A stretch of 64,000 bases of DNA from Dimargaris cristalligena (taxonomy: Eukaryota): positions 1 to 64,000 of the forward strand of contig ML002216.1 in assembly GCA_003614675.1 (NCBI GenBank), written 5' to 3'. Positions 1 to 64,000 of this stretch are shown here, one piece after another (position 1 is the first letter of the stretch; every line of letters begins with the position of its first letter). The translations under genes and the position numbers were made by a program. The notes beneath the pieces were generated by a model that did no database searches, was not told the origin of the DNA, and was given only the letters and a program-made list of their open reading frames with translations.

Positions 1-44
1 CCCACAACCGCCCCCACCACCAGCAGCCTGCTGGTCTAGCCGCC

Positions 45-714
45 ATGGGTGAAGGGAATATTGCTCACCCGCCCCCACCCTCTCCCGTTCGGGCTATTCC
101 CATTCCAAGGGACTGCTCCCACGGGGAGATAAAGCAGTTCGCCCTGGAGTACCCCGCGCCGTTCGAGGGCTCGATTGACATTCAGGAATTTCGTCAGTAT
201 ATCCGCCGGTTAAATAGTCTGCTGGCCGAGGCTGAGGCACCGCTACGCCGACATGCCATTGACCATATCTTGGCCTTTTTGACCCTGAATCTGTCCTCGC
301 TGATTATTCCGACCTACTATGACCGAGTAAGTCCCCCCTCCAGCTATAGCCAGGCCATTCCCAGGTCACATGTTTTTTATATTTAGCTATTCCTGAACTT
401 TGAATGGGATATCCCGTACCGCTACCTATGGCAACCTTGCCTGGCTAGGTGAACCCTCAGGATCTCGTTAACTAACGGCGACGATGGAGCAGATCCTCGT
501 TATATATATATATATATTATCAGTCTACTAACCGAACCTAACCCTTCCTAAACACTCCTGCCCCCACTCTTAGGCCATGAAAAAAGTATTCCGCTTCATC
601 AACGAGCAAAACGAATCATTGTTTATTCCCAATGGCTACCGCGTTACGGATCCTCGCAAAACGGCATTTCTCTTCCTAGAAGTCGTACCCTTATCCCTTG
701 AAGGTCGATCCTAG
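45..714 (+). CDS. Erf4/Golgin A7 family protein (palmitoyltransferase accessory subunit); 2 exons, 45-326 and 574-714
   Basis: IPRD..GEIKQFALEYP...I...EFRQYIRRLNSLLAEAE motif. GTAAGT donor at 327, TAG acceptor at 571-573. Exon 2 reads AMKKVFRFINEQNESLFIPNGYRVTDPRKTAFLFLEV, the typical Erf4 C-terminus. Confidence 0.8.
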
Positions 715-1351
715 GCCACTTCGGCTCAGTTCTCACATATCCCTGCTAGACCGGGTCACGCCCAAGCGCCACCAACCGACTAGCCTGCGTCCTGCTGTTA
801 TCCCCCACCACCCTCACCTGTAATACTAATTATGTTATACGATATTTCAATGCAATGTTCACTTGTTTTATTTTATTCCACTAGGTCTTTCTATCAGTAC
901 CATCATTCTCGTCCCTTATGATTTATTAGCCACCCCCCTTTTCTACGTCCTTCCTATTATATTTCTACTATGTCTAACGTATAAATCCGCCGTATTGAAG
1001 CTCCTCAATCTGCCAACATACACAGCTAAATCCAGTCGTCCATTATTTATACACTGCTGAAGGAGAGCGCGGGGGCCAGCCCGGAAAACGCGTTTCAACT
1101 ATGACTTCAATAGGGGGTGATTTATTTGAATGCAAGGCGAACCTAGGTCAAGGCACCCGGAATTGAATGGCGCACGGTGGGTACTACTAAGAAAGTGAGG
1201 GGAGGGCTGCAATTCTAGGCGAGTGAATCTGCACCATTCTGTCATCCAATGTCCGAATGACGATGGATTCGACAGGCAGTGATTGGCTGCTATGAGAGCT
1301 ACGTGCGGTAGGTCGGTCCTGTAATCATAACGAGCGCGACTGCAATGAGGA

Positions 1352-2242
1352 CTAGGCCTTGAAAAACGCGCGCCAGGGGTTCTCCGCGAGGTATCGCTTG
1401 ACCCCGTCGGGCTGCTGGGCTACTCTGTCCATGTGACCCAGGAGGTGGCCCAGGTAGGAGGTCAGAAATAGGAGCTCGTGGTCCTCGGTGGCGGAGGGCA
1501 GCTGGCTTAACCGGCGGGTGAGCAGACAATTGCTCAAGTGGCGGAACTGCTGGGGCTCACCCGAATCGATGAGCACCGTATTATGGGGTCCCCACCGGAT
1601 TTCGTGGCCCTGGCCGTCGTAGGCCCGCTGGAACGGATGTTCAAATAGGGTGTCGGCCCTGGTGTAGTCGGCCGGCGGGTGGCCGTTGGGTTCAACTGGA
1701 GCGAGTTCCGCTGAACCGCCGCCGCCGTTGTCGGTAGAGGGAATCTCGACCGGGGCCAAGCTGCGCCAGATTTCCGATAGAATCTTGGGCCGCGGTTTGT
1801 AGGTTCCCAGTTTGACCGGACGGGCGCTCGCCGGATAATTATCCTCGCTCCAGACCGTAGTGAGCAGGGTCTTGGTGGAACCCAGCAGGTGATGGACGAC
1901 GAAATCCGTATTGGCCTGGGATTCCGAATTCCAGACCATCAGATAGCAATTTTTAAGGATCAATTCCAACAGATTCCGGGTGTAGCGGCGGAATCGAAAG
2001 GCTGCCGCAACGGGCCCTTTGCCCGCTAGATAGAGGGTATCGGAAAGATTCAATACCACCAGTAAGGGCTTGCGCAGAGAGCCGTAGGTCTGGGCTTCGG
2101 TAAGCTGAACGGGTTGCAGGTGCTCCCAATTCAGAGTACGGTACTCGCTATGGACCGCCCGGAGTTGGTCAGTGAGCGATTCCACTAGTGGCTGAGAATC
2201 GTAGGACGCCCGGGCGTATGTGGAGGAACCTTTTTTAGGCAT
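1352..2242 (-). CDS. FCP1/NIF-like HAD-superfamily domain protein with degenerate catalytic motif
   Basis: LLVVLNLSDTLY (DLDxTL-like motif I), FRFRRYTRNLLE, LMVWNS, KILSEIW and WGPHNTVLIDS follow the motif order of the NIF/FCP1 family. Confidence 0.6.
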   Translation of the reverse strand: MPKKGSSTYARASYDSQPLVESLTDQLRAVHSEYRTLNWEHLQPVQLTEAQTYGSLRKPLLVVLNLSDTLYLAGKGPVAAAFRFRRYTRNLLELILKNCYLMVWNSESQANTDFVVHHLLGSTKTLLTTVWSEDNYPASARPVKLGTYKPRPKILSEIWRSLAPVEIPSTDNGGGGSAELAPVEPNGHPPADYTRADTLFEHPFQRAYDGQGHEIRWGPHNTVLIDSGEPQQFRHLSNCLLTRRLSQLPSATEDHELLFLTSYLGHLLGHMDRVAQQPDGVKRYLAENPWRAFFKA

Positions 2243-3092
2243 GTTTCGGGGGGGGGGGGTTGTATCCGAGAATATGGGCTGACCAACCGTGATGCTGGTC
2301 TAATGCCAATGATGCGAGAGGTATATTATACTTGCCCGGGGGTGCGGCGGAGGTCGGAGGTCGATTTGTAGTGGTCGGGTCGATCAATTATATCTAAATT
2401 TAGGCGCTGGGTCATTTGACCATTGTCGTTACGCCAGGGGGAGAGGGGGGTCAGCTATAAATAAGTGCGCTGATCTGTGAAAGCATTCCTCTCTTCCCTT
2501 TGGCTCCAAGGAACCTCTCTGCCTTTGCGGGCTGACGGTGTGCCCCTCCTTTTTCCAAACAATGCACGCAAAATTGGCTTGCTTATTGTCAAAAGACACT
2601 TGGGCCTGGTTGTTTCCAACAGATATTGGAAGGCCGCTATTTATTTAGATGGACCAACGGCCAACGTGCGAGTGCTAATCTGCCCGCTATAAAATGCGGC
2701 AATCACAGTGATGGCGAAATTACTAGCAATTGCGGTGGAGTGTACAGTTAGTTAGTGCGAGTATTGTCTTCGGGTTGTACCATATAGTCCATCCCCTCCC
2801 CATCGACTATCATGCGTGTACCCAGACGCCGCCACCCCTCGGGGCTTTCTGTTGTCGTTAAGTGGGATTTACTGAGGCACTCACCCATCTTTCTCCTTTC
2901 CTCTTTCTGCATTTAGGCCATGCAGAGCTTCCTTCCTTCACCTTCTTACCCTGTACAATTAGCTCCGCTTATGCTCCTGTTCTCTTAATTATAATATACC
3001 TAATAGCTTTAGTTAACCTTTCTGTTAGTGCGCCTCTTTGTCTCCTTATTTACTTTAGCTTTTCACACACACACACATATATATTCCTATAC

Positions 3093-5531
3093 ATGCGCCT
3101 AATCCTTATCCTGGGCCTCCTGGCCCTTTTTTTCCCGGCCCTCGAGGCCGCCAGTTCGCTCGGCAACCCCATTAGCCCCCCGTGGCGGGGTTTTCATTGC
3201 GCCGCAGTGGCCGGCTCGTCAGCCAACCGCTACATTATGATCCACGGCGGCATCAGCGACTCCAAGGCCTCCACTCCGCTCGACAGCCCAGCGTCCAGTG
3301 AGTTATTCCTGTTCGACCTGGAGCATAGCAACTGGTTCCAACCGTCCATCGAAGGCGGCCTTGACGTGCCCCAGAAACTCCACCCCTGCGCTCCAAACGA
3401 CGATCGCTCCCAGGTGTTTGTCTATACCCCCGTGTTGGCCGATAACGAATCCAGTCATTTGCAGGTGCTCGATACCAGCCACTGGACCTGGTCCAATCCC
3501 GCCCAGAGTGGCCCCGCTCCTACGTCCCGGCAGGGCCCTTCGTTTAGTCCCGCCCCCAGCGGTAGTATGTTCTTTTTCGGGGGCCGCCCCGTCGACGCCT
3601 CCGGCAATCCAGACACGTCTTCCATTTCCACCGACTTATCGGTGCTGGACACCTCCTCCCTCGCCTGGACCTCCAAGGCCAACGGGAACGGGCTGATGTT
3701 CCATTCCGCCTGCTATTTGTCCGAAACCGACTCTATAATAGTATTCGGTGGCGCCAGCCAGGATGCCCTCTCTTTTGCCAATGTGCGCACCTACAGTCTG
3801 ACTGCCCAGACCTGGGATGTCAACCCGACCATCGACAACGCCAGTTCCGGCCCCAGCCCCCGTGCCTTCCATTCCGCCGCTTGCTTGTCCAACCAGATGA
3901 TTGTCTTTGGTGGCACGGACGCCTATACGAGTACCAAGCCCACCGATAGCACCGTCTGGATTCTTACCGGCACGTCGAGTAACGGCAGAGCCACCTACAA
4001 GTGGTCCCAGGCCCCCATTACCGACAAGACGAAAGGTCCCTCCGCCCGCTTCGGCCATTCGGCTCTACTTCAGGACGATAAAATGTACGTCTACGGCGGG
4101 GTGGGCACGGGGGGAGATACCAACATGTACGTCCTAGACACCCAGGCCTGGTCCTGGAATGTGGTGAGCATATCGGGTAATGGTGGCAGTTCGGAGAGTG
4201 GGTCCAATACCACCACCGTCCTGATAGCCTCCATCGTCAGCGGGGTGTTCGCCATCCTGGCCATGGGCATTATCGCCGCTGTGGGCGTCCGCAATTGGCG
4301 CCGCCGCAAGGGCAAGCAGGGGCCCACCGATGACGACGGGGTGGCTTCCGGTGATGCCAAAACCTGCTCCGACCGGGGACCGGACAAGGACGACGGAGGT
4401 ACTCAGCTGTCTGTTCTACCCTCTCACTCCCGGGGATCCAGCAAAGACAGCAGCGACTCGGATGCCGATAGTGGCCACCTGCGGTCCTACGGTGACCTAA
4501 CCTACGACCAACGACTGTCGCTCGCCCCCAACCAACTGGACGACCCCCGGGGCTCGGCCTATGCTGCCCTGGTTGGTCCCGGCAGCGTGTCAGGAGTCGC
4601 ACCTCCTCCCCCCGCCGCCTCCACCACCCATCGTCCGCGGCTATACAGCACGAATAGCGACTATCTACTAGACTCCCCCATGCACCCCCAAGTTCTCCCG
4701 GGCGGGTCCCAACCCCGGACTCCGGTGGAATCCTCCGTCGACCAATGGCTACCCCACCCGTCCGCCGCTTCCAGGCACCGACGGGACTCCATCGCCTCTA
4801 ATATACCTTCGCCGATTGCGCCTATTCGCTATATCCCCTCCCCGCCCGCTATACTGATTGGCCGGTCCTTTGACAGCGACCGACCCCTTTCCCTCGTATC
4901 GCCCGACGGCATCCCCTACCCTACGCTAGTGTCCCCGACTCTATCCCCATCGAGCCCCCACCCCGATGACCATCACCTCCACCTTGACGTGCCCATCGCC
5001 CGTCCCATCACCCCGCCCGCGCCCCCGCGCCTCAACACCCTATTCGCCAATTTCCAGCCCATGTCATCCAGCGACAACGATTCCACCCCCAACAGTCCCA
5101 ACCCGCGCATGCGGAGTTACCACACCATCGGGTCGAACTCGGTCGATTTCGACCAGCAGCGCCGACGAGTATCGTCCCGCTTAATCCAGGTCGCTCAGAC
5201 CGACGGTGATGCCTTTATCAGTCCCCTAGATAAAATTGCCCGCTTGCAACTCGACGACCTTATCGCCGAGCCGGCCCACCAGAACAGCGGTGGTGGTGGT
5301 GGTGATGGCAGTAGCGGAAGTCGGACCCCATCCACTACATTAACGCCCTCGACCGCCCGGACCCAGTTCGGCGGTGACGAATCGTACTTTTTTACCCAAC
5401 TCCGTCGGAGTTCCACGGTGTCCCGGCCCAGCTCTACCCTGGGTCTGGGACGGTGGGACGTCGAAGAGAAAATGGACCTGAAGGATGGTGGCTTCGAATT
5501 GGATAAGGATGTCCGTGCTTTTGTGGTCTAA
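3093..5531 (+). CDS. Signal peptide + Kelch-repeat propeller + single TM helix + long S/P-rich cytoplasmic tail
   Basis: Start MRLILILGLLALFFPALEA. Repeated R..HSA...hhhhGG Kelch blades. TM segment VLIASIVSGVFAILAMGIIAAVGV followed by RNWRRRK. Confidence 0.8.
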   Translation: MRLILILGLLALFFPALEAASSLGNPISPPWRGFHCAAVAGSSANRYIMIHGGISDSKASTPLDSPASSELFLFDLEHSNWFQPSIEGGLDVPQKLHPCAPNDDRSQVFVYTPVLADNESSHLQVLDTSHWTWSNPAQSGPAPTSRQGPSFSPAPSGSMFFFGGRPVDASGNPDTSSISTDLSVLDTSSLAWTSKANGNGLMFHSACYLSETDSIIVFGGASQDALSFANVRTYSLTAQTWDVNPTIDNASSGPSPRAFHSAACLSNQMIVFGGTDAYTSTKPTDSTVWILTGTSSNGRATYKWSQAPITDKTKGPSARFGHSALLQDDKMYVYGGVGTGGDTNMYVLDTQAWSWNVVSISGNGGSSESGSNTTTVLIASIVSGVFAILAMGIIAAVGVRNWRRRKGKQGPTDDDGVASGDAKTCSDRGPDKDDGGTQLSVLPSHSRGSSKDSSDSDADSGHLRSYGDLTYDQRLSLAPNQLDDPRGSAYAALVGPGSVSGVAPPPPAASTTHRPRLYSTNSDYLLDSPMHPQVLPGGSQPRTPVESSVDQWLPHPSAASRHRRDSIASNIPSPIAPIRYIPSPPAILIGRSFDSDRPLSLVSPDGIPYPTLVSPTLSPSSPHPDDHHLHLDVPIARPITPPAPPRLNTLFANFQPMSSSDNDSTPNSPNPRMRSYHTIGSNSVDFDQQRRRVSSRLIQVAQTDGDAFISPLDKIARLQLDDLIAEPAHQNSGGGGGDGSSGSRTPSTTLTPSTARTQFGGDESYFFTQLRRSSTVSRPSSTLGLGRWDVEEKMDLKDGGFELDKDVRAFVV

Positions 5532-5694
5532 TCGGTAGGTCAGTACAGCCGCCTTTATTTTTTTGGGTGTTTGCTCTGCTTTTCCTATTGCCGTTAAGGT
5601 ATTGATAATATTTATATAAATTTGACCTCTTGGCCCTAAACTCTCACCATTATTCCCTCTTTATCCATTGCACTTCCCTTCATATCTACGTTAT

Positions 5695-6073
5695 ACCCCC
5701 CCATTTCCATTCCCCCTCTCCTTCATTTTTTTTTTGCACTCATCACAAATTTACGAACCCGTTTTCCTCTTTACCTAATAATCGTATCATTAATTTGCAC
5801 CCACTGTACGTTGGACTTTGCCCTATTATATCGCTGTTGTTGCCCATTTGTTTTTTTATTAATATTATTTTCAATGGACCTAGGTTTTGGTCTTGGGAGC
5901 AGTCTAGATTAGGAATTGCCTTCTATTCCCTTAGCGCAAAAGCGCTCGTCCATGCGTGTGTGTGTGTCTGTGTGGTCGAGCTGCCCACTTTCCCCAAACC
6001 ATTTAATATTATTTAACTTGGCAGTATATCCCTTCTGGACCATAATAAAATCCAGCAAGATTACCTTGTTGTG
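5695..6073. repeat. Left arm of a 379-bp inverted repeat
   Basis: Reverse complement of 6517-6895. The ORF track gives identical peptides on opposite strands (5630..6016+ vs 6574..6912-, and 5916..6107+ vs 6411..6674-). Confidence 0.95.
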
Positions 6074-6516
6074 TAGATGCACCAATACTACAAGCGCGTT
6101 GGTTTAACGTCGACTATTACTGTACGAGGCTTTCCTCCTATGGTTTATAATACCTATAATCCTTTTTGAAAACAATTGGATCTCGGATCAAGGGCTTCAT
6201 AAATGCAAACTGAAGGCATACCCTACGTAATGCTGAATTCCAGGTACTCGGCCCCTTACACCAATTCGGTAGATAGAGAAGGCCAGGTGCCCTAAAAAAC
6301 CATAAGGGGCCGGAAAACTTAATATATCACTTAAAAACCACATTTACAACTAAACTATACTCTAAACATACTAACTAGCCTACGTGGCCCCCCTCGTTTA
6401 CTAGCGCCATTTAAGCGATTAAATCCATTTTAATACTTTTAGGTGATAAGAAAGGAGAAGCTGCATGCCCATAGGAAATTGTTTGAAAGCATACGGTAAA
6501 AATAAAGGTGGAGGAC

Positions 6517-6895
6517 CACAACAAGGTAATCTTGCTGGATTTTATTATGGTCCAGAAGGGATATACTGCCAAGTTAAATAATATTAAATGGTTTGGGGAA
6601 AGTGGGCAGCTCGACCACACAGACACACACACACGCATGGACGAGCGCTTTTGCGCTAAGGGAATAGAAGGCAATTCCTAATCTAGACTGCTCCCAAGAC
6701 CAAAACCTAGGTCCATTGAAAATAATATTAATAAAAAAACAAATGGGCAACAACAGCGATATAATAGGGCAAAGTCCAACGTACAGTGGGTGCAAATTAA
6801 TGATACGATTATTAGGTAAAGAGGAAAACGGGTTCGTAAATTTGTGATGAGTGCAAAAAAAAAATGAAGGAGAGGGGGAATGGAAATGGGGGGGT
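6517..6895. repeat. Right arm of the 379-bp inverted repeat (spacer 6074-6516, 443 bp)
   Basis: CACAACAAGGTAATC...GGAAATGGGGGGGT is the reverse complement of the left arm. Confidence 0.95.
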
Positions 6896-6958
6896 TGCAA
6901 AAAAAAAAGCAACCATCGTCAGTAAAAATCGGCCCCGCTGGTAGTCAAAGTCGATGAT

Positions 6959-8337
6959 TTAGAAAATGGCAATGTAGTTGTTGATCTTATTCTTCTGTTG
7001 CTGGGCAATGCACTCGGCAATCCAAACAATATTACGAATTTCCTGTTCCTTGAGCTTAAAGAACGAGTAAAAGACCCCGAAGTTGAACTGTTGTTCAAAC
7101 GACAGTTTGTTGAGTTTCACTTCGCGTTCGAAGAATTTATCTTCGAGGGTCTTGCCGTTGTCGCCGCTGGAGTGCCCCCCCAAAAGCGTCGTCGCCCCCG
7201 TTGGCCAGGCCATCGAAGAAGGACCGGTATTCCACGTAGCCGTCGCAGATGACCTTGACTTGGTCCATGTCATCGACCCGGGCGAGTTTGAGGGTGCCCT
7301 CGGGGTACATTTTGCCCAATTCCGGGAACAGGTGCTGACGGTCGTCCTTGCTCAGTTCCGTGCCAAACGAATTGATGGTGATATTGACGGACCGACGGTC
7401 AGCCTCGAACTGCAGGATTTCGGTCATGATCTCCTCGGTCCGGCCCCCGAGTCCCACGCAGAACCGGTGGAAGTCTTCGAGGTAGGCCTTGTACAGGGTA
7501 TTGCGGATGATTTCAATATTCATCTCGTCCAAATCCTTGGCCGATAGGCATTCCCGGAAGTAGGGCGCCAGCGGGGTGTCGACCAGAACGGTATTGTACA
7601 ACTCTTCCACGTTGGTGGCCACGCAGAGCGCGGGCAGGGTATCAAAGACTCCCAAAGGGTGGCAGCGCTCCAGGAGCTCGTGGGTGTCCCGGTCGTGCAG
7701 CGTACCGGTAATCAGCAGAATGACATTGTCAATCATGTAGCTGTAGGTGATGTAGTCGAGGAACTGCGACAGGTCCTTGCACGACTCGCTGTACAGGTAC
7801 TGGAATTGGTCCACCAGGTTTTGGGTGCACTTTTCGGCGATTGTGGAGGTGGCAATCGGGGAGGGCTCGTTCTGCAGCAAAGAACCGTAGTCAGTGGCTC
7901 CAAGTTGGAGTTTCAGGTCTTGGGAGGGCGAAATCGGATATTAGGGTGAACATATGTATTCACTGGTGTTAGAAGTTGGGCAATTGATATTGTTTCAATA
8001 ATATTTTTTAAAGGGAAGTGCGTGCTATTAGGCTGTAATAATGCCCTATTTTAAAGTACCACTGGGCTGCTCCAGGAGGGCAGGGCATTAACCCGTCGAA
8101 TTCCCCAGGCAGTAGGGCATGCTGACTAGGTTAATCGTTAATGTGACGAACAGCCTATAGTTCCTGGTCAGACCAAGGGCACCTTTATCGACCCGACAAG
8201 AGAGTTGGTCACTTACCATCTAGGTTTTCGCTCTGGGCCAGATTCAGGTAGTTGGTGCTGGAGATAAAGCCGCTACGGTAACCCCGCACGATGCCTTCGA
8301 GGTAACCGTAGTCGAGGTTGAAGGTCAGTTCCTGCAT
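6959..8337 (-). CDS. VMA6: V-type ATPase V0 subunit d; exons 8337-8217 and 7918-6959, with an apparent +1 frameshift at the G7 run 7175-7181
   Basis: [60 protein letters not shown], and in the next frame [12 protein letters not shown]...[18 protein letters not shown]. Confidence 0.95.
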
Positions 8338-9492
8338 AGTGGCTGGTTAGACTGGTGAGGGGGGTACGAAGTTATAGGGGGAGGCTGGGTAGGGAGGAAT
8401 GGGATTGCTAGGGATATAGTGGAGAAGCAGGGCTTGGCGGAATGAGGGTAAATGGAGCTAAGAAGAGGAGGGGTGTTAATACAGCATACAGACGATGGGA
8501 GTGGACGTGGACCGATAAATAGAATTGAAAGACGGAAAGAGGAGAATAAGAAGGGAACGATGAGCCTAACAAAGAGGGGAGGGGAGGAGGGAGTCGTCTT
8601 GTATGAGTGAGTCCTTGACCTGCCGAAGCGAATGTCACTCTAGTCTAGCTCTGGCAATAATTAAGCGGGAGCCACGTCGTCCTGGGAGGAGGGCAACTAC
8701 TCTGTCCAGGTCATAAGGTTACATATAAACTAAGGCGCGTTGGGGGGAGGCCATGCCAGTGATTGAGAGAGAGAGAAAGAGCCCGTCTATTAAACAGGTC
8801 CTCCTTGTTTGGGTCAGCTACTTGCCTCGGCGCAAGAGCCAACGAGTGCGGAAAAAACGGAAGCCTAACAGCAGCCGCTGTACGCAACAGGTGGTCAATG
8901 TCGAGCAACGTTACACTAGCAAACCCTTGGGGGGGATGGAGGCGAATAAGAGAGACAAAACCACTAAATAGGCATAACAACTATACTAACAGCCCAAGTG
9001 GGCTCAGGTACCATTCCCCCATCTTACAAGTGAAAATATAGTATATACTATACCCTGCAACCTTAACAGCTACCGATAATAACTAAACCCATACCCACCT
9101 AAATGTCGGAGAATTGCCCAGATAATATAAATCAACCCCATGCACCATCAGTCGTCATTGCAAACTACCCAGCCATGTTCATAGCTAATACCACGGAACC
9201 TGTATTGAGTTTATAATAAGAGCACCAGGATAGGTACGGGCCAGAATAAAACCTGCCATTGAATAGCCAGAGTGCCTGTAAAAATGAAAATAACATAGCA
9301 GCACGCCTCCACACTAATATGCATATAGAAATATAAGGGCAAAGCGACAGGCAAGTAGCCTAGGGCGCTAATACATGGGCGAGGGAAGACAACCTCGTGG
9401 TAAACAGACAGGGATAGAATCCATGCCAGTGTAGAAAATGCGGATGGGGGGAGGTCAAGGCACCTAGAATGCTAAACAGTTCAGCCTAATAT

Positions 9493-12290
9493 CTATTGCC
9501 GGGCACCCATCTCGGCCTGACTGCAGAAAGTGGCATCAATCTGTCGAAGCTGGGGCACTGCCAGTTTAACCTTAAGCCGGTACGTAGCCCCGCTGCTTTT
9601 TTGTAAGGGATTGCCCTCAAGGTATATCACCTCGAGTTTCTGGAGGGGTTTGCAGGCTGCTTCGATATTAGCGAACGATTCCAACTTATTGGAGCTCATC
9701 TAAGTGTGGGCCAAGGGCGTTGGAAAGGGGCAACGATGGCATGCAATAGTAGAGATGGTTAAATTTCCGCATAATAGAACTCCTAAATCTCATTTTCCTG
9801 CCCCATGTAACCAATTATTTTTGCGTGTATGAGAAAGTTATACCGGCAATTCATGGTTGCGTTGACTTACCCATATTTCGGTTAGATCAGCCAGTTTTTC
9901 AATGTTTTCGAGCTTCTCGATAAAGTTGTTACCGATGTCTAGGGTCTGTAATTTGGTCTGTGGGTAGGTATTTTCATAATTTTACAAATTATAATAATCG
10001 AAGCTTAGTGGCAATATACGAAAACGGACCATTCCATTGATTGATGGTCAACATAGACTTGACCAGTTGCAATAAGAGAGTGTAAACCACCTCCTAGCAT
10101 ACTTTAGCCGAATATATATATATCTGTATTTTCGAGTATAAGGGACCTACATTTTTCTCCAGACCCTCGATGGTCGTGATCCCGTTATGGTCTAGGTACA
10201 ATTCCTCCAATTCCGTGAGTTCCTCCAGACCTTCAATCTTCGTAATTCGGTTGCTCTGTTGGAATACATCATAAACAGGCGCTTGGGTAAAGTTTCGTTA
10301 ATTGAGTGAAGATATGAGATCGGACGTGTTAAGCGAGAGGAAGAGTCCAACGATACACCGCTTGCCGTTGCGAGGGGAGGACTGGAGGCCAACCAGTTGG
10401 AATGCCATGCCAGGCCTTTTTCAATAAATCAGTCACCAATGTTAGCTTACCTGGATACTGAGAAGACGGAGTTTCTTCAGATGGTTCAAGTTCTGGTTAC
10501 AGGTCATCAAAGCGGAGATAAACAGGGGAAATAACCCATCAAAAAGCGACATATAAAGTTAATAAATATTCCTAGCTACTGGCGCATTTTTGCTTAGCCA
10601 CAGTCACATATGAATACATTGGTTCCAAGGTGTCGTCCCATCAACCATTGCACGATCATGGAGCCGAAATATATTTTTACGGAATAGTAGTATAGTGGAT
10701 ATCCCCGAACGGATAAGTGAACACATATAGGGTTTACTGACCTGTAGCTTGGTAATCTTGTTTTTACCCAGATATAGCTCTTCCAGGTTGACGAGGGCAT
10801 CCAAGCCTTCGATTGTCTAAGGACGCAGCCAGGACACATGTACGGTGATTAAAGGATGGATACAACGGTGGTAGAAAATTTAGACACCAATGTGTGAAAA
10901 TGGGCAGCGGAAGGAGATCCCAACTAGGGTATCGCTGGCTCTAGATCTAGATAGGAGATAGCAATCACACCAATCGAATACATGATAATAGTTCGGCCAA
11001 AGTTCGATTGGCACTTACCCGAATACGATTGGACCCAAACTCGACCATTCGTAGGTTGGTGAAATTGTCGAGACATGCGATGGCGGATATCTTGTTACTG
11101 ACAAAATAGAGGTTCTCCAGGTGGATGAGGTGGGCGATATTCTCGACAACCTTGATCAAATTAAATGACAGGTCTAGGTTCCTGGTGTTGTCGTAGTAGA
11201 CAAGGCGGGTAAAGACCGTTGGTGTAAAGTGGTTTGGTAGGTAAATGGGTTAGCTTACACAATACTCCACTATTGACGATGCCTCTCCCCTCATCCCCTA
11301 TACCACACGACTAATCAAGTGGAATGGAGTATATACGGTACTTACTGGAGCTGTTTAAGATTGTCAAGACCCTCGATTTTCGAAATGCGGTTGTCGTACA
11401 GCTCCAACTCGACCAAGTCAACCAAGTGGTCCAAGCCCTCGATTTTCGCAATCAGGTTCTGACGGAGACCGAGGGTCTACATTAGTTTACGACAGGGGAG
11501 GTGTACCAAGGCATGGATAGAGGCAGGGGTACGGGGGTGAATTAGGGTTAAGGGGGATTTTAAACATTATACAACCGGGCCAAGGGGAACGCCAGTCCTA
11601 ATATAGCCAATGGCACAATGGAAATAAAATTGATGACCTATTCGGCCGTCTTACTTTGAGCTGGTTGAAGCGCTCGAGACCCAACTCGTCGATGCTGCGA
11701 ACCCGAGCGTGGGTCAATTCGATATCCTGTTATTGCCGAATGAAATGGATACCACAGGGAAATAAAGGTAGGTGGTTAGAAGGGTTACACAACCAAATTG
11801 TTGTCGAAGGAGACGCCATGGTTTTACAGGAGCCTGCACTAGAAGGCCGCATTTAGTTGTTTTTGAAATATATATATATATATATCAGTGGGCCCATTAC
11901 CTCAGCGTCATCGGGGTAGCCACCCAGTAAAGGCCCGGCTAAAATGGTCGGGGAATGTACAAGATATGGCAATAGTAACCAGAGTTAGGCGGGAACAATA
12001 AGACTATGGTTAATAGGCAATGGGAGTTAAAGTAATCTCGACACATTTAGACGGGCAGATACTGTAGTTCTATATAAATATATATATCTAGGTATATATG
12101 TGTCTATAAATACGGGTCGAGTGACACCAGGTCCTACTATAGTAAAACCCAGCCTTATGCACTCAATGGGGTTAGTCAGTAACTACTATAGAAGTTCAAC
12201 CGGCCCACCTGCGGGGCCTCTGGACTTACATTCGAGAGCGGTTTCGTCGTCGGGGCGGTGGGGCGAAGCTGGGGGCGAGGGGGAAGGCAT
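9493..12290 (-). CDS. SDS22: Protein phosphatase 1 regulatory subunit 7 (SDS22-class LRR protein), about 10 exons
   Basis: Spliced LRR exons: YPDDAE, DIELTHARVRSIDELGLERF, LRQNLIAKIEGL, LELYDNRISKIEGL, LEELYLGKNKITKLQ, LSIQSNRITKIEGL, and the LRR cap YLEGNPLQ...YRLKVKLAVPQLRQIDAT. Confidence 0.9.
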
Positions 12291-12842
12291 ATCGGGCGAT
12301 ATGGAGTACGGGCGAGAAACCTGCGTTGAAGGCTGAGAACGGAGGTTATGGAGAGCAGACTAAGGGAAAAGCGGTTGGGTTGGCGGTAGGAATTCCGAAC
12401 AGGGAAATGGAAGCAGAGTTGAATAATTTAGGGTTAGCGTGGGTGCATTTAAAAGAAAGAGAAACGTAAGCAATACAATTTCGAAGCCACCGAGGGTACT
12501 ATTATGGGTCTATCTATCATTCTCTCTATATGAAGTGTCTAATTGGGCGGCTGAAACCGGGCGGGCTTTCAGAAGAGAAGAGAGGGATTAGCTGAATCGC
12601 GCAGTGGCCTTACCTCCTTACTTTACCTTGGAGCTGAAGCACCGCTGGCTCTAATGGCCGCCAATGAGAGTAGAGCGGTACGGCTGGCCTTTTCCAACCT
12701 TCCTCCACTACACTGACCTTCAAACTCGCTGGGTTGCACCTCCTCCCCAAGAGCCCCACATTATCCTCCCTAACCAACCCACCGCCCGATCTTACACCAT
12801 TTCTACTGACTTATATTCTTTACTTTATCCTTCTAAGTACAC

Positions 12843-13502
12843 ATGGCTTCCCCTACCCCTCGCCAGCCAGGCCACTCGTCCTCGGGCACTGGTACCAACT
12901 TCGCGGAAGACTTCGTTGCCGGCTTGGACCAAACCAAGGCTCAGTCCAGGACCAACGAGGTCCGACCCGAAGACTTCGCCGACCCCTGGAAAGACCCCAC
13001 GCCGGCCCCCGCCGCCACCTTGGCTACCACCGAAGCCGGGGAAACCCCGTTTGCCGACGCCAAACCCATTCTACCCCAGTCCTTCCGGACCGACCTGATC
13101 AAGCTGAAGAGGGACGATCCCCCCCTCTACTTCCGGATGATCTCCATACATGCCGAAGAGCACTGCTTCGACCATGTTATGACCCGGAACAACTGTCTGA
13201 AGAATGCGAAAGTCTGGGAACAGTGGAAGTGCCAGCTACTAGAGAAGAACTACATCGAATGCTATGAGCAGAGTATGGTAAGTTATATGTGTTATTGAAC
13301 CTGTCCACTTCGCATGGGCGATATTTCTATAATATCCATACTATGCCCCGACTAAGATCCGGTCCCCACAAAACAGCGGTTAATCGATGACTTATTAACT
13401 ATACTGACGTGACTATATGTATACCTAATGTATATGTACCCCACCTATACCAACCAGAAACAAATCAAACACGAAATCGGTGAGACGGGACCTTTTAAAT
13501 AA
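12843..13502 (+). CDS. Twin CX9C protein (probable mitochondrial intermembrane-space CHCH protein); exons 12843-13277 and 13458-13502
   Basis: C-FDHVMTRNN-C and C-QLLEKNYIE-C motifs. GTAAGT donor at 13278, CAG acceptor at 13455-13457. Confidence 0.6.
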
Positions 13503-15661
13503 ACACAGATTGCATTATTGATTCGGCAAGTGATACTAAACATGGGTTGAGTGATTATCGATTATAACTATACCATGCCATGGAAGTAGGGTCGTTACGG
13601 AATTTACTGGATCAGTAAAGCGAAGGGAAGTAGAGCAACCCGAGGGCTTTTTACGAATAGAACAAAATGGGCGAAATGCGTTATAAATGGGCAGGTATAT
13701 AAGATTTGTAATGAAATGAAATGATAATGATAAAAAGAAGAGAGCTGCGTTTCTTACCCATAAAGCCGGGTTGGTATATGGAAGGGGGGCTATCTCAGCA
13801 TACGAACCCGAATATAACACGGTACATAATAGTTTAGGCTAAGCAGCATTAGGCACCATTATTTCTCGACAGTTGTCAGAAAGAGTAAAAGAATAAAGGA
13901 ATCCAAGTCAATGACGGATCGGATAAGGAGGTTGGTTGATTGGTGTTTTGTTTAATAAGGAAGGAAGTGAACATTAGTTAGGCGTCAGTTAGGGGCCACA
14001 TCTACGCTGATGGACCAAACGGATTCGGTCTAATCATAAGTGATCATTGCGCCGCACATCATCCTGAAACAATTTATTGAGTTACTTATAGTATACTCCA
14101 GGTAAATGTTTCCCTACTAATGATGAAGTTTCAATAGACAGCGCGGATGGGGTCCTTTAAATATAACTCATGAAGGGGAAAATGCCCTTGTGGGATAGGG
14201 TAAAGTCTACCCTCTATCTGGTCGGGTTACACTCCCTGGTTCGCTTAGCCCTAACAGCCAATGATTATTTTTTTCCAGATGTCCCCAACACACCTATGAA
14301 CTTAAAAATTTTTACGCATCTCTTTAAATTCTGAAACAAGGGAAAATATAAAAATTTCCTTTCTGTAGTAATTAACCAACCGTGTCCATTAGGTTTAAAT
14401 TGGCTATGGGATGTTTCAAGCCTAGATTATTGATTGCAATCACCTGATTCAACCGTACGTGGTCCTTTCAACAGTTTATATGACCGATTCCAGCTGCGCG
14501 TCAGCATAGCGTTTCAACCCAAACGTAGTGTAACATCTCCCAACTGTGCTGAAACAAAACTTACTGAAATCTAAACATCAGGAAAATTAAGCAATAAGGA
14601 AACTCCTGCCGAAATTTACGGCCCATTTGGTGAGTCTCCTCCTACCCAATTTGATGAATCGCTGCCCCAACTGAGGCATTGTCACTGGCAAAGCTAATCC
14701 AATACACAGCGCTATAGGTAAGAGATGTCTACTTTATATTAGGAATTATATATATGAGATAGTTAAGTAATACGCATTGGAGATTGCGATAAATGACTAA
14801 ATAATAATCTGGGCTACACTCCAATGGCAATCGCAGCGCTAAAGGTTAAATAACGCACTTGGCCTAACCCTTAACCACCCTTAGCATATGGGCTACACAG
14901 TGTCCAAGACCAGCTTCCCAGTCTGCACTACTCTACAGTGACCTTTCCTAGTGATCGCTCGGGGTTGACTTGAGTCTCCCCTCCCTTTTAATTTAACATT
15001 TAACCGAGTTTGGCACACTATTATTTAAGGGAATTTTGGACCAACAATACATGGCCCCATATCAAGTCCAGCCTGTACTGCTTAAGTATTCGCTACAACC
15101 CCAGCTCCCCCATCGTACTGCCCTGTAGCACAATAATTTCAACTTGGGTGAATAATAGATTGAACACTATTGCTGATGGTAAAACCTGCCAGACTAAGCC
15201 AGGGCGAGTGATATGTATAACACTACGTATAGCCCTCTAATAGCCCAATAGAGGTAACTAAACATTAGGCCGTTGGCAATGTACAAAACCACGAACTATA
15301 GCATGACCGAAGTCAACAATTAGCATTCGACACTCAAGTATTTATTTTACAGTGGGCCGGAGTGAAAGGGCCACAGATTAAAAGTAAACATCTGAGCAAA
15401 GAGGCGAACTAAAAAAAAAAAGGGAATAAGGGAAAGGTGGTACACGGAAGTTCCAAAACGTATAAAATACACATTCGAATCCTCGGGGCACCACCCAGTC
15501 AGCGCAAGGGGAACGACACAGGATTAGTGTTGGGAAAGATAATATCCCCCCGTTACTAGTCCGATTTAGCACACCCTGCGAAGACGAGCGGAGCCGACGA
15601 ATACCACGGTCCGGAAAAGGTCGCACCTTTGCAACGCACGCTGAAGGGGGGAAAGCTGTGT

Positions 15662-16027
15662 TTAGTTTTCGGCGATGGTGACTTCGACCTCCACACCGGG
15701 TTCAATGGAGATGGAGGTGATCTGCTTGACGATCTCGCTGGGGGAGTGGAGATCGATGACGCGCTTGTGGATGCGCATCTGGAAGCGATCCCAGGTCTTG
15801 GTACCCTCACCGTTGGGGGTCTTACGGGTGGTGATGCGGAGGACCTTGGTGGGCAGACGGATGGGGCCGCTGATCTTCAGCTGCTTCTCCTTGGCGCGGA
15901 GGACCAGATCGGAACAGACCTTCTCGAGGTTCTGGACATTGCGGGACGACAGGGTGATGCGGATGCGGTGGACCTTGGGGCGGACGGGGGCTTCCAGACC
16001 GGGTTTGCCTTTAGCGACGTAAGCCAT
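15662..16027 (-). CDS. RPS20: 40S ribosomal protein S20 (uS10)
   Basis: [12 protein letters not shown]...[40 protein letters not shown]. Confidence 0.98.
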
Positions 16028-16925
16028 TTTTATTTTAAAGCTGAGAGAGTGTAGAGGGGGGATTGGGGGGCAATGGACACAGCGGTGACTAAGGGCCGAG
16101 GAGATTCGACGTGAGTTGATGAGAAAGGAGAGGGAGGATCAAGCGGTGGCCAGGACGCCCTGCTGGGTTATAGTAGTCCCTCCCCCCTAGTCCTCCACCC
16201 AGAGTGGTAGAGTGGTCGATCGGCTTGGAAGGGGAGGACGGGCACAAAACAGCTCCCACAGCCAATCCAGTAAAAAACGCCGAAAAAAAATTGGCCAAGG
16301 TTTGAATCTAAGACAATGGTAATTGGGGTAAAGAATTGGTCAGATAATAGTTATTATCACGTGATTATATTCAGTACGATACCCAAACGCAGTCTACTTG
16401 GGCTAAGAGGCCAAGCAGCACCACCAACACACTAAAATTGCCCTACCACTAGACACTATTGCTTGCAAACAACTGGGGTAGAAAAACCACCAATACTCCG
16501 AAACCGCCCTAATTTTACCCATTGGGCGGCCAATACAGTAACATCAATTTAGACCGATTGATCGGGAAACAGGGTATAGACAAGGCCCACCACCACTATT
16601 AAGATTAGTTTGCGAAACTCAGTCCAATACACCGGGTTGGAATTAACTACACCACTCTGTAAAGTTAAGGGAAAACCGAGGTTTATTAGACGGATACATA
16701 AACTGAATAAGTATACAAAGTTGGGTTGTTAGAGGTCCATGTACAAAAAAATAATACCTATCGTGGTATACATCAGGGGGATATTATAAGAGTATGGACA
16801 CCCGGCATAATCGAGCAAAGCCGATGGGTGAGGAGGGGCGGGATACCATAATGAATGGCCCGGCGTAGAAGAAAAATAGTACAAGAGTGGTAAGTGGGTC
16901 CGTAAGAGACCAAACATGCCGCCAA

Positions 16926-18485
16926 CTAAATATAGCGTAGCTCCGCGGCTGAAAAGTGTGGGGGCTTCCACTGAAGGGCCTGGGGGTTAATATTACGCCG
17001 CTTTTTCTTCAGTGCCTTATAGTAATTTTCAATCACCGAGTCGTTCAGGCAAATAATGTGCTGCCCCCGATAGTATTTGAGTGCATCAATCGACTGCAGG
17101 GTGTGTAAAATATCCTGGGTCGTAAACGAGGTCATGTGGGACAGTTCATCGATGGACACCTCCCCTTTGAAGCGGACCAGCTTGTCAATAAGGGTTTCCG
17201 ACCAGTAAGCGCGGTAGCTGAGTAGACCCAGATCCGACAGGGGCTTTTCGGGGGACCCAATCTTGCCCTCCGCCTTGGACAGCTCATACGAAAAGGCAAT
17301 TAACGTACGGCCGAACCCCATGCGCTGGTACTGGGGCAGGGTCAGAATACAGGCCAGATTGTAGTTGTCGAGGGACTCCTTTTCTTTGCTAAAGTAGCCA
17401 ATGACATGGCAACCATGGTCGTCGGTCACTGTCATGACGTAGAAAAGGAACGGATCAACGTCATAATAGAGCGTCTTGTGATCTAGGAACAGCTTGGATA
17501 CGAGGCACAGGTTGCGGCAGTACACCTTTTGCTTGCGGCCGTCAATCTCGAAAAAGGAGAGGTCATCCTGCCGGTAAATTTCGTTACCGGGGGGATGCTG
17601 GAGGGTACAGTGCAGGCAGTGCCGTTCAAGTTGGCGATGCGATATGAAGTAGCTAAAGCAGAACTCGCACAGGTAGACAGTGTCAGCGTGGGCGAATTCG
17701 GCGGGGTAGGGTGAGAAGTACCAGGCCTCGACCTCGTGTTTGCCAATGACGACCCGATTAAGGTTCTTCACCCGCGACACCTCCGAAATGCTCTGAGTCA
17801 TTGACCCCGAGGTACGCAATTTCTCAATTTCCTTTTCTTTGGAGAATGTCTGGCCGGTTTCGGCGGCCGCGGCATCGTCGTCCTCCTTAGGAACCGTCCC
17901 TTTGGATGGCGATTCGGAGGGCCCTGGCGTGTCTCCGCGTTCTTTATCAGCCGCGCCGGGTCCGGGGGTACCTCGACCCATGGGCGTGCGTCCCGCCAAG
18001 GTCTTGCGGGGAACTTTGGGGGTTCGGCCGGGTGTTCCTTCAGCAACCCCAGCGGCGCCACCCCGCGGCCGCTTCACTTTAGGGTATTCGATACCCCGGT
18101 CCATTTCAATTCGATGCGGTTTAATCCATTCGTCCAGCCGCTTGTTGAACTCGCAGTAATGGACGTAGTACTGGAAAATTTCGGCGGGAACCTCGCCATT
18201 CTTAGTAGTCGCCGCTTTAGCGCTGCGCAATTCGGCGCGCGTGGGTTTGACGGCCCGAATAGACAAAATTTCGGCCTTGCGGTACTCGGGTTCGGCTGGG
18301 TTGACGGATTTTTCCACAAACACTTTGCACCCCACCCGAACTTGATCTAGGCTGGTGAGGGGTTCCATGGTATCGTCTGCTGAGGTCTGGGCGCTGGCCT
18401 CCGGTGCGGCCGGGGGCTCGACAGCCGGAGTGGGGCTACTCTCTAGCCTGGTCTTTCGGTCGGAGGGGGCGGCCTGACGAGGCAT
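16926..18485 (-). CDS. ESA1: MYST histone acetyltransferase, NuA4 catalytic subunit (Esa1/Tip60)
   Basis: Chromo-barrel YYVHYCEFNKRLDEW, EIEKLRTSGSMTQ, zinc finger, LDHKTLYYDVDPF, NLACILTLPQYQRMGFG, GSPEKPLSDLG. Confidence 0.96.
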   Translation of the reverse strand: MPRQAAPSDRKTRLESSPTPAVEPPAAPEASAQTSADDTMEPLTSLDQVRVGCKVFVEKSVNPAEPEYRKAEILSIRAVKPTRAELRSAKAATTKNGEVPAEIFQYYVHYCEFNKRLDEWIKPHRIEMDRGIEYPKVKRPRGGAAGVAEGTPGRTPKVPRKTLAGRTPMGRGTPGPGAADKERGDTPGPSESPSKGTVPKEDDDAAAAETGQTFSKEKEIEKLRTSGSMTQSISEVSRVKNLNRVVIGKHEVEAWYFSPYPAEFAHADTVYLCEFCFSYFISHRQLERHCLHCTLQHPPGNEIYRQDDLSFFEIDGRKQKVYCRNLCLVSKLFLDHKTLYYDVDPFLFYVMTVTDDHGCHVIGYFSKEKESLDNYNLACILTLPQYQRMGFGRTLIAFSYELSKAEGKIGSPEKPLSDLGLLSYRAYWSETLIDKLVRFKGEVSIDELSHMTSFTTQDILHTLQSIDALKYYRGQHIICLNDSVIENYYKALKKKRRNINPQALQWKPPHFSAAELRYI

Positions 18486-19130
18486 GGTTGCAGACCTTGG
18501 AAACTATGCGTATTGTAGTGGTGGGCAATGGGGGGGAGGGGCGGCGTGTGGGTGAACTAGGAACGTGTTGGGAAAAGCAGGGGTTGTTGCGGGAATGTAC
18601 CGTTGCTTGGAATTCCCAAGCTGTTGTATTTTAGTTGAGGCACAGTGGGTATTAGAAAAAGACTAGTATGGAGGGTAAGGTGTAAATGCTACCCTTAAGA
18701 ATAACAGAAAAAGAAAGGGTAAACAGGGAAAGGAATAGGTAATTTGTTTAGATAAATGTCACATCAGAAATCGATTTTCCTTTCGTAGATTCCCATAAAT
18801 GCCCCCCTCCCCTCGTGCATACTGCGCTGCTGCATCGACGAGTCACTTACTCTCCTCTTCCTATGCCTTCACGCAGCCATTGGGCAGGTGAATGAAGTGT
18901 GGGACCAATAAATTCCTGTGATGACAAATAACATCCCATCCACCTCCCTTATTTACTAGCAATCTTTACATTTTAGAAGTTATGGAGCTCTGTGGATAAG
19001 GTGCTGCAACTGCCACCAATGGTAAGTTGAATGTCTTAGGCATTCCATTCTACCACACCAGCATAATTAATATATACCCTTGGTGAACATGAATTATAAC
19101 TGGGATGACGCCCAGGGCCATTTTGTTTAT

Positions 19131-21786
19131 TTAAGATACAATTTCGTCTTCAGTTAGCGAGGCGAACCGCTGTTGAGGAACGGGTGGAAATCGATGGGTA
19201 AAATGAGCGGAGGGCCGATCCCCGTATTCGTTCGACGGTGAGGATTGCCCCGGATAGACAGGGTCGTAATGGTAGGTCCCTGGTATTGACTGGTAACGTT
19301 CCGAGCGGTTGTCTAGGGCGGCCAGATGCCGGAGTACATCTTTTTTGGTGATTAGCCCATTGAGTTGACCGTTGCGGGTAATCAGAATATAACGCAGACC
19401 CTGTGGTTTGTTGAAGTAATCATTTGGGTTAAATTGTAGATAAAGATTAGAACAAATATTAATAATCGCCGCATCGTCCATGGTGGGTATAGTTAAATTA
19501 TAGGCACATCATGGTGGCCTTTCACAAATAAAATCTATCGCTCAGTTCAATGGGGTTTGACTGTACACATATTCTGCCAATTTCCAGCCGTGAATTAAAT
19601 AATCTGGGGATACTTACTAGCTGCTTGAATGTCTCAATGACTAAAAACATGGGCGTGGTGAGGGACATGGTAATTGGTGGGGTGTCCAGGGCCGCCCGTA
19701 AATCAACAAAACGGGTCGTGACAGGGTGATCCATGGTGAGACTGGTGCCGAAATAGGCGACGGTATCCTCCGAGTAGCCGTCGACTTTCAGGGCCTGCTC
19801 AACGGCCGCCTGTAGTTTCGGCCGGCTCACGTAGCCAACCAGTTGCATAGTTTCGAGAGACTGAACGACAGGGAACCCTTGGTAGCCGGTGCGGATCAGG
19901 AATTCGCGCAGGCCGGCCAAGGTATTGGTGGGCGCCGTAGCGGTCGCAATAACTACCAGATCCTGAACGCGTGTCATCACTTCCGCCGCAGCTGTCTCCC
20001 GAGGGTACCGGACCTGAGGTCCAAGGTAAGGGTAGCCGTGGAATCGGATGAGCCGCTCGAAAATGCCGTCGGGCCCAAAGCCGTCGCCCACCCATTTGCT
20101 GACCGTCACGGCCACCATAATGGGCAGTACATAAATAAGGGCACCCGTTAGTTCGAACATGACCACCACGGTGGTAATGGTCATGCGAGTAACACCAGCC
20201 ATCGTGGCGGCCGCCCCCACCAAAGCGTACACACCGGGGGTGACGCAGGGAACGTCGGGGGCACACGAACGGAAGATGGCCAGTGTCGGGTAGTGCCGCT
20301 GCCAGAGTTGGACCAGAATGCCAATGGCCCGTCCCGTACAGGCCCCAATGGCCATGGATGGCATCAAAATACCCCCTGGGACCTTGGTTCCATACGTGAC
20401 CGAGGCAAACAGAGTCTTGAGGATAGCCGCCGCAATCAGCAGTAGGACAGTGCGCCCGATGCGGGAGGGATCGCAAATTCCTTCATAGCCCATATCGGCG
20501 CATTCCGTAAAAAGGTTGGACACCAGTTCGACCGTATCGACCTGCAAAAGGATATTGAGAAAGTTGATGGCGGATGTGACGGCCGCCAGACACAGGACCT
20601 CAGTAACGGGATTAGCCCGGACCCAGGCCAGTTGGCGACGAGTAGCCGCCCATAGGTTAAGCCGGATGATGGCGGTACCAATGATCCCTCCGAGGGCCCC
20701 CAGGATAATAAAGAATACCAGTTCAAACCCGTGCCAGGCCCGATCATAGGTGACCTGAAAGGCTACGAGTTTGCCCGTGCGAAAAGGGTTCATAAACTTA
20801 AGCATCATGGAGGCCACCATAGCACAGAAGAAGCTCCGCCACATGGTCTGCGACGGAAAGTAGTACGACAGTTCTTCAAGACTGAAGAGCACCCCACCGA
20901 TGGGGGCCCCGAACGCCACCGAGATACCGGCCGCGGAGGCCACCGACAGCATTTCCTGTCGCTTGGCTTCGTTATTCCGGAAACGGCCGAATAAGCGGCT
21001 CAGAATATTGCCACAGCATCCCGCAATGTGCACAAGGGACCCCTCCTTACCGACCCCCAGGCCCGAGGCCACCGCCAGGACCGTACCAATGATCTTAATG
21101 ACGAGGGTCCGGAATCCAAGGAAGCGGGGGATTTTATAGCCACCCAGAATGGTCTTGATTTCCGAAATACCGCTACTCGAGGCGTAGGGCGCAAAGTAAA
21201 CGACGAGGACCGAGCTGGCACCGGCCAGGAGCACTCCGCTTAAAATATAAACAAGGTAATGGTAGAGCCAGGAGGCCACGGGGGATTGGATGCCCAGGTA
21301 TTTACTCCAGGAGACCCAACCGGCGCAAGTCGCGTATGCTAAAGGGACAAAGGGTAAGAGGACAGATAGGGCGGATATAGACATGGTGAGTTGATCGAAC
21401 AGTACGTAGGGGCTACATGGCAGATAAGGTCCTGTGCTCAATAGTAGGGTCAGTCAGTGTGTGAGCCACGCGAGGCGGACCAGGGCCATGGTTGGCCTGT
21501 CCGCCATCTTACGAGACTACACGGATGGTAGCGAATGGGTGGAGGGCGTGGATACAGTCCTAGGTAACCTACATTTTTCGGCCCAGCAGCAGAAGCGCTG
21601 GTTGAGGTAGAAGCCGGTTTGGCAATAACCCTCCCGGTAGTCATTGAGCCATTCGTAGCTAATGTCGATGAAGCTGGCGATCACGCCGAGCACGACCCCC
21701 AATATGAGGTAGAGATGGAGGTCGAAAAAGACGGCATTGAGAAAAGCGGCGGCGTAGGAGCGAAGTTTGAGTCTAGTAGTGGCCAT
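19131..21786 (-). CDS. CLC-family chloride channel/antiporter (Gef1/ClC-3-like) with two CBS domains; exons 21786-21573, 21338-19618, 19400-19131
   Basis: GYCQTGFYLNQRFCCW, SSGISEIKTILGG, GKEGSLVH, AFGAPIGGVLFSLEE, VVMFELTG, CBS motifs GFPVV and GLRYILITRNGQLNGLITKKDVL. Canonical splice sites keep the frame. Confidence 0.92.
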
Positions 21787-23591
21787 AACGAAAGTATATA
21801 AATAAACTAATGTGTGAAAACGGGGATGGAGTGTACGCGAATCCTTCAAGAGTAAGACCCTAACTCAACCTTGGGCCCATGTCAGGGTGGTAGCAGCCAA
21901 ACCGCCCTTTGTACTATCTTGTGGTATAAAAGGGTGTCGCGAAGGCCTATTTGGGCGAGTCTGCCCTAGACCCACCCCCCTCTCTTTATGCCCTATATGT
22001 AATGCACCCCTAATTCACCACCTTCTCCTATTACATGTAACTCTCGTATGTCATATAAGCATTGCTACCCGAAAATCCAAATTTGCCGCTTGTTTTCTGG
22101 TATCTAGCGCTGGGTGGCCATCCCCTTTAAATCGAAGAGGCAGTTGAAGATATTCTGATTTGCCCACGACGTTGGGCATTCCACCGAATTAAGTGGGTGG
22201 TCAGAACCCAATTTAGCATTAATTCACTTACTCGGCAGGGTTATATATCCCAAGGTAGGTCGCGGCATTAATACTACGATATATGAAGTCCTAGGTAGCC
22301 CAAGGCCACTTCAATCAACTGTCGAAGTTTTCTATCCGATGACTACGTGCGGTGATCACCATTCCCAATGGCCTGTTTGCTACTATTAGTAAGCGACTGG
22401 AATTGCTACTGGTAACTAGAAACAACTTACATCATCATGAAGTCGAGATTCTCTTTATATTTATCACATTTGGGAGGTTAAGTCTTACAGTGATTGTATG
22501 TCCACTTTACTTGTAAGCATTGAGAGCACCTCAATCCAACCGTACCGCTATGAACGCTATATTGCAACCAATCTATTGATAATTCGTGTTTTTATACACT
22601 TTAAACCCAAGAACTACCCGCTGACTATTCCAACTAGGATTTTAAAGAAAATGCAGTCACATTTACATCCACCTGCTTTAATATGAAATAAATATGAAAT
22701 AGGTGATTATACGAATACAAAGTACCCGTTGATATTGTTGTGTGCCACTATATCGAAATGGCCATAGTAATCTATAAGTATTTGAACGGGTTTTTATGTA
22801 GGACGTATGGACAGGAAAGACCCTCCCAGAGCAAGGGGGAGGTGGGGGCGCTAGGTTTTGATAACCAACGACGGGGCAAATCCTCCCGTTTCGCTGGGTG
22901 TTACACCAGCGCTACTATTGGCCGCGTGGGCCGTAACAATATAATAGAAATACTATCTGGTATCATCAATATCCCTATAGCTTCATAGCCAAATGAATAA
23001 GGCATAGGGGCCATTCGGTCATCTTTTCCCATTAATTTTCGAGGTGTATCGTCTCGGGCTAAATGGGGAATATGGAAACGTGGCGTATGTGCTGTCTGAC
23101 ACGATTCACTGTGACAAGGTCCCTTATTCTGTACTAGAAAGTGGTGCAATCTGTTGGGTTTGATTATGGCTGACAATCATCGACGTCTTTCCTTCGCCTG
23201 GCCGTTGCACTAACCTATGTATTGCTCGAGTGACTGGGTGCAACATATAAATCAAGTTAACAGCCCCTAAGGGTGATTGGCGGTAAATCAAAGAAGCGTG
23301 TTTAAAGTGTGTATCCCCATCCAGCGCCGGCTCGACGTTGCCCCACCAATAGTCAAAATAATGGAACATCCCGAAGAGGGATTGATGACCAAAGCAATGC
23401 CACAATATCACGACTAAACAGCTTCCCAGGTAATTGAGTTCAAATGGGCCAGACCTTGGTTATATAGCGAGGGAAGGTACCCCCTAAGTGTCTAATTGCA
23501 CACCTGCTCTATTGATTTTCACCCTAAATTATCCAACTTTGTTCATCAAAGTACCCATACATCCTTCCGAATTCCTCGAATCTACCGCATC

Positions 23592-25061
23592 ATGTTCCTA
23601 GCACTGGTTATAGGTATAATGTGTTTCGGTTGTCTGAGCCGCTTGGTACAGACTTCCGAGGTGAGTTCAGGTTTGTCTAATCCACTCCAACCACTTTCCT
23701 ACCTCAATTGCTTACCCACGGAACTACTCATAGACACCATGTCGTACTTACCCGAAGGCCGATTAATGGAACTTAGGCATTCGGCCGACGCGTATGGAGC
23801 ATTGGCGAAATATGGTCTTTTCCGCAAGGTAAAAATATATCTCATCTATACGCACACCCGCCAATATTCTGGCTTTAGCATTTGGGTTGACGTTTGTTAT
23901 ACTCCTAAAACTTAAAAACATCGAATTTCCACGCCTTCATTTAGCTAATATCCTCCCGAGTGGGGCCCCCTCCTGACCTTACCATCTATATTACCGATTA
24001 GTTCAAACTGATGAATTCCCACCCCAATTGGCTGGAGTGGGAACAACTGGCCAAACTACGGTACGTTTTAGCCCCCCTGGAAATGGCCCACATGGGTTTG
24101 TTACTTATCGACGATACCCTAAGCAGTAGCTTCGCCCAACACGCCAGTCGATTCGCGGCCAACTCCTTCGATGATTCGCCACACGACGAGTCAGAAATAA
24201 AATACCGCCAGTACATTGCGTTTCTGGAACAGAATCAGGTCGTTTCGCTTCTCCGCAACGGTCGTTAGGTGGATATCGTACTCAACCGACTAACCCCCCA
24301 GGATTTGTCGCAACACTTCCCTTTTATTGCCGTTTACACCCAGACCATGTTAATGGAGATATTTATACAGTTTACCCACCTGTATAGCATTATGTCCAGC
24401 AAGACTGGGTTTATTGACAGGATCGGCCCCCTAAATATAGGCACGATAAGCCAATATGTTGACCCAGTGCATCTAATCGGGTCAGTTGTTAAACACACCT
24501 TGTTTGTCCAGACTTGGGCCCTTTACCGAAGCGACGACACGATGGGAATATGGGTTTTTTTGGCTAGGGGCTATTAAGGAATTGGGCCTTTCTCAACAAC
24601 TGGCCTCCGAATATCTCCAGGATCTATTGGCAACTGTACGCATATTAGCCCGGTTTACTATAACTTTGGCGGCCTGTCATCAGGACAGCCCAATGATTAC
24701 TTGGCTGGTTCAACTGATGTCCCAAATGGACGACTTATTCGTCGGGATGGGGGACCTTGGTTTCGCCAGCACTCGAGTGCCCTTTCTAATGCAGCTCCAA
24801 AACGACCACTTGAATAGGCCATTCCAACACTTAAAGTCCCTATGGCCCGAGTTGGAGATTGGATCCGCCGATGGGCAAGAATATACCATTGTGGGCAATT
24901 ATATTCCAGAGGGGCTCGACCTCGTCCAGGGTTGTCAGGCGCAGGTTCGCGTTTCCAGCATTCTATTTGAGCCCAGTGTTCTCGCCAAGCATAATGGGCG
25001 GGTGCTGTTTTCGTGCGAATCGACGGAGATTCTCGGGGACCTGCTGCCCGTGGCGGAATAG
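23592..25061 (+). pseudogene. Disrupted secreted protein with an N-terminal F-box-like motif; exons 23592-23828 and 24002-25061
   Basis: Hydrophobic leader MFLALVIGIMCFGCL and F-box-like LNCLPTELLIDTMSYL. In-frame TAG at 24266-24268 and a frame change near the T7 run at 24555-24561. Confidence 0.55.
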
Positions 25062-25335
25062 TCGCACTTATGTACAAGCCGTAGCCCCAGGGTCCATCTA
25101 TAACCAAGGACTGGTGGAACGTACTCAAGTATACCATCGTTTGCCATTTGCATTCGGGGTATTTAATTTAAATATCCCTTCAAAATTCAATCAATTTAAG
25201 GAATCCATTATGCATATCCTTGGTAGCCCTTTCAATACTTTCTTTGAATATGTGGTTTTTTTATACATGGCAATTACTAAATCGGTGGGCATAAAATGAT
25301 CTATAATGTTTAAGCTGAATTTATATTTTAGGAGA

Positions 25336-26598
25336 TCATGAGCTAGATAGTCGCTTCAGCAGCTCAGACAGCCGATTCTTCTGTCGTATAGCCAAATGGG
25401 CAACAAGCTCCTCTTGGTCAATATCATCCATGACCCGATGAATAGTCCTATTCAGGGCGGGATCGGACGTAGTACCGTTCATGGCCATCTCATTCAAATA
25501 ATAAATAATAATGTCCGTTTCGGGTAGAGAGCGGGCCCAATTTCGATTGCTCCGACCGTCCCAGACCACCTCGATTAGGGCGTTATACACATCCGTGGTC
25601 ATCATTTGGGCATAAGCCACCGGGCCTCGTCGTTTGAGCTCGGCCAGAATTACAAAAATAAAATTATAGAGACCCTGGAGTTGACAATGCTTAAAACAGC
25701 CGACCAAAAGGCGCGGGCTCAGAGACGGGACGGTCGAATTGTGCGCCCGCCGGTCCTCTAGCCCCAGTCCTAGTCCTAGTCCTAGTCCCAGCCCTGAACC
25801 CGATTGGGGAGTAGTAGTCCGGGGGGTCCACTCGGTCGGTACGGGTGATCTATTTGGGTCAACTGTACCAGGAGCGAATGGGGATAAGGATGCGGGTGAA
25901 GGTGAAGGTGAAGGTGGGGCCGCAAAAATGGTAGCCAAGTGTTGACCAAATTCGAGGTCAGTGCGACACTGGGCCAGTTTCGATAGCCACGTTTCAATGG
26001 CGTCCATCTTCAGCATCGTGTCCATAAAATGGCCCAAGGGAGTGAGCGTGGAGCGGCCCAACTGGGCAGTGGAAGAAGAACCAGCCGATTTGTCAGAGGC
26101 TGCGTTCGCCGGGGCATTGTCGCCCGCAAACCATTGGGCGATCTCCTCGTCCGACATGGAGCCGATCTGCACGTTTCCCGACTGGGCCTTCGAGGCCGCT
26201 ACCTCCCCAGCATCGGTACTGGGGGCGTCCAACCTCTGGGAAAACTCCACCAGGGCCAGGTCGTCCAGCGAATCGAGGGACCATTCGGTAGACGCCGCGG
26301 TACCCGGTGCCAGTGAACGGGTTTGCGATTTGCGACCAGCCGGGGCCGTTGTCCATTTGGGAGGTGGTTTCCGGGGTTGTTTATCCTCCTGCTGTTCGAG
26401 AAGATCGACCAAGTATTTTTCGAGAGGCGATAGGGCGTTGCTGACCGTGTCAGTGGGAGAAGTACGGGACTCGGGTGGAGTGGCTGCTTCAGTGGAAAGT
26501 AGTGCCTTAAACTTGGGAGAAGGGAAACCTCCCAGAGGCCTAGGTTGAACTCGAGGCAACCGGAGGACCGACCATGTGCGATAGGTTCTGGAGAGCAT
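25336..26598 (-). CDS. Mitochondrial Mtf2/Nam1-like protein (Mtf2 C-terminal-domain-like)
   Basis: Arg-rich presequence MLSRTYRTWSVLRLPR. C-terminal TDLEF...LKRRGPVAYAQMMTTDVYNALIEVVW...YLNEMAMNGTTSD pattern recalled from Mtf2-like proteins. Confidence 0.55.
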   Translation of the reverse strand: MLSRTYRTWSVLRLPRVQPRPLGGFPSPKFKALLSTEAATPPESRTSPTDTVSNALSPLEKYLVDLLEQQEDKQPRKPPPKWTTAPAGRKSQTRSLAPGTAASTEWSLDSLDDLALVEFSQRLDAPSTDAGEVAASKAQSGNVQIGSMSDEEIAQWFAGDNAPANAASDKSAGSSSTAQLGRSTLTPLGHFMDTMLKMDAIETWLSKLAQCRTDLEFGQHLATIFAAPPSPSPSPASLSPFAPGTVDPNRSPVPTEWTPRTTTPQSGSGLGLGLGLGLGLEDRRAHNSTVPSLSPRLLVGCFKHCQLQGLYNFIFVILAELKRRGPVAYAQMMTTDVYNALIEVVWDGRSNRNWARSLPETDIIIYYLNEMAMNGTTSDPALNRTIHRVMDDIDQEELVAHLAIRQKNRLSELLKRLSSS

Positions 26599-27692
26599 CG
26601 GAACAGCCAATTAAAGTAAATGTGGAATGGAAGGATCAAGGTTCACCATAAAAAAAAGAAAGACGATCCAAGAAATATTGAGGCCCGGGATTTAAGTGGG
26701 TGTTAGATTTAGAGAAAAGTATGGCTTCTTACGGTTATGGAATCCCATAGAAAACAGTTGGATAAAAACCCCCATGTTTCTGGTGAAGCTGACGACCATA
26801 TCACTGACAGTTCTAGGCGTACTTTACTATCTCGGCCCTCGTCATAACTAATATACCGACCGATGCTTCATGGTTAAACTAGGTTCGCTAAATGTGCGGG
26901 CTGTGTAAGTAACAAACGGACTATGTACCATACCGGTCCATTCGGTGATACCCAATTCCGGTTTGGTTAAGAAGTCTCTAAGCGCTGAATTTAGAGATAT
27001 AGTCCTCCCCTCTCGGTGTCAGTTTGCAGAGCTCTGTCTAGTTAACACTGTTACATATATTTATTTTCTCTAACAATCGGGCAGGTAAGCTGCCTCCAAT
27101 TATAGCTACAAAAGTGTAGTGAGGCATAAAGGGATTTTGAATGATCGAATTACGAAATTAAACAACACGCCTAATAAATAGTCAATGGGAACTCAATTAT
27201 AATAATTATTACAGGTTTGTTCGTCTACATCTGCATGGCTCTGGCAATTGCGTAAGAATGTGATCTAATGGCACCCCCGCAGCCATCAAACCGGATCAAT
27301 CGAAAGGTAACAAAATTAGATTTGGGCCATAATCCCCTCAACAAAAATCGAAGCCACCTGGGACTAGTCAACTTAAATGCAATTCTTTGAATATCCCTTC
27401 GTATTTGAAATAGAAAGAGATCTACCTCATTATCAAGTACAGAAACGGCCAAACATCCTTTATAGAGCCATAATGTTCAAATGTCCCTATGGATAAATAT
27501 TGTATAAGTCGGGAATACCTGATATGAATGGTGTTTTATTATCGGGTAGCATACACAAGGCCACGAGCAAGAGGCATCTAAACTCGTGTCGACTGAGAAT
27601 GGGGTTGGGGAAGTCGCAAATATGCCGAATCAACTGGCCAAAACGTTAAAAGTCGGGCGAAAACTTGCGGTTAGGGTGGTGGTAAAGGCGGC

Positions 27693-28622
27693 TTAAGAGG
27701 AGGCGGCGGGGGCAGCGGGCTTCTTGCAAGTGGCGACTAGAGAATAGTAAGGGTTGATTGATGTCAAGTAATAGAACGTAGAGGGTTAGCATTTGAAGCA
27801 GCACACACGTTATCCGTTAGAGAGGCTACCCTAGGACAATTCCAAGTCTCAAAGGCCATCCGACATGTTGTGGGGAAAGATTCAAGATTCGAATGAAACG
27901 GCTAATCAAGGCAACCACAAAATACCATAGGAGCAATAGTGTCAACGAAGCTCGGTGTTATAAATCGACGTACCTTCACGGAAACCGTTCATGAAACGTT
28001 GGGCAACGTGCTTCATGTAACGCATTCTGCCGGTACCGGTGGTCTTTCTGCGCTTAGCCTTCTCGCTCCAGTTGTACTTGCGGATCTTGGCGGAGGGGTA
28101 GCCGCAGGAAGAGCAAGTCTTCTTCTGGTTGTGGAAGGACTTACGGCCGCAACGACGGCAGAGCGTGTGCGTCTTAATGTGGCGCTTACCAAAACTGGTG
28201 GTACCCTTGGTCTATTGGTTGGACGGCGCGCATAAAAACGAAGCAGATGGGGAAAGAAAGTGACAAGATAGAATACAGTACAGGCGTTGGTTATGGACGA
28301 TAGGTTAGTCAGCTGAAGGTATGAGGGGTGTACGGTGGGAGTACTGCCGACGAGGAGGACGAACCGACGGAGGAACGGATGTATATCGGGAGACGTGCGT
28401 AGGTTCGTCGAAACCATCCACCCACCCATCCATCAATCTATCCATCCATCCATCGGGACGACCATACGTTCGTTCGTTCATTCGTTCATTCGTTCGTTTA
28501 CATGGATGTTCTCTAGCTCGCACGGCGTAGTTGTTTCTTTGCGGTCATTCGGTCACCGACGAAGGATGGTGAGGGGTAGCACGCGAATATCGTCGAGGAA
28601 TCGAGGGGTCGCCACTTACCAT
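27693..28622 (-). CDS. RPL37: 60S ribosomal protein L37 (eL37); exons 28622-28620 (ATG only), 28211-27974, 27736-27693
   Basis: [39 protein letters not shown]...[22 protein letters not shown]. Canonical splice sites. Confidence 0.95.
28416..28498. repeat. Adjacent imperfect (CCAT)n and (CGTT/CATT)n tetranucleotide repeats in RPL37 intron 1
   Basis: catccacccacccatccatcaatctatccatccatccatc followed by cgttcgttcgttcattcgttcattcgttcgtt. Confidence 0.8.
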
Positions 28623-29877
28623 TTTGACTTAGATTTGGGGATGAAGATGTCGGTAATGGGCGAAAGAGCCAATCTGTTGCGACTACAGATGGATTACAGA
28701 AACAAGAGAAGGTTGCCTAGGTTAGTGCCCCACAATTTCCTATAAACCACTTTTGATATACTGACGATTGGCTGCTTATCTTTCCCGCCCACCTATGATT
28801 TTTACTCTCACACACACTCCCTCTGTTGCTATATGTGGATGGCACTAGGTATGGTGGCAGTGGTGGGGGAAAATGGTATATGGCGGAAATAGCCCTCTGA
28901 AGCCATCTATCCTCCTCCCCTTTGCCCAGTTGACCATACTCCTCAAGGTATCTACTACTTTTTCCTGTCATCAACACATGTATTTCCTCACCTCAACTCG
29001 ACTTGCGCCTCATGAACTCGTTTTCCCTCCTTTCTCTGCACATACTCTTTTAGTCAGGTCCCTCTTTAAACCGTACTGCTATTATGAATTCCCCACTTAC
29101 ATAACATTTCAATACCTTCCAGCCAGGCAGTTGAACATGTCTAGTCAATGGCTCGCAAGGAGGAAGTTGCCGGTTTTGCATATGTCTATAAACGACTCCA
29201 GGCTCGAGGCATGCACATGTCTACCCCCGTCATTGTATTATTGAGCTCTAGTGACTCATAGCAGCTTCTAGTTCGTTATTGGCTGGAGACTGGAAGACGA
29301 ACGATTATAGTGAACGTACTTCATTAAGACTTAACTACTACGCAGCACAAACCCGCCTTGTTTATTAAGTTAATGGAGGATGAATTTGATACTGGTGAAT
29401 ATTTAGGAGTATTCATTCGCCTCACAGGAGTCCCATTGAAAAATGTACTTTAGAAGTGTAAATCCCAATATATTATTCACATATTGGCAAATAGTAGTGG
29501 TATGCTCCATAAGTTGTGTAAATTATTGGATGGGACCCCCCCCCGCCCCCCTCAATACTACCCGGACGCTTGGTGGGGATCACACATTTTGCCCATCAGC
29601 TTTACCGGATAAATTAAAGTACACTTTATCAACACTGTATTATCAGGCAAACCTGCTACTATTGAGATTATACTTTTTTACTAGAAGTTATAAAAGGCTG
29701 GAGAAGCATTGGTCATGGTGGCAGCCTATGGTAGGTTATAACTAAGGACAATGAATATAAAAAAAGGAAAGGGTGGAAATGACAGGAGTGAGTAATATGT
29801 AAAGGGTGGAATGTATAAATAGCTGAACAATAGACAGTACGCAATCTGTCATCAAGTTGGCCCAAAGTGGCAATTGG

Positions 29878-32800
29878 TTACCATGAGAGGATTTCCTGGC
29901 TAGCGTCATTACAGCTCCTGGTACTGGCCTGGGCTTCATCGGCACTGTTGCTACCACAGGCAGAACCGGCGGCGTACTTATCAGGGTCGTCCGAGATGGC
30001 GGCCCGGAAGAGGCTGGCGCCGTACTTATTGTACATGGCAGTCACACCACCACCGCTGAGCAGGCGCTCTTCCATAAGGGAGAGACCGAAGGGGAAGGTC
30101 TTGCCACCGGCGTGGATAAGGCGCTCCTTAACGTCAATGCTGATTTCGGCACCCTCTTGGGCAATGTCGTAGAACTCGGGGTCCTTGAGGACGATTCCGA
30201 GCAGAGACATGTTGGGCTGGTTACGGGCGTAGATGAAGGCAAAAGACTTGGCAATGACGGCCTTGACACCGGCACCGCGGATGGCACGGGGAGCCTCCTC
30301 GCGGGAGGAACCGGAGCCGAAGCCCTCTTCACCCACAATGATGTTGAAGCCCTGCTTGACACGCTCGCGGAATTCGGGGCGCACGTGGAGGAAACAGCTC
30401 TCACCGAATTCCTCGTCAGTACCAGCACCGATGGCCTGGGCGGGGATAATTTGATCGGTATCGACGTGGTCACCGAAGCGCTGGACCTTACCAGTAATCA
30501 AAGTCGAGAAGGATCCAGTCGAGCTGTCCGTTTTCATGGGGCTACCGACACTGCCGCTGGTAGTGGTAGACTGGCCCTCGGGGGCCTCCTCGAAGGGCGA
30601 GGGGTTGGGCTCCGACACCACCACCTGGTCCACGGGCTTCTCGAGCCAGAGCTCCAGCATCTTCTGGAAGCGATCGTGGTCAATGGCGTTAAGCAGTTCG
30701 GTGGGGTCAGTCACAGCCATGTCGAAGCTGGAGACAGCTACTGTAGCTGCGCTGGCCAGGTTGGCAATACTACCGGGACCCATGCGGTTCTTGAAGTTAC
30801 GGTTCTGGGAGCTGAGCCAGACTTCACCGGCCAGGGCCTTATCGGCGGCCACCGCAATGCAGTAAGAGCAGCCAGGGGCACCAACGACGAAACCGGCCTT
30901 CTCGTAAGCAGACAGGAGGCCCAAGCGGCGGAGCTTAGCCAGGATGGGTACGGAGCCGGGGGTTACACGGCGCTTGCCATTGACAGTGGGGACCTTACCG
31001 GCCTTGAGACCAGCCTCCAGGACCAGAGCACCCATGATGAGGTCTTCCTCGGCCGTGGTACAGGCACCAATGAAGACACCGTCGAGCTTCATGTCCAGAG
31101 TGTCAAAAACGGGTACCACGTTATCGGGGGAAGGGTACAAGGCGACCAGGGGGTCGACGTCAGCCAAATTAATGACGTGGGTCTCGGCGTACTGGCAGTC
31201 GGGGTCGGCGCGGAAGTAGAGGGCCGAGTTTTTGTTATCGGGGTTGGTACGCTTGGAGATGTAAGAGGCGGTGATTTCGTCGGCCTCAAAGACACCAGCG
31301 ATACCACCGAATTCAGTAGTCATGTTGGAGATGGCGAACCGGGCGTCACAGCTCATGTACTTAAGACCGGGGCCGGTGTATTCCACGGCGCGTTCCATGG
31401 CCACGGTGTTACGCTTGAGCTTACCGAGCACGTACAGAATGATGTCCTTACCGCCCACACCGAAGCGGGGCTTACCCACGAAGCGGATGTTGACGGTTTC
31501 GGGCACCTTGAACCAGGTCTCACCAGTGACCAAGGGCATCACCACGTCGGCAGCCCCCAGACCCACAGCGAGGGCACCTACGGCACCGGCCGAGCAGGTG
31601 TGGGAGTCGGCACCAATCACCACCTGACCGGGCTGGGCGCGTTCGCGGTAGAACTCGGTATGCAGGATGGTATAGTTGGGGCGGTAAAAGTCCACCAGAT
31701 CGACCTCCTTGGCGAAGCTCTCCGACACGTTGACGAGGTGCTTCACCCGGGGTTGGTCCATAATACGGGGGTCCACGGAGTGGTCAATGGCCAGCCAGAA
31801 ACGGTCGTTACGGTTCACGCCGGGGCGGCCCATGAGATCGTAGGTCTTGTTCATGCCAATCCAGGTCAGCTCGGAAGCGACGGTCCAGTCGACCGAGACA
31901 CAGACCATATCACCAGGGGTGACGTGGCCAGGGGCAGGCAAATTGATGGCATTGTGGGCCAGAATCTTTTCGCAGATGGTCATACCACGGCGCTCGGTGG
32001 GGCGGTGAAGGAGAAGACCGCGGGGCACGCGGGCGTCGGCCGAGTTCAGGCCGCTCAGAAGGGGAAGGAGGGCCTTAATGACGGCATCACCCATCTCGAC
32101 AGTGGTGGCCTGGCCGCCCAAGTCACGGGTACGGATGCCGAACCCGTTGTACTGATCATCGTCAATTACGCGGCGTACGGCCTGCTCAATGGCGTTGGCC
32201 TCAGCCTCCAGACCCATGGAGTAGCGCAGCATCATGGCGGCGCTAAGAATGGTACCGATGGGGTTGGCAATGCCCTGTCCGGCAATATCGGGGGCGGAGC
32301 CGTGGATGGGTTCATAGAGACCCTTGCAAGAGCCCTTGCCGTCGGGGAGCCCACTGAGGGAGGCGGAGGGCAGGAGCCCCAGGCTACCGGGGATCACACT
32401 GGCTTCGTCGCTCAGAATATCACCAAACATATTTTCGGTGAGGATAACACCGTTTAGGAGCTTGGGGTTGCGGATCATGTGCATGGCGGCTGAGTCAACC
32501 AAGTGGTGGTCCAGCTTGATTTCAGGGAACTCCTTCTCGATGGTCTCGGTGACCACCTTGCGCCAGAGACGGGAGGTAGCCAGCACGTTGGCTTTGTCAA
32601 TGGAGTGAATGGGGAGGGGAGGGGACTGCTGCATGGCCAGGTTGGCGGCGCACCGAGTAATACGGCGGATTTCGTCGGCCGAATAGGGCATAGTATCGTA
32701 GGCGAAGCCGTCGACGTCGCCCTCCTTACGCTCACCAAAGTAGACACCTCCGATGAGTTCACGGACGATAATGTAGTCGGTACCGCGGACCACGTCGGCC

Positions 32801-33222
32801 TTCAAGGGAGATGAGTCAATTAAAGATTTGCTAATGAAGTAGACAGGGCGGATATTGGCGTACAGGTTGAGCACTTTCCGGAGGTCCAGAAGACCCTGTT
32901 CGGGGCGGGGACCGAGGCCCTTGCTGGGGTCGGTGGGATCGACGGGACGGGGCCACTGAGGGCCACCAATGGCGCCCATTAGAATGGCATCAGCCTCCCC
33001 CGCGGCAGCCAGAGTCTCTGGGGGGCAGGGGGAGCCAGTGGCATCGATGGCAGCACCACCAGCGAGAATGTGGCGGAAGGCAATCTGGAAACCCTGGGAG
33101 CGAGAGCGCTTTTGGGAGACCACTTGAAGCACACGGACGGCTTCGCGGGTGATTTCGGGGCCGATGCCGTCACCGGCGATGACGGCAACATTGTAGGTGC
33201 GGGGCTGACCAGTAGGGGCCAT
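29878..33222 (-). CDS. Fusion protein: 3-isopropylmalate dehydrogenase (Leu2/LeuB) + aconitase-family dehydratase large domain (LeuC/HacA-like) + swivel domain (LeuD/HacB-like)
   Basis: One intronless 1114-aa ORF. IPMDH motifs [48 protein letters not shown]. Dehydratase from MTICEKIL (31983) with DH, DSHT, GACT, GCSYC, NRNF. Swivel domain with [23 protein letters not shown]. Confidence 0.93.
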
Positions 33223-34184
33223 ATTGATTAAATATTTCTTTTGGGAACGGGCGGGGGTATGTAAAAATGGCGGACTGGTCTAGAGAGGTGGGAATGGGGA
33301 GCACGTATCGAGGAGAACGGACAGTAGGTGTTTCGGTGAATCAGTGCCCGAGAAAACAAATGCAAATGGGCTATAAAGGGAATACCGCTTAGATGGCCGT
33401 GGTGGGATGCGTGGTTGTTATACGGGGAGCGACCAGGTAATGGGACTAGCGCAGCGGTAATGGGTGGAGCAGTTGTATAGGGCACAACACTTACCAATAG
33501 AACAGTGTAGAGGAGGTGGGAAAGAAAGAGGCCAATGGATAGCAGGAGGAACACGAAGGAGGGGGGACTGCTTTTAGGTGGTTTTAAAACGGGCAAGGTG
33601 GGACAAACCTTACGGAGGGAGATAAGTTAAACAAAGTAGGGTAGTGGTACAGAACAAAGCAGCCGATGCGGTAATCTAAAGGAGGGGTATATGCAATGTA
33701 GAGGCAGGGGTGTCTGGAACAAGAAACGGATAAAGCGCAAATAACTGAGGTTGGCCGGCCGGGTTCTTTATATATCCAGCTATCAATGATGCATATAGGG
33801 TGTATATGCGGTTAGTATAGTATAGATAGTATCGTGGGGAAGTTGGTTGGGGATATATCGCCTTTGCAATTGAAATAGGTATGGCCAATATATTATGACA
33901 TGGCCATTTGCTCGGAGGTGGCGGGATTGGATAGACTAATGGGGTCCTTGCCATTTTAACCTATACCCCAGCGTCCCTTGATGACCCATTAAACAGAGCG
34001 TTTGCCGCCCATTGGCCCTTCATAGAGGGTGAGAGTCATTTAGCGCGTCTGAGGCGCCCATCAAGTAATGTGCTTCCCTGATAACATCTCCTCTTTCCCT
34101 TACGAAAGGGTGTCCTCTAAAGCTGGAGGCACATGGCGAAACAATACTAAATCCCTTCCGATTGGCTAGACTATTTCATCGATG

Positions 34185-34191
34185 TGACTCA
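34185..34191. promoter_or_regulatory. Candidate Gcn4/CpcA-type site (TGACTCA) upstream of the leucine fusion gene
   Basis: Exact TGACTCA about 960 bp upstream of the ATG. GAGTCA also at 34033-34038. Confidence 0.3.
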
Positions 34192-36005
34192 CTCCCTACA
34201 GCAGCAACCCCCCTCTTCTTCTTCAACAGTAGTTGTCACTCCCGCAGAGGGTTAGAGTTTGGGGCCTGGGCACTGGAGAGAGGGTGTTTACTACCCACCT
34301 ACATTTCCTCGACCAACGATTGTCTGATGCCCTGATTCTTCCATCCGATTCCAGGGCACCATTGATCTATTTTTTATGATATCAAATTGGCATGTCGGCC
34401 CAGGTTCTGGGGGGCATATCACTGCTTCTTCAAGAGATATATATTATACCTCCATAACTGGCAGCCAGAGATATTTGTCAATCCAACCGCAGATCATCCG
34501 CCCTATATTGACCTAATCCGACTCTAAATTTTTAATTTAGTCACCTGACCGTTAGAAGCAGCTAATTGTTGGTTTATTACTTATCTAAAGGTGGAGTAGT
34601 ATACATCTGCAGATATCGAATGGTGTGGGCGAGAGGCATTCCCATCAGGGGTGCAATTTATGCACAACCTAATAATTGAATCAGCGAAAAACTTGAATCA
34701 GCGCAATAAGCCTACTCACCCATACGTGTCTGCCTTATAAACCAATGCCCCCCTGTCGCATTAGAGGCGGACACGTCATATACACAGTTGTTACAGTATG
34801 GTGGTGGTATGGTGTTGACGACTATTGACAGTTGATCTATGGCCTTTGGCCGGGTAATTTATCACAAGGAAGTCGACTCCCCAAGAAAGGCATTCAATAG
34901 GTAGATGGTGTCCAGGGTCTGTTGCATTGGTATTTGTGACGTCTAGTTTTAGAGGTTAATAAGTTGCCAAAGATTCTATTTTATGGGGAATGCCAGGACC
35001 GCGGTGGGTGATGGACTGTCACTCCGTTTTGTCAGACTGACCTTGGGCTCAAACCACCAATCAAAATCTTTCCTTGGGCACATTTTAACCCAATTTGCCG
35101 CGCTCATTTTTTAACCTCTACAGTTACGGGCCCAACCAAACTATCCGCCCGCGGCATTAAACAGCCTTACTATACTTTAATGGTCAGGTGTCATTTTCTG
35201 GTGATTGCGGCAATCAGTAACGAGGGGGGTAAGAAGAAAAACATGTATATTTAAAATTCGGAAAGTAGTCGGTATGGCCTAGTACCCAGCCCGTCTAAGG
35301 GCATCTTGTCAGCGGAAGCCCTAGGAATCACTCTATATCAGGGGAGCACCACGGCTGCAAACGTTGGTGACAAGGGGAGATGGCTCGCGCCAATTTGTAT
35401 TAATCTTGTAACTGTTAGTTGATCTATTGTAACTACTTGGTATTGTAGTATATAATTTTCAAAGCGTATGGGTAATATTCAGCACAGCTGTATAAGACTT
35501 TGAATGGTATATGTACGGGATCATAGGCAGGTGATTCATTTTCAACTGGTAGTATTTGCCCTATCCAACGGATTATTCATTATGCAGCCTGGTTGAACCT
35601 CTCCCGTATTCCTTATATTACCCGACTGAAATAGTTGCAATTATCTGTTAACTGTCGGTTTGGCAATCGCAAATTTATCAACGGATTTAACTACTCTATC
35701 AGGTACTATTATGGATCCGCCTCTATTTATCCATTGAGTAGTAAAAAAAATCAACCTTCTTAACAATGCTTTCGTTTCCCATCACTCGAACCTCGCAATA
35801 ATAGACAATTGCATTGTCGTGTTATTAGGCCAACCTACTTGTTATAAATAGGCGATTTCCGGGCACCTTTTGTACAAATATGCTTGGCTAGAGCTACACC
35901 CGACAATTCCAGAGCATTTGGATTTCTTAACCTCGGTTTGTATTGAAGTACTCAAATATCCATTCGGTTTATCTCGTATTAGTTAAATTATCTCTTTATT
36001 GGGCT

Positions 36006-36449
36006 ATGGCGTTTCTTTCATTTTTTAACCCGCTTTCCAACTCTATGCCCGGCGATGCCCCCTCATCCATTCCACCCAGATTAAGTACCGCTAAGCCCCA
36101 TTCCGCACCCGACCTAACTGCCACTATATCATTGGTATCTTCGGGACCCGCTAACCTCACCGATGCTGGACTTACTGAAGATTACATGAAGCATATTATT
36201 TTTAGGAAAAATAGTTGTACGTTGGCTGATGGCATATCGTTTTATATAAATGGGACCACTGGGTCGACCAAGATCTCGCCAATTCACCAAAATTCCGCGA
36301 GTGCCTTCAATTTCGGAGTTAACGAACCGTCCCTCGACTTTCGTGTTCAGACTTTGGTGGTTGAGGTTGATTATCCCACAATCGAGCCCCCAAGAGGCAC
36401 CGATCCGGACGCCGGTGACAACTCGACCACTTCCCAGCCTCCCCGTTAA
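36006..36449 (+). CDS. Hypothetical lineage-specific protein
   Basis: ATG ORF of 147 aa with TATAAATA about 160 bp upstream. No recognisable family. Confidence 0.4.
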   Translation: MAFLSFFNPLSNSMPGDAPSSIPPRLSTAKPHSAPDLTATISLVSSGPANLTDAGLTEDYMKHIIFRKNSCTLADGISFYINGTTGSTKISPIHQNSASAFNFGVNEPSLDFRVQTLVVEVDYPTIEPPRGTDPDAGDNSTTSQPPR

Positions 36450-37943
36450 AGCCACAACTATACCCTCTTTTCGCATTGTATCGCTAGGGCCACACACCGA
36501 TTCAAATAATAGTTTTAATGCCAGGCTTTATCAATCGCCCCTGGTCGCCCAAACATCCTCTGGGCAATAGTCTTTACCCAACTGATTGGAGTACGCCTGT
36601 CTACGAGTGTCTTGTTGCTGTCAAATCCCGGCCTGAAATTCAACATGTTGTATTGGTACCCAATAAAGGCTAGGGTTTTTGTCGTATTGTTGTTAAAAAT
36701 AATTGCTGTAAATCGGACCTGATTTTTATTCTTGAAGTCTTTAATTTAGGTTGGTTGCAATTAGTTGTACCAGGCTTACTGAGTCCTGTCTACTACTGTT
36801 TTCGATTGATTTTCTCTCTCGAATCTATATGCACTTCCATCCTAATATCCATATGGGTGAATTTCAGTCGAACTATATAGAGTTTGGAATGTAATCTGTT
36901 TGGTAAATTCGGTGGAATTATATACTGTATACCTGTACTAAATTCTACTTATACGCCAATATACAAAGGGCCGCCGCTAAAAAGCGTTTAAATTGCACCC
37001 TTAGGTGGTACCAATCGAAAAAGCGAGGCCATCGGTTGAACTGGCCATGGTTCGCAATGTCTATTCCATGGTATATGCCAGTTGGCGGTGGAGGCAATTG
37101 GCGAAATGACCCTGCTAAGCAATTTTCCATAATGCATTAGGCAATACTGAGGTTGGCCCCCGGACTGCATTATCTTTAATGAATTTTCCAGCCAAATTCT
37201 TTAATTAAAGAATACTTAGGAGGTATAGGTATGAAAATATAAAAATCCACATCTTAAATCAAGTCCGAGTTGGTGCATGGTTATTAGCAAGGCAGGAAGA
37301 AGAACTATAGTGGGGTTGTAGAATCAATATAATAATGCCAATTGTATTACCATTGCCTAATTATACCAAAGTCGAATAGATGATTTTAACAGATTGATAC
37401 ATAGGGTATTGTCAGTTTCCGGCACCAATTTCAATATGACTAATCGGAATTATAGCCAGTCTAGAAAATACCAAAGATACTTCCCTGGCTGTACTATATA
37501 ATATAACCTGGCAATTTAGAAGTCAGAGCAGCTGTTTAAGCTAGCCAATTTCCATAATTTCCATTGAAATAAACAAAGGCATATGTCCACGGCCCCTCCA
37601 TTATTCACACTACTGAGACGTCATTATCATATGTATGGAATAACACAGCCTAACCGCCCTATTACCAGCCTTTATCCCTGTCCAACTTCTAAAAAGTAAT
37701 TTATTGAACTATTAACACGATTTATTTATTAAGCAGGAGTCAGAATATAAAAAGGGTGCTATCTCCAGCTACATATAATTACATAAATATATATATGAAG
37801 ATTAACCGGCAACATAAATTTTAAAAATACCACATTTAACCTGCACTTTGGCAGGCACCTCCAAGTCAGCTTTTTAAGTGGAGGCTGGGTTATTTGCCTG
37901 ACCATGGTCAGCCTCGGAGAGCTCATGGTCATGTTCATAGGCG

Positions 37944-39675
37944 GGGTAGTCCCTCAGGGCAAATGAGGGATACCCAGTGGCCCCCTGTTGAGGATGGCTA
38001 AAAGAAATTTCTCCCTGCATTATTGCAGGGGATGATAGGTCTGTCTTTGAATAGACAGCTGCCAAAAAAGGGGAGAAATGGCTGTGGTATGGCCATTGGG
38101 AAAAGAGAAGAGGAGGGGGGGAAATAGGGGATGGGGAAAGAAAATGAAAGCAGATAGGGTGAGAAGCATGGGGATATAATGATGAGTGTGTAAAGATTTT
38201 TCAGCATCTGTTATTAATGATAGAATACTTGGGCCAGCATTTGCTTGCCTATTTATAACCAATCAGTGATTTTATTAATCAGATGAAGTGTAAGTGGTAC
38301 CTTACTATCCCTTCAAAGGAGACTACCTTCATGTGGCCATTTCAAAACAGTAATGGTGTGACAATACTATTGGAATACTAAGGATGTAAAGGAAATAAAA
38401 CTGGAAGTAAGGGAAGAAAGCAGCTAGGGGATAGTAGGTACCTCTAGGTGGTTAGTTTTATTGAACTGTATTTTCGATGGGGTGAAATATAAGTAGCTAA
38501 GATGAATGATCTTATAATAGCAGAATAAACTAACATAATTAAATGAAACAGGATAAGATAAAAAACATATAGGAATATGTTTTTCAATATTCAGTGGCCC
38601 AGAAACTACCCAATCTATATCCGTAAACATCCCCTGAACTGACAAGTTAGGACCTTACATCATGATATTGAAATAGCTTGAAAGGAAAGTCTGGGCAGTT
38701 TCACAAATCTCTGAGCTTAGTACTTAGAAAGTGGAGTTGCTCAACTCTATAAATGCACTATGGCAGCCTGGCTAAATATTATGGATTATTTGGTGAATAT
38801 ATATCCCTTCAAAAATTGCACCTATTAAGTATCTACATCTATGTCCTGGCAAGCCAGCAGGTAATCAGCCTTAGCCCATGTATCCTTTCCCAGTTTCTAT
38901 TATCTAGCTACCAATACTATTTTCTTTAGTATATAGTATTTGTTGCCTGGGTTAACTACTCTTAGTCTATTAAGAGTCCTGAGGATAGGCTTCTAATGGT
39001 AGGTGGGGCTCAGACTCAGCCAAGTGGGCTGCTAGTATCAGGATGGGGGTATAGTACTAATAAATAAAGGATCAGTACCAGTATATGCAAGGGATATGCA
39101 GTAGGCATACTTACTAGTTAATGTGAAGGGATGAGCATATATAGAGTTTATTGAGGTAAACTGGGGGACACAGATAAGCTGCCATTCAACCAGTCCTAGT
39201 GGGGCTAGTTATATGTATGCAGGGGACTACTCTAAAGGGAGGTCCCCAAAGGAAGATATTACTAAGACTATTGATGGATAACTTACTAACTGGATAGTAT
39301 AGGGTATAGAAGACTTTGGCTAGGAACTGGAAGAGTTATTAGATTAGCCCAGGAGTGAATAGTGGATTCCAGAGTCCAGAAGGAAAGGGTTATATAATAT
39401 AGGAGGATCCCATAGTACTGGGGGTGACTATGGGAGGGTAAATATGGTGCTATAAGGCCTAATAGGGGTGGGTAATCATTAAGTCTGGATTTAGGTTGGA
39501 TTAGGAGGGTTGACAGTGACAATAGAATTGATTGTATATAATTTATCATTAACCCATTTTGATGCAGTCTCCAAATTAATCAAATTAAGATATGTCCCTC
39601 ACAACATTGTCACATTGACCTTTGAGTACTATATAGTGGATCTTACTATGTTCTTTTAGACATTCACCAATTCCT
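37944..39675 (-). pseudogene. CpG-depleted decayed sequence, probably a degenerate spliced gene or repeat
   Basis: Only 2 CG dinucleotides counted in ~1730 bp. A minus-strand frame at ~38660-38810 reads FEGIYIHQIIHNI*PGCHSAFIELSNSTF*VLSSEICETAQTFLSSYFNIM followed by a GTAAGG donor-like site. Confidence 0.45.
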
Positions 39676-40472
39676 CGAGCTTTTAAACAACCCCAATAAA
39701 AATATGAAATCATAGGCATTTTATCCTTGTTCTGGGAAGTGGAGAGGGGTGGCAATATTCAGTAGCATTATTATTACCGTATGGTCTGTATAGACAATGG
39801 TATCCAGGCTGACTGACGGATTGTTAAGTCATAATTCTAGGATGCTTGTGTACAAACAGGTAGCATCTCTGCATTGGTATTCATCTATATCTATAGCCGC
39901 CTCAATATCCTACTTTGTTCTCGTACCATGGTGTGTATTCATTGGGACTTGCTTGATATCATCCTTTAATTGGACTTGTCAATGTTGACGAGGTTGCATG
40001 GTATACATTCTTTCAGTGAACTTCAGCGCTGCCCTATCCGATTTTCAATGATATGTGTATGAGAAAGTAGTCGGGGTAGTTAGTTTTAGCCAATAATATC
40101 CACCTCATAAAACGATGATTTCTTTATACATTCATATTGACCATCTTCCGTATCTACTTTTGTCAACATATGGATGAAAGATGTTGTGGCGGCGGTTCTA
40201 TTGACTAATAGCTCCTCATTAGCACCTCCTGAACCGCTGCGGCATTCGACCTACCTGCATACAAATATAAATAACCTAGGGGCTCCCTCCAGCTTAAGCT
40301 AAATTCTAAGTTGTTTTATTAGTGACGGCTACGGATTGTTGCCAATTTTTTTTTTTGATATTCCTCGATAGGGAACGTTTATATTTCCCTCCAAATACCG
40401 AGTCCCATTTTTTGGCGACTAATATTACATACATTACTTGTTTATTGATACATTAGGTAGCTATTGGTAGCA

Positions 40473-41145
40473 ATGCTCCCTTTGGATTCTCCCAGCGGCA
40501 AATTGTCTTTTAAAGTAGGAGGTAAGTGTGCGCATTATATAGTGGTGTATACAGTAAATAACTCATTATTTTAAGACCTGAATGTCTAATTACTGCCACA
40601 TAACTCTACAATGTCGAAATTAACATCCCAGTTAAATTAAGACCCATCTTTGGCAATACATGACCCAAAAATCGATACCAGTGGTTGGTTCGAACTTTAC
40701 AGCACTCATTCATCATCCCCTAAGATATTCGTGCCTATACCCTATATTGCTAGACAAAGTTAATTTTATCGACTGGCTGTTGCCTTACATTGTACACTCA
40801 GGCGTGATTATACGCATCGATGAAGATACTAACCAAATAGTCATCAAAGATAATTTTAAGGGGTCTCTCAAATGGCCATTGGACGGAATATTCATGAGAA
40901 ACGCTGAAATCCAATCTGAAAGTGCCGCGGGCAGTAAACCCATCCCTACTGCTAATAAAATGTTATTATGCTCAGCTGATCGATCAGCCACCTGCTTGCT
41001 CTCATCTGGTTCTCCGAAACACCTTTCCCCAATGGATCATCTAGGTATGTCCGACCTGATCAACGAATCCCAAACCGTTGATTATACCCGATGTGTCCCT
41101 ACAGCTGCAGCTCAATCTCAACGGGAAGACTATCTAGGATCATAA
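40473..41145 (+). CDS. Small Tudor/SH3-barrel-like protein, family member 1; exons 40473-40521 and 40754-41145 (146 aa)
   Basis: MLPLDSPSGKLSFKVG|DKVNFIDWLLPYIVHSGVIIRIDEDTNQIVIK. GTAAGT...TAG phase-1 intron. TATAAATA near 40266. Confidence 0.6.
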
Positions 41146-42434
41146 ATTGGGACCTGGTGATTATCATCACTTTTTGGTTTTCCAACACACTTATGTCGCC
41201 ATTCGCCTAGTTAGCTTGGCGCGCTGATGTGTACCACTTAGAGTATAATGATCGAATCAATAAACGGCGCCAGTCGCCTTGTAAATACTAGACGACGGGT
41301 TACCATTCAGCACGACCAGGATCTTGTTTTTGTTGGGGATATCAGCAAAAAATAATACGGAAGACCCCTATGATGGTATTTATCAGGTATGTTTCGACCA
41401 ATTAAAGCCCTTTGTAAATATAGAGTGCGGGAAAACGATTATCCACCAGGGTTGGGGCGGTTCTTCACCAGTTTTCACAATGTCTTGAGCCCTTAGCCGA
41501 CTGAGGCATCTTAGGTAAATATAAATGACAGAGGCGGATAATGTAGAACAATGTACCTTATCGTCCAAAGTGATAGTAGTAAAGTGACATTTTACCTTTC
41601 CTAATACATTGCCTGAAATAAAAATTCCGGGTAAAGCAGTTTATTAGCCAGCCAGGGTACCCAGTGGGCAATGTAGTACCTTATGAAGTAAGGGGTATAC
41701 AATTTACCTAGGTGAGCGTGGGCGACCAGTTAGAATCATGGGGGCCCTCCTACATATCGCGCCTTGCACCTATACCATTCTTTAATCATCCAGAAGACCC
41801 AGGTAATACTTGGTTGGAGGAGACTCTGATAATAAAATTTGCGAATGTAGTCCTCAATTACTATTCAATCATCTCATCATTCCGTTAGTTATCTTTCTTT
41901 ATAGTAACTCTTGGTTTCGTTAAACCATGTGCGTGTTTCCTGTTGCAATATATCTGTCAACGTAGCGAATACCGTTTGAACCATATACGATAGCCTAGAA
42001 TTGCAGCATGGCGGCATCAATAGCTGTATCGTTGATGCTTTATGATTCTAATCATCCTACAAGTAAATATGCTTTACTAAACTGGAAAGGGAGGGAACTG
42101 GTTCAATTTCTCCATCACACCAGTATGTGTGAATACATTACAAGAACCTTAAACCACGCAGTCACTATTGCGAGGATGGCATCACTCGTTCTCCCACAAG
42201 ACACTTTTCAAGTTTCAAAATATAAAAGGAGCCAGTCTTTCCAGCCAGCTCATCTATTATTATTCCCTAATTATATTAATCTGTCAACTGCTGTGGACAC
42301 CAACTAGATTTATTTCAGTTCTTTCCCGACATCATTCAACGTTTGCTCCTCGCGGCCAATTCGGTTATATAGTCTCCTACAAACTACTTTACCAACGTTA
42401 CTCTCGGCAACTCGATATTCGATCGGCTTTCAGC

Positions 42435-42863
42435 ATGCATACACCGGATCCCCTCAGCACTTGGTGTGATCTGAGTTGTGGAGGTAGGACTCGTAAATGA
42501 GAGTAGTTTTTAAGTGCCTTAAAGATATCGGGTCAGAACCGGTCTTCGTACTTTACGCTTGGTATTTTAATCTGTATTGAGCTAACCGCCTCGCATCAGT
42601 AAACATAAAGCGCCTTGGTCTAACCTATTTCAATTATTATATTCCAAACTATATTTATGGGGTCAAATATTCTCTTACTCCTCGACCATTTGTTTCTTAC
42701 CATGGCAGATGTGATCGATATCATCTTTATAGACAAACCAGGCTCGCGCTATAAAGCCATGTTCATTGAATATATTGACTTCGTCGACGAAGTCGTCCTG
42801 CGCCTTCAAGATGGTTACAGAAGATCATATAGAGCTGACACAATTCAATACTATTTGGATTAA
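42435..42863 (+). CDS. Small Tudor/SH3-barrel-like protein, family member 2; exons 42435-42483 and 42709-42863 (67 aa)
   Basis: MHTPDPLSTWCDLSCG|DVIDIIFIDKPGSRYKAMFIEYIDFVDEVVLRLQDGYRRSYRADTIQYYLD. GTAGGA...CAG phase-1 intron. TATAAAAG at 42221. Confidence 0.6.
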
Positions 42864-43781
42864 CAGTCAAAAGTGAGGCCTTTCTCGCTCTGTACAAGGT
42901 GCCTAATCCAGATCTGCTTGTCAGCCTACTTACTTTACCTGTCTGATTTTAGTCCTCCATAATAAAATACCCTTTATCATCCTGTGGATCACGCGCTGAT
43001 TTATACACGTAAATCAATCACATAATGTCCTAACAAAAATAACACCCACTAATTTAGCCACCCATCATTAGCTAGGTAACTTGTGGGTCAAACAACCGAT
43101 TGCGTCCGTTGTTGGGGCGTCCGTCGCAGCAAGATTGAAGGAATGTGTGCAGTATAGGTTATGTTTTGGCAGTCTGGTATGGGTGGAGTAATATCCAATT
43201 GTCCAATTTTTAGAAATAGCTCTTCCGACTATCTATCAGCCAATTGGGGCGGGGTGTGATATCCGAATCTGATGGGGAGGAGCCCACCATACAAAAATGG
43301 GGTTAGGTCAAATGTTGAGAAGGGATAAGCCCCATCTGTAATTATTCACCAATAACCATTGGTTAGATTTTTTTACTACTGTACGTTAGCCATACAGAGT
43401 CGTAAATGTCCATTGGCTATATTTATTAGTGCACCCATTATACATATCGCATTGGCCGATTTTGATCCCTATCACTTGAATTGTACAAACCTCACATTGA
43501 CAATAGGGATACTTGGTTGAAAGGACCAAGATTTACGCGTGCCCTTTGCATAACAAAATGGTGATAAAAGGACGGGCCAATTCCCCTTTATTGTTTTAAA
43601 AATATCCAAACAACTCGCACACCTCGTCCGTTTAACCATTTCTCATTTGCATTATACCTTAACTACCGTGGTAGGTATCGCCACACCTTCGACTGGATTT
43701 CGCAGACTTGTTTTCGACAAAACTCCTTTCGTTCTTTCTATATCCACCCCACCCAGCCCCACCCCTTCACTCTCCAAAGTA

Positions 43782-44744
43782 ATGGCTGAACCAATTGTTG
43801 GTAAACCCGGCTGGGCGATGGCAGTTCTAATGTTCTGTAGTCTCCCGTTGCCAGTCATGGGCGCTCTATTGCCCAATCAATATGAAAATGACTCGCGCAA
43901 CCTACCCCAGAGCACCAGTAGTCAAAGTGAAAATGAGCTTCAAATTTGGAAAAGAGTCCTAGAAAGGCGTTTCGATGGTTCGGAATTTGTTAGCGCTGCT
44001 CACTCTGACCCTAACGATCCCAATTGGCAGGCTACTTTAGCTTTCCTTCGGAATAGAGGTCTACTACAAATTGGGAGCTTTAATCCTGGACGAGTCCAGG
44101 CCCCATCCGGACCATTAGCTGGCCCCACCACGGCGATTCGACCCGCTGGATTGCAACTAGGGCAAACCGGCACCAACAACCAAAGGCAATCCTTCACCCC
44201 ACCCTCCGAACAGATCCCCCAATATTCAACCCTCTCGGCCTACCCAACCATCAGCGAGATCATTGAGAAGTGCCGTATTATTTCGGGCCAGGCATTCTCT
44301 CGGCAACACCTAAAAGCGATGCCCTCGCAGAAGGTCAAGGACCAAGTAACGCGTTCCTTTAGTGAGCATAGATTAAAACTATTTAAAGATATGCGTTTGG
44401 TCATTGGTGGAAAGGGCAACATACACTTTACAGAATATTTCATTGATAAAATAACCCGGGCCTATAAACGGGTTATAAGGTATTCGTTGACACCCTACTT
44501 CATCTAAGCTTTGGATTGGGATACTAGCTACCAGGCCATTACCCTCAATTATTTGACCAACGAAAATGGCTACCGCTGTGAAGATCTGGTCCAGCTTAAT
44601 AGCGGGAGCTCGCCATACCTAAGTATTCGTACATTTCCGATGGAATATAGTATGGAAAACATGAGACACATCATGGAAACCTATCTGAGGAAATCAAATC
44701 AAAACCAAATGTCCTATTGGGCATCATATCGCAAAAACAATTAA
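43782..44744 (+). pseudogene. Lineage-specific, possibly secreted protein with one in-frame TAA (44505-44507)
   Basis: Hydrophobic leader WAMAVLMFCSLPLPVMGA. ORFs 43647..44507 and 44511..44744 are in the same frame, separated by a single TAA. Confidence 0.5.
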
Positions 44745-46705
44745 CCCCAATCGCCTAATTGAATAAACCAGGTAGAAAAATTTATACATTTCACCATTAT
44801 TATAATTATTATATGCTATTTTGCTGCTCAATTCCCCCAATGAACTTTCAACCACGCCTCCCGACAGAACGGTACTCAGCTGTGGATTGGGTCGTGTTTT
44901 ATTGGTATTTAAGTATTTAGAATAAATATGTGTTTTTCTTTACCTACCTACCATGTACTTTGAGGTTATAACCAAAGAGTAGTGTACACTGATTCGATAT
45001 TAGTTAATTTAATCTGTATATTTTGTTGTATGGTTCAAAAGATGTTTTGTAGGCTGCAACGATTATTTATTAATAAAATGCCTGGAAAAGGCAGGGTATT
45101 TTCTCTTGATTAGCAATATGCCCTGGTCAAGCTGCCTGACAAGGCCTCTAACTTATTAAATTGGAGAAGTAAGTACAGCAAGCCATTACACTCCTTTCCA
45201 ACTTTCTCATACTTTAGTGACCGGGACTTGTACCTAGAACAGCCATATATTATAATTGGTTCTGAGTCAGCAGTTGCTCTTTAGGTTGGGCAACCTTTTC
45301 ACAGTATTAAATGTGATGGTTTACTATGGAATTGGGGCTTAAGTATGGTATTGTTTTACACTTGTAAAATATCTCACCGAAATTCTCGACACGATACTAA
45401 AGAAAAGGTGGCACGTCAAAGTAGGCTTCTGATAGTCCTTTATTGAAGGTGATATGAACTCCGCCCCGACCATTAAGATAAAGACCACAGAACCAAGAAA
45501 AATGTAAGTGAAGGGTATAGGCTATAAACTCACAGAATTTTCCTGGTGGAGTTTTATCCAACCTACTAGCATAGGTCCGAGGCAAGACTATTTACCATTG
45601 TACAATGTTAACCCTTGTTCAATAATTCTGAAGAGAGTAGCTTACTAAACAACCACGTATTTTATTTGCACCTGTAGTCATCCATCCTCACAAAACTATG
45701 TTAAGGTATTCTTCAGAGGTTACCAAATTACATTAGGGGTAAAAAGGCCGAACTCATAGGACTATTCAGACGTGTTCAATAAATATATCAAATTTAGGTA
45801 TGCTAATTCCACAACAGCTGTCAACCTAAATACACAGTACCATTGCTGGAATAGTTTCCGAGTCTGGAACACGGACGGTTTAAGTTATAGCATCTCTTTA
45901 TTGCCTATATTCACGGTCTTTGCCACTGATTTTCCAGTAAATTCGGCTCGCTTTATCACCATTAAATACAATTAAAAAAGAACTGCAGACGAACATGTTT
46001 ATACGTGCTTTACTGCGACAGCTAGTGGTCCAAAATGATATGTGTATCTTTATTCAAGCTATGGAAGTATTAGGTGCAAGGCTGATCCGGAACTCTAAAC
46101 TTGTCAATGGCCGATTTAAAGATTACTTGGTGCAGAAGCTATATATTTTAATACCCTATTCAACTCCTGGTTTAATTGAAGGGCCGATGTTGATTTTACG
46201 TTGATATGGGTCAATAGAACAGCGACTTAATGGGAAAAATCTTGCCGTATTCCAATCGCTTATCATTCAGTCACTGGGGTGGCTTCACCACCACTCAATG
46301 TCGCTGGGGTGATGGGGAATTTTCCATGATTGTTCGAATAACATATTCCATGAAGAACACCAATGGTCATGTTCCAACATGAATGATTCCATTCAAGGTT
46401 GATATGGAATGAAAAGACCCATTCAATCCATTACTACCGTGTCATTTAATGAAACACTCAACTGTTATGGCTGCCGTGAAGTGGTTGGAATTTGTAGGGG
46501 TATATAAAGCAAGTCATCCAGACCATGAGCCCAGACTCCACCAAACTCGTATCTTTTCACCACTAACCGCCCCAGCCTTCTCTAAGCATCCGCCTGTCTT
46601 GCCAATAACAACCGCCGGACACCACTCTCTGCACAAATTTACCATTGATCAATTTAAGTATCGAGCGTATCAAAACCCTAGCTTGTTCCAACAGTTGTCA
46701 ACGAG

Positions 46706-47598
46706 ATGGACAATCTAAGACCGACTGGTAGGTTGCGTTCAATTAATGCCTGTCTATTAGGCATATTAGAATTGTTAGAATATAGCTCGGTCCTGGATTT
46801 TTTCAGTCTCTGGTATGAACATAGTACAGGGTCTATCAAATGTACAGTGTAGTATACTATTCAAAAGTCTTGGAGATGCACCAATTTTAACCAATTTATT
46901 TTATTATCCTCTTATAATTTCTTTGGTCGGTAGATTACTTTTACTATGCCAAATATACGTCCCCTAAAAATATTACTCTGGGACAGGTCTGTCATATTGA
47001 TAGAACTTACAATATCGTAATCTCCCAACTGGGTGATGGACCACAACTCTACCTAAGTGCCAATACCTGCTCTTTCCGGGCCGTAAGGGATATCCCTGTT
47101 GAATTATTTGACGATGGGTTCCCAAGTTTTATGGGTGAATTTCATACCGTACTACCCAAGAACCCATCTCTACCGACTTCAATGAGTTGGGGAGACGCCA
47201 ACGCGCTGCATGAGTATTTGCGGATGCATTTTACCCCCCCGCCACCGGGAAATACATTAGGACCGTCGGTTCCTAGCATGGTTCCCCCGAGCCACAACAT
47301 CTTTTATTGGCCCAGCAGTCCCACCAATCGCAACAATCTGCAGTCAATGGGATCAGTTCTAGAATTAAGCAATAACCTATCATCTCATAATATTACTCCT
47401 ACAGTCTCGATGTTGAATAACATGAACATCCACTCCTCCCCAGCTTTGTTCCCCAAGAACGGACTGTTACCCCCATTTATGATCAACCCGTTTGAAGCGA
47501 GCCAGGGCCCATTCTTACCCCCGGTTAGCAGCGCCGTGATAAGCTTTAACGGTGATGACAATGGGGAAGACCAGCAAGCGCCGAATAATGATAGTTAA
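46706..47598 (+). CDS. Tudor/SH3-barrel-like family member 3 with a P/N/S-rich C-terminal extension; exons 46706-46727 and 46934-47598
   Basis: MDNLRPT|DYFYYAKYTSPKNITLGQVCHIDRTYNIVISQLGDG. GTAGGT...TAG phase-1 intron, in frame with ORF 47131..47598. TATATAAAG at 46501. Confidence 0.55.
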
Positions 47599-49282
47599 TA
47601 TGCCCCGTTTATGAGCAATCGTCCTCGAAAAACCAGGGAATTTTGGCAACAGTTAAATAAAAAGTACCTTAGGGGACTCGTGGTGGATTGATCACCATCC
47701 CCTGTTGCAGCCCCACTCACTAAAATTGCCCTCGATTTCTGAAGCATAACACTAAGGATGTTACCCCAACATCATCGGATGGGCCGAATGAAATATATTC
47801 GGAATAGATTTAGATTTAGATAGTTTTGTCGAAATAAAGCACTAGATACCCATATCACAATTGTGACATTAAATTCCCAAAGGGCTTTAATCTCATCTGG
47901 CCATAAATGGGGGGATATTTTATATAATTACGGCTTATATTTTTTTATTTTTCTCGATGCCCTAGAGTTGAGCAGGTCGACTTATATGTAAATCAGTAGC
48001 CAGCTGGAGTTACCTTGGTCTCTGCGGGTAAGCCTCTCTGAATAAGGGATAGTAAATGGGCTTAAACTTGACAGTCCACGACCTAGTGCGTGGTGGAACA
48101 GACACCCGATTACATTGGGCTGGGCTCATTATATTCAAGACGAACAGGGGGGGGGTTATTATTTAACTATACTACCTTAATAACAGCTAAAGCTGTTCGG
48201 GCGCTATCCGCATTATATATTAGTACAAGGGATACGGAGCTGACTAAAACCCCTTCTTTATAAAACTACTCATCGGAATTGGCATTGCCTAACCGGCCCT
48301 TTAAGGCATTCCACACCACCTTCATTATAGTTGGTGAAGGTCGTGGTTTGGGTTATTAATTATGGTGGAAATAATTCCCAAAAACCTCTAATAGATTGTT
48401 ATTGGACTAAGTTGAAGTCACGCATGACCTACGTTAGCCCCCCTGCAGCACACACAGGCTTCGCTTTTACAAAAATGAAAGCAACTCACTGCCTTCCATC
48501 TTCACTCTTCTTGTTGAAATCCGTTGAACCAGTTTGATTACTTAGGCCAGATTTTACACATACCCAGCGAAACTGTCATCTAATTGTCTTTATTCATTAA
48601 ACCTCAGCCGAACCCCCAGGTCGATCTTCACTACCAGTAAAAGGGGGCGAAAGGATAGCAGTATCCGTATCGGTGGCCATTAATAGTGCACACATTCTCT
48701 GGAATTGGTGTTTTACAAGCAGCACTTCCCCAACGAAACTGTGCGCAATAATAAATGCACGCCCCCCATTTCCACGACACTAGTAGAATACAGGATTATC
48801 TAGATTAGGGTAAATGATTATAGACAAAGGAACTCACCTCTACCTTGGCTATCCCCACCCTCCCTGTCACCGGCCGTTAAATCTTTGTCAAGGCAAACTA
48901 ATTTTTAATTTCAGACAAGGTTAGTGTATAATAGTTGAAAAGGCCAAGTGTGAGTGACCTGATGGTCAGTAGTTGGGAAATATACCATAGGTGCCAATAA
49001 TAAAACTATGAAGGATAAACCGACTGGGAATGACGAGCAGGGTTCACCCAGAGATATGCATAAAAATACACGGACAGGTGTATCCGAGGGTTATAGGCGA
49101 GGGAAATTGTACAGCGGTGGGGCATTATAATAGTTATAGAAACAATATAAGCTAAACGGCCCATCGTATAATAAGAGGGTTAATAAAATATACATGGCCA
49201 CACAGTTCCCATCCAGGCAGATCAAACTATTTACTTCAGCAAGCAATGCTTTAGGGCCACTAAGTAACACCGGAGCATCTGT

Positions 49283-52200
49283 CTACAACCATTCCCGAAT
49301 TCGGATGGTGCGCATGTCTTTGATATATAGGGATAGGAAGGCCGCGACTAGTGCACAGCAACCGCCGATTCGTAGCAACCACCCGACTGCGTCATTATGG
49401 GAGGTTTCGGGTTGCGCAAAATCAGACGTAGTAGCGGGGGCAAAATAGTTGCCGGTAGTCGCGTACAGAGGGGTGGTGTAGGCGGACGAAGTGGTGTGGT
49501 CCGCCGACTCGGAGTGGGTTGAGGGTGCAGCGTCGCGGAGAAGAGAAAATACCACCGAGGACACGAGACTCATTACAAACTGGGGCAGTACCACATACAT
49601 GTTGTGGATACCCAGGACAATTCCGGCATCAAGTGGAAAGGCGCCGTTATTGGTGTCGGAATTGGTGGTTAGTTCGGGAACCCCCAATGGGTTCGGCCGT
49701 GGTTCGCACCAGTGGGCCGCTGGAAGGGACTGCGCATCCGATCCATCATGAACAATTCCCCCGTCGTTGGACCCGGGGCCAATCGTCTGGGAGTCAAATG
49801 GAAGCGACCGGGCCGAGGAGCGGGATGATCCAACCGCCGGGAGGGTATCGGAGACCGCCACCGACCCAAGCGAATTGAGAAAAAAAGGGGTCGACGTTGG
49901 CTGGTCGGAGCGAATCCCCCCCTGTCGTTGTTGCGGTATGGCGCGGCACATTGACGGGATGCAGGGTATTTCCGCAGGCGGGTGGGGACGACTGGGTTGA
50001 AAGGACCCGATGGGCACTACAAGCTGGGCTTGATGTCGCTCCATCCGATTGAACGGAGTTTAGTTTGGCCACAAACTCACCCACCAGTGCAAAAGGCACC
50101 CACAGAGTGATGGCCCAGGGGATACTGGTCAATACCACCACCACGGTAGCGCCGGTCACATCTTGAACGAAATACGTACTAAAAATCACCACGGCGAAGA
50201 ATATATGGGAGAAGGTGTAGAGTCGTCGCATGGACACCTGGGGTAACCACCGCGTTGCGACGGGGGAGGGCGACTCGTTCACCACTCCGTTGGGGACCGC
50301 GGTGGTAGCTAAAGGCGATGCTGGTAAAAGACCCTGGGTCTCGGTGGTCAGGCCCGACGGTCCCAGGTGGGCGGAGTAGGCAATGCCCTCTTCCTCTTCT
50401 TCTTCGTCCGACTCCACTCGGGCGGGAGCCGCCGAGGGATTGTCACTGACAAACCAGGGCAGAACAATGGAGGCCAGGAACGAAGCCACGGACCATAGGA
50501 AGAGGGCGAATGACCCGGCGCGAGTGGCGCGATCAAAGAATTCGGGATCATCGGCGGGAACACTGCCCCCTGGGTAGCTACGGGTGATGACTTCCACGAC
50601 CCAAGTGGTGCTGTAGAAAAGCACGGGGAACCAGCCCATCCAGGCGAAAAACTGGACGTTACACACCTGCTGGAGGGGCAGGGGCAGTCGCCAGAAGGCC
50701 CGGATAATATTGGTGGTGATTTGCCGTAGCGAGGGTGGGGCATGATGTCCCCGGGGGCGGCCCTCCGCGCGCTCGGACAGCTGGCTTCTACTACTGGTGT
50801 CGTCATTGACTTTATCGTCGGCGAAAAGGGGCTTCTCGTGGGTGGTGAGGCAGGTCACGCTAACGGCCCCGCTAAATACCATGATGCCGATAATACAGAG
50901 TACCTGCATCTGGGACTTGCCTAAAAAGGGGAAGAGCTCGACTAGGTTGATGAAGCCCATGAAATAGCCCAGGGAGCTGCCAAACATGAGCATACGGCCC
51001 GAGTACGCGTTGGCGGCATCCTGCTGCGCCAGGGGAGCAATATCCAGGACTAGGGCCCGGAGACATGCCTGGACGGCGTTTATAGAAAAGTCGAGAACAT
51101 AGAAGCCCACAACGGCCAGGAGAATTGCGGTGTTGGTGATCTAGAAAGTGGGTCATGAAGATATCGAATGGAGTTTAAAGAAGAGAAACAAGCGGAGGGA
51201 CTTAGTTAGATAGGCCACGTCAGCAAATGGAAGGAAATATATGGGACCAGAGCTAGACTCAACGAAAGGCATTCAATATCCCGTAGACATAAGCCACAAT
51301 AGATAGGCTGTATAGTCCCTCCCCTAGTATATACTAAGCCGGTGCGCACTTACTTTCTTGGCTACGCCCGAGTCTGTCATATCCCAGCCAAGCACTGATA
51401 TCCCAATGAGCCGGGAAATCTCCTGAGCGTAGGCAATGATAATGATGGAGAGAACCACCAACACGCTGCCGGTTATTACATAGGGGCGGCGGCGACCCAT
51501 TGGGGAGGTGTTCCGGTCACTCAGTGCCCCGATCAGGGGCTGAATGATGAAGCCTAAAATGGTGGAATAAGGAGGATGTAGTTTGAACAATGAATATTAA
51601 AAGGAGGCCAGGGGTGGTTTTGTGTTTTTAATGGACGACTATAATGGAAGCCAAAATAGCAGGGAATGTGAGAAGACTTACCAGACAGAGGACCTGCCAG
51701 CCATACTAAGGAAAGCAGCGGCTTCGAAATACCGAGCGCCAATAAATACGGTGAGCCGTATCTAGAAGCGGTTAAGAAATATAATGAATTTATCCAATCC
51801 AGAGTTTAGTTAGAGAAGGGATGACGTATATACTAGCCAATGGGAATGAGCTGGGGAACCTGCCTCGGAAAAAACTCGGAACCCAAGGTCCGGGAGGAGA
51901 AGAAACGGCGACACCATGGGCTATTTCAGCCCTACTTACCCTAATTCAACCGACCCTAGTGATACATGTTCCGGAAATTAAGAGAATGGCAATAAAGTAT
52001 GAGGAAGAGGAGGTGGTGGTGGCGGGAGGTGAGTTCGGGGTGCATGCTTAATAGCAGGGCCAAGAGGAATGCGCCCCTCTAATGGTAACGTTCTGCCTAC
52101 TTTCTGGTTACAAAGTACCTCTGACAGACACCGGTTTCACTTACAAGTAAATTGCAGCCCGGCCAGGGCAATGTTGAGTTTGAAAAGGCCCCAAGCGGAC

Positions 52201-52427
52201 AAGGGTTCCAGAGGCTGGTCGAGGGCGCTCTCGGATAAACGGGTAGGGGAGCGGGCGGGGGGAGTGGGAAAGGTCTGGACCGAGCCATAGTAGGCGACAT
52301 GTTCGGGAGGGTCCTCCCCCGGGTAGTAGTGGGCGGAGCCGCTGCTGCCTTTAGGGGACGGGGCTCCTCTTCCCTTGCCGGGGGCTACCACCGGCCTTCT
52401 GGGCAGCGGAGGTGAGTCGGCGGCCAT
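49283..52427 (-). CDS. GPH/SUT1 (SLC45-like) sucrose/alpha-glucoside transporter; exons 52427-52145, 51955-51940, 51761-51682, 51553-51354, 51140-49283, with an apparent frameshift near 49880-49922
   Basis: [94 protein letters not shown], and AGIVLGIHNMYVVLPQ in the second frame. Confidence 0.9.
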
Positions 52428-53805
52428 GGAGCAACGACCACTGGAGAATAAGAGTCGCCCGTGGGCCAAACGAGGAGGGGGATAAGGGTTAGGAAATGGA
52501 GAGTAGACACGGCAGGCCAAGTGAGCCGGAGCTGCGAGGAATGCCGGTTGTGGGGGAAAGAGGGACGCCGAGACAGGTAAGAAGGTATGGGAATGGGAAT
52601 GGGAAAAGAGAGAGAGAGAGAGTCTGGACGAAAGGCCTGGGTTATGTGACTAGTAGGCCCGCGACAACCTAATAACTACTAAAGATATTTAAAGCAGCTC
52701 TAAAGAAAAGGATAAAGAGAAGCGGAAATAAGGAGGAATAGGAAGATACATGAGTAAATGTATGTATTAAGCAAAGTAGACACGCTAATATAGGCACAGT
52801 GCAACAAACAGGCGGTGGTGGTAATATAATTATTAAAGCAATCCTTACTATATGTCTAAAATTAAGGCGGCGGCGCAGAGCATTAGTTTTATGGGTGAGA
52901 CGGAGGGACGAAAGGGGGAAGGCGTGCGTGAGAAGGGGACGGGCCAATCCAAGCTCTTACTCTACTTGGTGGCGGCCACAACCCACCCACTACTACCCAC
53001 TTTCTATACTGTAATTCCAACCAACTTCATTCGCATGGCGTGTTGTGCCACTTGGTGCAGAATACATCCTACTTTACTTACTTGCCTTCCCAGTAGTGGT
53101 GGGGATTTTACGAGCCTGGGAGACACAACACAGCTATTACTATTACTAAATTACTATAATTATAATTACTTCCTCTTCCTCTATTGCGGGAGCAGCTGTT
53201 GTTCGCCTGACTTTCTTCCCGCAGCTGGCCATGTACTTACTTCCCAAAGAAGCAGCCAGCTCTATAATAACCGAGAACCTCCGCTCACTGCAATTAAATA
53301 ATTCTCTACATCTACGTATCTATTTCGATTTCTACTACCATTCCCGCAACTAATTGCTGGTACATTAATGGGCAGCAACCGCGATTGGTCACCCGCTATT
53401 AAACTGGCAGTCACGCTGCACGCCTACTCCGCCTTGACCTGCCCGCAACCTATCTTCGTTGCATTTGACGCGTCAGCCGACCTACCTACCCCCTTCCTTC
53501 CTCTCCCCCGTATTCTCCCGCTTCTTCTTGAGCCAAACCAGGCGACCGTCGGCCTATTTACCCTGCCTTTTGATACGGGTCCGCCTACACCCACCAATAG
53601 ACCACCACCATCCGTGAAGCAACCCTCCTGCCGCCTCTTTTATATAATTTGTTTGTTGTTTATTGAGCTGGATTAATCATACCTCTTTCAATGGCTAAAT
53701 TTTACGAGCAATAGCCAAAATGTAGGGAGGGTTTGACAAGTAGTAAGTTAACTAGTAAACGGGCAAACAACAGGCACTCCTTCTCGTGCTCCTTCAGTTT
53801 AGCTC

Positions 53806-56800
53806 TCAGGCCAGTTGGAGACCGAATACCGACTCAAACATACGACTAATCGGGGCCCGGAAATCATTGTACACCACATTGACTAGCCAGATATCCTCCG
53901 AAGTGGCCCGCAGAAACCGCTCGGTGGCGGAGCCAGGTGGGGAGAGCTTGGCCCATTCATCCCAGATCTGGAAGGCCTCGTCCTATTTTTATACATGTAG
54001 AGGTATAGATGTAGATGGGTATTAAACACGCAATCAGAGGCCGAATGTATTATCTTCTATATTAATATCGTCCCAAAACCACGACCATACTGTCGACCCA
54101 GGCATGCAGCACAGTTGGTAATTGCCACCTGTAAAGTGTTACCAACCCAACGCACAAAACGGAATCCCCACAGCCACTTATACTTAAAAGGAGGGGGTGT
54201 GGTCACCACTACCTTCTCGGGAACAGGAGCTCCATTGACCCATGAGACCACCCCCGCCCACACAGACCAGCGGCAGCATCCCAATCCAATCCACAGCGCT
54301 TGTATATTCCATCGCAACCCCCCCCCCCACACTCACATTTTCCATTGAACAAATCTAATCATCTCGGACGCATCGCCGCCATACGAAAAATGGAAAACGT
54401 AATAAGGGGATACCTTCCCCCCTGCCAACCCTTCTGTCTTCAACCACCGCCGTATGACAAGAACCATCGGACCCACACCATTCACGGGAGGTAAAACCCC
54501 ATCACACATAGACCGTATATATAATAATACCCTAACCACATAAACAACTCCGCTTCAACTGAACTTACCTTCCACGCTAAAAACCCGTCCCGGTCGACCA
54601 TGGAAGCCTGTACCACCTCCCTACCCGGGAAAATGCCCCAAGTGACGGCATTGGCCATATTAGCGTTCCCGTCGTCCCCACTGGCGGCGTCAGCTGATTC
54701 TGCCGCTGCCGCGGAGGGGAGAAGGAGGGGGGGCGCAAACGATGACTCAAACTCGCCCCGTTTATTGCCCGCCAGGAACGTGATCCAGGGGTCGTTCTGG
54801 AATTGGGTCTGTTGCAAGGTTCGGTAGTCGGTGGCCGAAATAAAAAACTCCACAAAGGGTTTTTGGTATACCAGACCCCCGGGCGGTCCCCAGCCTACGG
54901 CGGGGTCGGCACTGGGTTGGCCGTCGACGGGGGGCTGGCTGGCGATGGTCAAAATGGACCGTTCGGTAATAAGCTGGAGCAATCCCCGTTGGATTGCTGA
55001 AGTCTCGGGGCGAATGGTTTCGAACAGTGACCAGGGTAGGCAGGGAGGAGCGGCTGATTCCGGTAAGGGGGCCGCCCTAGTATGGACATGGGCAGTGGCC
55101 GCGGCTGAGGGCTCGGGGGGTCCCTGCATAAAGCGCGCAAACAGGGATGTGAGATCCGCCAGCTGGGTCGGGCGGCCCCACCACGAGGTCGCCTGCCGCC
55201 CGGTAATCGGGAGCACACTGCCTCCATACGCCGAGTACTCCCCGTAGGCGGGGGAGCTGGAATCCCCCCAGCGGCCGTTGGGAAACTCATCCCAGGTTGT
55301 GACGATCCCAACGCTATCCTTCCCTTGGTTCCTGGACGACACCGGCATATTGATCATCTCGCCCACTAGGGCTGAATCATTCGAAGCAGCTGGTCGTCCC
55401 TCCCCGGTGACCAGCTGAATGCGCGCATCACTCGTGACTAGGGCCCGCGCCCGCGATGCACTCTCGGCGGCAGCACCACCACCACCCCCTGTGGCAGGAG
55501 TAACCCCGTTCAAAACGGACGGTAAACATTGCTCGGGCACAATGACCCGATTGGTGGGACCATTAAGGCCTGTTGGAGTCACCCCACGTAGCTCCGCGAT
55601 AATCCGGCTAACAGAGGATTCTAGATTGAGGGTAGTCATGTGGAAGTGGTCTAGACGCAGTTCGCGGTGCAGTGTGCGGATCAAGTTCAAGGCCAGCTGT
55701 TCGCCGTAGGCCTTGACTGCGCTATCGTCCAGCTGGATGGGTGCGAGATCACTAAGGACTGAGGCGGGAACGTGGACTTGGCAGAGCTGGGCTATCCGGC
55801 GGAAACTCTGGTACTGCTGAATTGGTAGAATGTTGGGAATGATGGGAACGCTAATGTCTGGAAGTTGGTAATAGCGGTAAGTAAATTATAAGGGGCCCAA
55901 AAGACGGATGCGTTTAGACCCAGGAATCAAATTATTCGAGTGGCCTCTATAGAGCCGGGAAGCCCAGATAACATCACCCCTACGTGGCATGACCAGTTTG
56001 ATTAGGCATTTACAGCGGTATCTTCTCTCCCTCCTGCCCACCCGAGTATTCGAACTTACCCTTGCTCCGACTCGCCCGGTACCAGTCGATAAAGCGCTGC
56101 GCATCAAAGAACATTTGGGTGATTATGAAATCGGCCCCCGCATCGACCTTTTCCTTGAGGTACTGCAGCTCCACCTCCGAGGGAGATACTGTAGCACCGT
56201 CGCCGAAGGAATGGGAGAGGGGTGAGGCATTTGCCAGGGTCATGGATGCATCGGGATGGCCTTCGGGGTATGCCGCCACGCCGATGCAAAAATAGTCACC
56301 GTAGGTTTGACGAATATACTTGACGAGGTCCACGGCATGCACCAGAGGCCCTACTAAATCGGCACTGGATGCCGACCCGTCTTCCTGGGTAGGGATGGTT
56401 GACCGCGGGGCATCTCCCCGTAAGGCTAGAATATTACGGATGCCGATGGTCTTGGCTGCAGCGAGGGCCTGGTCGAGTGCCGTGCGGTCCATATTGGTAC
56501 ACGTAAGATGCATCAAAACATCGACTCCCTGGATATCCTGAATCAACTGGCATAGCTCGAGGCTGCGCTCGGCGGTGCTGCCTCCCGCGCCCCAGGTCAC
56601 GCCCACAAAAGTCGGACGAAGACTGGCCATGCGGGTTACCCGGGCCGAGAGGTTAGCAAGACCCTATAGATACGGGAAGTCGGTGCCATAGCAATGGCAA
56701 TGGTACCACCAGTAGCCAAAATAGGGTAGGTTAGCAATGGGTATAATAGGGTGTATAAAAGGGCGTTTCCGTCTATTGGTCGCCGGGAAGCACACAGGTC

Positions 56801-56986
56801 GGCCTGGGAGGAGCCAGTAGTGACCGTCCTGCGGTCCAATACTCCAATCGGGAGTGCGACAGGCCCGAGGGGAAAGGCCCCACTAAAATAACCTACCTGG
56901 TCGGTTTTGGGAGGGAAGAACTCGAAGGAAAAGGCAAATTCAGAGCCCCCCGTCTGGGGAGCCTGCTTCATGTCGGTAATCTTCAT
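53806..56986 (-). CDS. Methylenetetrahydrofolate reductase (Met12/Met13 family, Met12-like); exons 56986-56897, 56663-56060, 55857-54569, 53982-53806
   Basis: FSFEFFPPKT, VTWGAGGST, MHLTCTNM, NILALRGD, GVAAYPEGHP, KVDAGADFIITQMFFD, WDEFPNGRWGDSSSPAYGE, NAVTWGIFPGRE, FLAWK|DEAF. Confidence 0.95.
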
Positions 56987-57401
56987 GGTTAATGGGAGGA
57001 ACTAATTAAGGGGAAGAGGTTGTGGTAGCCGGGGTGGGCTTCAGAGAAGGTCAAACAACAGTCGCTGAGTGAATTAGTAGTGGGTGGAAGTAAAGGATAG
57101 TAGAACGAAGTGAAGTGAAGTAAAGTAAAGTAAAGTAAATATAAGTAAGATAAGAAGGTATGGACTACGTTTAAGCTAAAAGAAGCCGACTAAGCCAAGT
57201 GGTGGGTGGAATAGGAAAGGAGAAAAGGGGCCGTCGTGTATGGAACGGGTCCACCACCAGTCGTCGTAGCTCTAGGGTTAAGGAGGGAGGGGAAGGGGAT
57301 ATGATGCCTTCTTAACTGGGATAAGGAGCCCGCAACGCGCTTTGAGGTCGTCACGAAGCAGGGGCAGCACTGGTCCCTAGTACTTGTTCGTATCAGGGCA
57401 G

Positions 57402-57408
57402 TGAGTCA
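57402..57408. promoter_or_regulatory. Candidate Gcn4/AP-1-type site (TGAGTCA) upstream of MTHFR
   Basis: Exact heptamer about 420 bp upstream of the MTHFR ATG. Confidence 0.3.
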
Positions 57409-58569
57409 CAACGACTCCCCGCACACTCGGCCGGATCATTACTATCCATTCAGCCCACTAGGAGGGCTAGCTAGCCAGCGCCGTATGCAAATGGGGATTG
57501 ACGGGTTAGTTTAGTATCGCAATCCCTTCCTTGGAGTCGGGTTGGCCGGTGTAGTGCAGTGTGCAGTGTAGTGAATATTAGCGTGAGGGAATATATAGAT
57601 AGCCCCTCTCCTCTCGCTGGATTCCGGGTAAGAAGCAGTACTACTACTGGTGGAACGGGCCACATAAATGCCCGATAGCCATAGCTAGTGTGTAATAAAA
57701 AAAGGCTTCGCTAAGGTCATTCCGCACTGAAAACGAAGCGCGTCGGGATTTATCAAGTACGCTACCGGGGCTCTGGGCATACGTGATTGGCAATTCTATA
57801 GTATTAATAGACTGAGGCTGGGGGGGCTATCCAGTAGTGTATATCTCATTTGTAATCGAACCTCTCCTCTCCCGGCCGACTCTGCGATGGCATTAGCATG
57901 ACGTGGCCGAGCCTCGTGCCGTCTCCTCCCAGTCGGGAAACCAACCGCCGAGGCCCCTGCCTGGACTGCTTAGAATGAGGGAATTGGCCCGCCGAGATTC
58001 TTCTGCCCATCCACACCCCTGGAGAGACTCGGTTAGATAGAGCTATACCGGCCGACCGGGTCATCTCTAACCTTAACCAGCCGCTCCTCGCTTCTAGCCT
58101 TTTTTTCTCTTATATCTTGTACCCGTCCACGTCACAACAGTTCCGGTCGCTTAATCTCCGAAGCAGCCAAGTCGAGCCGAGAAGTCTTCTCCTCCCGCCT
58201 TTTCGTTTGTACAGTCTTCCACCCCGCCGAAGCCTTTACCCTGCTGCTTGAACTCTATCCAGCTAATCCACATAGTCTTTCATTCCCAACCCTGAATTCC
58301 CCCCCCTTCTTCTTTTCTCCCTTTTCTCTACTCAACACCTTGACTTGCTTGGCTTAGAGGGCCTATTAAACTCCCCTGACTTGTTCTCCTATTCTTTACT
58401 TCGAGTTCCACAACTCCGTACCTCTCTCCCTTTCACTCACTCACTCAGCCTCCTCCGGGTCCATCTGACCTCCCGACCCCCGTTAAACCACTACTATCCG
58501 ACTTCCCCTCCCGCACCTATTCGACCTATACTTCGTTGACTTGCTCTATTTTACCTAACTGTCATAATC

Positions 58570-59832
58570 ATGTCGTCGTTAGCGCGATCGAACGCGACCA
58601 ACCAGCGCCGGCGACCCATGATAACACGTCTCCGCATTCCACAGGGCGAGGCCCCCGCCACCACCACCGCCGTTGAGTCCGTAGCCAGTTCAGTCCAGCA
58701 CGGCCATTTCGTCCCTTCCTCAAGCTCACTTATGCCTCCACCGACCATCGACACCTCCGCCGCCGGCCTCAATAGTAATAATAGCAATAGCAATAATAAT
58801 AATAATAATAGTAGTAGTAGTAGTAGTATATCCTCCACTGCCCCCATGAACAATGTGCTGGAATATTCCCGGTACCTATCCAATAGTGACAACCTCCGCC
58901 GCCCCGCCCGCCGGTCCAACGGTGCCGATGGTTCCGACGAGTCCGATTCCCTAACCCCGTTTCTGGACATCAAGGCCGAGAACATCGAATTCGGGACCCG
59001 CCTCGGCGAAGGGTCCATGGGTACCGTCTACAAGGCCGTCTTCCGGCCGACCCAGCTCGTACTGGCCGTCAAAACCATGGTGGTGGACCCGGATCCCGCC
59101 GTCCACAAGCAAATCATCCGCGAATTGTCGTTTCTGCGTACCTGCCAGTCCGACTACATCGTCTCCTACTACGGCACTTTCTTCGACGAGGACCAGTCGT
59201 CCATCGCCATGTGTATCGAATACTGCGACGGCGGTAGCCTCGACGCCATCTACAAGCGCATCCGGGACCGCCAGGCCCGCATTGGCGAAGGCGTGCTGGG
59301 CAAAATCGCCGAGTCGGTCCTGCACGGGTTCGTCTATCTCCACGACCACCGCATCATCCACCGGGACGTCAAACCCTCCAACATTCTGGTCACCGGAACC
59401 GGCCAGATCAAACTATGCGATTTCGGCGTGAGTGGCGAACTCGTCAATTCCATGGCCCAAACCTTTGTGGGTACCGGCCACTACATGGCCCCCGAACGCA
59501 TCCAGGGCGGCGGCTACGCCGTCCAGTCCGACGTCTGGTCCCTGGGGGTCTCATTGGTCGAAATCGCCCAGAACCGCTTCCCGTTCCCCCCGCCCGGGCA
59601 CCCCCCGTTGGCCTTCATTGAACTCGTTGATTACATTGTGCGCATGCCCCAGCCCGAACTGACCGAGGCCGACGGGTGGTCCGCCGAATGTTGCCACTTT
59701 GTCTCCGTCTGTCTCATCAAGGACCCCAGTCGGCGCCCCTCCCCTCGTGAAATGCTCCTCCACCCGTTCATTGTGCGGACCGAAGCCGCGAATATCGACC
59801 TCAAGCGCTGGATAGGCGAAGTATGGGCTTAA
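58570..59832 (+). CDS. MAP kinase kinase, Mkk1/Pek1 (cell-wall-integrity) type
   Basis: N-terminal D-site RRRPMITRLRI, LGEGSMGTV, KQIIRELSF, GGSLDAIYK, IGEGVLGKIAESVL, HRDVKPSNIL, DFGVSGELVNSMAQTFVGT. Confidence 0.9.
   Translation: MSSLARSNATNQRRRPMITRLRIPQGEAPATTTAVESVASSVQHGHFVPSSSSLMPPPTIDTSAAGLNSNNSNSNNNNNNSSSSSSISSTAPMNNVLEYSRYLSNSDNLRRPARRSNGADGSDESDSLTPFLDIKAENIEFGTRLGEGSMGTVYKAVFRPTQLVLAVKTMVVDPDPAVHKQIIRELSFLRTCQSDYIVSYYGTFFDEDQSSIAMCIEYCDGGSLDAIYKRIRDRQARIGEGVLGKIAESVLHGFVYLHDHRIIHRDVKPSNILVTGTGQIKLCDFGVSGELVNSMAQTFVGTGHYMAPERIQGGGYAVQSDVWSLGVSLVEIAQNRFPFPPPGHPPLAFIELVDYIVRMPQPELTEADGWSAECCHFVSVCLIKDPSRRPSPREMLLHPFIVRTEAANIDLKRWIGEVWA
58771..58828 (+). repeat. Compound (AAT)n/(AGT)n coding microsatellite encoding a poly-N/poly-S linker
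   Basis: aatagtaataatagcaatagcaataataataataataatagtagtagtagtagtagt inside an otherwise GC-rich CDS. Confidence 0.85.
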
Positions 59833-61907
59833 TGTCCATGTCATATTGCTCGTGGTTCTTTTAAACCTCGTTTTCGTTGCTTATATTCTTTACTCGTTTT
59901 TCTTGTTCTTGTTGCTTAATTCCTATCATGTACCTCTGTGTTGACGACCTCCTCTCTCTCCCCGCTACCATCTTCCCCTTTTCGGTTTATTTTTTTCTTT
60001 GGACTTGGAACCCGCCTTCTGTTCGTACGTTCGCCTACTCATTCATGTGTTGTACACACATATATAGACACACAAACAACCATGTGTACTCCCCCTTCCT
60101 GATGACACCCTTCTACAACCACTTGTGGCCCTGTTTTGCCATACTTCTTTTAATTAATCGACTTCCGAGCATTACCTCCTTTTACTTTTTTTGAAAGTCT
60201 GATTTCCTGTCGGGGATCAAATTCCCTTGGTCAAAGGCTGATTTCATACTACACTGACACTGGACTTAGTTTCTATGTTTCAATTCTGTTTTCCTATTTA
60301 GTAATTGATAGCCTCCGCTGTCCGTATAATATCCCCCCTTTCACGAAGTCGCCGGCAATTCTCCGGCACCCACTCTGCGGCCGACCACGAACATTTACTA
60401 TGCGCGAGAGTATTCGTTAGTTATAATTATACGCCGATGTCCAATATCGTTTCGGGTATTCCTTTTCATTTTCTTATCTCTGTCTGTTTTTATTTTCGGC
60501 ATTTTGGAATTCGATCCACCACGAATATATACATGTTGTCCTTTAGTGCATTATTACCCCCCTCCTCTTCACACCCATACACACACACATATATATATAT
60601 TTACCTCTGACTTTATTACTACTATTCCGACACTATCCTATACTACCTCTATCAGTACCTCTCTCTTACCATCTCTTTACTCGCATCCCCCCACCCCCTT
60701 ATATTATTATTTTGATTTTACTTGGGATATATATGTGTCCATAGTTTTTTTCCTAAACACTAAACACTTTTGTTTATTGCCTCACGTCCTCAACTTCCGC
60801 AAATCGCTTTCCCCCTCACCCCCTCTTCGCTGTCGTTTCATGCCAATTTATTATTAAATGATTTAAGACGCATGCCCCTGTTATCCCAAATTAAATAACT
60901 TCCCTGGCCCTTCATACGACTTCGCCAATTAGCTACATTCCACCCTCATTCAACAATGCTAGCTATTCGCAGCCTAGGCTTATGAGGAGAATGCTTCCAC
61001 CAGTCCGCTATCAGTTTGGCTGAGAATATATATTTATAAATATATAAACAAATCAAAGTGGATCAACAGATTATTATTATTATTATTTAAAAAAAGGAAG
61101 CAGTAAGTAATATTTCTTAGTGGAATCGCTCTCCAGCACCGCGTAATATGGGCGTACAAAGCGAACGGTAAAAACCAAAACCCCGAAAAAGTAGGTCGGT
61201 AGATGGTAACCAAGAGGAAATTGCCCGCCAAACGAAGCCGTTTAATCGAGAAGGTAGTAAAACATGGTACACAGAGGGGGAAAGGGGTGTGATTGCAATT
61301 GGCGTTCGAATTGGGAAGGAATGGTATAAAGTTGGATTCTGAAGGGGGGTTTGTAAGTTCCGTTGATGTTAGAATAAAGAACCCGGTTAGTTACGAGTGA
61401 TTGTGTGTTTTAGCAAGTGCGTTGCTGTTATTTTTTGGTGGTGGCTAAACACTAGGTTAAATGAATGACCCAAACCCCATTTCTAATTTCTTTTTTTTTT
61501 TAAAGAAACGACGGTCAGGCGAGAGGTGGTCAGAGTGATACGGAGTACGGTTGAGGGTAAAAGGTATAGTAGAAAAGGGGAAAATCGCAATAGGAGATGT
61601 AAGTAAAGGGACGCCGGTCGGGGAAATGGACGGGTCAAGCCCCAGGAACAACAGTAGATAATGGGAGGGATGCGGTCGGCAGGTGGCAATGTCGAAGGCC
61701 GAAGTAGAATAAAAGTAAAACGGGACGAAAGTTGAGAGTGATAGATAGCGAGTAGTAGAAAAAGTAATATCAGAAACGCATCAGGCCAGGAGCATGGTAG
61801 AGACAATCGCCAAATTGGCGCAAAAATTTACATAGAAGTACCATTCACGCCAAAAAGTGGCTTGGATAGAAAGGCAGTGGGTCGAATGGGAAGAGGGCTA
61901 TCATCAC

Positions 61908-63920
61908 TTATGGGGCAGGGTGGGGGGGCACCGGCCGGGCCTGGTAATTGTTGGCCCCGCGGTAGCCTCCTCGGAAATTCGGGCTACCTCCACGGGGACT
62001 ATTGTAGTAACCGGCCTTGGCCCCGCGGGGTTTGAATCCACCACGACCCCCTCGGGTCCCCGACGAAGCAGAGTAGCCACCTGGCTGGCGGTGGTTATGG
62101 CCATTGGGGCCGGGGACTCCTGCCGAAGGGTGGTGGACGGGGTGCTGGTGCTGGTGATGAGGGTGTTGGTGGTGGGGAGGCATCGGTCCGTTGGGATGGG
62201 ACGTGTGCTGATAGTAGTAGTGGGGGTGGCCATAGACAGGGGGACCGGGCGGAAGGGGCATCCCCGGATAGCCTTGGCCTGGATAGACTGGCATTTGCTG
62301 CTGCTGTGGTTGTTGCTGAGCTCCCGAATAGGGGGGGTACATACCATTGGGATAGCCATTCGTATGGGGGACCACAGACGTACCAGGGCCCTCGGTGGCC
62401 GGGTTACCGATACTACTACTTCGGCTGCTGGTGCTTTGGTGACGGGGGACAGTCAAGTCTCCGCCATCAGTGGGAGGCGCCAAGCCCTCGTCGGGGACGC
62501 CGTTCACAGCACCGTAGGCATGGGGCGGCCAGTTCGGATCGTACGGCGGGGGATACCCCATCATCATACCCACTGGCATGTCACCACCCTCGGGCGCAGG
62601 GCTGTAGTGTGAGTACGGGGGATAGGGTGGGTAGGAACCAGGAGCCGCGTCGGCACCATCTCCACCGCCGGGATGCTGATTGACCGGTGGATAGGGTGAG
62701 TACATCATATAAGGAGCGGCCATCGGGGCACCCTCGCTACCGGGCCCAGAGTAAGAGGGCTCGATGTGGGAGCCCGGGGATCCGCCCGCGCTATCTGGGG
62801 GACCCATCCAAAGGGCACCATTAGGGACGGCGGGGTGGCCCGGCCAAGCGGACGGGTAGGGCACGGGCATCATGGGCGGGACACCGTTCGACATGACTTC
62901 CACCATTTCCGTGGGCGCGTAGTCAGACGTGGATTGATACTCGTCAGTCGGGGGAGTCGCGGCAAGAGGCTCTTTGTCCATCGAGATCACCACGATATCG
63001 CTCTCTTTGTCCATGGGCGCGGCAGCCGGTTTCTCGGAAACCGGGGACGGTGTCGGAGGATCGAAGATCACCGAAGGGCAAGTGAAACTGATGCCCGAGG
63101 CCGGGACGACCACATACTTGCGTAGCGAATCGCCGTGGTCGAAATCGACAAACTGATTCAGCTCCCGGAAAGTGGTGGGCATGGTGGTCTGGCCGGATAT
63201 GGAGGGCGACGGAGTGGCGGCGGCCCGACGGGTCAAGGAACGGGACGGCTTGAAATCAGCTGCGGTAGACTTAAGGATGCTCGGGAATGAAAGCTTGGGA
63301 GGCTGTCCGCGGCTATGGCTTGCCAGACGGGAGAGCAGCTTTTGCAACTCAGCATAGGTCAAGGTTACGTCGGGACTGAAATCGACCACAGTCTCCTCCC
63401 CCGCACGGATTGCCTGGAGTACTCGGCTCGTTTCAGTGGGCAAAGCCACCGGGTAGGTCTTGGCCTCAAGCGCGTGGGCGAACATAAATTGAAACAGTTT
63501 ATCCAGCGCGGTGCGCTCGGCGGTACTGAAACTTTGAGACTGCTTCACATCGGGGTATACGACTGAAAGTAAGTATAGGGTGTGGATGGTCTGGCCGGAG
63601 CGGTCCTCTTCGGCTTGGGGAGCGGAGGGGAGAGCTAAGAGCTGATCGAAAAGGCGCTCCAATTCCCGAAGGGTAGCCTCCAGGGGTCCGCGCTCAGCAG
63701 CGGACAAGGCGGGGTTGCGCACATTCTGCTTCAGCTCCTCGATGCGGAAAGCCAGGGTATCAAGATAGGGACTAGCAGGGATGGGTCGGGCCACAGGAGT
63801 CTGGGAGGCTTGGGTGGAGGCCGAGATCTCAGGGACCAGGCCGGAGTTGTCCACCGGTTCCGATTCTTTCTTCTTACGAGGGGCTTCGGAACGAGTGGCG
63901 GTCTTTTTGGACTTTGGCAT
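61908..63920 (-). CDS. Hypothetical protein: helical N-terminal domain, P/Y/G/H/Q-rich low-complexity region and C-terminal RGG box
   Basis: 670-aa ATG ORF. C-terminus TRGGRGGFKPRGAKAGYYNSPRGGSPNFRGGYRG. Confidence 0.7.
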   Translation of the reverse strand: MPKSKKTATRSEAPRKKKESEPVDNSGLVPEISASTQASQTPVARPIPASPYLDTLAFRIEELKQNVRNPALSAAERGPLEATLRELERLFDQLLALPSAPQAEEDRSGQTIHTLYLLSVVYPDVKQSQSFSTAERTALDKLFQFMFAHALEAKTYPVALPTETSRVLQAIRAGEETVVDFSPDVTLTYAELQKLLSRLASHSRGQPPKLSFPSILKSTAADFKPSRSLTRRAAATPSPSISGQTTMPTTFRELNQFVDFDHGDSLRKYVVVPASGISFTCPSVIFDPPTPSPVSEKPAAAPMDKESDIVVISMDKEPLAATPPTDEYQSTSDYAPTEMVEVMSNGVPPMMPVPYPSAWPGHPAVPNGALWMGPPDSAGGSPGSHIEPSYSGPGSEGAPMAAPYMMYSPYPPVNQHPGGGDGADAAPGSYPPYPPYSHYSPAPEGGDMPVGMMMGYPPPYDPNWPPHAYGAVNGVPDEGLAPPTDGGDLTVPRHQSTSSRSSSIGNPATEGPGTSVVPHTNGYPNGMYPPYSGAQQQPQQQQMPVYPGQGYPGMPLPPGPPVYGHPHYYYQHTSHPNGPMPPHHQHPHHQHQHPVHHPSAGVPGPNGHNHRQPGGYSASSGTRGGRGGFKPRGAKAGYYNSPRGGSPNFRGGYRGANNYQARPVPPHPAP

Positions 63921-64000
63921 CGAGTTGAAGTTGGTTTTGAAAAAAAATATGAAATACTAAAGTAGAATGATACATGGTTACGGAAATGGAGAAAGTAGCT

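Follow-up and report, generated by a model that had tools for sequence, protein, structure and literature searches.

A LEU2-type dehydrogenase joined to an aconitase-family Fe-S module in one open reading frame of Dimargaris cristalligena and other early-diverging fungi

Few genes are better known in fungal genetics than LEU2 and LEU1, and the leucine pathway has been proposed as a target for antifungals and herbicides. In the window analysed here, the first 64,000 nucleotides of contig ML002216.1 of Dimargaris cristalligena, a 3-isopropylmalate dehydrogenase (IPMDH) appears to share one reading frame with a [4Fe-4S] isomerase. This raises the question of whether a single polypeptide performs two successive steps of leucine synthesis, and whether its two halves are the Leu2 and Leu1 proteins known from yeast.

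The frame lies on the minus strand at positions 29878-33222, with an ATG at 33222 and a stop codon at 29878-29880, and its translation comprises 1114 amino acids with no internal stops; the plus-strand reading of the same positions is riddled with them. The single uninterrupted polypeptide described in the initial annotation is thus borne out, and all 14 motifs listed there are present, each at a single sensible position. Pfam assigns three domains to the protein: Iso_dh (residues 11-381, E = 3.6e-125), Aconitase (E = 5.5e-75) and Aconitase_C (residues 956-1014, E = 2.2e-14). Among the best 120 database matches, 89 full-length proteins, that of D. cristalligena counted, have this LEU2-isomerase architecture. 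An open frame of 3.3 kb, three strong domain matches and 88 full-length co-aligning proteins are together far beyond chance. The gene is probably intron-less, since the homologues align over its full length without a break. Scans of the 64-kb window for tRNA genes and for tandem repeats returned no matches. The genes adjoining the fused gene are housekeeping ones, and a secondary-metabolite cluster setting was rejected. The features of the locus are collected in Table 1.

Table 1. Features of the fused gene of D. cristalligena, in positions of the window.
Feature	Residues	Positions	Strand	Basis
Whole ORF, with stop codon	1114 aa	29878..33222	-	Open frame; end-to-end alignment with 88 full-length homologues
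3-Isopropylmalate dehydrogenase (LEU2-type) domain	11-385	32068..33192	-	Pfam Iso_dh, TIGR00169, identity, tree
Junction segment (24 residues)	390-413	31984..32055	-	Alignment, pLDDT
Aconitase-family large (catalytic, [4Fe-4S]) module	414-845	30688..31983	-	Pfam Aconitase
Cys ligands	C721; C785; C788	31060-31062; 30868-30870; 30859-30861	-	Near-invariant in alignment
Variable linker between large module and swivel domain	846-904	30511..30687	-	No alignment consensus; disordered at 881-903 (pLDDT <50)
Swivel (LeuD-like small-subunit) domain; GSSRE at 971-975	905-1086	29965..30510	-	Pfam Aconitase_C
Putative substrate-recognition loop, AIGA	930-933	30424..30435	-	Alignment
Disordered C-terminal tail, ending LSW	1087-1114	29881..29964	-	pLDDT <50; homologue ends

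The N-terminal half passes the leuB equivalog model TIGR00169 (450 bits, cut-off 353.2) and fails the homoisocitrate dehydrogenase models NF040619 (223 vs. 500) and NF040626 (216.4 vs. 540). Its identity to stand-alone fungal LEU2 is 60-64%, and it contains the motifs RPEQGLL (residue 106), NIRP (123), VRE (153), GVYFG (159), DKANV (209), GDILSD (267) and HGSAPDIAG (307). The substrate loop RPEQGLL (106-112) is identical in 52 of the 89 family members. Residues R115, R125, R154, Y161, K210, D243, D268 and D272, which we take to have catalytic or binding roles, are invariant or near-invariant in the alignment (n = 89). The leuB score and the presence of the loop uphold the earlier assignment of IPMDH-type specificity. 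The substrate loop, the residues at the catalytic positions and an interleaved placement in trees are common to the N half and to fungal LEU2 or bacterial LeuB; the difference is that the D. cristalligena form is the N-terminal domain of a 1114-residue protein, with a conserved junction to an Fe-S isomerase. The N half is thus orthologous to LEU2 of other fungi.

The C-terminal two thirds have the features of an aconitase-superfamily [4Fe-4S] dehydratase, namely Aconitase and Aconitase_C domains, three Cys ligands and the serine of GSSRE. The motifs are DH (residue 480), DSHT (539), GACT (719), GCSYC (784), NRNF (807) and GSSRE (971); C721, C785, C788, S972 and R974 are near-invariant among the 89 proteins, and DH, DSH, NRNF and GSSRE are invariant or near-invariant. 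The dehydratase and its swivel domain are therefore intact, as had been proposed from the three Cys ligands, DH, DSHT, NRNF and GSSRE.

The reading of this half as Leu1 fused to Leu2 has to be given up. It scores far below the cut-offs of the Leu1-type models TIGR00170 (150.3 vs. 560.25) and PRK05478 (180.8 vs. 510), shares no more than 27-30% identity with canonical LEU1 and E. coli LeuC, and falls outside the outgroup clade that these two form. Saccharomyces Leu1, a LeuC-LeuD fusion and cytosolic Fe-S client, resembles the C half in superfamily, in the order of large module and swivel domain, in the three Cys ligands and in a W-ending C-terminal extension that agrees with the cytosolic Fe-S assembly (CIA) targeting signal, but belongs to another subfamily and has no fused dehydrogenase. 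Scores are higher, and still below cut-off, for the archaeal-type models PRK00402 (300.6 vs. 385), TIGR02086 (276 vs. 410.15) and TIGR01343 (273.7 vs. 385.7), and lower for the homoaconitase models TIGR00139 (197.6 vs. 529.9) and NF040615 (226.8 vs. 550). The top NCBIfam score, obtained over the whole length of the C half, is that of PRK07229 (NF005558), at 307 bits against a cut-off of 612. The members proper of PRK07229 and TIGR01342, fused "aconitate hydratases" of about 650 residues, have the same domain order but form a separate clade (SH-aLRT 100) and are about 30% identical to the C half. The isomerase half is below the cut-off of every NCBIfam large-subunit model, so its substrate is vouched for by no curated family.

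The closest solved structures are those of Methanocaldococcus jannaschii, the IPM/citramalate isomerase (4kp1/4nqy and 3vba) and the homoaconitase (4kp2 and 2pkp), with E values of about 1e-56 for the large module and 1e-22 to 1e-24 for the swivel domain, the latter aligning to the small subunits 2pkp (E = 2.9e-24) and 3vba (E = 8.7e-22). These enzymes have two subunits and share about 33% identity with the C half; the D. cristalligena family is fused and lies below the curated cut-offs of the group. In a quick tree built without bootstrap, a clade of eukaryotic and bacterial sequences (SH-aLRT 100, stem 0.68) sits among sequences that score above the archaeal-type cut-offs. Profile scores and tree position together place the C half in a separate, highly conserved subfamily within the archaeal-type LeuC/HacA enzymes, not of Leu1 type. 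The identity of its large module to that of D. cristalligena is 92.6% in Tieghemiomyces, 75-79% in other fungal phyla and 52% in a bacterial homologue. Between fungal phyla the LEU2 half reaches 60-68%; that the large module is the better conserved of the two speaks for a core function.

One position in the swivel domain sets the Dimargaritales apart. The putative substrate-recognition loop reads FMPG in 83 of the 89 family members; none of the five Dimargaritales sequences, D. cristalligena included, has it, the loop being AIGA in three, SISS in one and HCGS in one. The same position is occupied by YLRT in the small subunit of the M. jannaschii homoaconitase and by YLVY in that of the IPM/citramalate isomerase. 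Unlike YLRT, the FMPG and AIGA loops contain no arginine that could bind a third carboxylate.

The two halves are connected by the short linker noted in the initial annotation, and the string given there is present. It does not look like a floppy tether, being partly conserved (GLN...R.LL..RP..RRPMT in the alignment) and predicted to be ordered (pLDDT 83-96) in an AlphaFold2 model of the fused protein with a pLDDT of 86.4 and a pTM of 0.85. The C-terminal residue is W in 88 of the 89 full-length homologues. A preprint on cytosolic Fe-S (CIA) targeting gives the signal as a C-terminal tripeptide [LIM]-[DES]-[WF] (bioRxiv 10.1101/2023.05.19.541488); the LSW of D. cristalligena fits this pattern and ends an extension predicted to be flexible, as would suit a CIA client. 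With the IPMDH fold beginning at residue 11, the N terminus has no space for a presequence. Of the homologues checked, the single one whose N terminus resembles a presequence, P0107, lacks the terminal W. The absence of a presequence and the LSW tail support a cytosolic location of the fused protein. The earlier claim of a cytosolic protein with no presequence therefore stands, and the CIA-targeting end, unnoticed at that time, agrees with it.

The architecture is not rare: it is found across most early-diverging fungal phyla and in a nucleariid, Physarum and some protists. In transcript-derived homologues (Physarum and TRINITY assemblies) both halves are in one ORF. Other eukaryotes carry triple fusions of LeuA, LeuB and LeuCD (Leptophrys vorax P0113, 1473 aa; P0096, P0099 and P0110), whose LeuB and isomerase halves are in the same order, are 47-50% identical to those of D. 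cristalligena and fall in the same clades. The triple fusions have an extra N-terminal LeuA-type synthase part, absent from the D. cristalligena protein; this part lacks the leucine-binding regulatory domain, and its catalytic domain scores 453-523 bits on the IPMS model (522.6 bits on NF002086 for P0113, profile positions 4-379 of 516). Their order LeuA-LeuB-LeuC-LeuD is that of the E. coli operon, and the B-C-D order of the D. cristalligena gene likewise matches E. coli leuABCD, as had been pointed out. A search with E. coli LeuD among longer proteins gave, among the 120 matches listed, bacterial and metagenomic entries; the named fungi were almost all Ascomycota, the others being one Gonapodya and one Apophysomyces LeuD-IPMDH entry.

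The history of the fusion was read from a tree of 72 IPMDH domains with SH-aLRT support, of which 25 rows are stand-alone. Stand-alone LEU2 genes nest among the fused forms in a species-like pattern: LEU2 of Mucorales and Umbelopsis pairs as sister with the fused protein of Jimgerdemannia (SH-aLRT 99), that of Saitoella with the fused protein of Neolecta (SH-aLRT 99), and the chytrid forms interleave. Constraining the 25 stand-alone rows to one clade costs 306.9 lnL units and is rejected (p-AU = 1.1e-7). The fusion is old and was inherited vertically through the fungi, and repeated fission would seem to have produced the stand-alone LEU2 genes found in Mucorales, Basidiomycota and Taphrinomycotina. 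A wider scenario is proposed only tentatively. The fused LEU2-isomerase, in some protists extended to LeuA-LeuB-LeuC-LeuD in operon order, may have been ancestral in fungi and their relatives; the separate LEU2 genes of yeasts, mushrooms and Mucorales would have arisen by repeated fission, with a bacterial-type LEU1 taking over the isomerase step. The otherwise near-invariant loop would have been re-tooled from FMPG to AIGA, SISS or HCGS in the Dimargaritales, which are mycoparasites and include D. cristalligena; this would suggest an altered substrate range.

The fused gene most probably encodes a cytosolic bifunctional isomerase-dehydrogenase that carries out two committed steps of leucine synthesis, the second and the third, a reading to which we assign a probability of about 60%. 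The C-terminal two thirds, with their LeuC-like module and LeuD-like swivel, would convert 2-isopropylmalate to 3-isopropylmalate, which the LEU2 third would oxidatively decarboxylate to 4-methyl-2-oxovalerate using NAD+. The Fe-S cluster would probably be inserted by the cytosolic CIA machinery via the C-terminal LSW. All known IPMDHs dimerise, and the fused protein should do so through its IPMDH half. The fusion may serve substrate channelling or the pulling of the isomerase equilibrium. Fusion with a LEU2 orthologue, and elsewhere with a LeuA-type synthase, places the isomerase module in the leucine branch.

The substrate of the isomerase half is the point at which the leading alternative diverges: the N half would be a working LEU2, and the isomerase half would act mainly on another 2-alkylmalate, with a canonical LEU1 elsewhere in the genome handling isopropylmalate. 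The other substrate might be citramalate or ethylmalate, from the elongation of pyruvate or 2-oxobutyrate, or one specific to the Dimargaritales, where alone the FMPG loop is replaced. The annotated 381-residue "IPMDH" of Mortierella alpina is the N half of a fused gene, being 89% identical to the fused P0034 and diverging exactly at the junction. Table 1 of a study of this fungus lists a canonical LEU1 homologue with E = 0 to yeast LEU1 (PMC8880518); therefore, the isomerase half is not always the sole IPM isomerase. Scheffersomyces stipitis has kept a stand-alone copy of the fused-type isomerase, and Pezizomycotina have fused paralogues on a long branch, with divergent copies in Fusarium, Clonostachys, Verticillium and Aspergillus thermomutatus; these fungi presumably also carry ordinary LEU1 and LEU2. 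Such copies hint that in these lineages the enzyme has a second function. Among solved structures, the nearest relative itself handles both isopropylmalate and citramalate (4kp1, 3vba), the leucine-feedback domain of LeuA is missing from the triple fusions, and, according to a study of Arabidopsis IPM isomerase, differences in the small subunit define the substrate range (PMC7308503). Against all this, the module is fused to a LEU2 orthologue and, elsewhere among eukaryotes, to a synthase recognised by the IPMS model; a core pathway explains the very strong conservation of the large module better than a side activity would, and no curated model indicates another substrate. We regard this alternative as less likely than the bifunctional reading.

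Public gene models bear on a second alternative, in which the halves are made as separate proteins, from two transcripts or an internal start at Met414, and the fused ORF overstates the product of the cell. The only entry for the D. cristalligena locus in the public protein collection is a 701-residue product beginning at Met414 (P0032), and the N half has no match at 100% identity among proteins of 30-1950 aa in that collection. Relatives are likewise annotated as halves (P0067, 737 aa; P0077, 777 aa; P0121, 720 aa; P0129, 381 aa). However, the cut ends of the half-models fall within the conserved junction or the IPMDH fold, as is typical of truncated gene models: P0077 starts in the middle of the IPMDH domain, P0067 starts 30 residues before the junction, and the divergence of P0129 from a fused relative is confined to its last residues. 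The frame runs open through the junction in D. cristalligena as in the 88 other proteins of full length, transcript-derived sequences of other species are fused, and the junction is conserved and predicted to be ordered, which makes separate products very improbable. Several public gene models, including that of D. cristalligena, thus halve the fused gene.

Still less credible is a lysine-pathway pair of homoaconitase and homoisocitrate dehydrogenase, for although the isomerase half scores about equally on the hacA_fam (273.7 bits), methanogen HacA (226.8 bits) and IPM isomerase models and its best-scoring solved small subunit is the homoaconitase subunit 2pkp, both HacA-type scores are below cut-off (385.7 and 550), the loop lacks the arginine of YLRT, and the N half clears the leuB cut-off, falls short on the homoisocitrate dehydrogenase models (223 vs. 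500; 216 vs. 540) and is orthologous to LEU2 in the 72-domain tree.

Full-text literature searches found no description of the LEU2-isomerase fusion, although one survey of fungal gene fusion and fission (Leonard and Richards, 2012, PNAS) may list it; the passages retrieved on M. alpina, Phycomyces leuA, BCAA genes of A. nidulans, diatoms and Alternaria do not describe it. The architecture is thus common, but a published characterisation, which the initial annotation had allowed for, was not found in these searches. Far from being unique, the fusion has an ancient origin and occurs widely among early-diverging fungi, and its isomerase half is unlike the textbook yeast Leu1. If the bifunctional reading and the proposed history are correct, the leucine pathway was shaped by replacement and repeated gene fission rather than by simple vertical descent, and reconstructions seeking LEU1 and LEU2 separately would misread the genomes of early-diverging fungi. 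The protein would also be a natural test case for channelling, with an equilibrium-limited Fe-S isomerase linked to a pulling dehydrogenase, and, by its C-terminal residues, a new CIA client with a clean signal.

The nearest relatives of the isomerase half outside eukaryotes are fused LeuCD-like proteins of Myxococcota, Planctomycetota, Zixibacteria, KSB1 and Cand. Schekmanbacteria (P0248 and 75 loci). In the tree they form the sister group of the isomerase halves of eukaryotes (SH-aLRT 100), and they have the same fusion of large module and swivel domain, with 43-52% identity to the aconitase half of D. cristalligena over about 665 residues, but lack the dehydrogenase domain and the terminal W. 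P0248 is below the cut-off of PRK00402 (333 vs. 385). An IPMDH-like gene is located nearby at 14 of the 75 loci and an alkylmalate-synthase-like gene at 19; either is present at 26, which favours the bifunctional reading, and the remaining 49, which have no pathway neighbour within the flank examined, count against it. Where present, the neighbouring dehydrogenases are of the PRK03437 type, not the LEU2 type, and one of them, at locus L022, passes the 3-IPMDH model NF002898 (397 vs. 393). The synthase-like neighbours match every named synthase weakly (189 bits). Three Myxococcota-type genomes (G001-G003) contain no Aconitase-domain genes other than those of an AcnA-like aconitase and of the fused LeuCD-like enzyme.

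The ORF joining a 3-isopropylmalate dehydrogenase (IPMDH) to a [4Fe-4S] isomerase and its swivel domain is uninterrupted, as the initial annotation described (see table), and the plus strand of the same interval is broken by stops. All 14 motifs then listed were located where expected, and alignment to solved IPMDHs places the start of the dehydrogenase fold at residue 11, so that a presequence is absent, as proposed. The assignment of the N-terminal half as an IPMDH is likewise upheld by its score on the leuB equivalog model (450 bits; cut-off 353.2). It falls short on the models for homoisocitrate, tartrate and isocitrate dehydrogenases.

Features of the window with their coordinates and supporting matches
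Feature	Position	Strand	Details
Fused ORF, 1114 codons	29878-33222	minus	ATG at 33222, stop 29878-29880
Iso_dh domain	aa 11-381	minus	Pfam 3.6e-125
Aconitase domain		minus	Pfam 5.5e-75
Aconitase_C domain	aa 956-1014	minus	Pfam 2.2e-14
Substrate loop AIGA	aa 930-933 = 30424-30435	minus
Methylenetetrahydrofolate reductase (MTHFR) gene	54482-56663	minus	two long ORFs, presumably two exons
MTHFR catalytic part	56010-56663	minus	first ORF
Remainder of MTHFR and SAM-binding regulatory domain	54482-55885	minus	second ORF

The C-terminal half is not of the Leu1 subfamily. On TIGR00170, where 560 is the cut-off, it reaches 150 bits; it shares 27-30% identity with E. coli LeuC and with the canonical LEU1 proteins of Gonapodya, Zygosaccharomyces and S. 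japonicus, and a 65-row isomerase tree has LEU1 and LeuC as the outgroup to its group. Its top models are PRK07229, PRK00402, IPMI_arch and hacA_fam, all scoring below cut-off, and the nearest solved chains are subunits of the homoaconitase and the isopropylmalate/citramalate isomerase of M. jannaschii. When 1.84 billion representatives were searched exhaustively with phmmer, identity dropped in a sharp step, with family members at 46-64%, one protein at 38% and all else at 30-36%. Named stand-alone isomerases of the family occur in Scheffersomyces stipitis (677 aa), the oomycete Achlya hypogyna (695 aa) and a Candidatus Schekmanbacteria MAG (663 aa). The large module is conserved to a striking degree, with identities of 92.6% to Tieghemiomyces, 75-79% to other fungal phyla, 65-67% to Physarum and Nk52 and 52% to the bacterial homologue. 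In the isomerase tree the sequences from eukaryotes are monophyletic (99) and are joined by bacterial P0248 and P0267 (100, stem 0.68); this group is nested among prokaryotic sequences passing the PRK00402, hacA and IPMI_arch cut-offs, and the true PRK07229 proteins form a clade apart. The next-nearest group comprises prokaryotic permuted fusions of about 600-650 aa with the LeuD-like domain ahead of the LeuC-like module (P0288, P0292, P0295 and P0305).

The architecture is far from rare: among the best 120 matches to the whole protein, 89, the window's protein counted, are end-to-end homologues of 1030-1135 aa. Named carriers of the fused form include Dimargaritales (Tieghemiomyces, 84-85%, Dispira and Dimargaris), Kickxellales, Harpellales, Glomeromycotina, Mortierellomycotina, Endogonales, Calcarisporiella, Entomophthorales, Syncephalis, chytrids, Blastocladiomycota, Neocallimastigomycota and Neolecta, some Pezizomycotina that group on a long branch at 47-50% (Fusarium, Clonostachys, Verticillium, Pestalotiopsis and Aspergillus thermomutatus), and Nk52 and Physarum. 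The window's gene is one of a fusion family that is old, widespread and apparently uncharacterised. A bacterial-type LeuD is linked to Iso_dh in five proteins of 471-573 aa (P0400, P0403, P0413, P0428 and P0477), one of them filed under Apophysomyces; these could be genuine LeuD-LeuB fusions, or could stem from merged gene calls or from contamination.

Public annotation obscures the fusion. The sole product at the locus in the public protein collection is P0032, 701 aa from Met414 (29878-31983, minus strand), without the IPMDH half, and the N-terminal half was not found at 100% identity among collection proteins of 30-1950 aa. Comparable half-models are P0067 of Dimargaris cristalligena (737 aa), P0077 of Martensiomyces (777 aa) and P0121 of Catenaria (720 aa). 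The annotated 381-aa IPMDH of Mortierella alpina (P0129) is a truncated model of the fused gene, since it is 89% identical to the fused Mortierella N-terminal half and diverges only at the junction.

The N-terminal half is a LEU2. Among proteins shorter than 612 aa, its nearest relatives are stand-alone fungal LEU2 proteins (60-64% identity) of Mucorales, Umbelopsis, Basidiomycota, Saitoella and many chytrids; its identity to dehydrogenase domains taken from the fusions of other fungal phyla is about the same. A quick IQ-TREE analysis (LG+G4, SH-aLRT only) started from 73 named sequences chosen by hand, of which 43 were fused, 4 triple-fused and 26 stand-alone; 72 rows remained after removal of Paraphysoderma, whose domain piece was under 300 aa. 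Stand-alone LEU2 proteins are scattered among the fused forms in a species-like pattern: fused Jimgerdemannia is sister to Mucorales plus Umbelopsis (SH-aLRT 99), fused Neolecta is sister to Saitoella (99), fused and stand-alone chytrid forms interleave, and the window's protein groups with the other Dimargaritales (99). On this tree, 10 changes of the fused/stand-alone label are required, at least 6 of them forced by well-supported branches. A tree constraining 25 stand-alone rows together, a group named after the tree had been seen, is 306.9 lnL worse (p-AU 1.1e-7; two rows on long branches and a truncated model left out). Because the fungal topology of the isomerase halves is congruent with the IPMDH tree and the junction is homologous throughout the family, we infer that repeated fission would be more economical than repeated identical fusion.

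Seven larger matches of 1340-1819 aa also contain HMGL-like domains (P0096, P0099, P0101, P0104, P0110, P0111 and P0113), and four were scanned. P0096, P0099 and P0113, the last from the amoeba Leptophrys vorax, carry the catalytic domain of a LeuA-type synthase, scoring 452-523 bits on NF002086, followed by leuB and an isomerase of the window's type; the match spans only the first ~380 of 516 profile positions, indicating that the leucine-binding regulatory domain is absent. In P0104 the catalytic domain is reduced to its C-terminal part (positions ~197-440 of 516). The A-B-C-D order of the triple fusions is that of the E. coli operon, and the entire 2-oxoacid elongation cycle lies on a single polypeptide.

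The window's protein is a candidate bifunctional leucine-pathway enzyme, a reading to which we assign a probability of about 0.6. That the isomerase is joined to the LEU2 orthologue, and in other proteins to a LeuA-type synthase as well, counts for isopropylmalate or a close alkylmalate as substrate. So does the specificity loop, which is YLRT in the homoaconitase small subunit and YLVY in the isopropylmalate/citramalate isomerase, and lacks Arg both in the family (FMPG) and in the window (AIGA). Bacterial gene neighbourhoods agree with this. Among 75 bacterial family loci, an IPMDH-like gene is present at 14 and a synthase-like gene at 19; 26 have at least one of them and 7 have both. Where at least 5 kb is available on both sides, 11 of 29 hold one or the other. 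A PRK03437-type IPMDH and a highly diverged alkylmalate-synthase-like gene lie close by at some loci. At locus L022 the neighbouring dehydrogenase exceeds the 3-IPMDH cut-off of NF002898 (397 vs 393), and the synthase matches every model weakly. In three Myxococcota-type genomes (G001-G003; G002 is that of locus L015) the fused LeuC-LeuD-like gene is the only LeuC-like gene, and the sole Aconitase-domain genes are this one and one for an AcnA-like protein. This bacterial family, sister to the eukaryotic isomerase halves, comes mostly from Myxococcota, and also from Planctomycetota, Zixibacteria, KSB1 and Schekmanbacteria (loci L002-L077).

The main rival, which we consider rather unlikely, is that the isomerase acts on another alkylmalate or on a broader range of them and that LEU1 is encoded elsewhere in the genome. 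It draws on the retention of an isomerase of the window's type in Scheffersomyces and Pezizomycotina, where ordinary LEU1 and LEU2 are also present, and on Mortierella alpina, which has a canonical LEU1 homologue reported in Table 1 of PMC8880518 in addition to the fused gene. These cases may reflect redundancy or a second substrate.

The FMPG loop of the swivel domain (positions 930-933) is retained in 83 of the 89 family members and is FVPG in one Aspergillus sequence. It is replaced in all five Dimargaritales sequences: three of them, the window's included, have AIGA, one SISS and one HCGS. The two fused paralogues of Tieghemiomyces parasiticus, P0002 and P0005 (sharing 84% and 75% identity with the window's protein), differ here, with AIGA and HCGS. 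Elsewhere the isomerase is highly conserved, so the replacement is not a sign of general decay. The dehydrogenase loop varies in the other four Dimargaritales sequences (RAELVLL, RAETGIL, RAEQILM and RAEAGML), while the window retains RPEQGLL.

The window's protein ends in LSW and is predicted to be a cytosolic Fe-S client. The targeting complex of cytosolic Fe-S assembly (CIA) is reported to recognise clients, yeast Leu1 included, by a C-terminal [LIM]-[DES]-[WF] (10.1101/2023.05.19.541488). A terminal W occurs in 88 of 89 full-length homologues (LAW in 44, LSW in 10, other tripeptides in the remainder); it is missing from the bacterial homologue and from one eukaryotic homologue whose N terminus resembles a presequence. 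In the AlphaFold2 model (89-row alignment; mean pLDDT 86.4) the tail 1087-1114 is predicted to be disordered, and low confidence is confined to this segment and residues 1-4 and 881-903; the junction (390-413) has pLDDT 83-96. The pTM of 0.85 is high for a chain of three modules and suggests that these are fixed relative to one another rather than strung like beads.

Positions 36000-48000 are AT-rich (GC 0.385-0.42 vs 0.53-0.60 in coding regions), long ORFs are scarce there and the tested ones gave no Pfam match; a scan of the entire window found no tRNA genes or tandem repeats. A metabolite cluster around the fused gene is ruled out by its housekeeping neighbours, which encode V-ATPase subunit d, a MYST acetyltransferase, a CLC channel, an Mtf2-like protein, MTHFR, a protein kinase and a kelch protein.

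What the first reader, a model, noticed from the sequence alone, without database searches (positions are those of the whole stretch)
40473..47598. Hidden cluster of three small Tudor/SH3-barrel-like genes with an identically placed intron
Seen: three + strand two-exon genes (40473, 42435, 46706). Each has a TATA box ~200 bp upstream, a tiny first exon (49, 49 and 22 nt) and a ~205-235 nt phase-1 intron that splits the same Asp codon. Spliced, they align: FKVG-D-KVNFIDWLL-P-YIVHS-G-VIIRID..NQIVI / LSCG-D-VIDIIFIDK-P-GSRYK-A-MFIEYID..EVVL / LRPT-D-YFYYAKYTS-P-KNITL-G-QVCHID..NIVI, with Pro at D+10 and Gly/Ala at D+16 in all three. The 67-aa member follows the Tudor pattern (GD.h.h......Y.A.h......h.h.h.DG...h....I). 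Identity is very low but gene structure is conserved. Inference: an old, rapidly diversifying family of stand-alone reader-like mini-domains in an accessory island, with unknown function. The ORF track shows only fragments of them.
Basis: partly seen in the sequence, partly recalled or inferred. Interest (0 to 1): 0.7.

Follow-up and report, generated by a model that had tools for sequence, protein, structure and literature searches.

The report
Fast-evolving fungal mini-barrel gene family
A fungus that parasitises other fungi carries a private family of tiny two-exon genes whose best-studied members fold into a small beta-barrel and change their surface unusually fast, as genes in a biological arms race do, but what they bind is not known.

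Summary
Three two-exon genes sit at the stated coordinates, with GT-AG phase-1 introns (232, 225, 206 nt) and a TATA box 205-214 nt upstream. The genome holds 10 copies on five contigs, 8 intact, in duplicated AT-rich islands. One paralog is on public record (Dimargaris cristalligena, hypothetical) with the same splice. The three types align best without gaps at the intron (16 of 17 cross-type pairs). The 67-aa gene folds as a five-strand SH3-like barrel (pLDDT 85); the third gene's model is weak; the first was not folded. New here: all five copies of the 67-aa type stay open although the coding DNA changes as fast as the intron, and site models give about 54% of codons at omega 2.9. The Tudor-reader reading is not supported: no copy has a full aromatic cage. 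Ancestry is split between Sm/LSm (Sm1-like motif; intron shared with the LSM1- and LSM8-like genes) and KOW. No homolog was found outside the species, and expression is untested. Best reading: binding or decoy modules in a genetic conflict. The scan had not noted this family; it noted analogous barrel arrays in phages.

The parts
38936..39515 (.). Multi-copy repeat of about 570 bp with no CpG, bordering the island; the same repeat lies just upstream of exon 2 of the broken copy of gene 1 (C1834)
   Evidence: (CpG observed/expected 0.0)
40266..40272 (+). TATA-type box of gene 1, 207 nt before the ATG
40473..40521 (+). Gene 1 (type A) exon 1, 49 nt
40522..40753 (+). Gene 1 intron, 232 nt, GT-AG, phase 1
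40754..41145 (+). Gene 1 exon 2: putative barrel (about 50 codons, not folded here) plus tail; 146 aa in all
41366..43295 (+). About 2-kb unit (upstream region, gene 2, downstream region) found again as tandem pairs on C1202 and C713
   Evidence: 82% identity to C1202 over 1943 columns
42221..42227 (+). TATA-type box of gene 2, 214 nt before the ATG
42435..42483 (+). Gene 2 (type B) exon 1, 49 nt; Trp, Leu and Gly at -7, -4, -1 invariant in 5 of 5 copies
42484..42708 (+). Gene 2 intron, 225 nt, GT-AG, phase 1
42709..42863 (+). Gene 2 exon 2: the whole five-strand SH3-like barrel; 67 aa in all
43782..44507 (+). Unrelated intronless 241-aa gene with a hydrophobic N-terminus and its own paralogs; island neighbour, not a family member
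   Evidence: (no Pfam family)
46501..46507 (+). TATA-type box of gene 3, 205 nt before the ATG
46706..46727 (+). Gene 3 (type C) exon 1, 22 nt; same length in the publicly annotated paralog P0001
46728..46933 (+). Gene 3 intron, 206 nt, GT-AG, phase 1
46934..47598 (+). Gene 3 exon 2: putative barrel (low-confidence model, same strand order) plus Pro/Ser/Asn-rich tail with acidic end; 228 aa in all

Best explanation
These are real spliced genes of one species-restricted family. Each encodes a small five-strand SH3-like beta-barrel, alone (type B, 66-67 aa) or with a tail (types A and C). The family spread by tandem and segmental duplication in AT-rich, repeat-dotted islands, with birth and death of copies. 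In type B a fixed core and a few fixed surface residues are kept while about half of the codons change amino acid faster than neutral. The most likely mode of action is an intracellular protein-binding or decoy module: an acidic barrel that grips a partner whose surface keeps changing, so that each copy is retuned. The partner would be a protein of the fungal host of this haustorial parasite or of a resident virus or transposon. Shown: gene structure, paralogy, maintained reading frames, diversifying selection in type B. Predicted: the barrel (good for B, weak for C, untested for A). Inferred only: expression, binding, the conflict and its opponent.
For: Gene models and paralogs. Same splice in two public records of a paralog. 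Cross-type alignment best at offset 0 from the intron in 16 of 17 pairs (offsets -6 to +6), group z 3.9-5.3. Five of five type-B copies open, against 0, 0 and 1 of 3000 neutral simulations; 15 distinct non-triplet gaps in 764 non-coding columns while the 66 codons compare without a gap; tree length 1.22 coding against 0.82-0.97 non-coding. M2a against M1a statistic 15.4 (p 4e-4), M8 against M7 17.1; 38% of sites at omega 0.25 and 54% at 2.9; 0 of 101 null simulations reach 15.4. Barrel model pLDDT 85, four of five models above 81; Foldseek and VIA lists are made of small SH3-like barrels. Type-B barrels have net charge -2 to -7, which fits a protein or basic-peptide partner better than RNA. 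Copies are paralogs, not haplotypes: 19.9 kb of flanking housekeeping DNA has no near-identical second copy. Dimargaritales are haustorial biotrophs on fungi (PMC9866270, passages).
Against: No transcript or peptide evidence. The selection test rests on 5 sequences and 65 codons, run with my own code; gene conversion between paralogs or mutation bias could inflate it, and overall omega is 1.18. Selection was not tested by site for types A and C (pairwise omega 0.99 for C over 84 codons). Homology between the three types is weak by profile comparison (P 0.005, 0.011, 0.058; probabilities at most 7.5%) and their introns and promoters show no similarity above background. The type-C model has pLDDT 54 and best Z 2.9. 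No signal peptide-like N-terminus (crude test), so delivery into a host is unexplained. No partner is known.
Confidence: 0.5

Rival explanations
1. The family descends from an LSM1/LSM8-type Sm-like subunit and still works through Sm chemistry: it joins or poisons LSm rings or binds RNA.
For: G-x5-D-x3-N-x-hydrophobic in genes 1, 3 and the C1105 copy matches the Sm1 block seen in 14 Sm/LSm segments of this genome, in 0 of 9 KOW domains, and 8 times in 44,725 residues of other long ORFs. Two of 16 Sm/LSm genes read (LSM1-like on C288, LSM8-like on C268; names are my inference from sequence) have a phase-1 first intron in the same codon, two residues before the first core residue of strand 1, 225 and 223 nt long. 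Hfq, Gemin7 and Edc3 LSm rank at Z 5.1-5.5. An LSm profile scores gene 3 and the C1105 copy above all but 6 and 2 of 500 shuffles.
Against: No match to Pfam LSM: the genome search lists 18 places, none in these genes. Five of 8 intact copies (all type B) lack the Asn and are acidic. The family lacks the second intron of both LSm genes. Profile-profile P 0.08-0.29. The motif and the intron were noticed after the fact; the two LSm genes probably share one ancestral intron, and a chance match among the introns of 16 genes is about 1 in 10 (my estimate).
Confidence: 0.17
2. The family descends from a KOW domain (Spt5- or ribosomal-protein type) and acts as a decoy on RNA polymerase II or ribosomes.
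For: Hydrophobic-x-x-Gly-Asp start, Pro in the first loop and Gly six residues later. Profile-profile P 0.010-0.017 over 33-35 columns, the lowest of the three classes tried. Gene 1 beats all but 3 of 1000 shuffles on a KOW profile of 9 domains. One KOW domain of the Spt5-like gene on C2099 scores above 5000 of 5000 shuffles of gene 3 and 4989 of 5000 of gene 1; for types A and C together none of 9000 decoy windows (of 12,641) reaches it.
Against: No match to Pfam KOW: 9 places listed, none in these genes. The loop glycine of the KOW motif is absent. Type B shows little or no signal (239-1000 of 1000 shuffles as good on the profile). The best alignment of gene 3 is heavily gapped and out of structural register; the domain was picked from 72 comparisons. 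The Spt5-like ORF has no intron there.
Confidence: 0.12
3. Stand-alone Tudor-type readers of methylated lysine or arginine.
For: Gene 2 and its C1202 twin have Phe, Tyr, Leu, Asp, Tyr at positions 6, 14, 32, 34, 36 of exon 2, close to cage spacing (TDRD3 cage 0, +7, +25, +28, +30 and 53BP1 Y1502-Y1523, PMC3281842, passages). Phe6 and Asp34 are invariant in 5 of 5 type-B copies. Gene 1 aligns with the genome's SPF30-like Tudor domain at z 3.6. Tudor domains appear at Z 4.4-4.6, within 1 of Hfq.
Against: No copy has four aromatic residues at the cage positions; genes 1 and 3 have at most one. Positions 14 and 36 are in the omega>1 class (posterior 0.86, 0.96). No Pfam Tudor match. Profile-profile P 0.16-0.27 against two own Tudor domains. 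The SPF30-like gene's intron lies 11 codons upstream of the matching Asp.
Confidence: 0.1
4. The three types are unrelated small genes that share a common micro-exon layout by chance; only the within-type paralogy is real.
For: 6-12 identities of 57 between types; no non-coding similarity; profile probabilities at most 7.5%; gene 1 not folded, gene 3 poorly folded.
Against: Best gapless offset falls at the intron in 16 of 17 pairs; Pro10 in 10 of 10 copies, broken ones included; same strand order predicted for B and C; same TATA distance; same strand and same islands on several contigs.
Confidence: 0.07
5. Neutral, unexpressed duplicates drifting in a repeat-rich island.
For: Overall omega near 1; coding identity about equal to intron identity; 2 of 10 copies broken; GC3 0.38-0.51 against 0.67-0.73 in two housekeeping genes.
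Against: Open frames in 5 of 5 type-B copies against at most 1 of 3000 simulations; start codon kept in all five (about 3% of simulations); 16 of 66 codon columns invariant; a conserved site class is needed (statistic 28.4, p 7e-7). The genes keep their CpG (0.73-1.03) while the neighbouring repeat has none.
Confidence: 0.04

Closest known systems
DUF903 / YgdR bacterial lipoproteins (PDB 2rd1, 3fif, 2k57, 3bdu, 2rb6, 5cai)
   Same: Closest solved fold to the gene-2 model: Z 6.4-7.7, rmsd 1.3-2.3 A over 48 of 50 residues; stand-alone proteins of about 55 residues.
   Different: 4-17% identity; all Z under 8, which may mean only a common arrangement. DUF903 proteins have a signal sequence and a lipidated Cys and some form hexamers or heptamers (bioRxiv 10.64898/2026.05.26.727983, 3 passages); the fungal genes have no such signal.
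Hfq and Sm/LSm proteins, in particular LSM1 and LSM8
   Same: Five-strand barrel at Z 4.7-5.5; Sm1-like G-x5-D-x3-N in types A and C; first intron at the same codon and phase as in the genome's LSM1- and LSM8-like genes.
   Different: Below the Pfam LSM threshold; first loop two residues longer with an invariant Pro; short loop between strands 3 and 4; type B acidic and without the Asn; second intron absent; fast evolution instead of deep conservation.
KOW domains (Spt5/NusG, ribosomal proteins)
   Same: Start motif and spacing of the second-strand Gly; lowest profile-profile P values.
   Different: Below the Pfam KOW threshold, loop glycine missing, little signal in type B, not part of a larger conserved protein.
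Tudor domains (SMN, TDRD3, SPF30, 53BP1)
   Same: Five-strand barrel; partial cage-like spacing in gene 2.
   Different: No complete aromatic cage in any copy; cage-equivalent sites vary fast; lower Z.
Phage families of stand-alone small barrels (T4 GoF, MotB.1, Frd.2; SH3/Tudor-like clusters of the Viral AlphaFold Database)
   Same: Small, very divergent barrel proteins expanded in a parasite (PMC12152347, abstract; PMC12487901, 2 passages). The best BFVD matches are mostly uncharacterised phage proteins, many of 50-80 aa (best E 0.037).
   Different: Here the genes are eukaryotic, with introns and TATA boxes; no sequence link to phage proteins was found (Atlas scores 0.84 at most).

Membership tests
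SH3-like small beta-barrel fold | Five antiparallel strands with a short helix between strands 4 and 5 (type B) | tested here: met
   Model of gene-2 exon 2: strands 2-6, 13-22, 27-32, 37-41, 45-49, three-residue helix 42-44, pLDDT 85; matches over residues 1-50
SH3-like small beta-barrel fold | Same fold in type C (gene 3) | tested here: inconclusive
   pLDDT 54, five strands in the same order; 6 chains at Z 2.0-2.9
SH3-like small beta-barrel fold | Same fold in type A (gene 1) | not tested
   No model made; rests on the intron-anchored alignment
Tudor methyl-lysine/arginine readers | Cage of four aromatic residues plus Asn or Asp | tested here: not met
   Positions 6, 14, 32, 34, 35, 36 of exon 2: gene 1 D H D F K G; gene 2 F Y L D G Y; gene 3 K T L D G P; 0 of 8 intact copies complete; spacing from PMC3281842; mapping is by sequence and strand order, not by superposition
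Tudor methyl-lysine/arginine readers | Match to a Pfam Tudor-type model | tested here: not met
   No such family at E up to 10 for 9 exon-2 peptides; genome search with PF00567 lists 2 other genes
Tudor methyl-lysine/arginine readers | Binding of methylated peptides | not testable with these tools
   Needs a peptide array or calorimetry
Sm/LSm/Hfq | Sm1 signature G-x5-D-x3-N | tested here: inconclusive
   Present in 3 of 8 intact copies (types A and C), absent in the 5 of type B
Sm/LSm/Hfq | Sm2 signature (hydrophobic-Arg-Gly before the short helix) | tested here: inconclusive
   Tyr-Arg-Ala in 2 of 8 copies, Leu-Asp-Gly in one, neither in the others
Sm/LSm/Hfq | Match to Pfam LSM above the curated cut-off | tested here: not met
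   18 places found in the genome, none in these genes; own LSm profile gives at most 3.5 bits
Sm/LSm/Hfq | Ring assembly through strands 4 and 5, and RNA binding | not testable with these tools
   Needs size-exclusion with light scattering, electron microscopy and RNA-binding assays
KOW motif | Conserved glycine in the loop after strand 1 | tested here: not met
   Gly at D+7 in most of the genome's 9 KOW hits; Trp, Ile, Tyr, Lys, Arg or Asn there in the family; glycine named as characteristic in PMC6076269 (passages)
KOW motif | Match to Pfam KOW above the cut-off | tested here: not met
   9 places, none in these genes; own profile 6.7 bits for gene 1, under 1 for the rest
DUF903 / YgdR lipoproteins | Signal sequence followed by a lipidated Cys | tested here: not met
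   No hydrophobic leader before the barrel; feature
Classical secreted fungal effectors | N-terminal signal peptide | tested here: not met
   Best 11-residue hydropathy in the first 30 residues is 0.3-1.2 for types A and C; 1.2-2.0 for type B, where it comes from strand 1 of the barrel; crude test, no signal-peptide predictor was available

The most novel reading that the evidence does not exclude
A haustorial mycoparasite has turned an LSM1/LSM8-type subunit into a family of fast-evolving decoy barrels that enter or block LSm rings (mRNA decay, U6 splicing) of its fungal host or of its own cell under viral or transposon pressure; the shared first intron is the fossil of that origin.
Probability: 0.1. 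Interest if true: 0.85.

Novelty: new variant of a known kind. Interest (0 to 1): 0.5.

Why it matters
Nothing in the listings of my paper searches describes effector-like or positively selected microprotein families in Dimargaritales. Only 1 of the 8 intact copies turned up in the protein collections searched, so gene callers seem to miss most of them. If the reading holds, the family gives a small, easy-to-express handle on an arms race in an early-diverging fungus-on-fungus parasite: five paralogous 67-residue barrels with a mapped set of fast-changing residues can be used as baits to find the opponent. It would also be a eukaryotic counterpart of the barrel expansions seen in phages. If the LSm ancestry is right, it would show a core RNA-processing subunit recycled as a conflict protein.

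Tried and rejected
RNA runs: none was listed for 40200-47800, so no reads were laid; this is no evidence on expression. Homo-oligomer prediction of four copies of gene-2 exon 2: no answer, score 0.00; no evidence either way. Homolog searches: type-B alignment, 2 candidates, none at E up to 1; nine-sequence profile against 1.84 billion representatives, 14 hits, of which I read 4: one is the C1105 paralog, three are unrelated repeat proteins, and the other ten, mostly short multi-stretch matches in long proteins, were not read; P0001, 1 of 308 candidates, itself; gene-1 exon 2, 0 of 21 candidates; these searches covered near-length proteins only, so fused forms were tested only. ESM Atlas: best 0.84, unnamed clusters. 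Pfam, NCBIfam and PDB sequence searches: nothing significant; the only Pfam hint was GatD_N at E 0.2. More family members: a profile run over 105 held sequences (626,599 bases, with overlaps) found no new copy; this covers a small part of the 30.65-Mb genome. Parent gene by shared intron: BAH genes (3 places, long open frames), the SND1- and SPF30-like Tudor genes, Crb2-type Tudor (no match) and 9 KOW places (one has an acceptor 2 nt away) do not share it. BAH matches of the gene-3 model (Z 2.2-2.9) set aside as too weak. Haplotype duplication rejected as the source of the copies, though PMC9866270 says this species may be non-haploid. No KOW domain of Spt5 type is among the top 50 rows of either VIA list, which does not exclude it. 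The LSM8-like splice printed is off by one base; the junction cited is read. PMC2650416 leaves LSM1 out and its intron figures could not be seen, so how widely that intron is conserved was not checked.


Full report
1. Observation. Exon 1 is 49, 49 and 22 nt; the introns are 232, 225 and 206 nt, GT-AG, phase 1, and split an Asp codon; the spliced frames give 146, 67 and 228 aa, whereas acceptor shifts of one or two bases give 17-36 aa. TATA-type boxes lie 207, 214 and 205 nt before the start codons. A generic filter for this layout passes 6 start codons in the whole window, 3 of them these genes. The window is fungal: housekeeping genes with high GC3 flank an AT-rich stretch from about 34 to 49 kb. 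A paralog is named as a hypothetical protein of Dimargaris cristalligena, a haustorial parasite of other fungi (PMC9866270, 12 passages seen).

2. The family in this genome. Single-protein searches of G000 give five copies of the gene-2 type (B: window, two on C1202, two on C713), three of the gene-3 type (C: window, C1105, C713) and two of the gene-1 type (A: window, C1834). Eight are intact, with introns of 183-235 nt at the same place. Two are broken: the C1834 copy has four stops and a repeat just upstream of exon 2, and the C713 type-C copy has an insertion in its intron, a frameshift at the start of exon 2 and a stop. The C1105 copy, spliced as predicted, is identical to P0001, which two public records carry: gene callers chose the same 22-nt first exon, which supports the model but is not proof of splicing. 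The islands are segmental duplicates at 65-82% DNA identity; they are not haplotypes, since 19.9 kb of neighbouring housekeeping DNA has no near-identical copy (19 matches, the longest a 75% paralog). A profile over 105 held sequences found no further member; most of the genome was not covered by that scan.

3. Are the three types one family? By ordinary measures the link is weak: 6-12 identities of 57, profile P values of 0.005, 0.011 and 0.058, no similarity of introns or promoters. Anchored at the intron and without gaps, however, offset 0 is the best of 13 offsets in 16 of 17 cross-type pairs, with group z of 3.9, 4.2 and 5.3 against shuffles. Shuffles destroy strand periodicity, so any two barrels would score somewhat; the telling point is that the best register coincides with the splice site. 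Pro at D+10 is kept in all 10 copies. I put common descent at about 0.9.

4. Fold. Gene-2 exon 2, folded with its five-sequence alignment, gives five strands and a three-residue helix before the last, pLDDT 85. Closest solved chains are DUF903/YgdR proteins (Z 6.4-7.7, rmsd 1.3-2.3 A, 48 of 50 residues), then Hfq, BirA C-terminal, Gemin7 and Edc3 LSm domains (Z 4.7-5.5), then Tudor domains (Z 4.4-4.6). No Foldseek match reaches E 0.001 in PDB or BFVD. All Z are under 8, so the fold class is clear and the family is not. Gene 3 gives the same strand order at pLDDT 54 and nothing above Z 2.9. Gene 1 was not folded. A survey of small barrels notes that one fold serves RNA binding, ring assembly and peptide binding (bioRxiv 10.1101/140376, 12 passages seen), so the fold gives no function.

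5. Selection. Among the five type-B copies the coding tree is longer (1.22) than the intron, upstream and downstream trees (0.90, 0.97, 0.82), with the same topology in all four. Yet all five frames are open (0, 0 and 1 of 3000 neutral simulations from three roots), the 66 codons compare without a gap while the non-coding alignments hold 15 distinct non-triplet gaps in 764 columns, and 16 codon columns are invariant. One-ratio omega is 1.18. A conserved class improves the fit (statistic 28.4), and a class above 1 improves it further: M2a against M1a 15.4, p 4e-4; M8 against M7 17.1, p 2e-4; 38% of sites at 0.25 and 54% at 2.9. None of 101 data sets simulated under M1a reached 15.4 (largest 6.3). 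Fast sites cluster in the loop after strand 1 and the start of strand 2 (11-15), at 19, 23, 25, and from 31 to 41; slow sites include Trp-7, Gly-1, Ile2, Ile5, Phe6, Pro10, Phe18, Glu20, Tyr21, Val29, Asp34, Gly35, Tyr40. Limits: five sequences, my own implementation, no recombination test beyond matching tree shapes. For type C only a pairwise value exists (0.99 over 84 codons).

6. Which barrel class? Tudor: gene 2 has Phe, Tyr, Leu, Asp, Tyr near cage spacing (PMC3281842, 8 passages seen), but no copy has a full cage, types A and C have at most one of the residues, and two of the sites vary fast. Sm/LSm: types A and C carry G-x5-D-x3-N, the Sm1 block of this genome's Sm genes, absent from 9 of 9 KOW domains, and 2 of 16 Sm/LSm genes, LSM1-like and LSM8-like by my reading, have their first intron in the same codon and phase; against this, type B lacks the motif and is acidic, Pfam LSM does not match, and both LSm genes have a second intron that the family lacks. 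KOW: best profile P (0.010-0.017) and a hit to one KOW domain of the Spt5-like gene, but the loop glycine is missing, type B gives little signal and the best alignment is gapped. All three leads were found after looking, among more than a hundred comparisons. I rate ancestry LSm 0.3, KOW 0.25, Tudor 0.1, other or unrecoverable 0.35, and file the family under none of them.

7. How it most likely works. Shown: genes kept open by selection, with a fixed core and a fast-changing remainder, in islands that also hold a secreted-like gene family and a DUF6540 gene and that border CpG-free repeats. Inferred: a domain of 50 residues with no catalytic motif is a binding module; diversifying selection across paralogs points to a partner that itself changes; the negative charge of type B (-2 to -7) favours a protein or basic peptide over RNA. 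The lack of a signal peptide points to action inside the parasite's cell or to non-classical export. I give 0.5 to the whole reading, split about evenly between a host-directed role and defence against a resident virus or transposon; the tools cannot separate the two.

8. Novelty. No homolog was found outside the species and no family model matches. The scan's own notes hold no look-alike (0 windows) but do hold four phage arrays of divergent small SH3-like proteins (unchecked notes); print has similar phage families (PMC12152347, abstract and outline; PMC12487901, 2 passages). Ten paper searches were run; in the listings I saw no description of this family. Supplements of the Dimargaritales genome papers were not read and could list some copies. 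Other papers seen in passages only: PMC2650416, bioRxiv 10.64898/2026.05.26.727983, PMC6076269. Gene names for the genome's own LSm, Tudor, Spt5 and ribosomal genes are my inference from sequence, not from a call.

9. Verdict. A real, mostly unannotated, species-restricted family of small-barrel genes under diversifying selection: a new variant of a known kind. The Tudor-reader label should be dropped. Interest 0.5: the evolutionary signal is clear, while expression and partner are unknown.

Noticed in passing
window 43782-44507 (+): Intronless 241-aa gene with a hydrophobic N-terminus and no Pfam family; paralogs on C1202 (broken), C44, C238, C1334 and C1969 at 24-70% identity: a candidate secreted family of its own.
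   Followed up: partly
window 37500-39515: CpG-depleted tract (observed/expected 0.0-0.34) ending in a repeat of about 570 bp found on at least 35 other contigs.
   Followed up: partly
L014:3434-3817 (-) and L008:2843-3230: 128-aa DUF6540 gene with upstream non-coding exons, next to the type-C gene on C1105 and C713, followed by part of a duplicated ABC-transporter gene at 88-91% identity.
   Followed up: partly
window 35997-36449 (+): 150-aa ORF behind a TATA-type box at about 35843, no Pfam family; same AT-rich island.
   Followed up: no
L121 (G000:C288) and L114 (G000:C268): LSM1-like and LSM8-like genes share a phase-1 first intron in the same codon, 225 and 223 nt long.
   Followed up: partly
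window 29878-33279 (-): Isopropylmalate dehydrogenase fused to an aconitase-type isomerase, with a 75% paralog on C1586; already noted by the scan.
   Followed up: no
L007 9690-10000 and L008 1-250: The intron of the broken type-C copy on C713 holds an insertion of about 330 bp that resembles sequence found downstream of the type-C gene on C1105.
   Followed up: no
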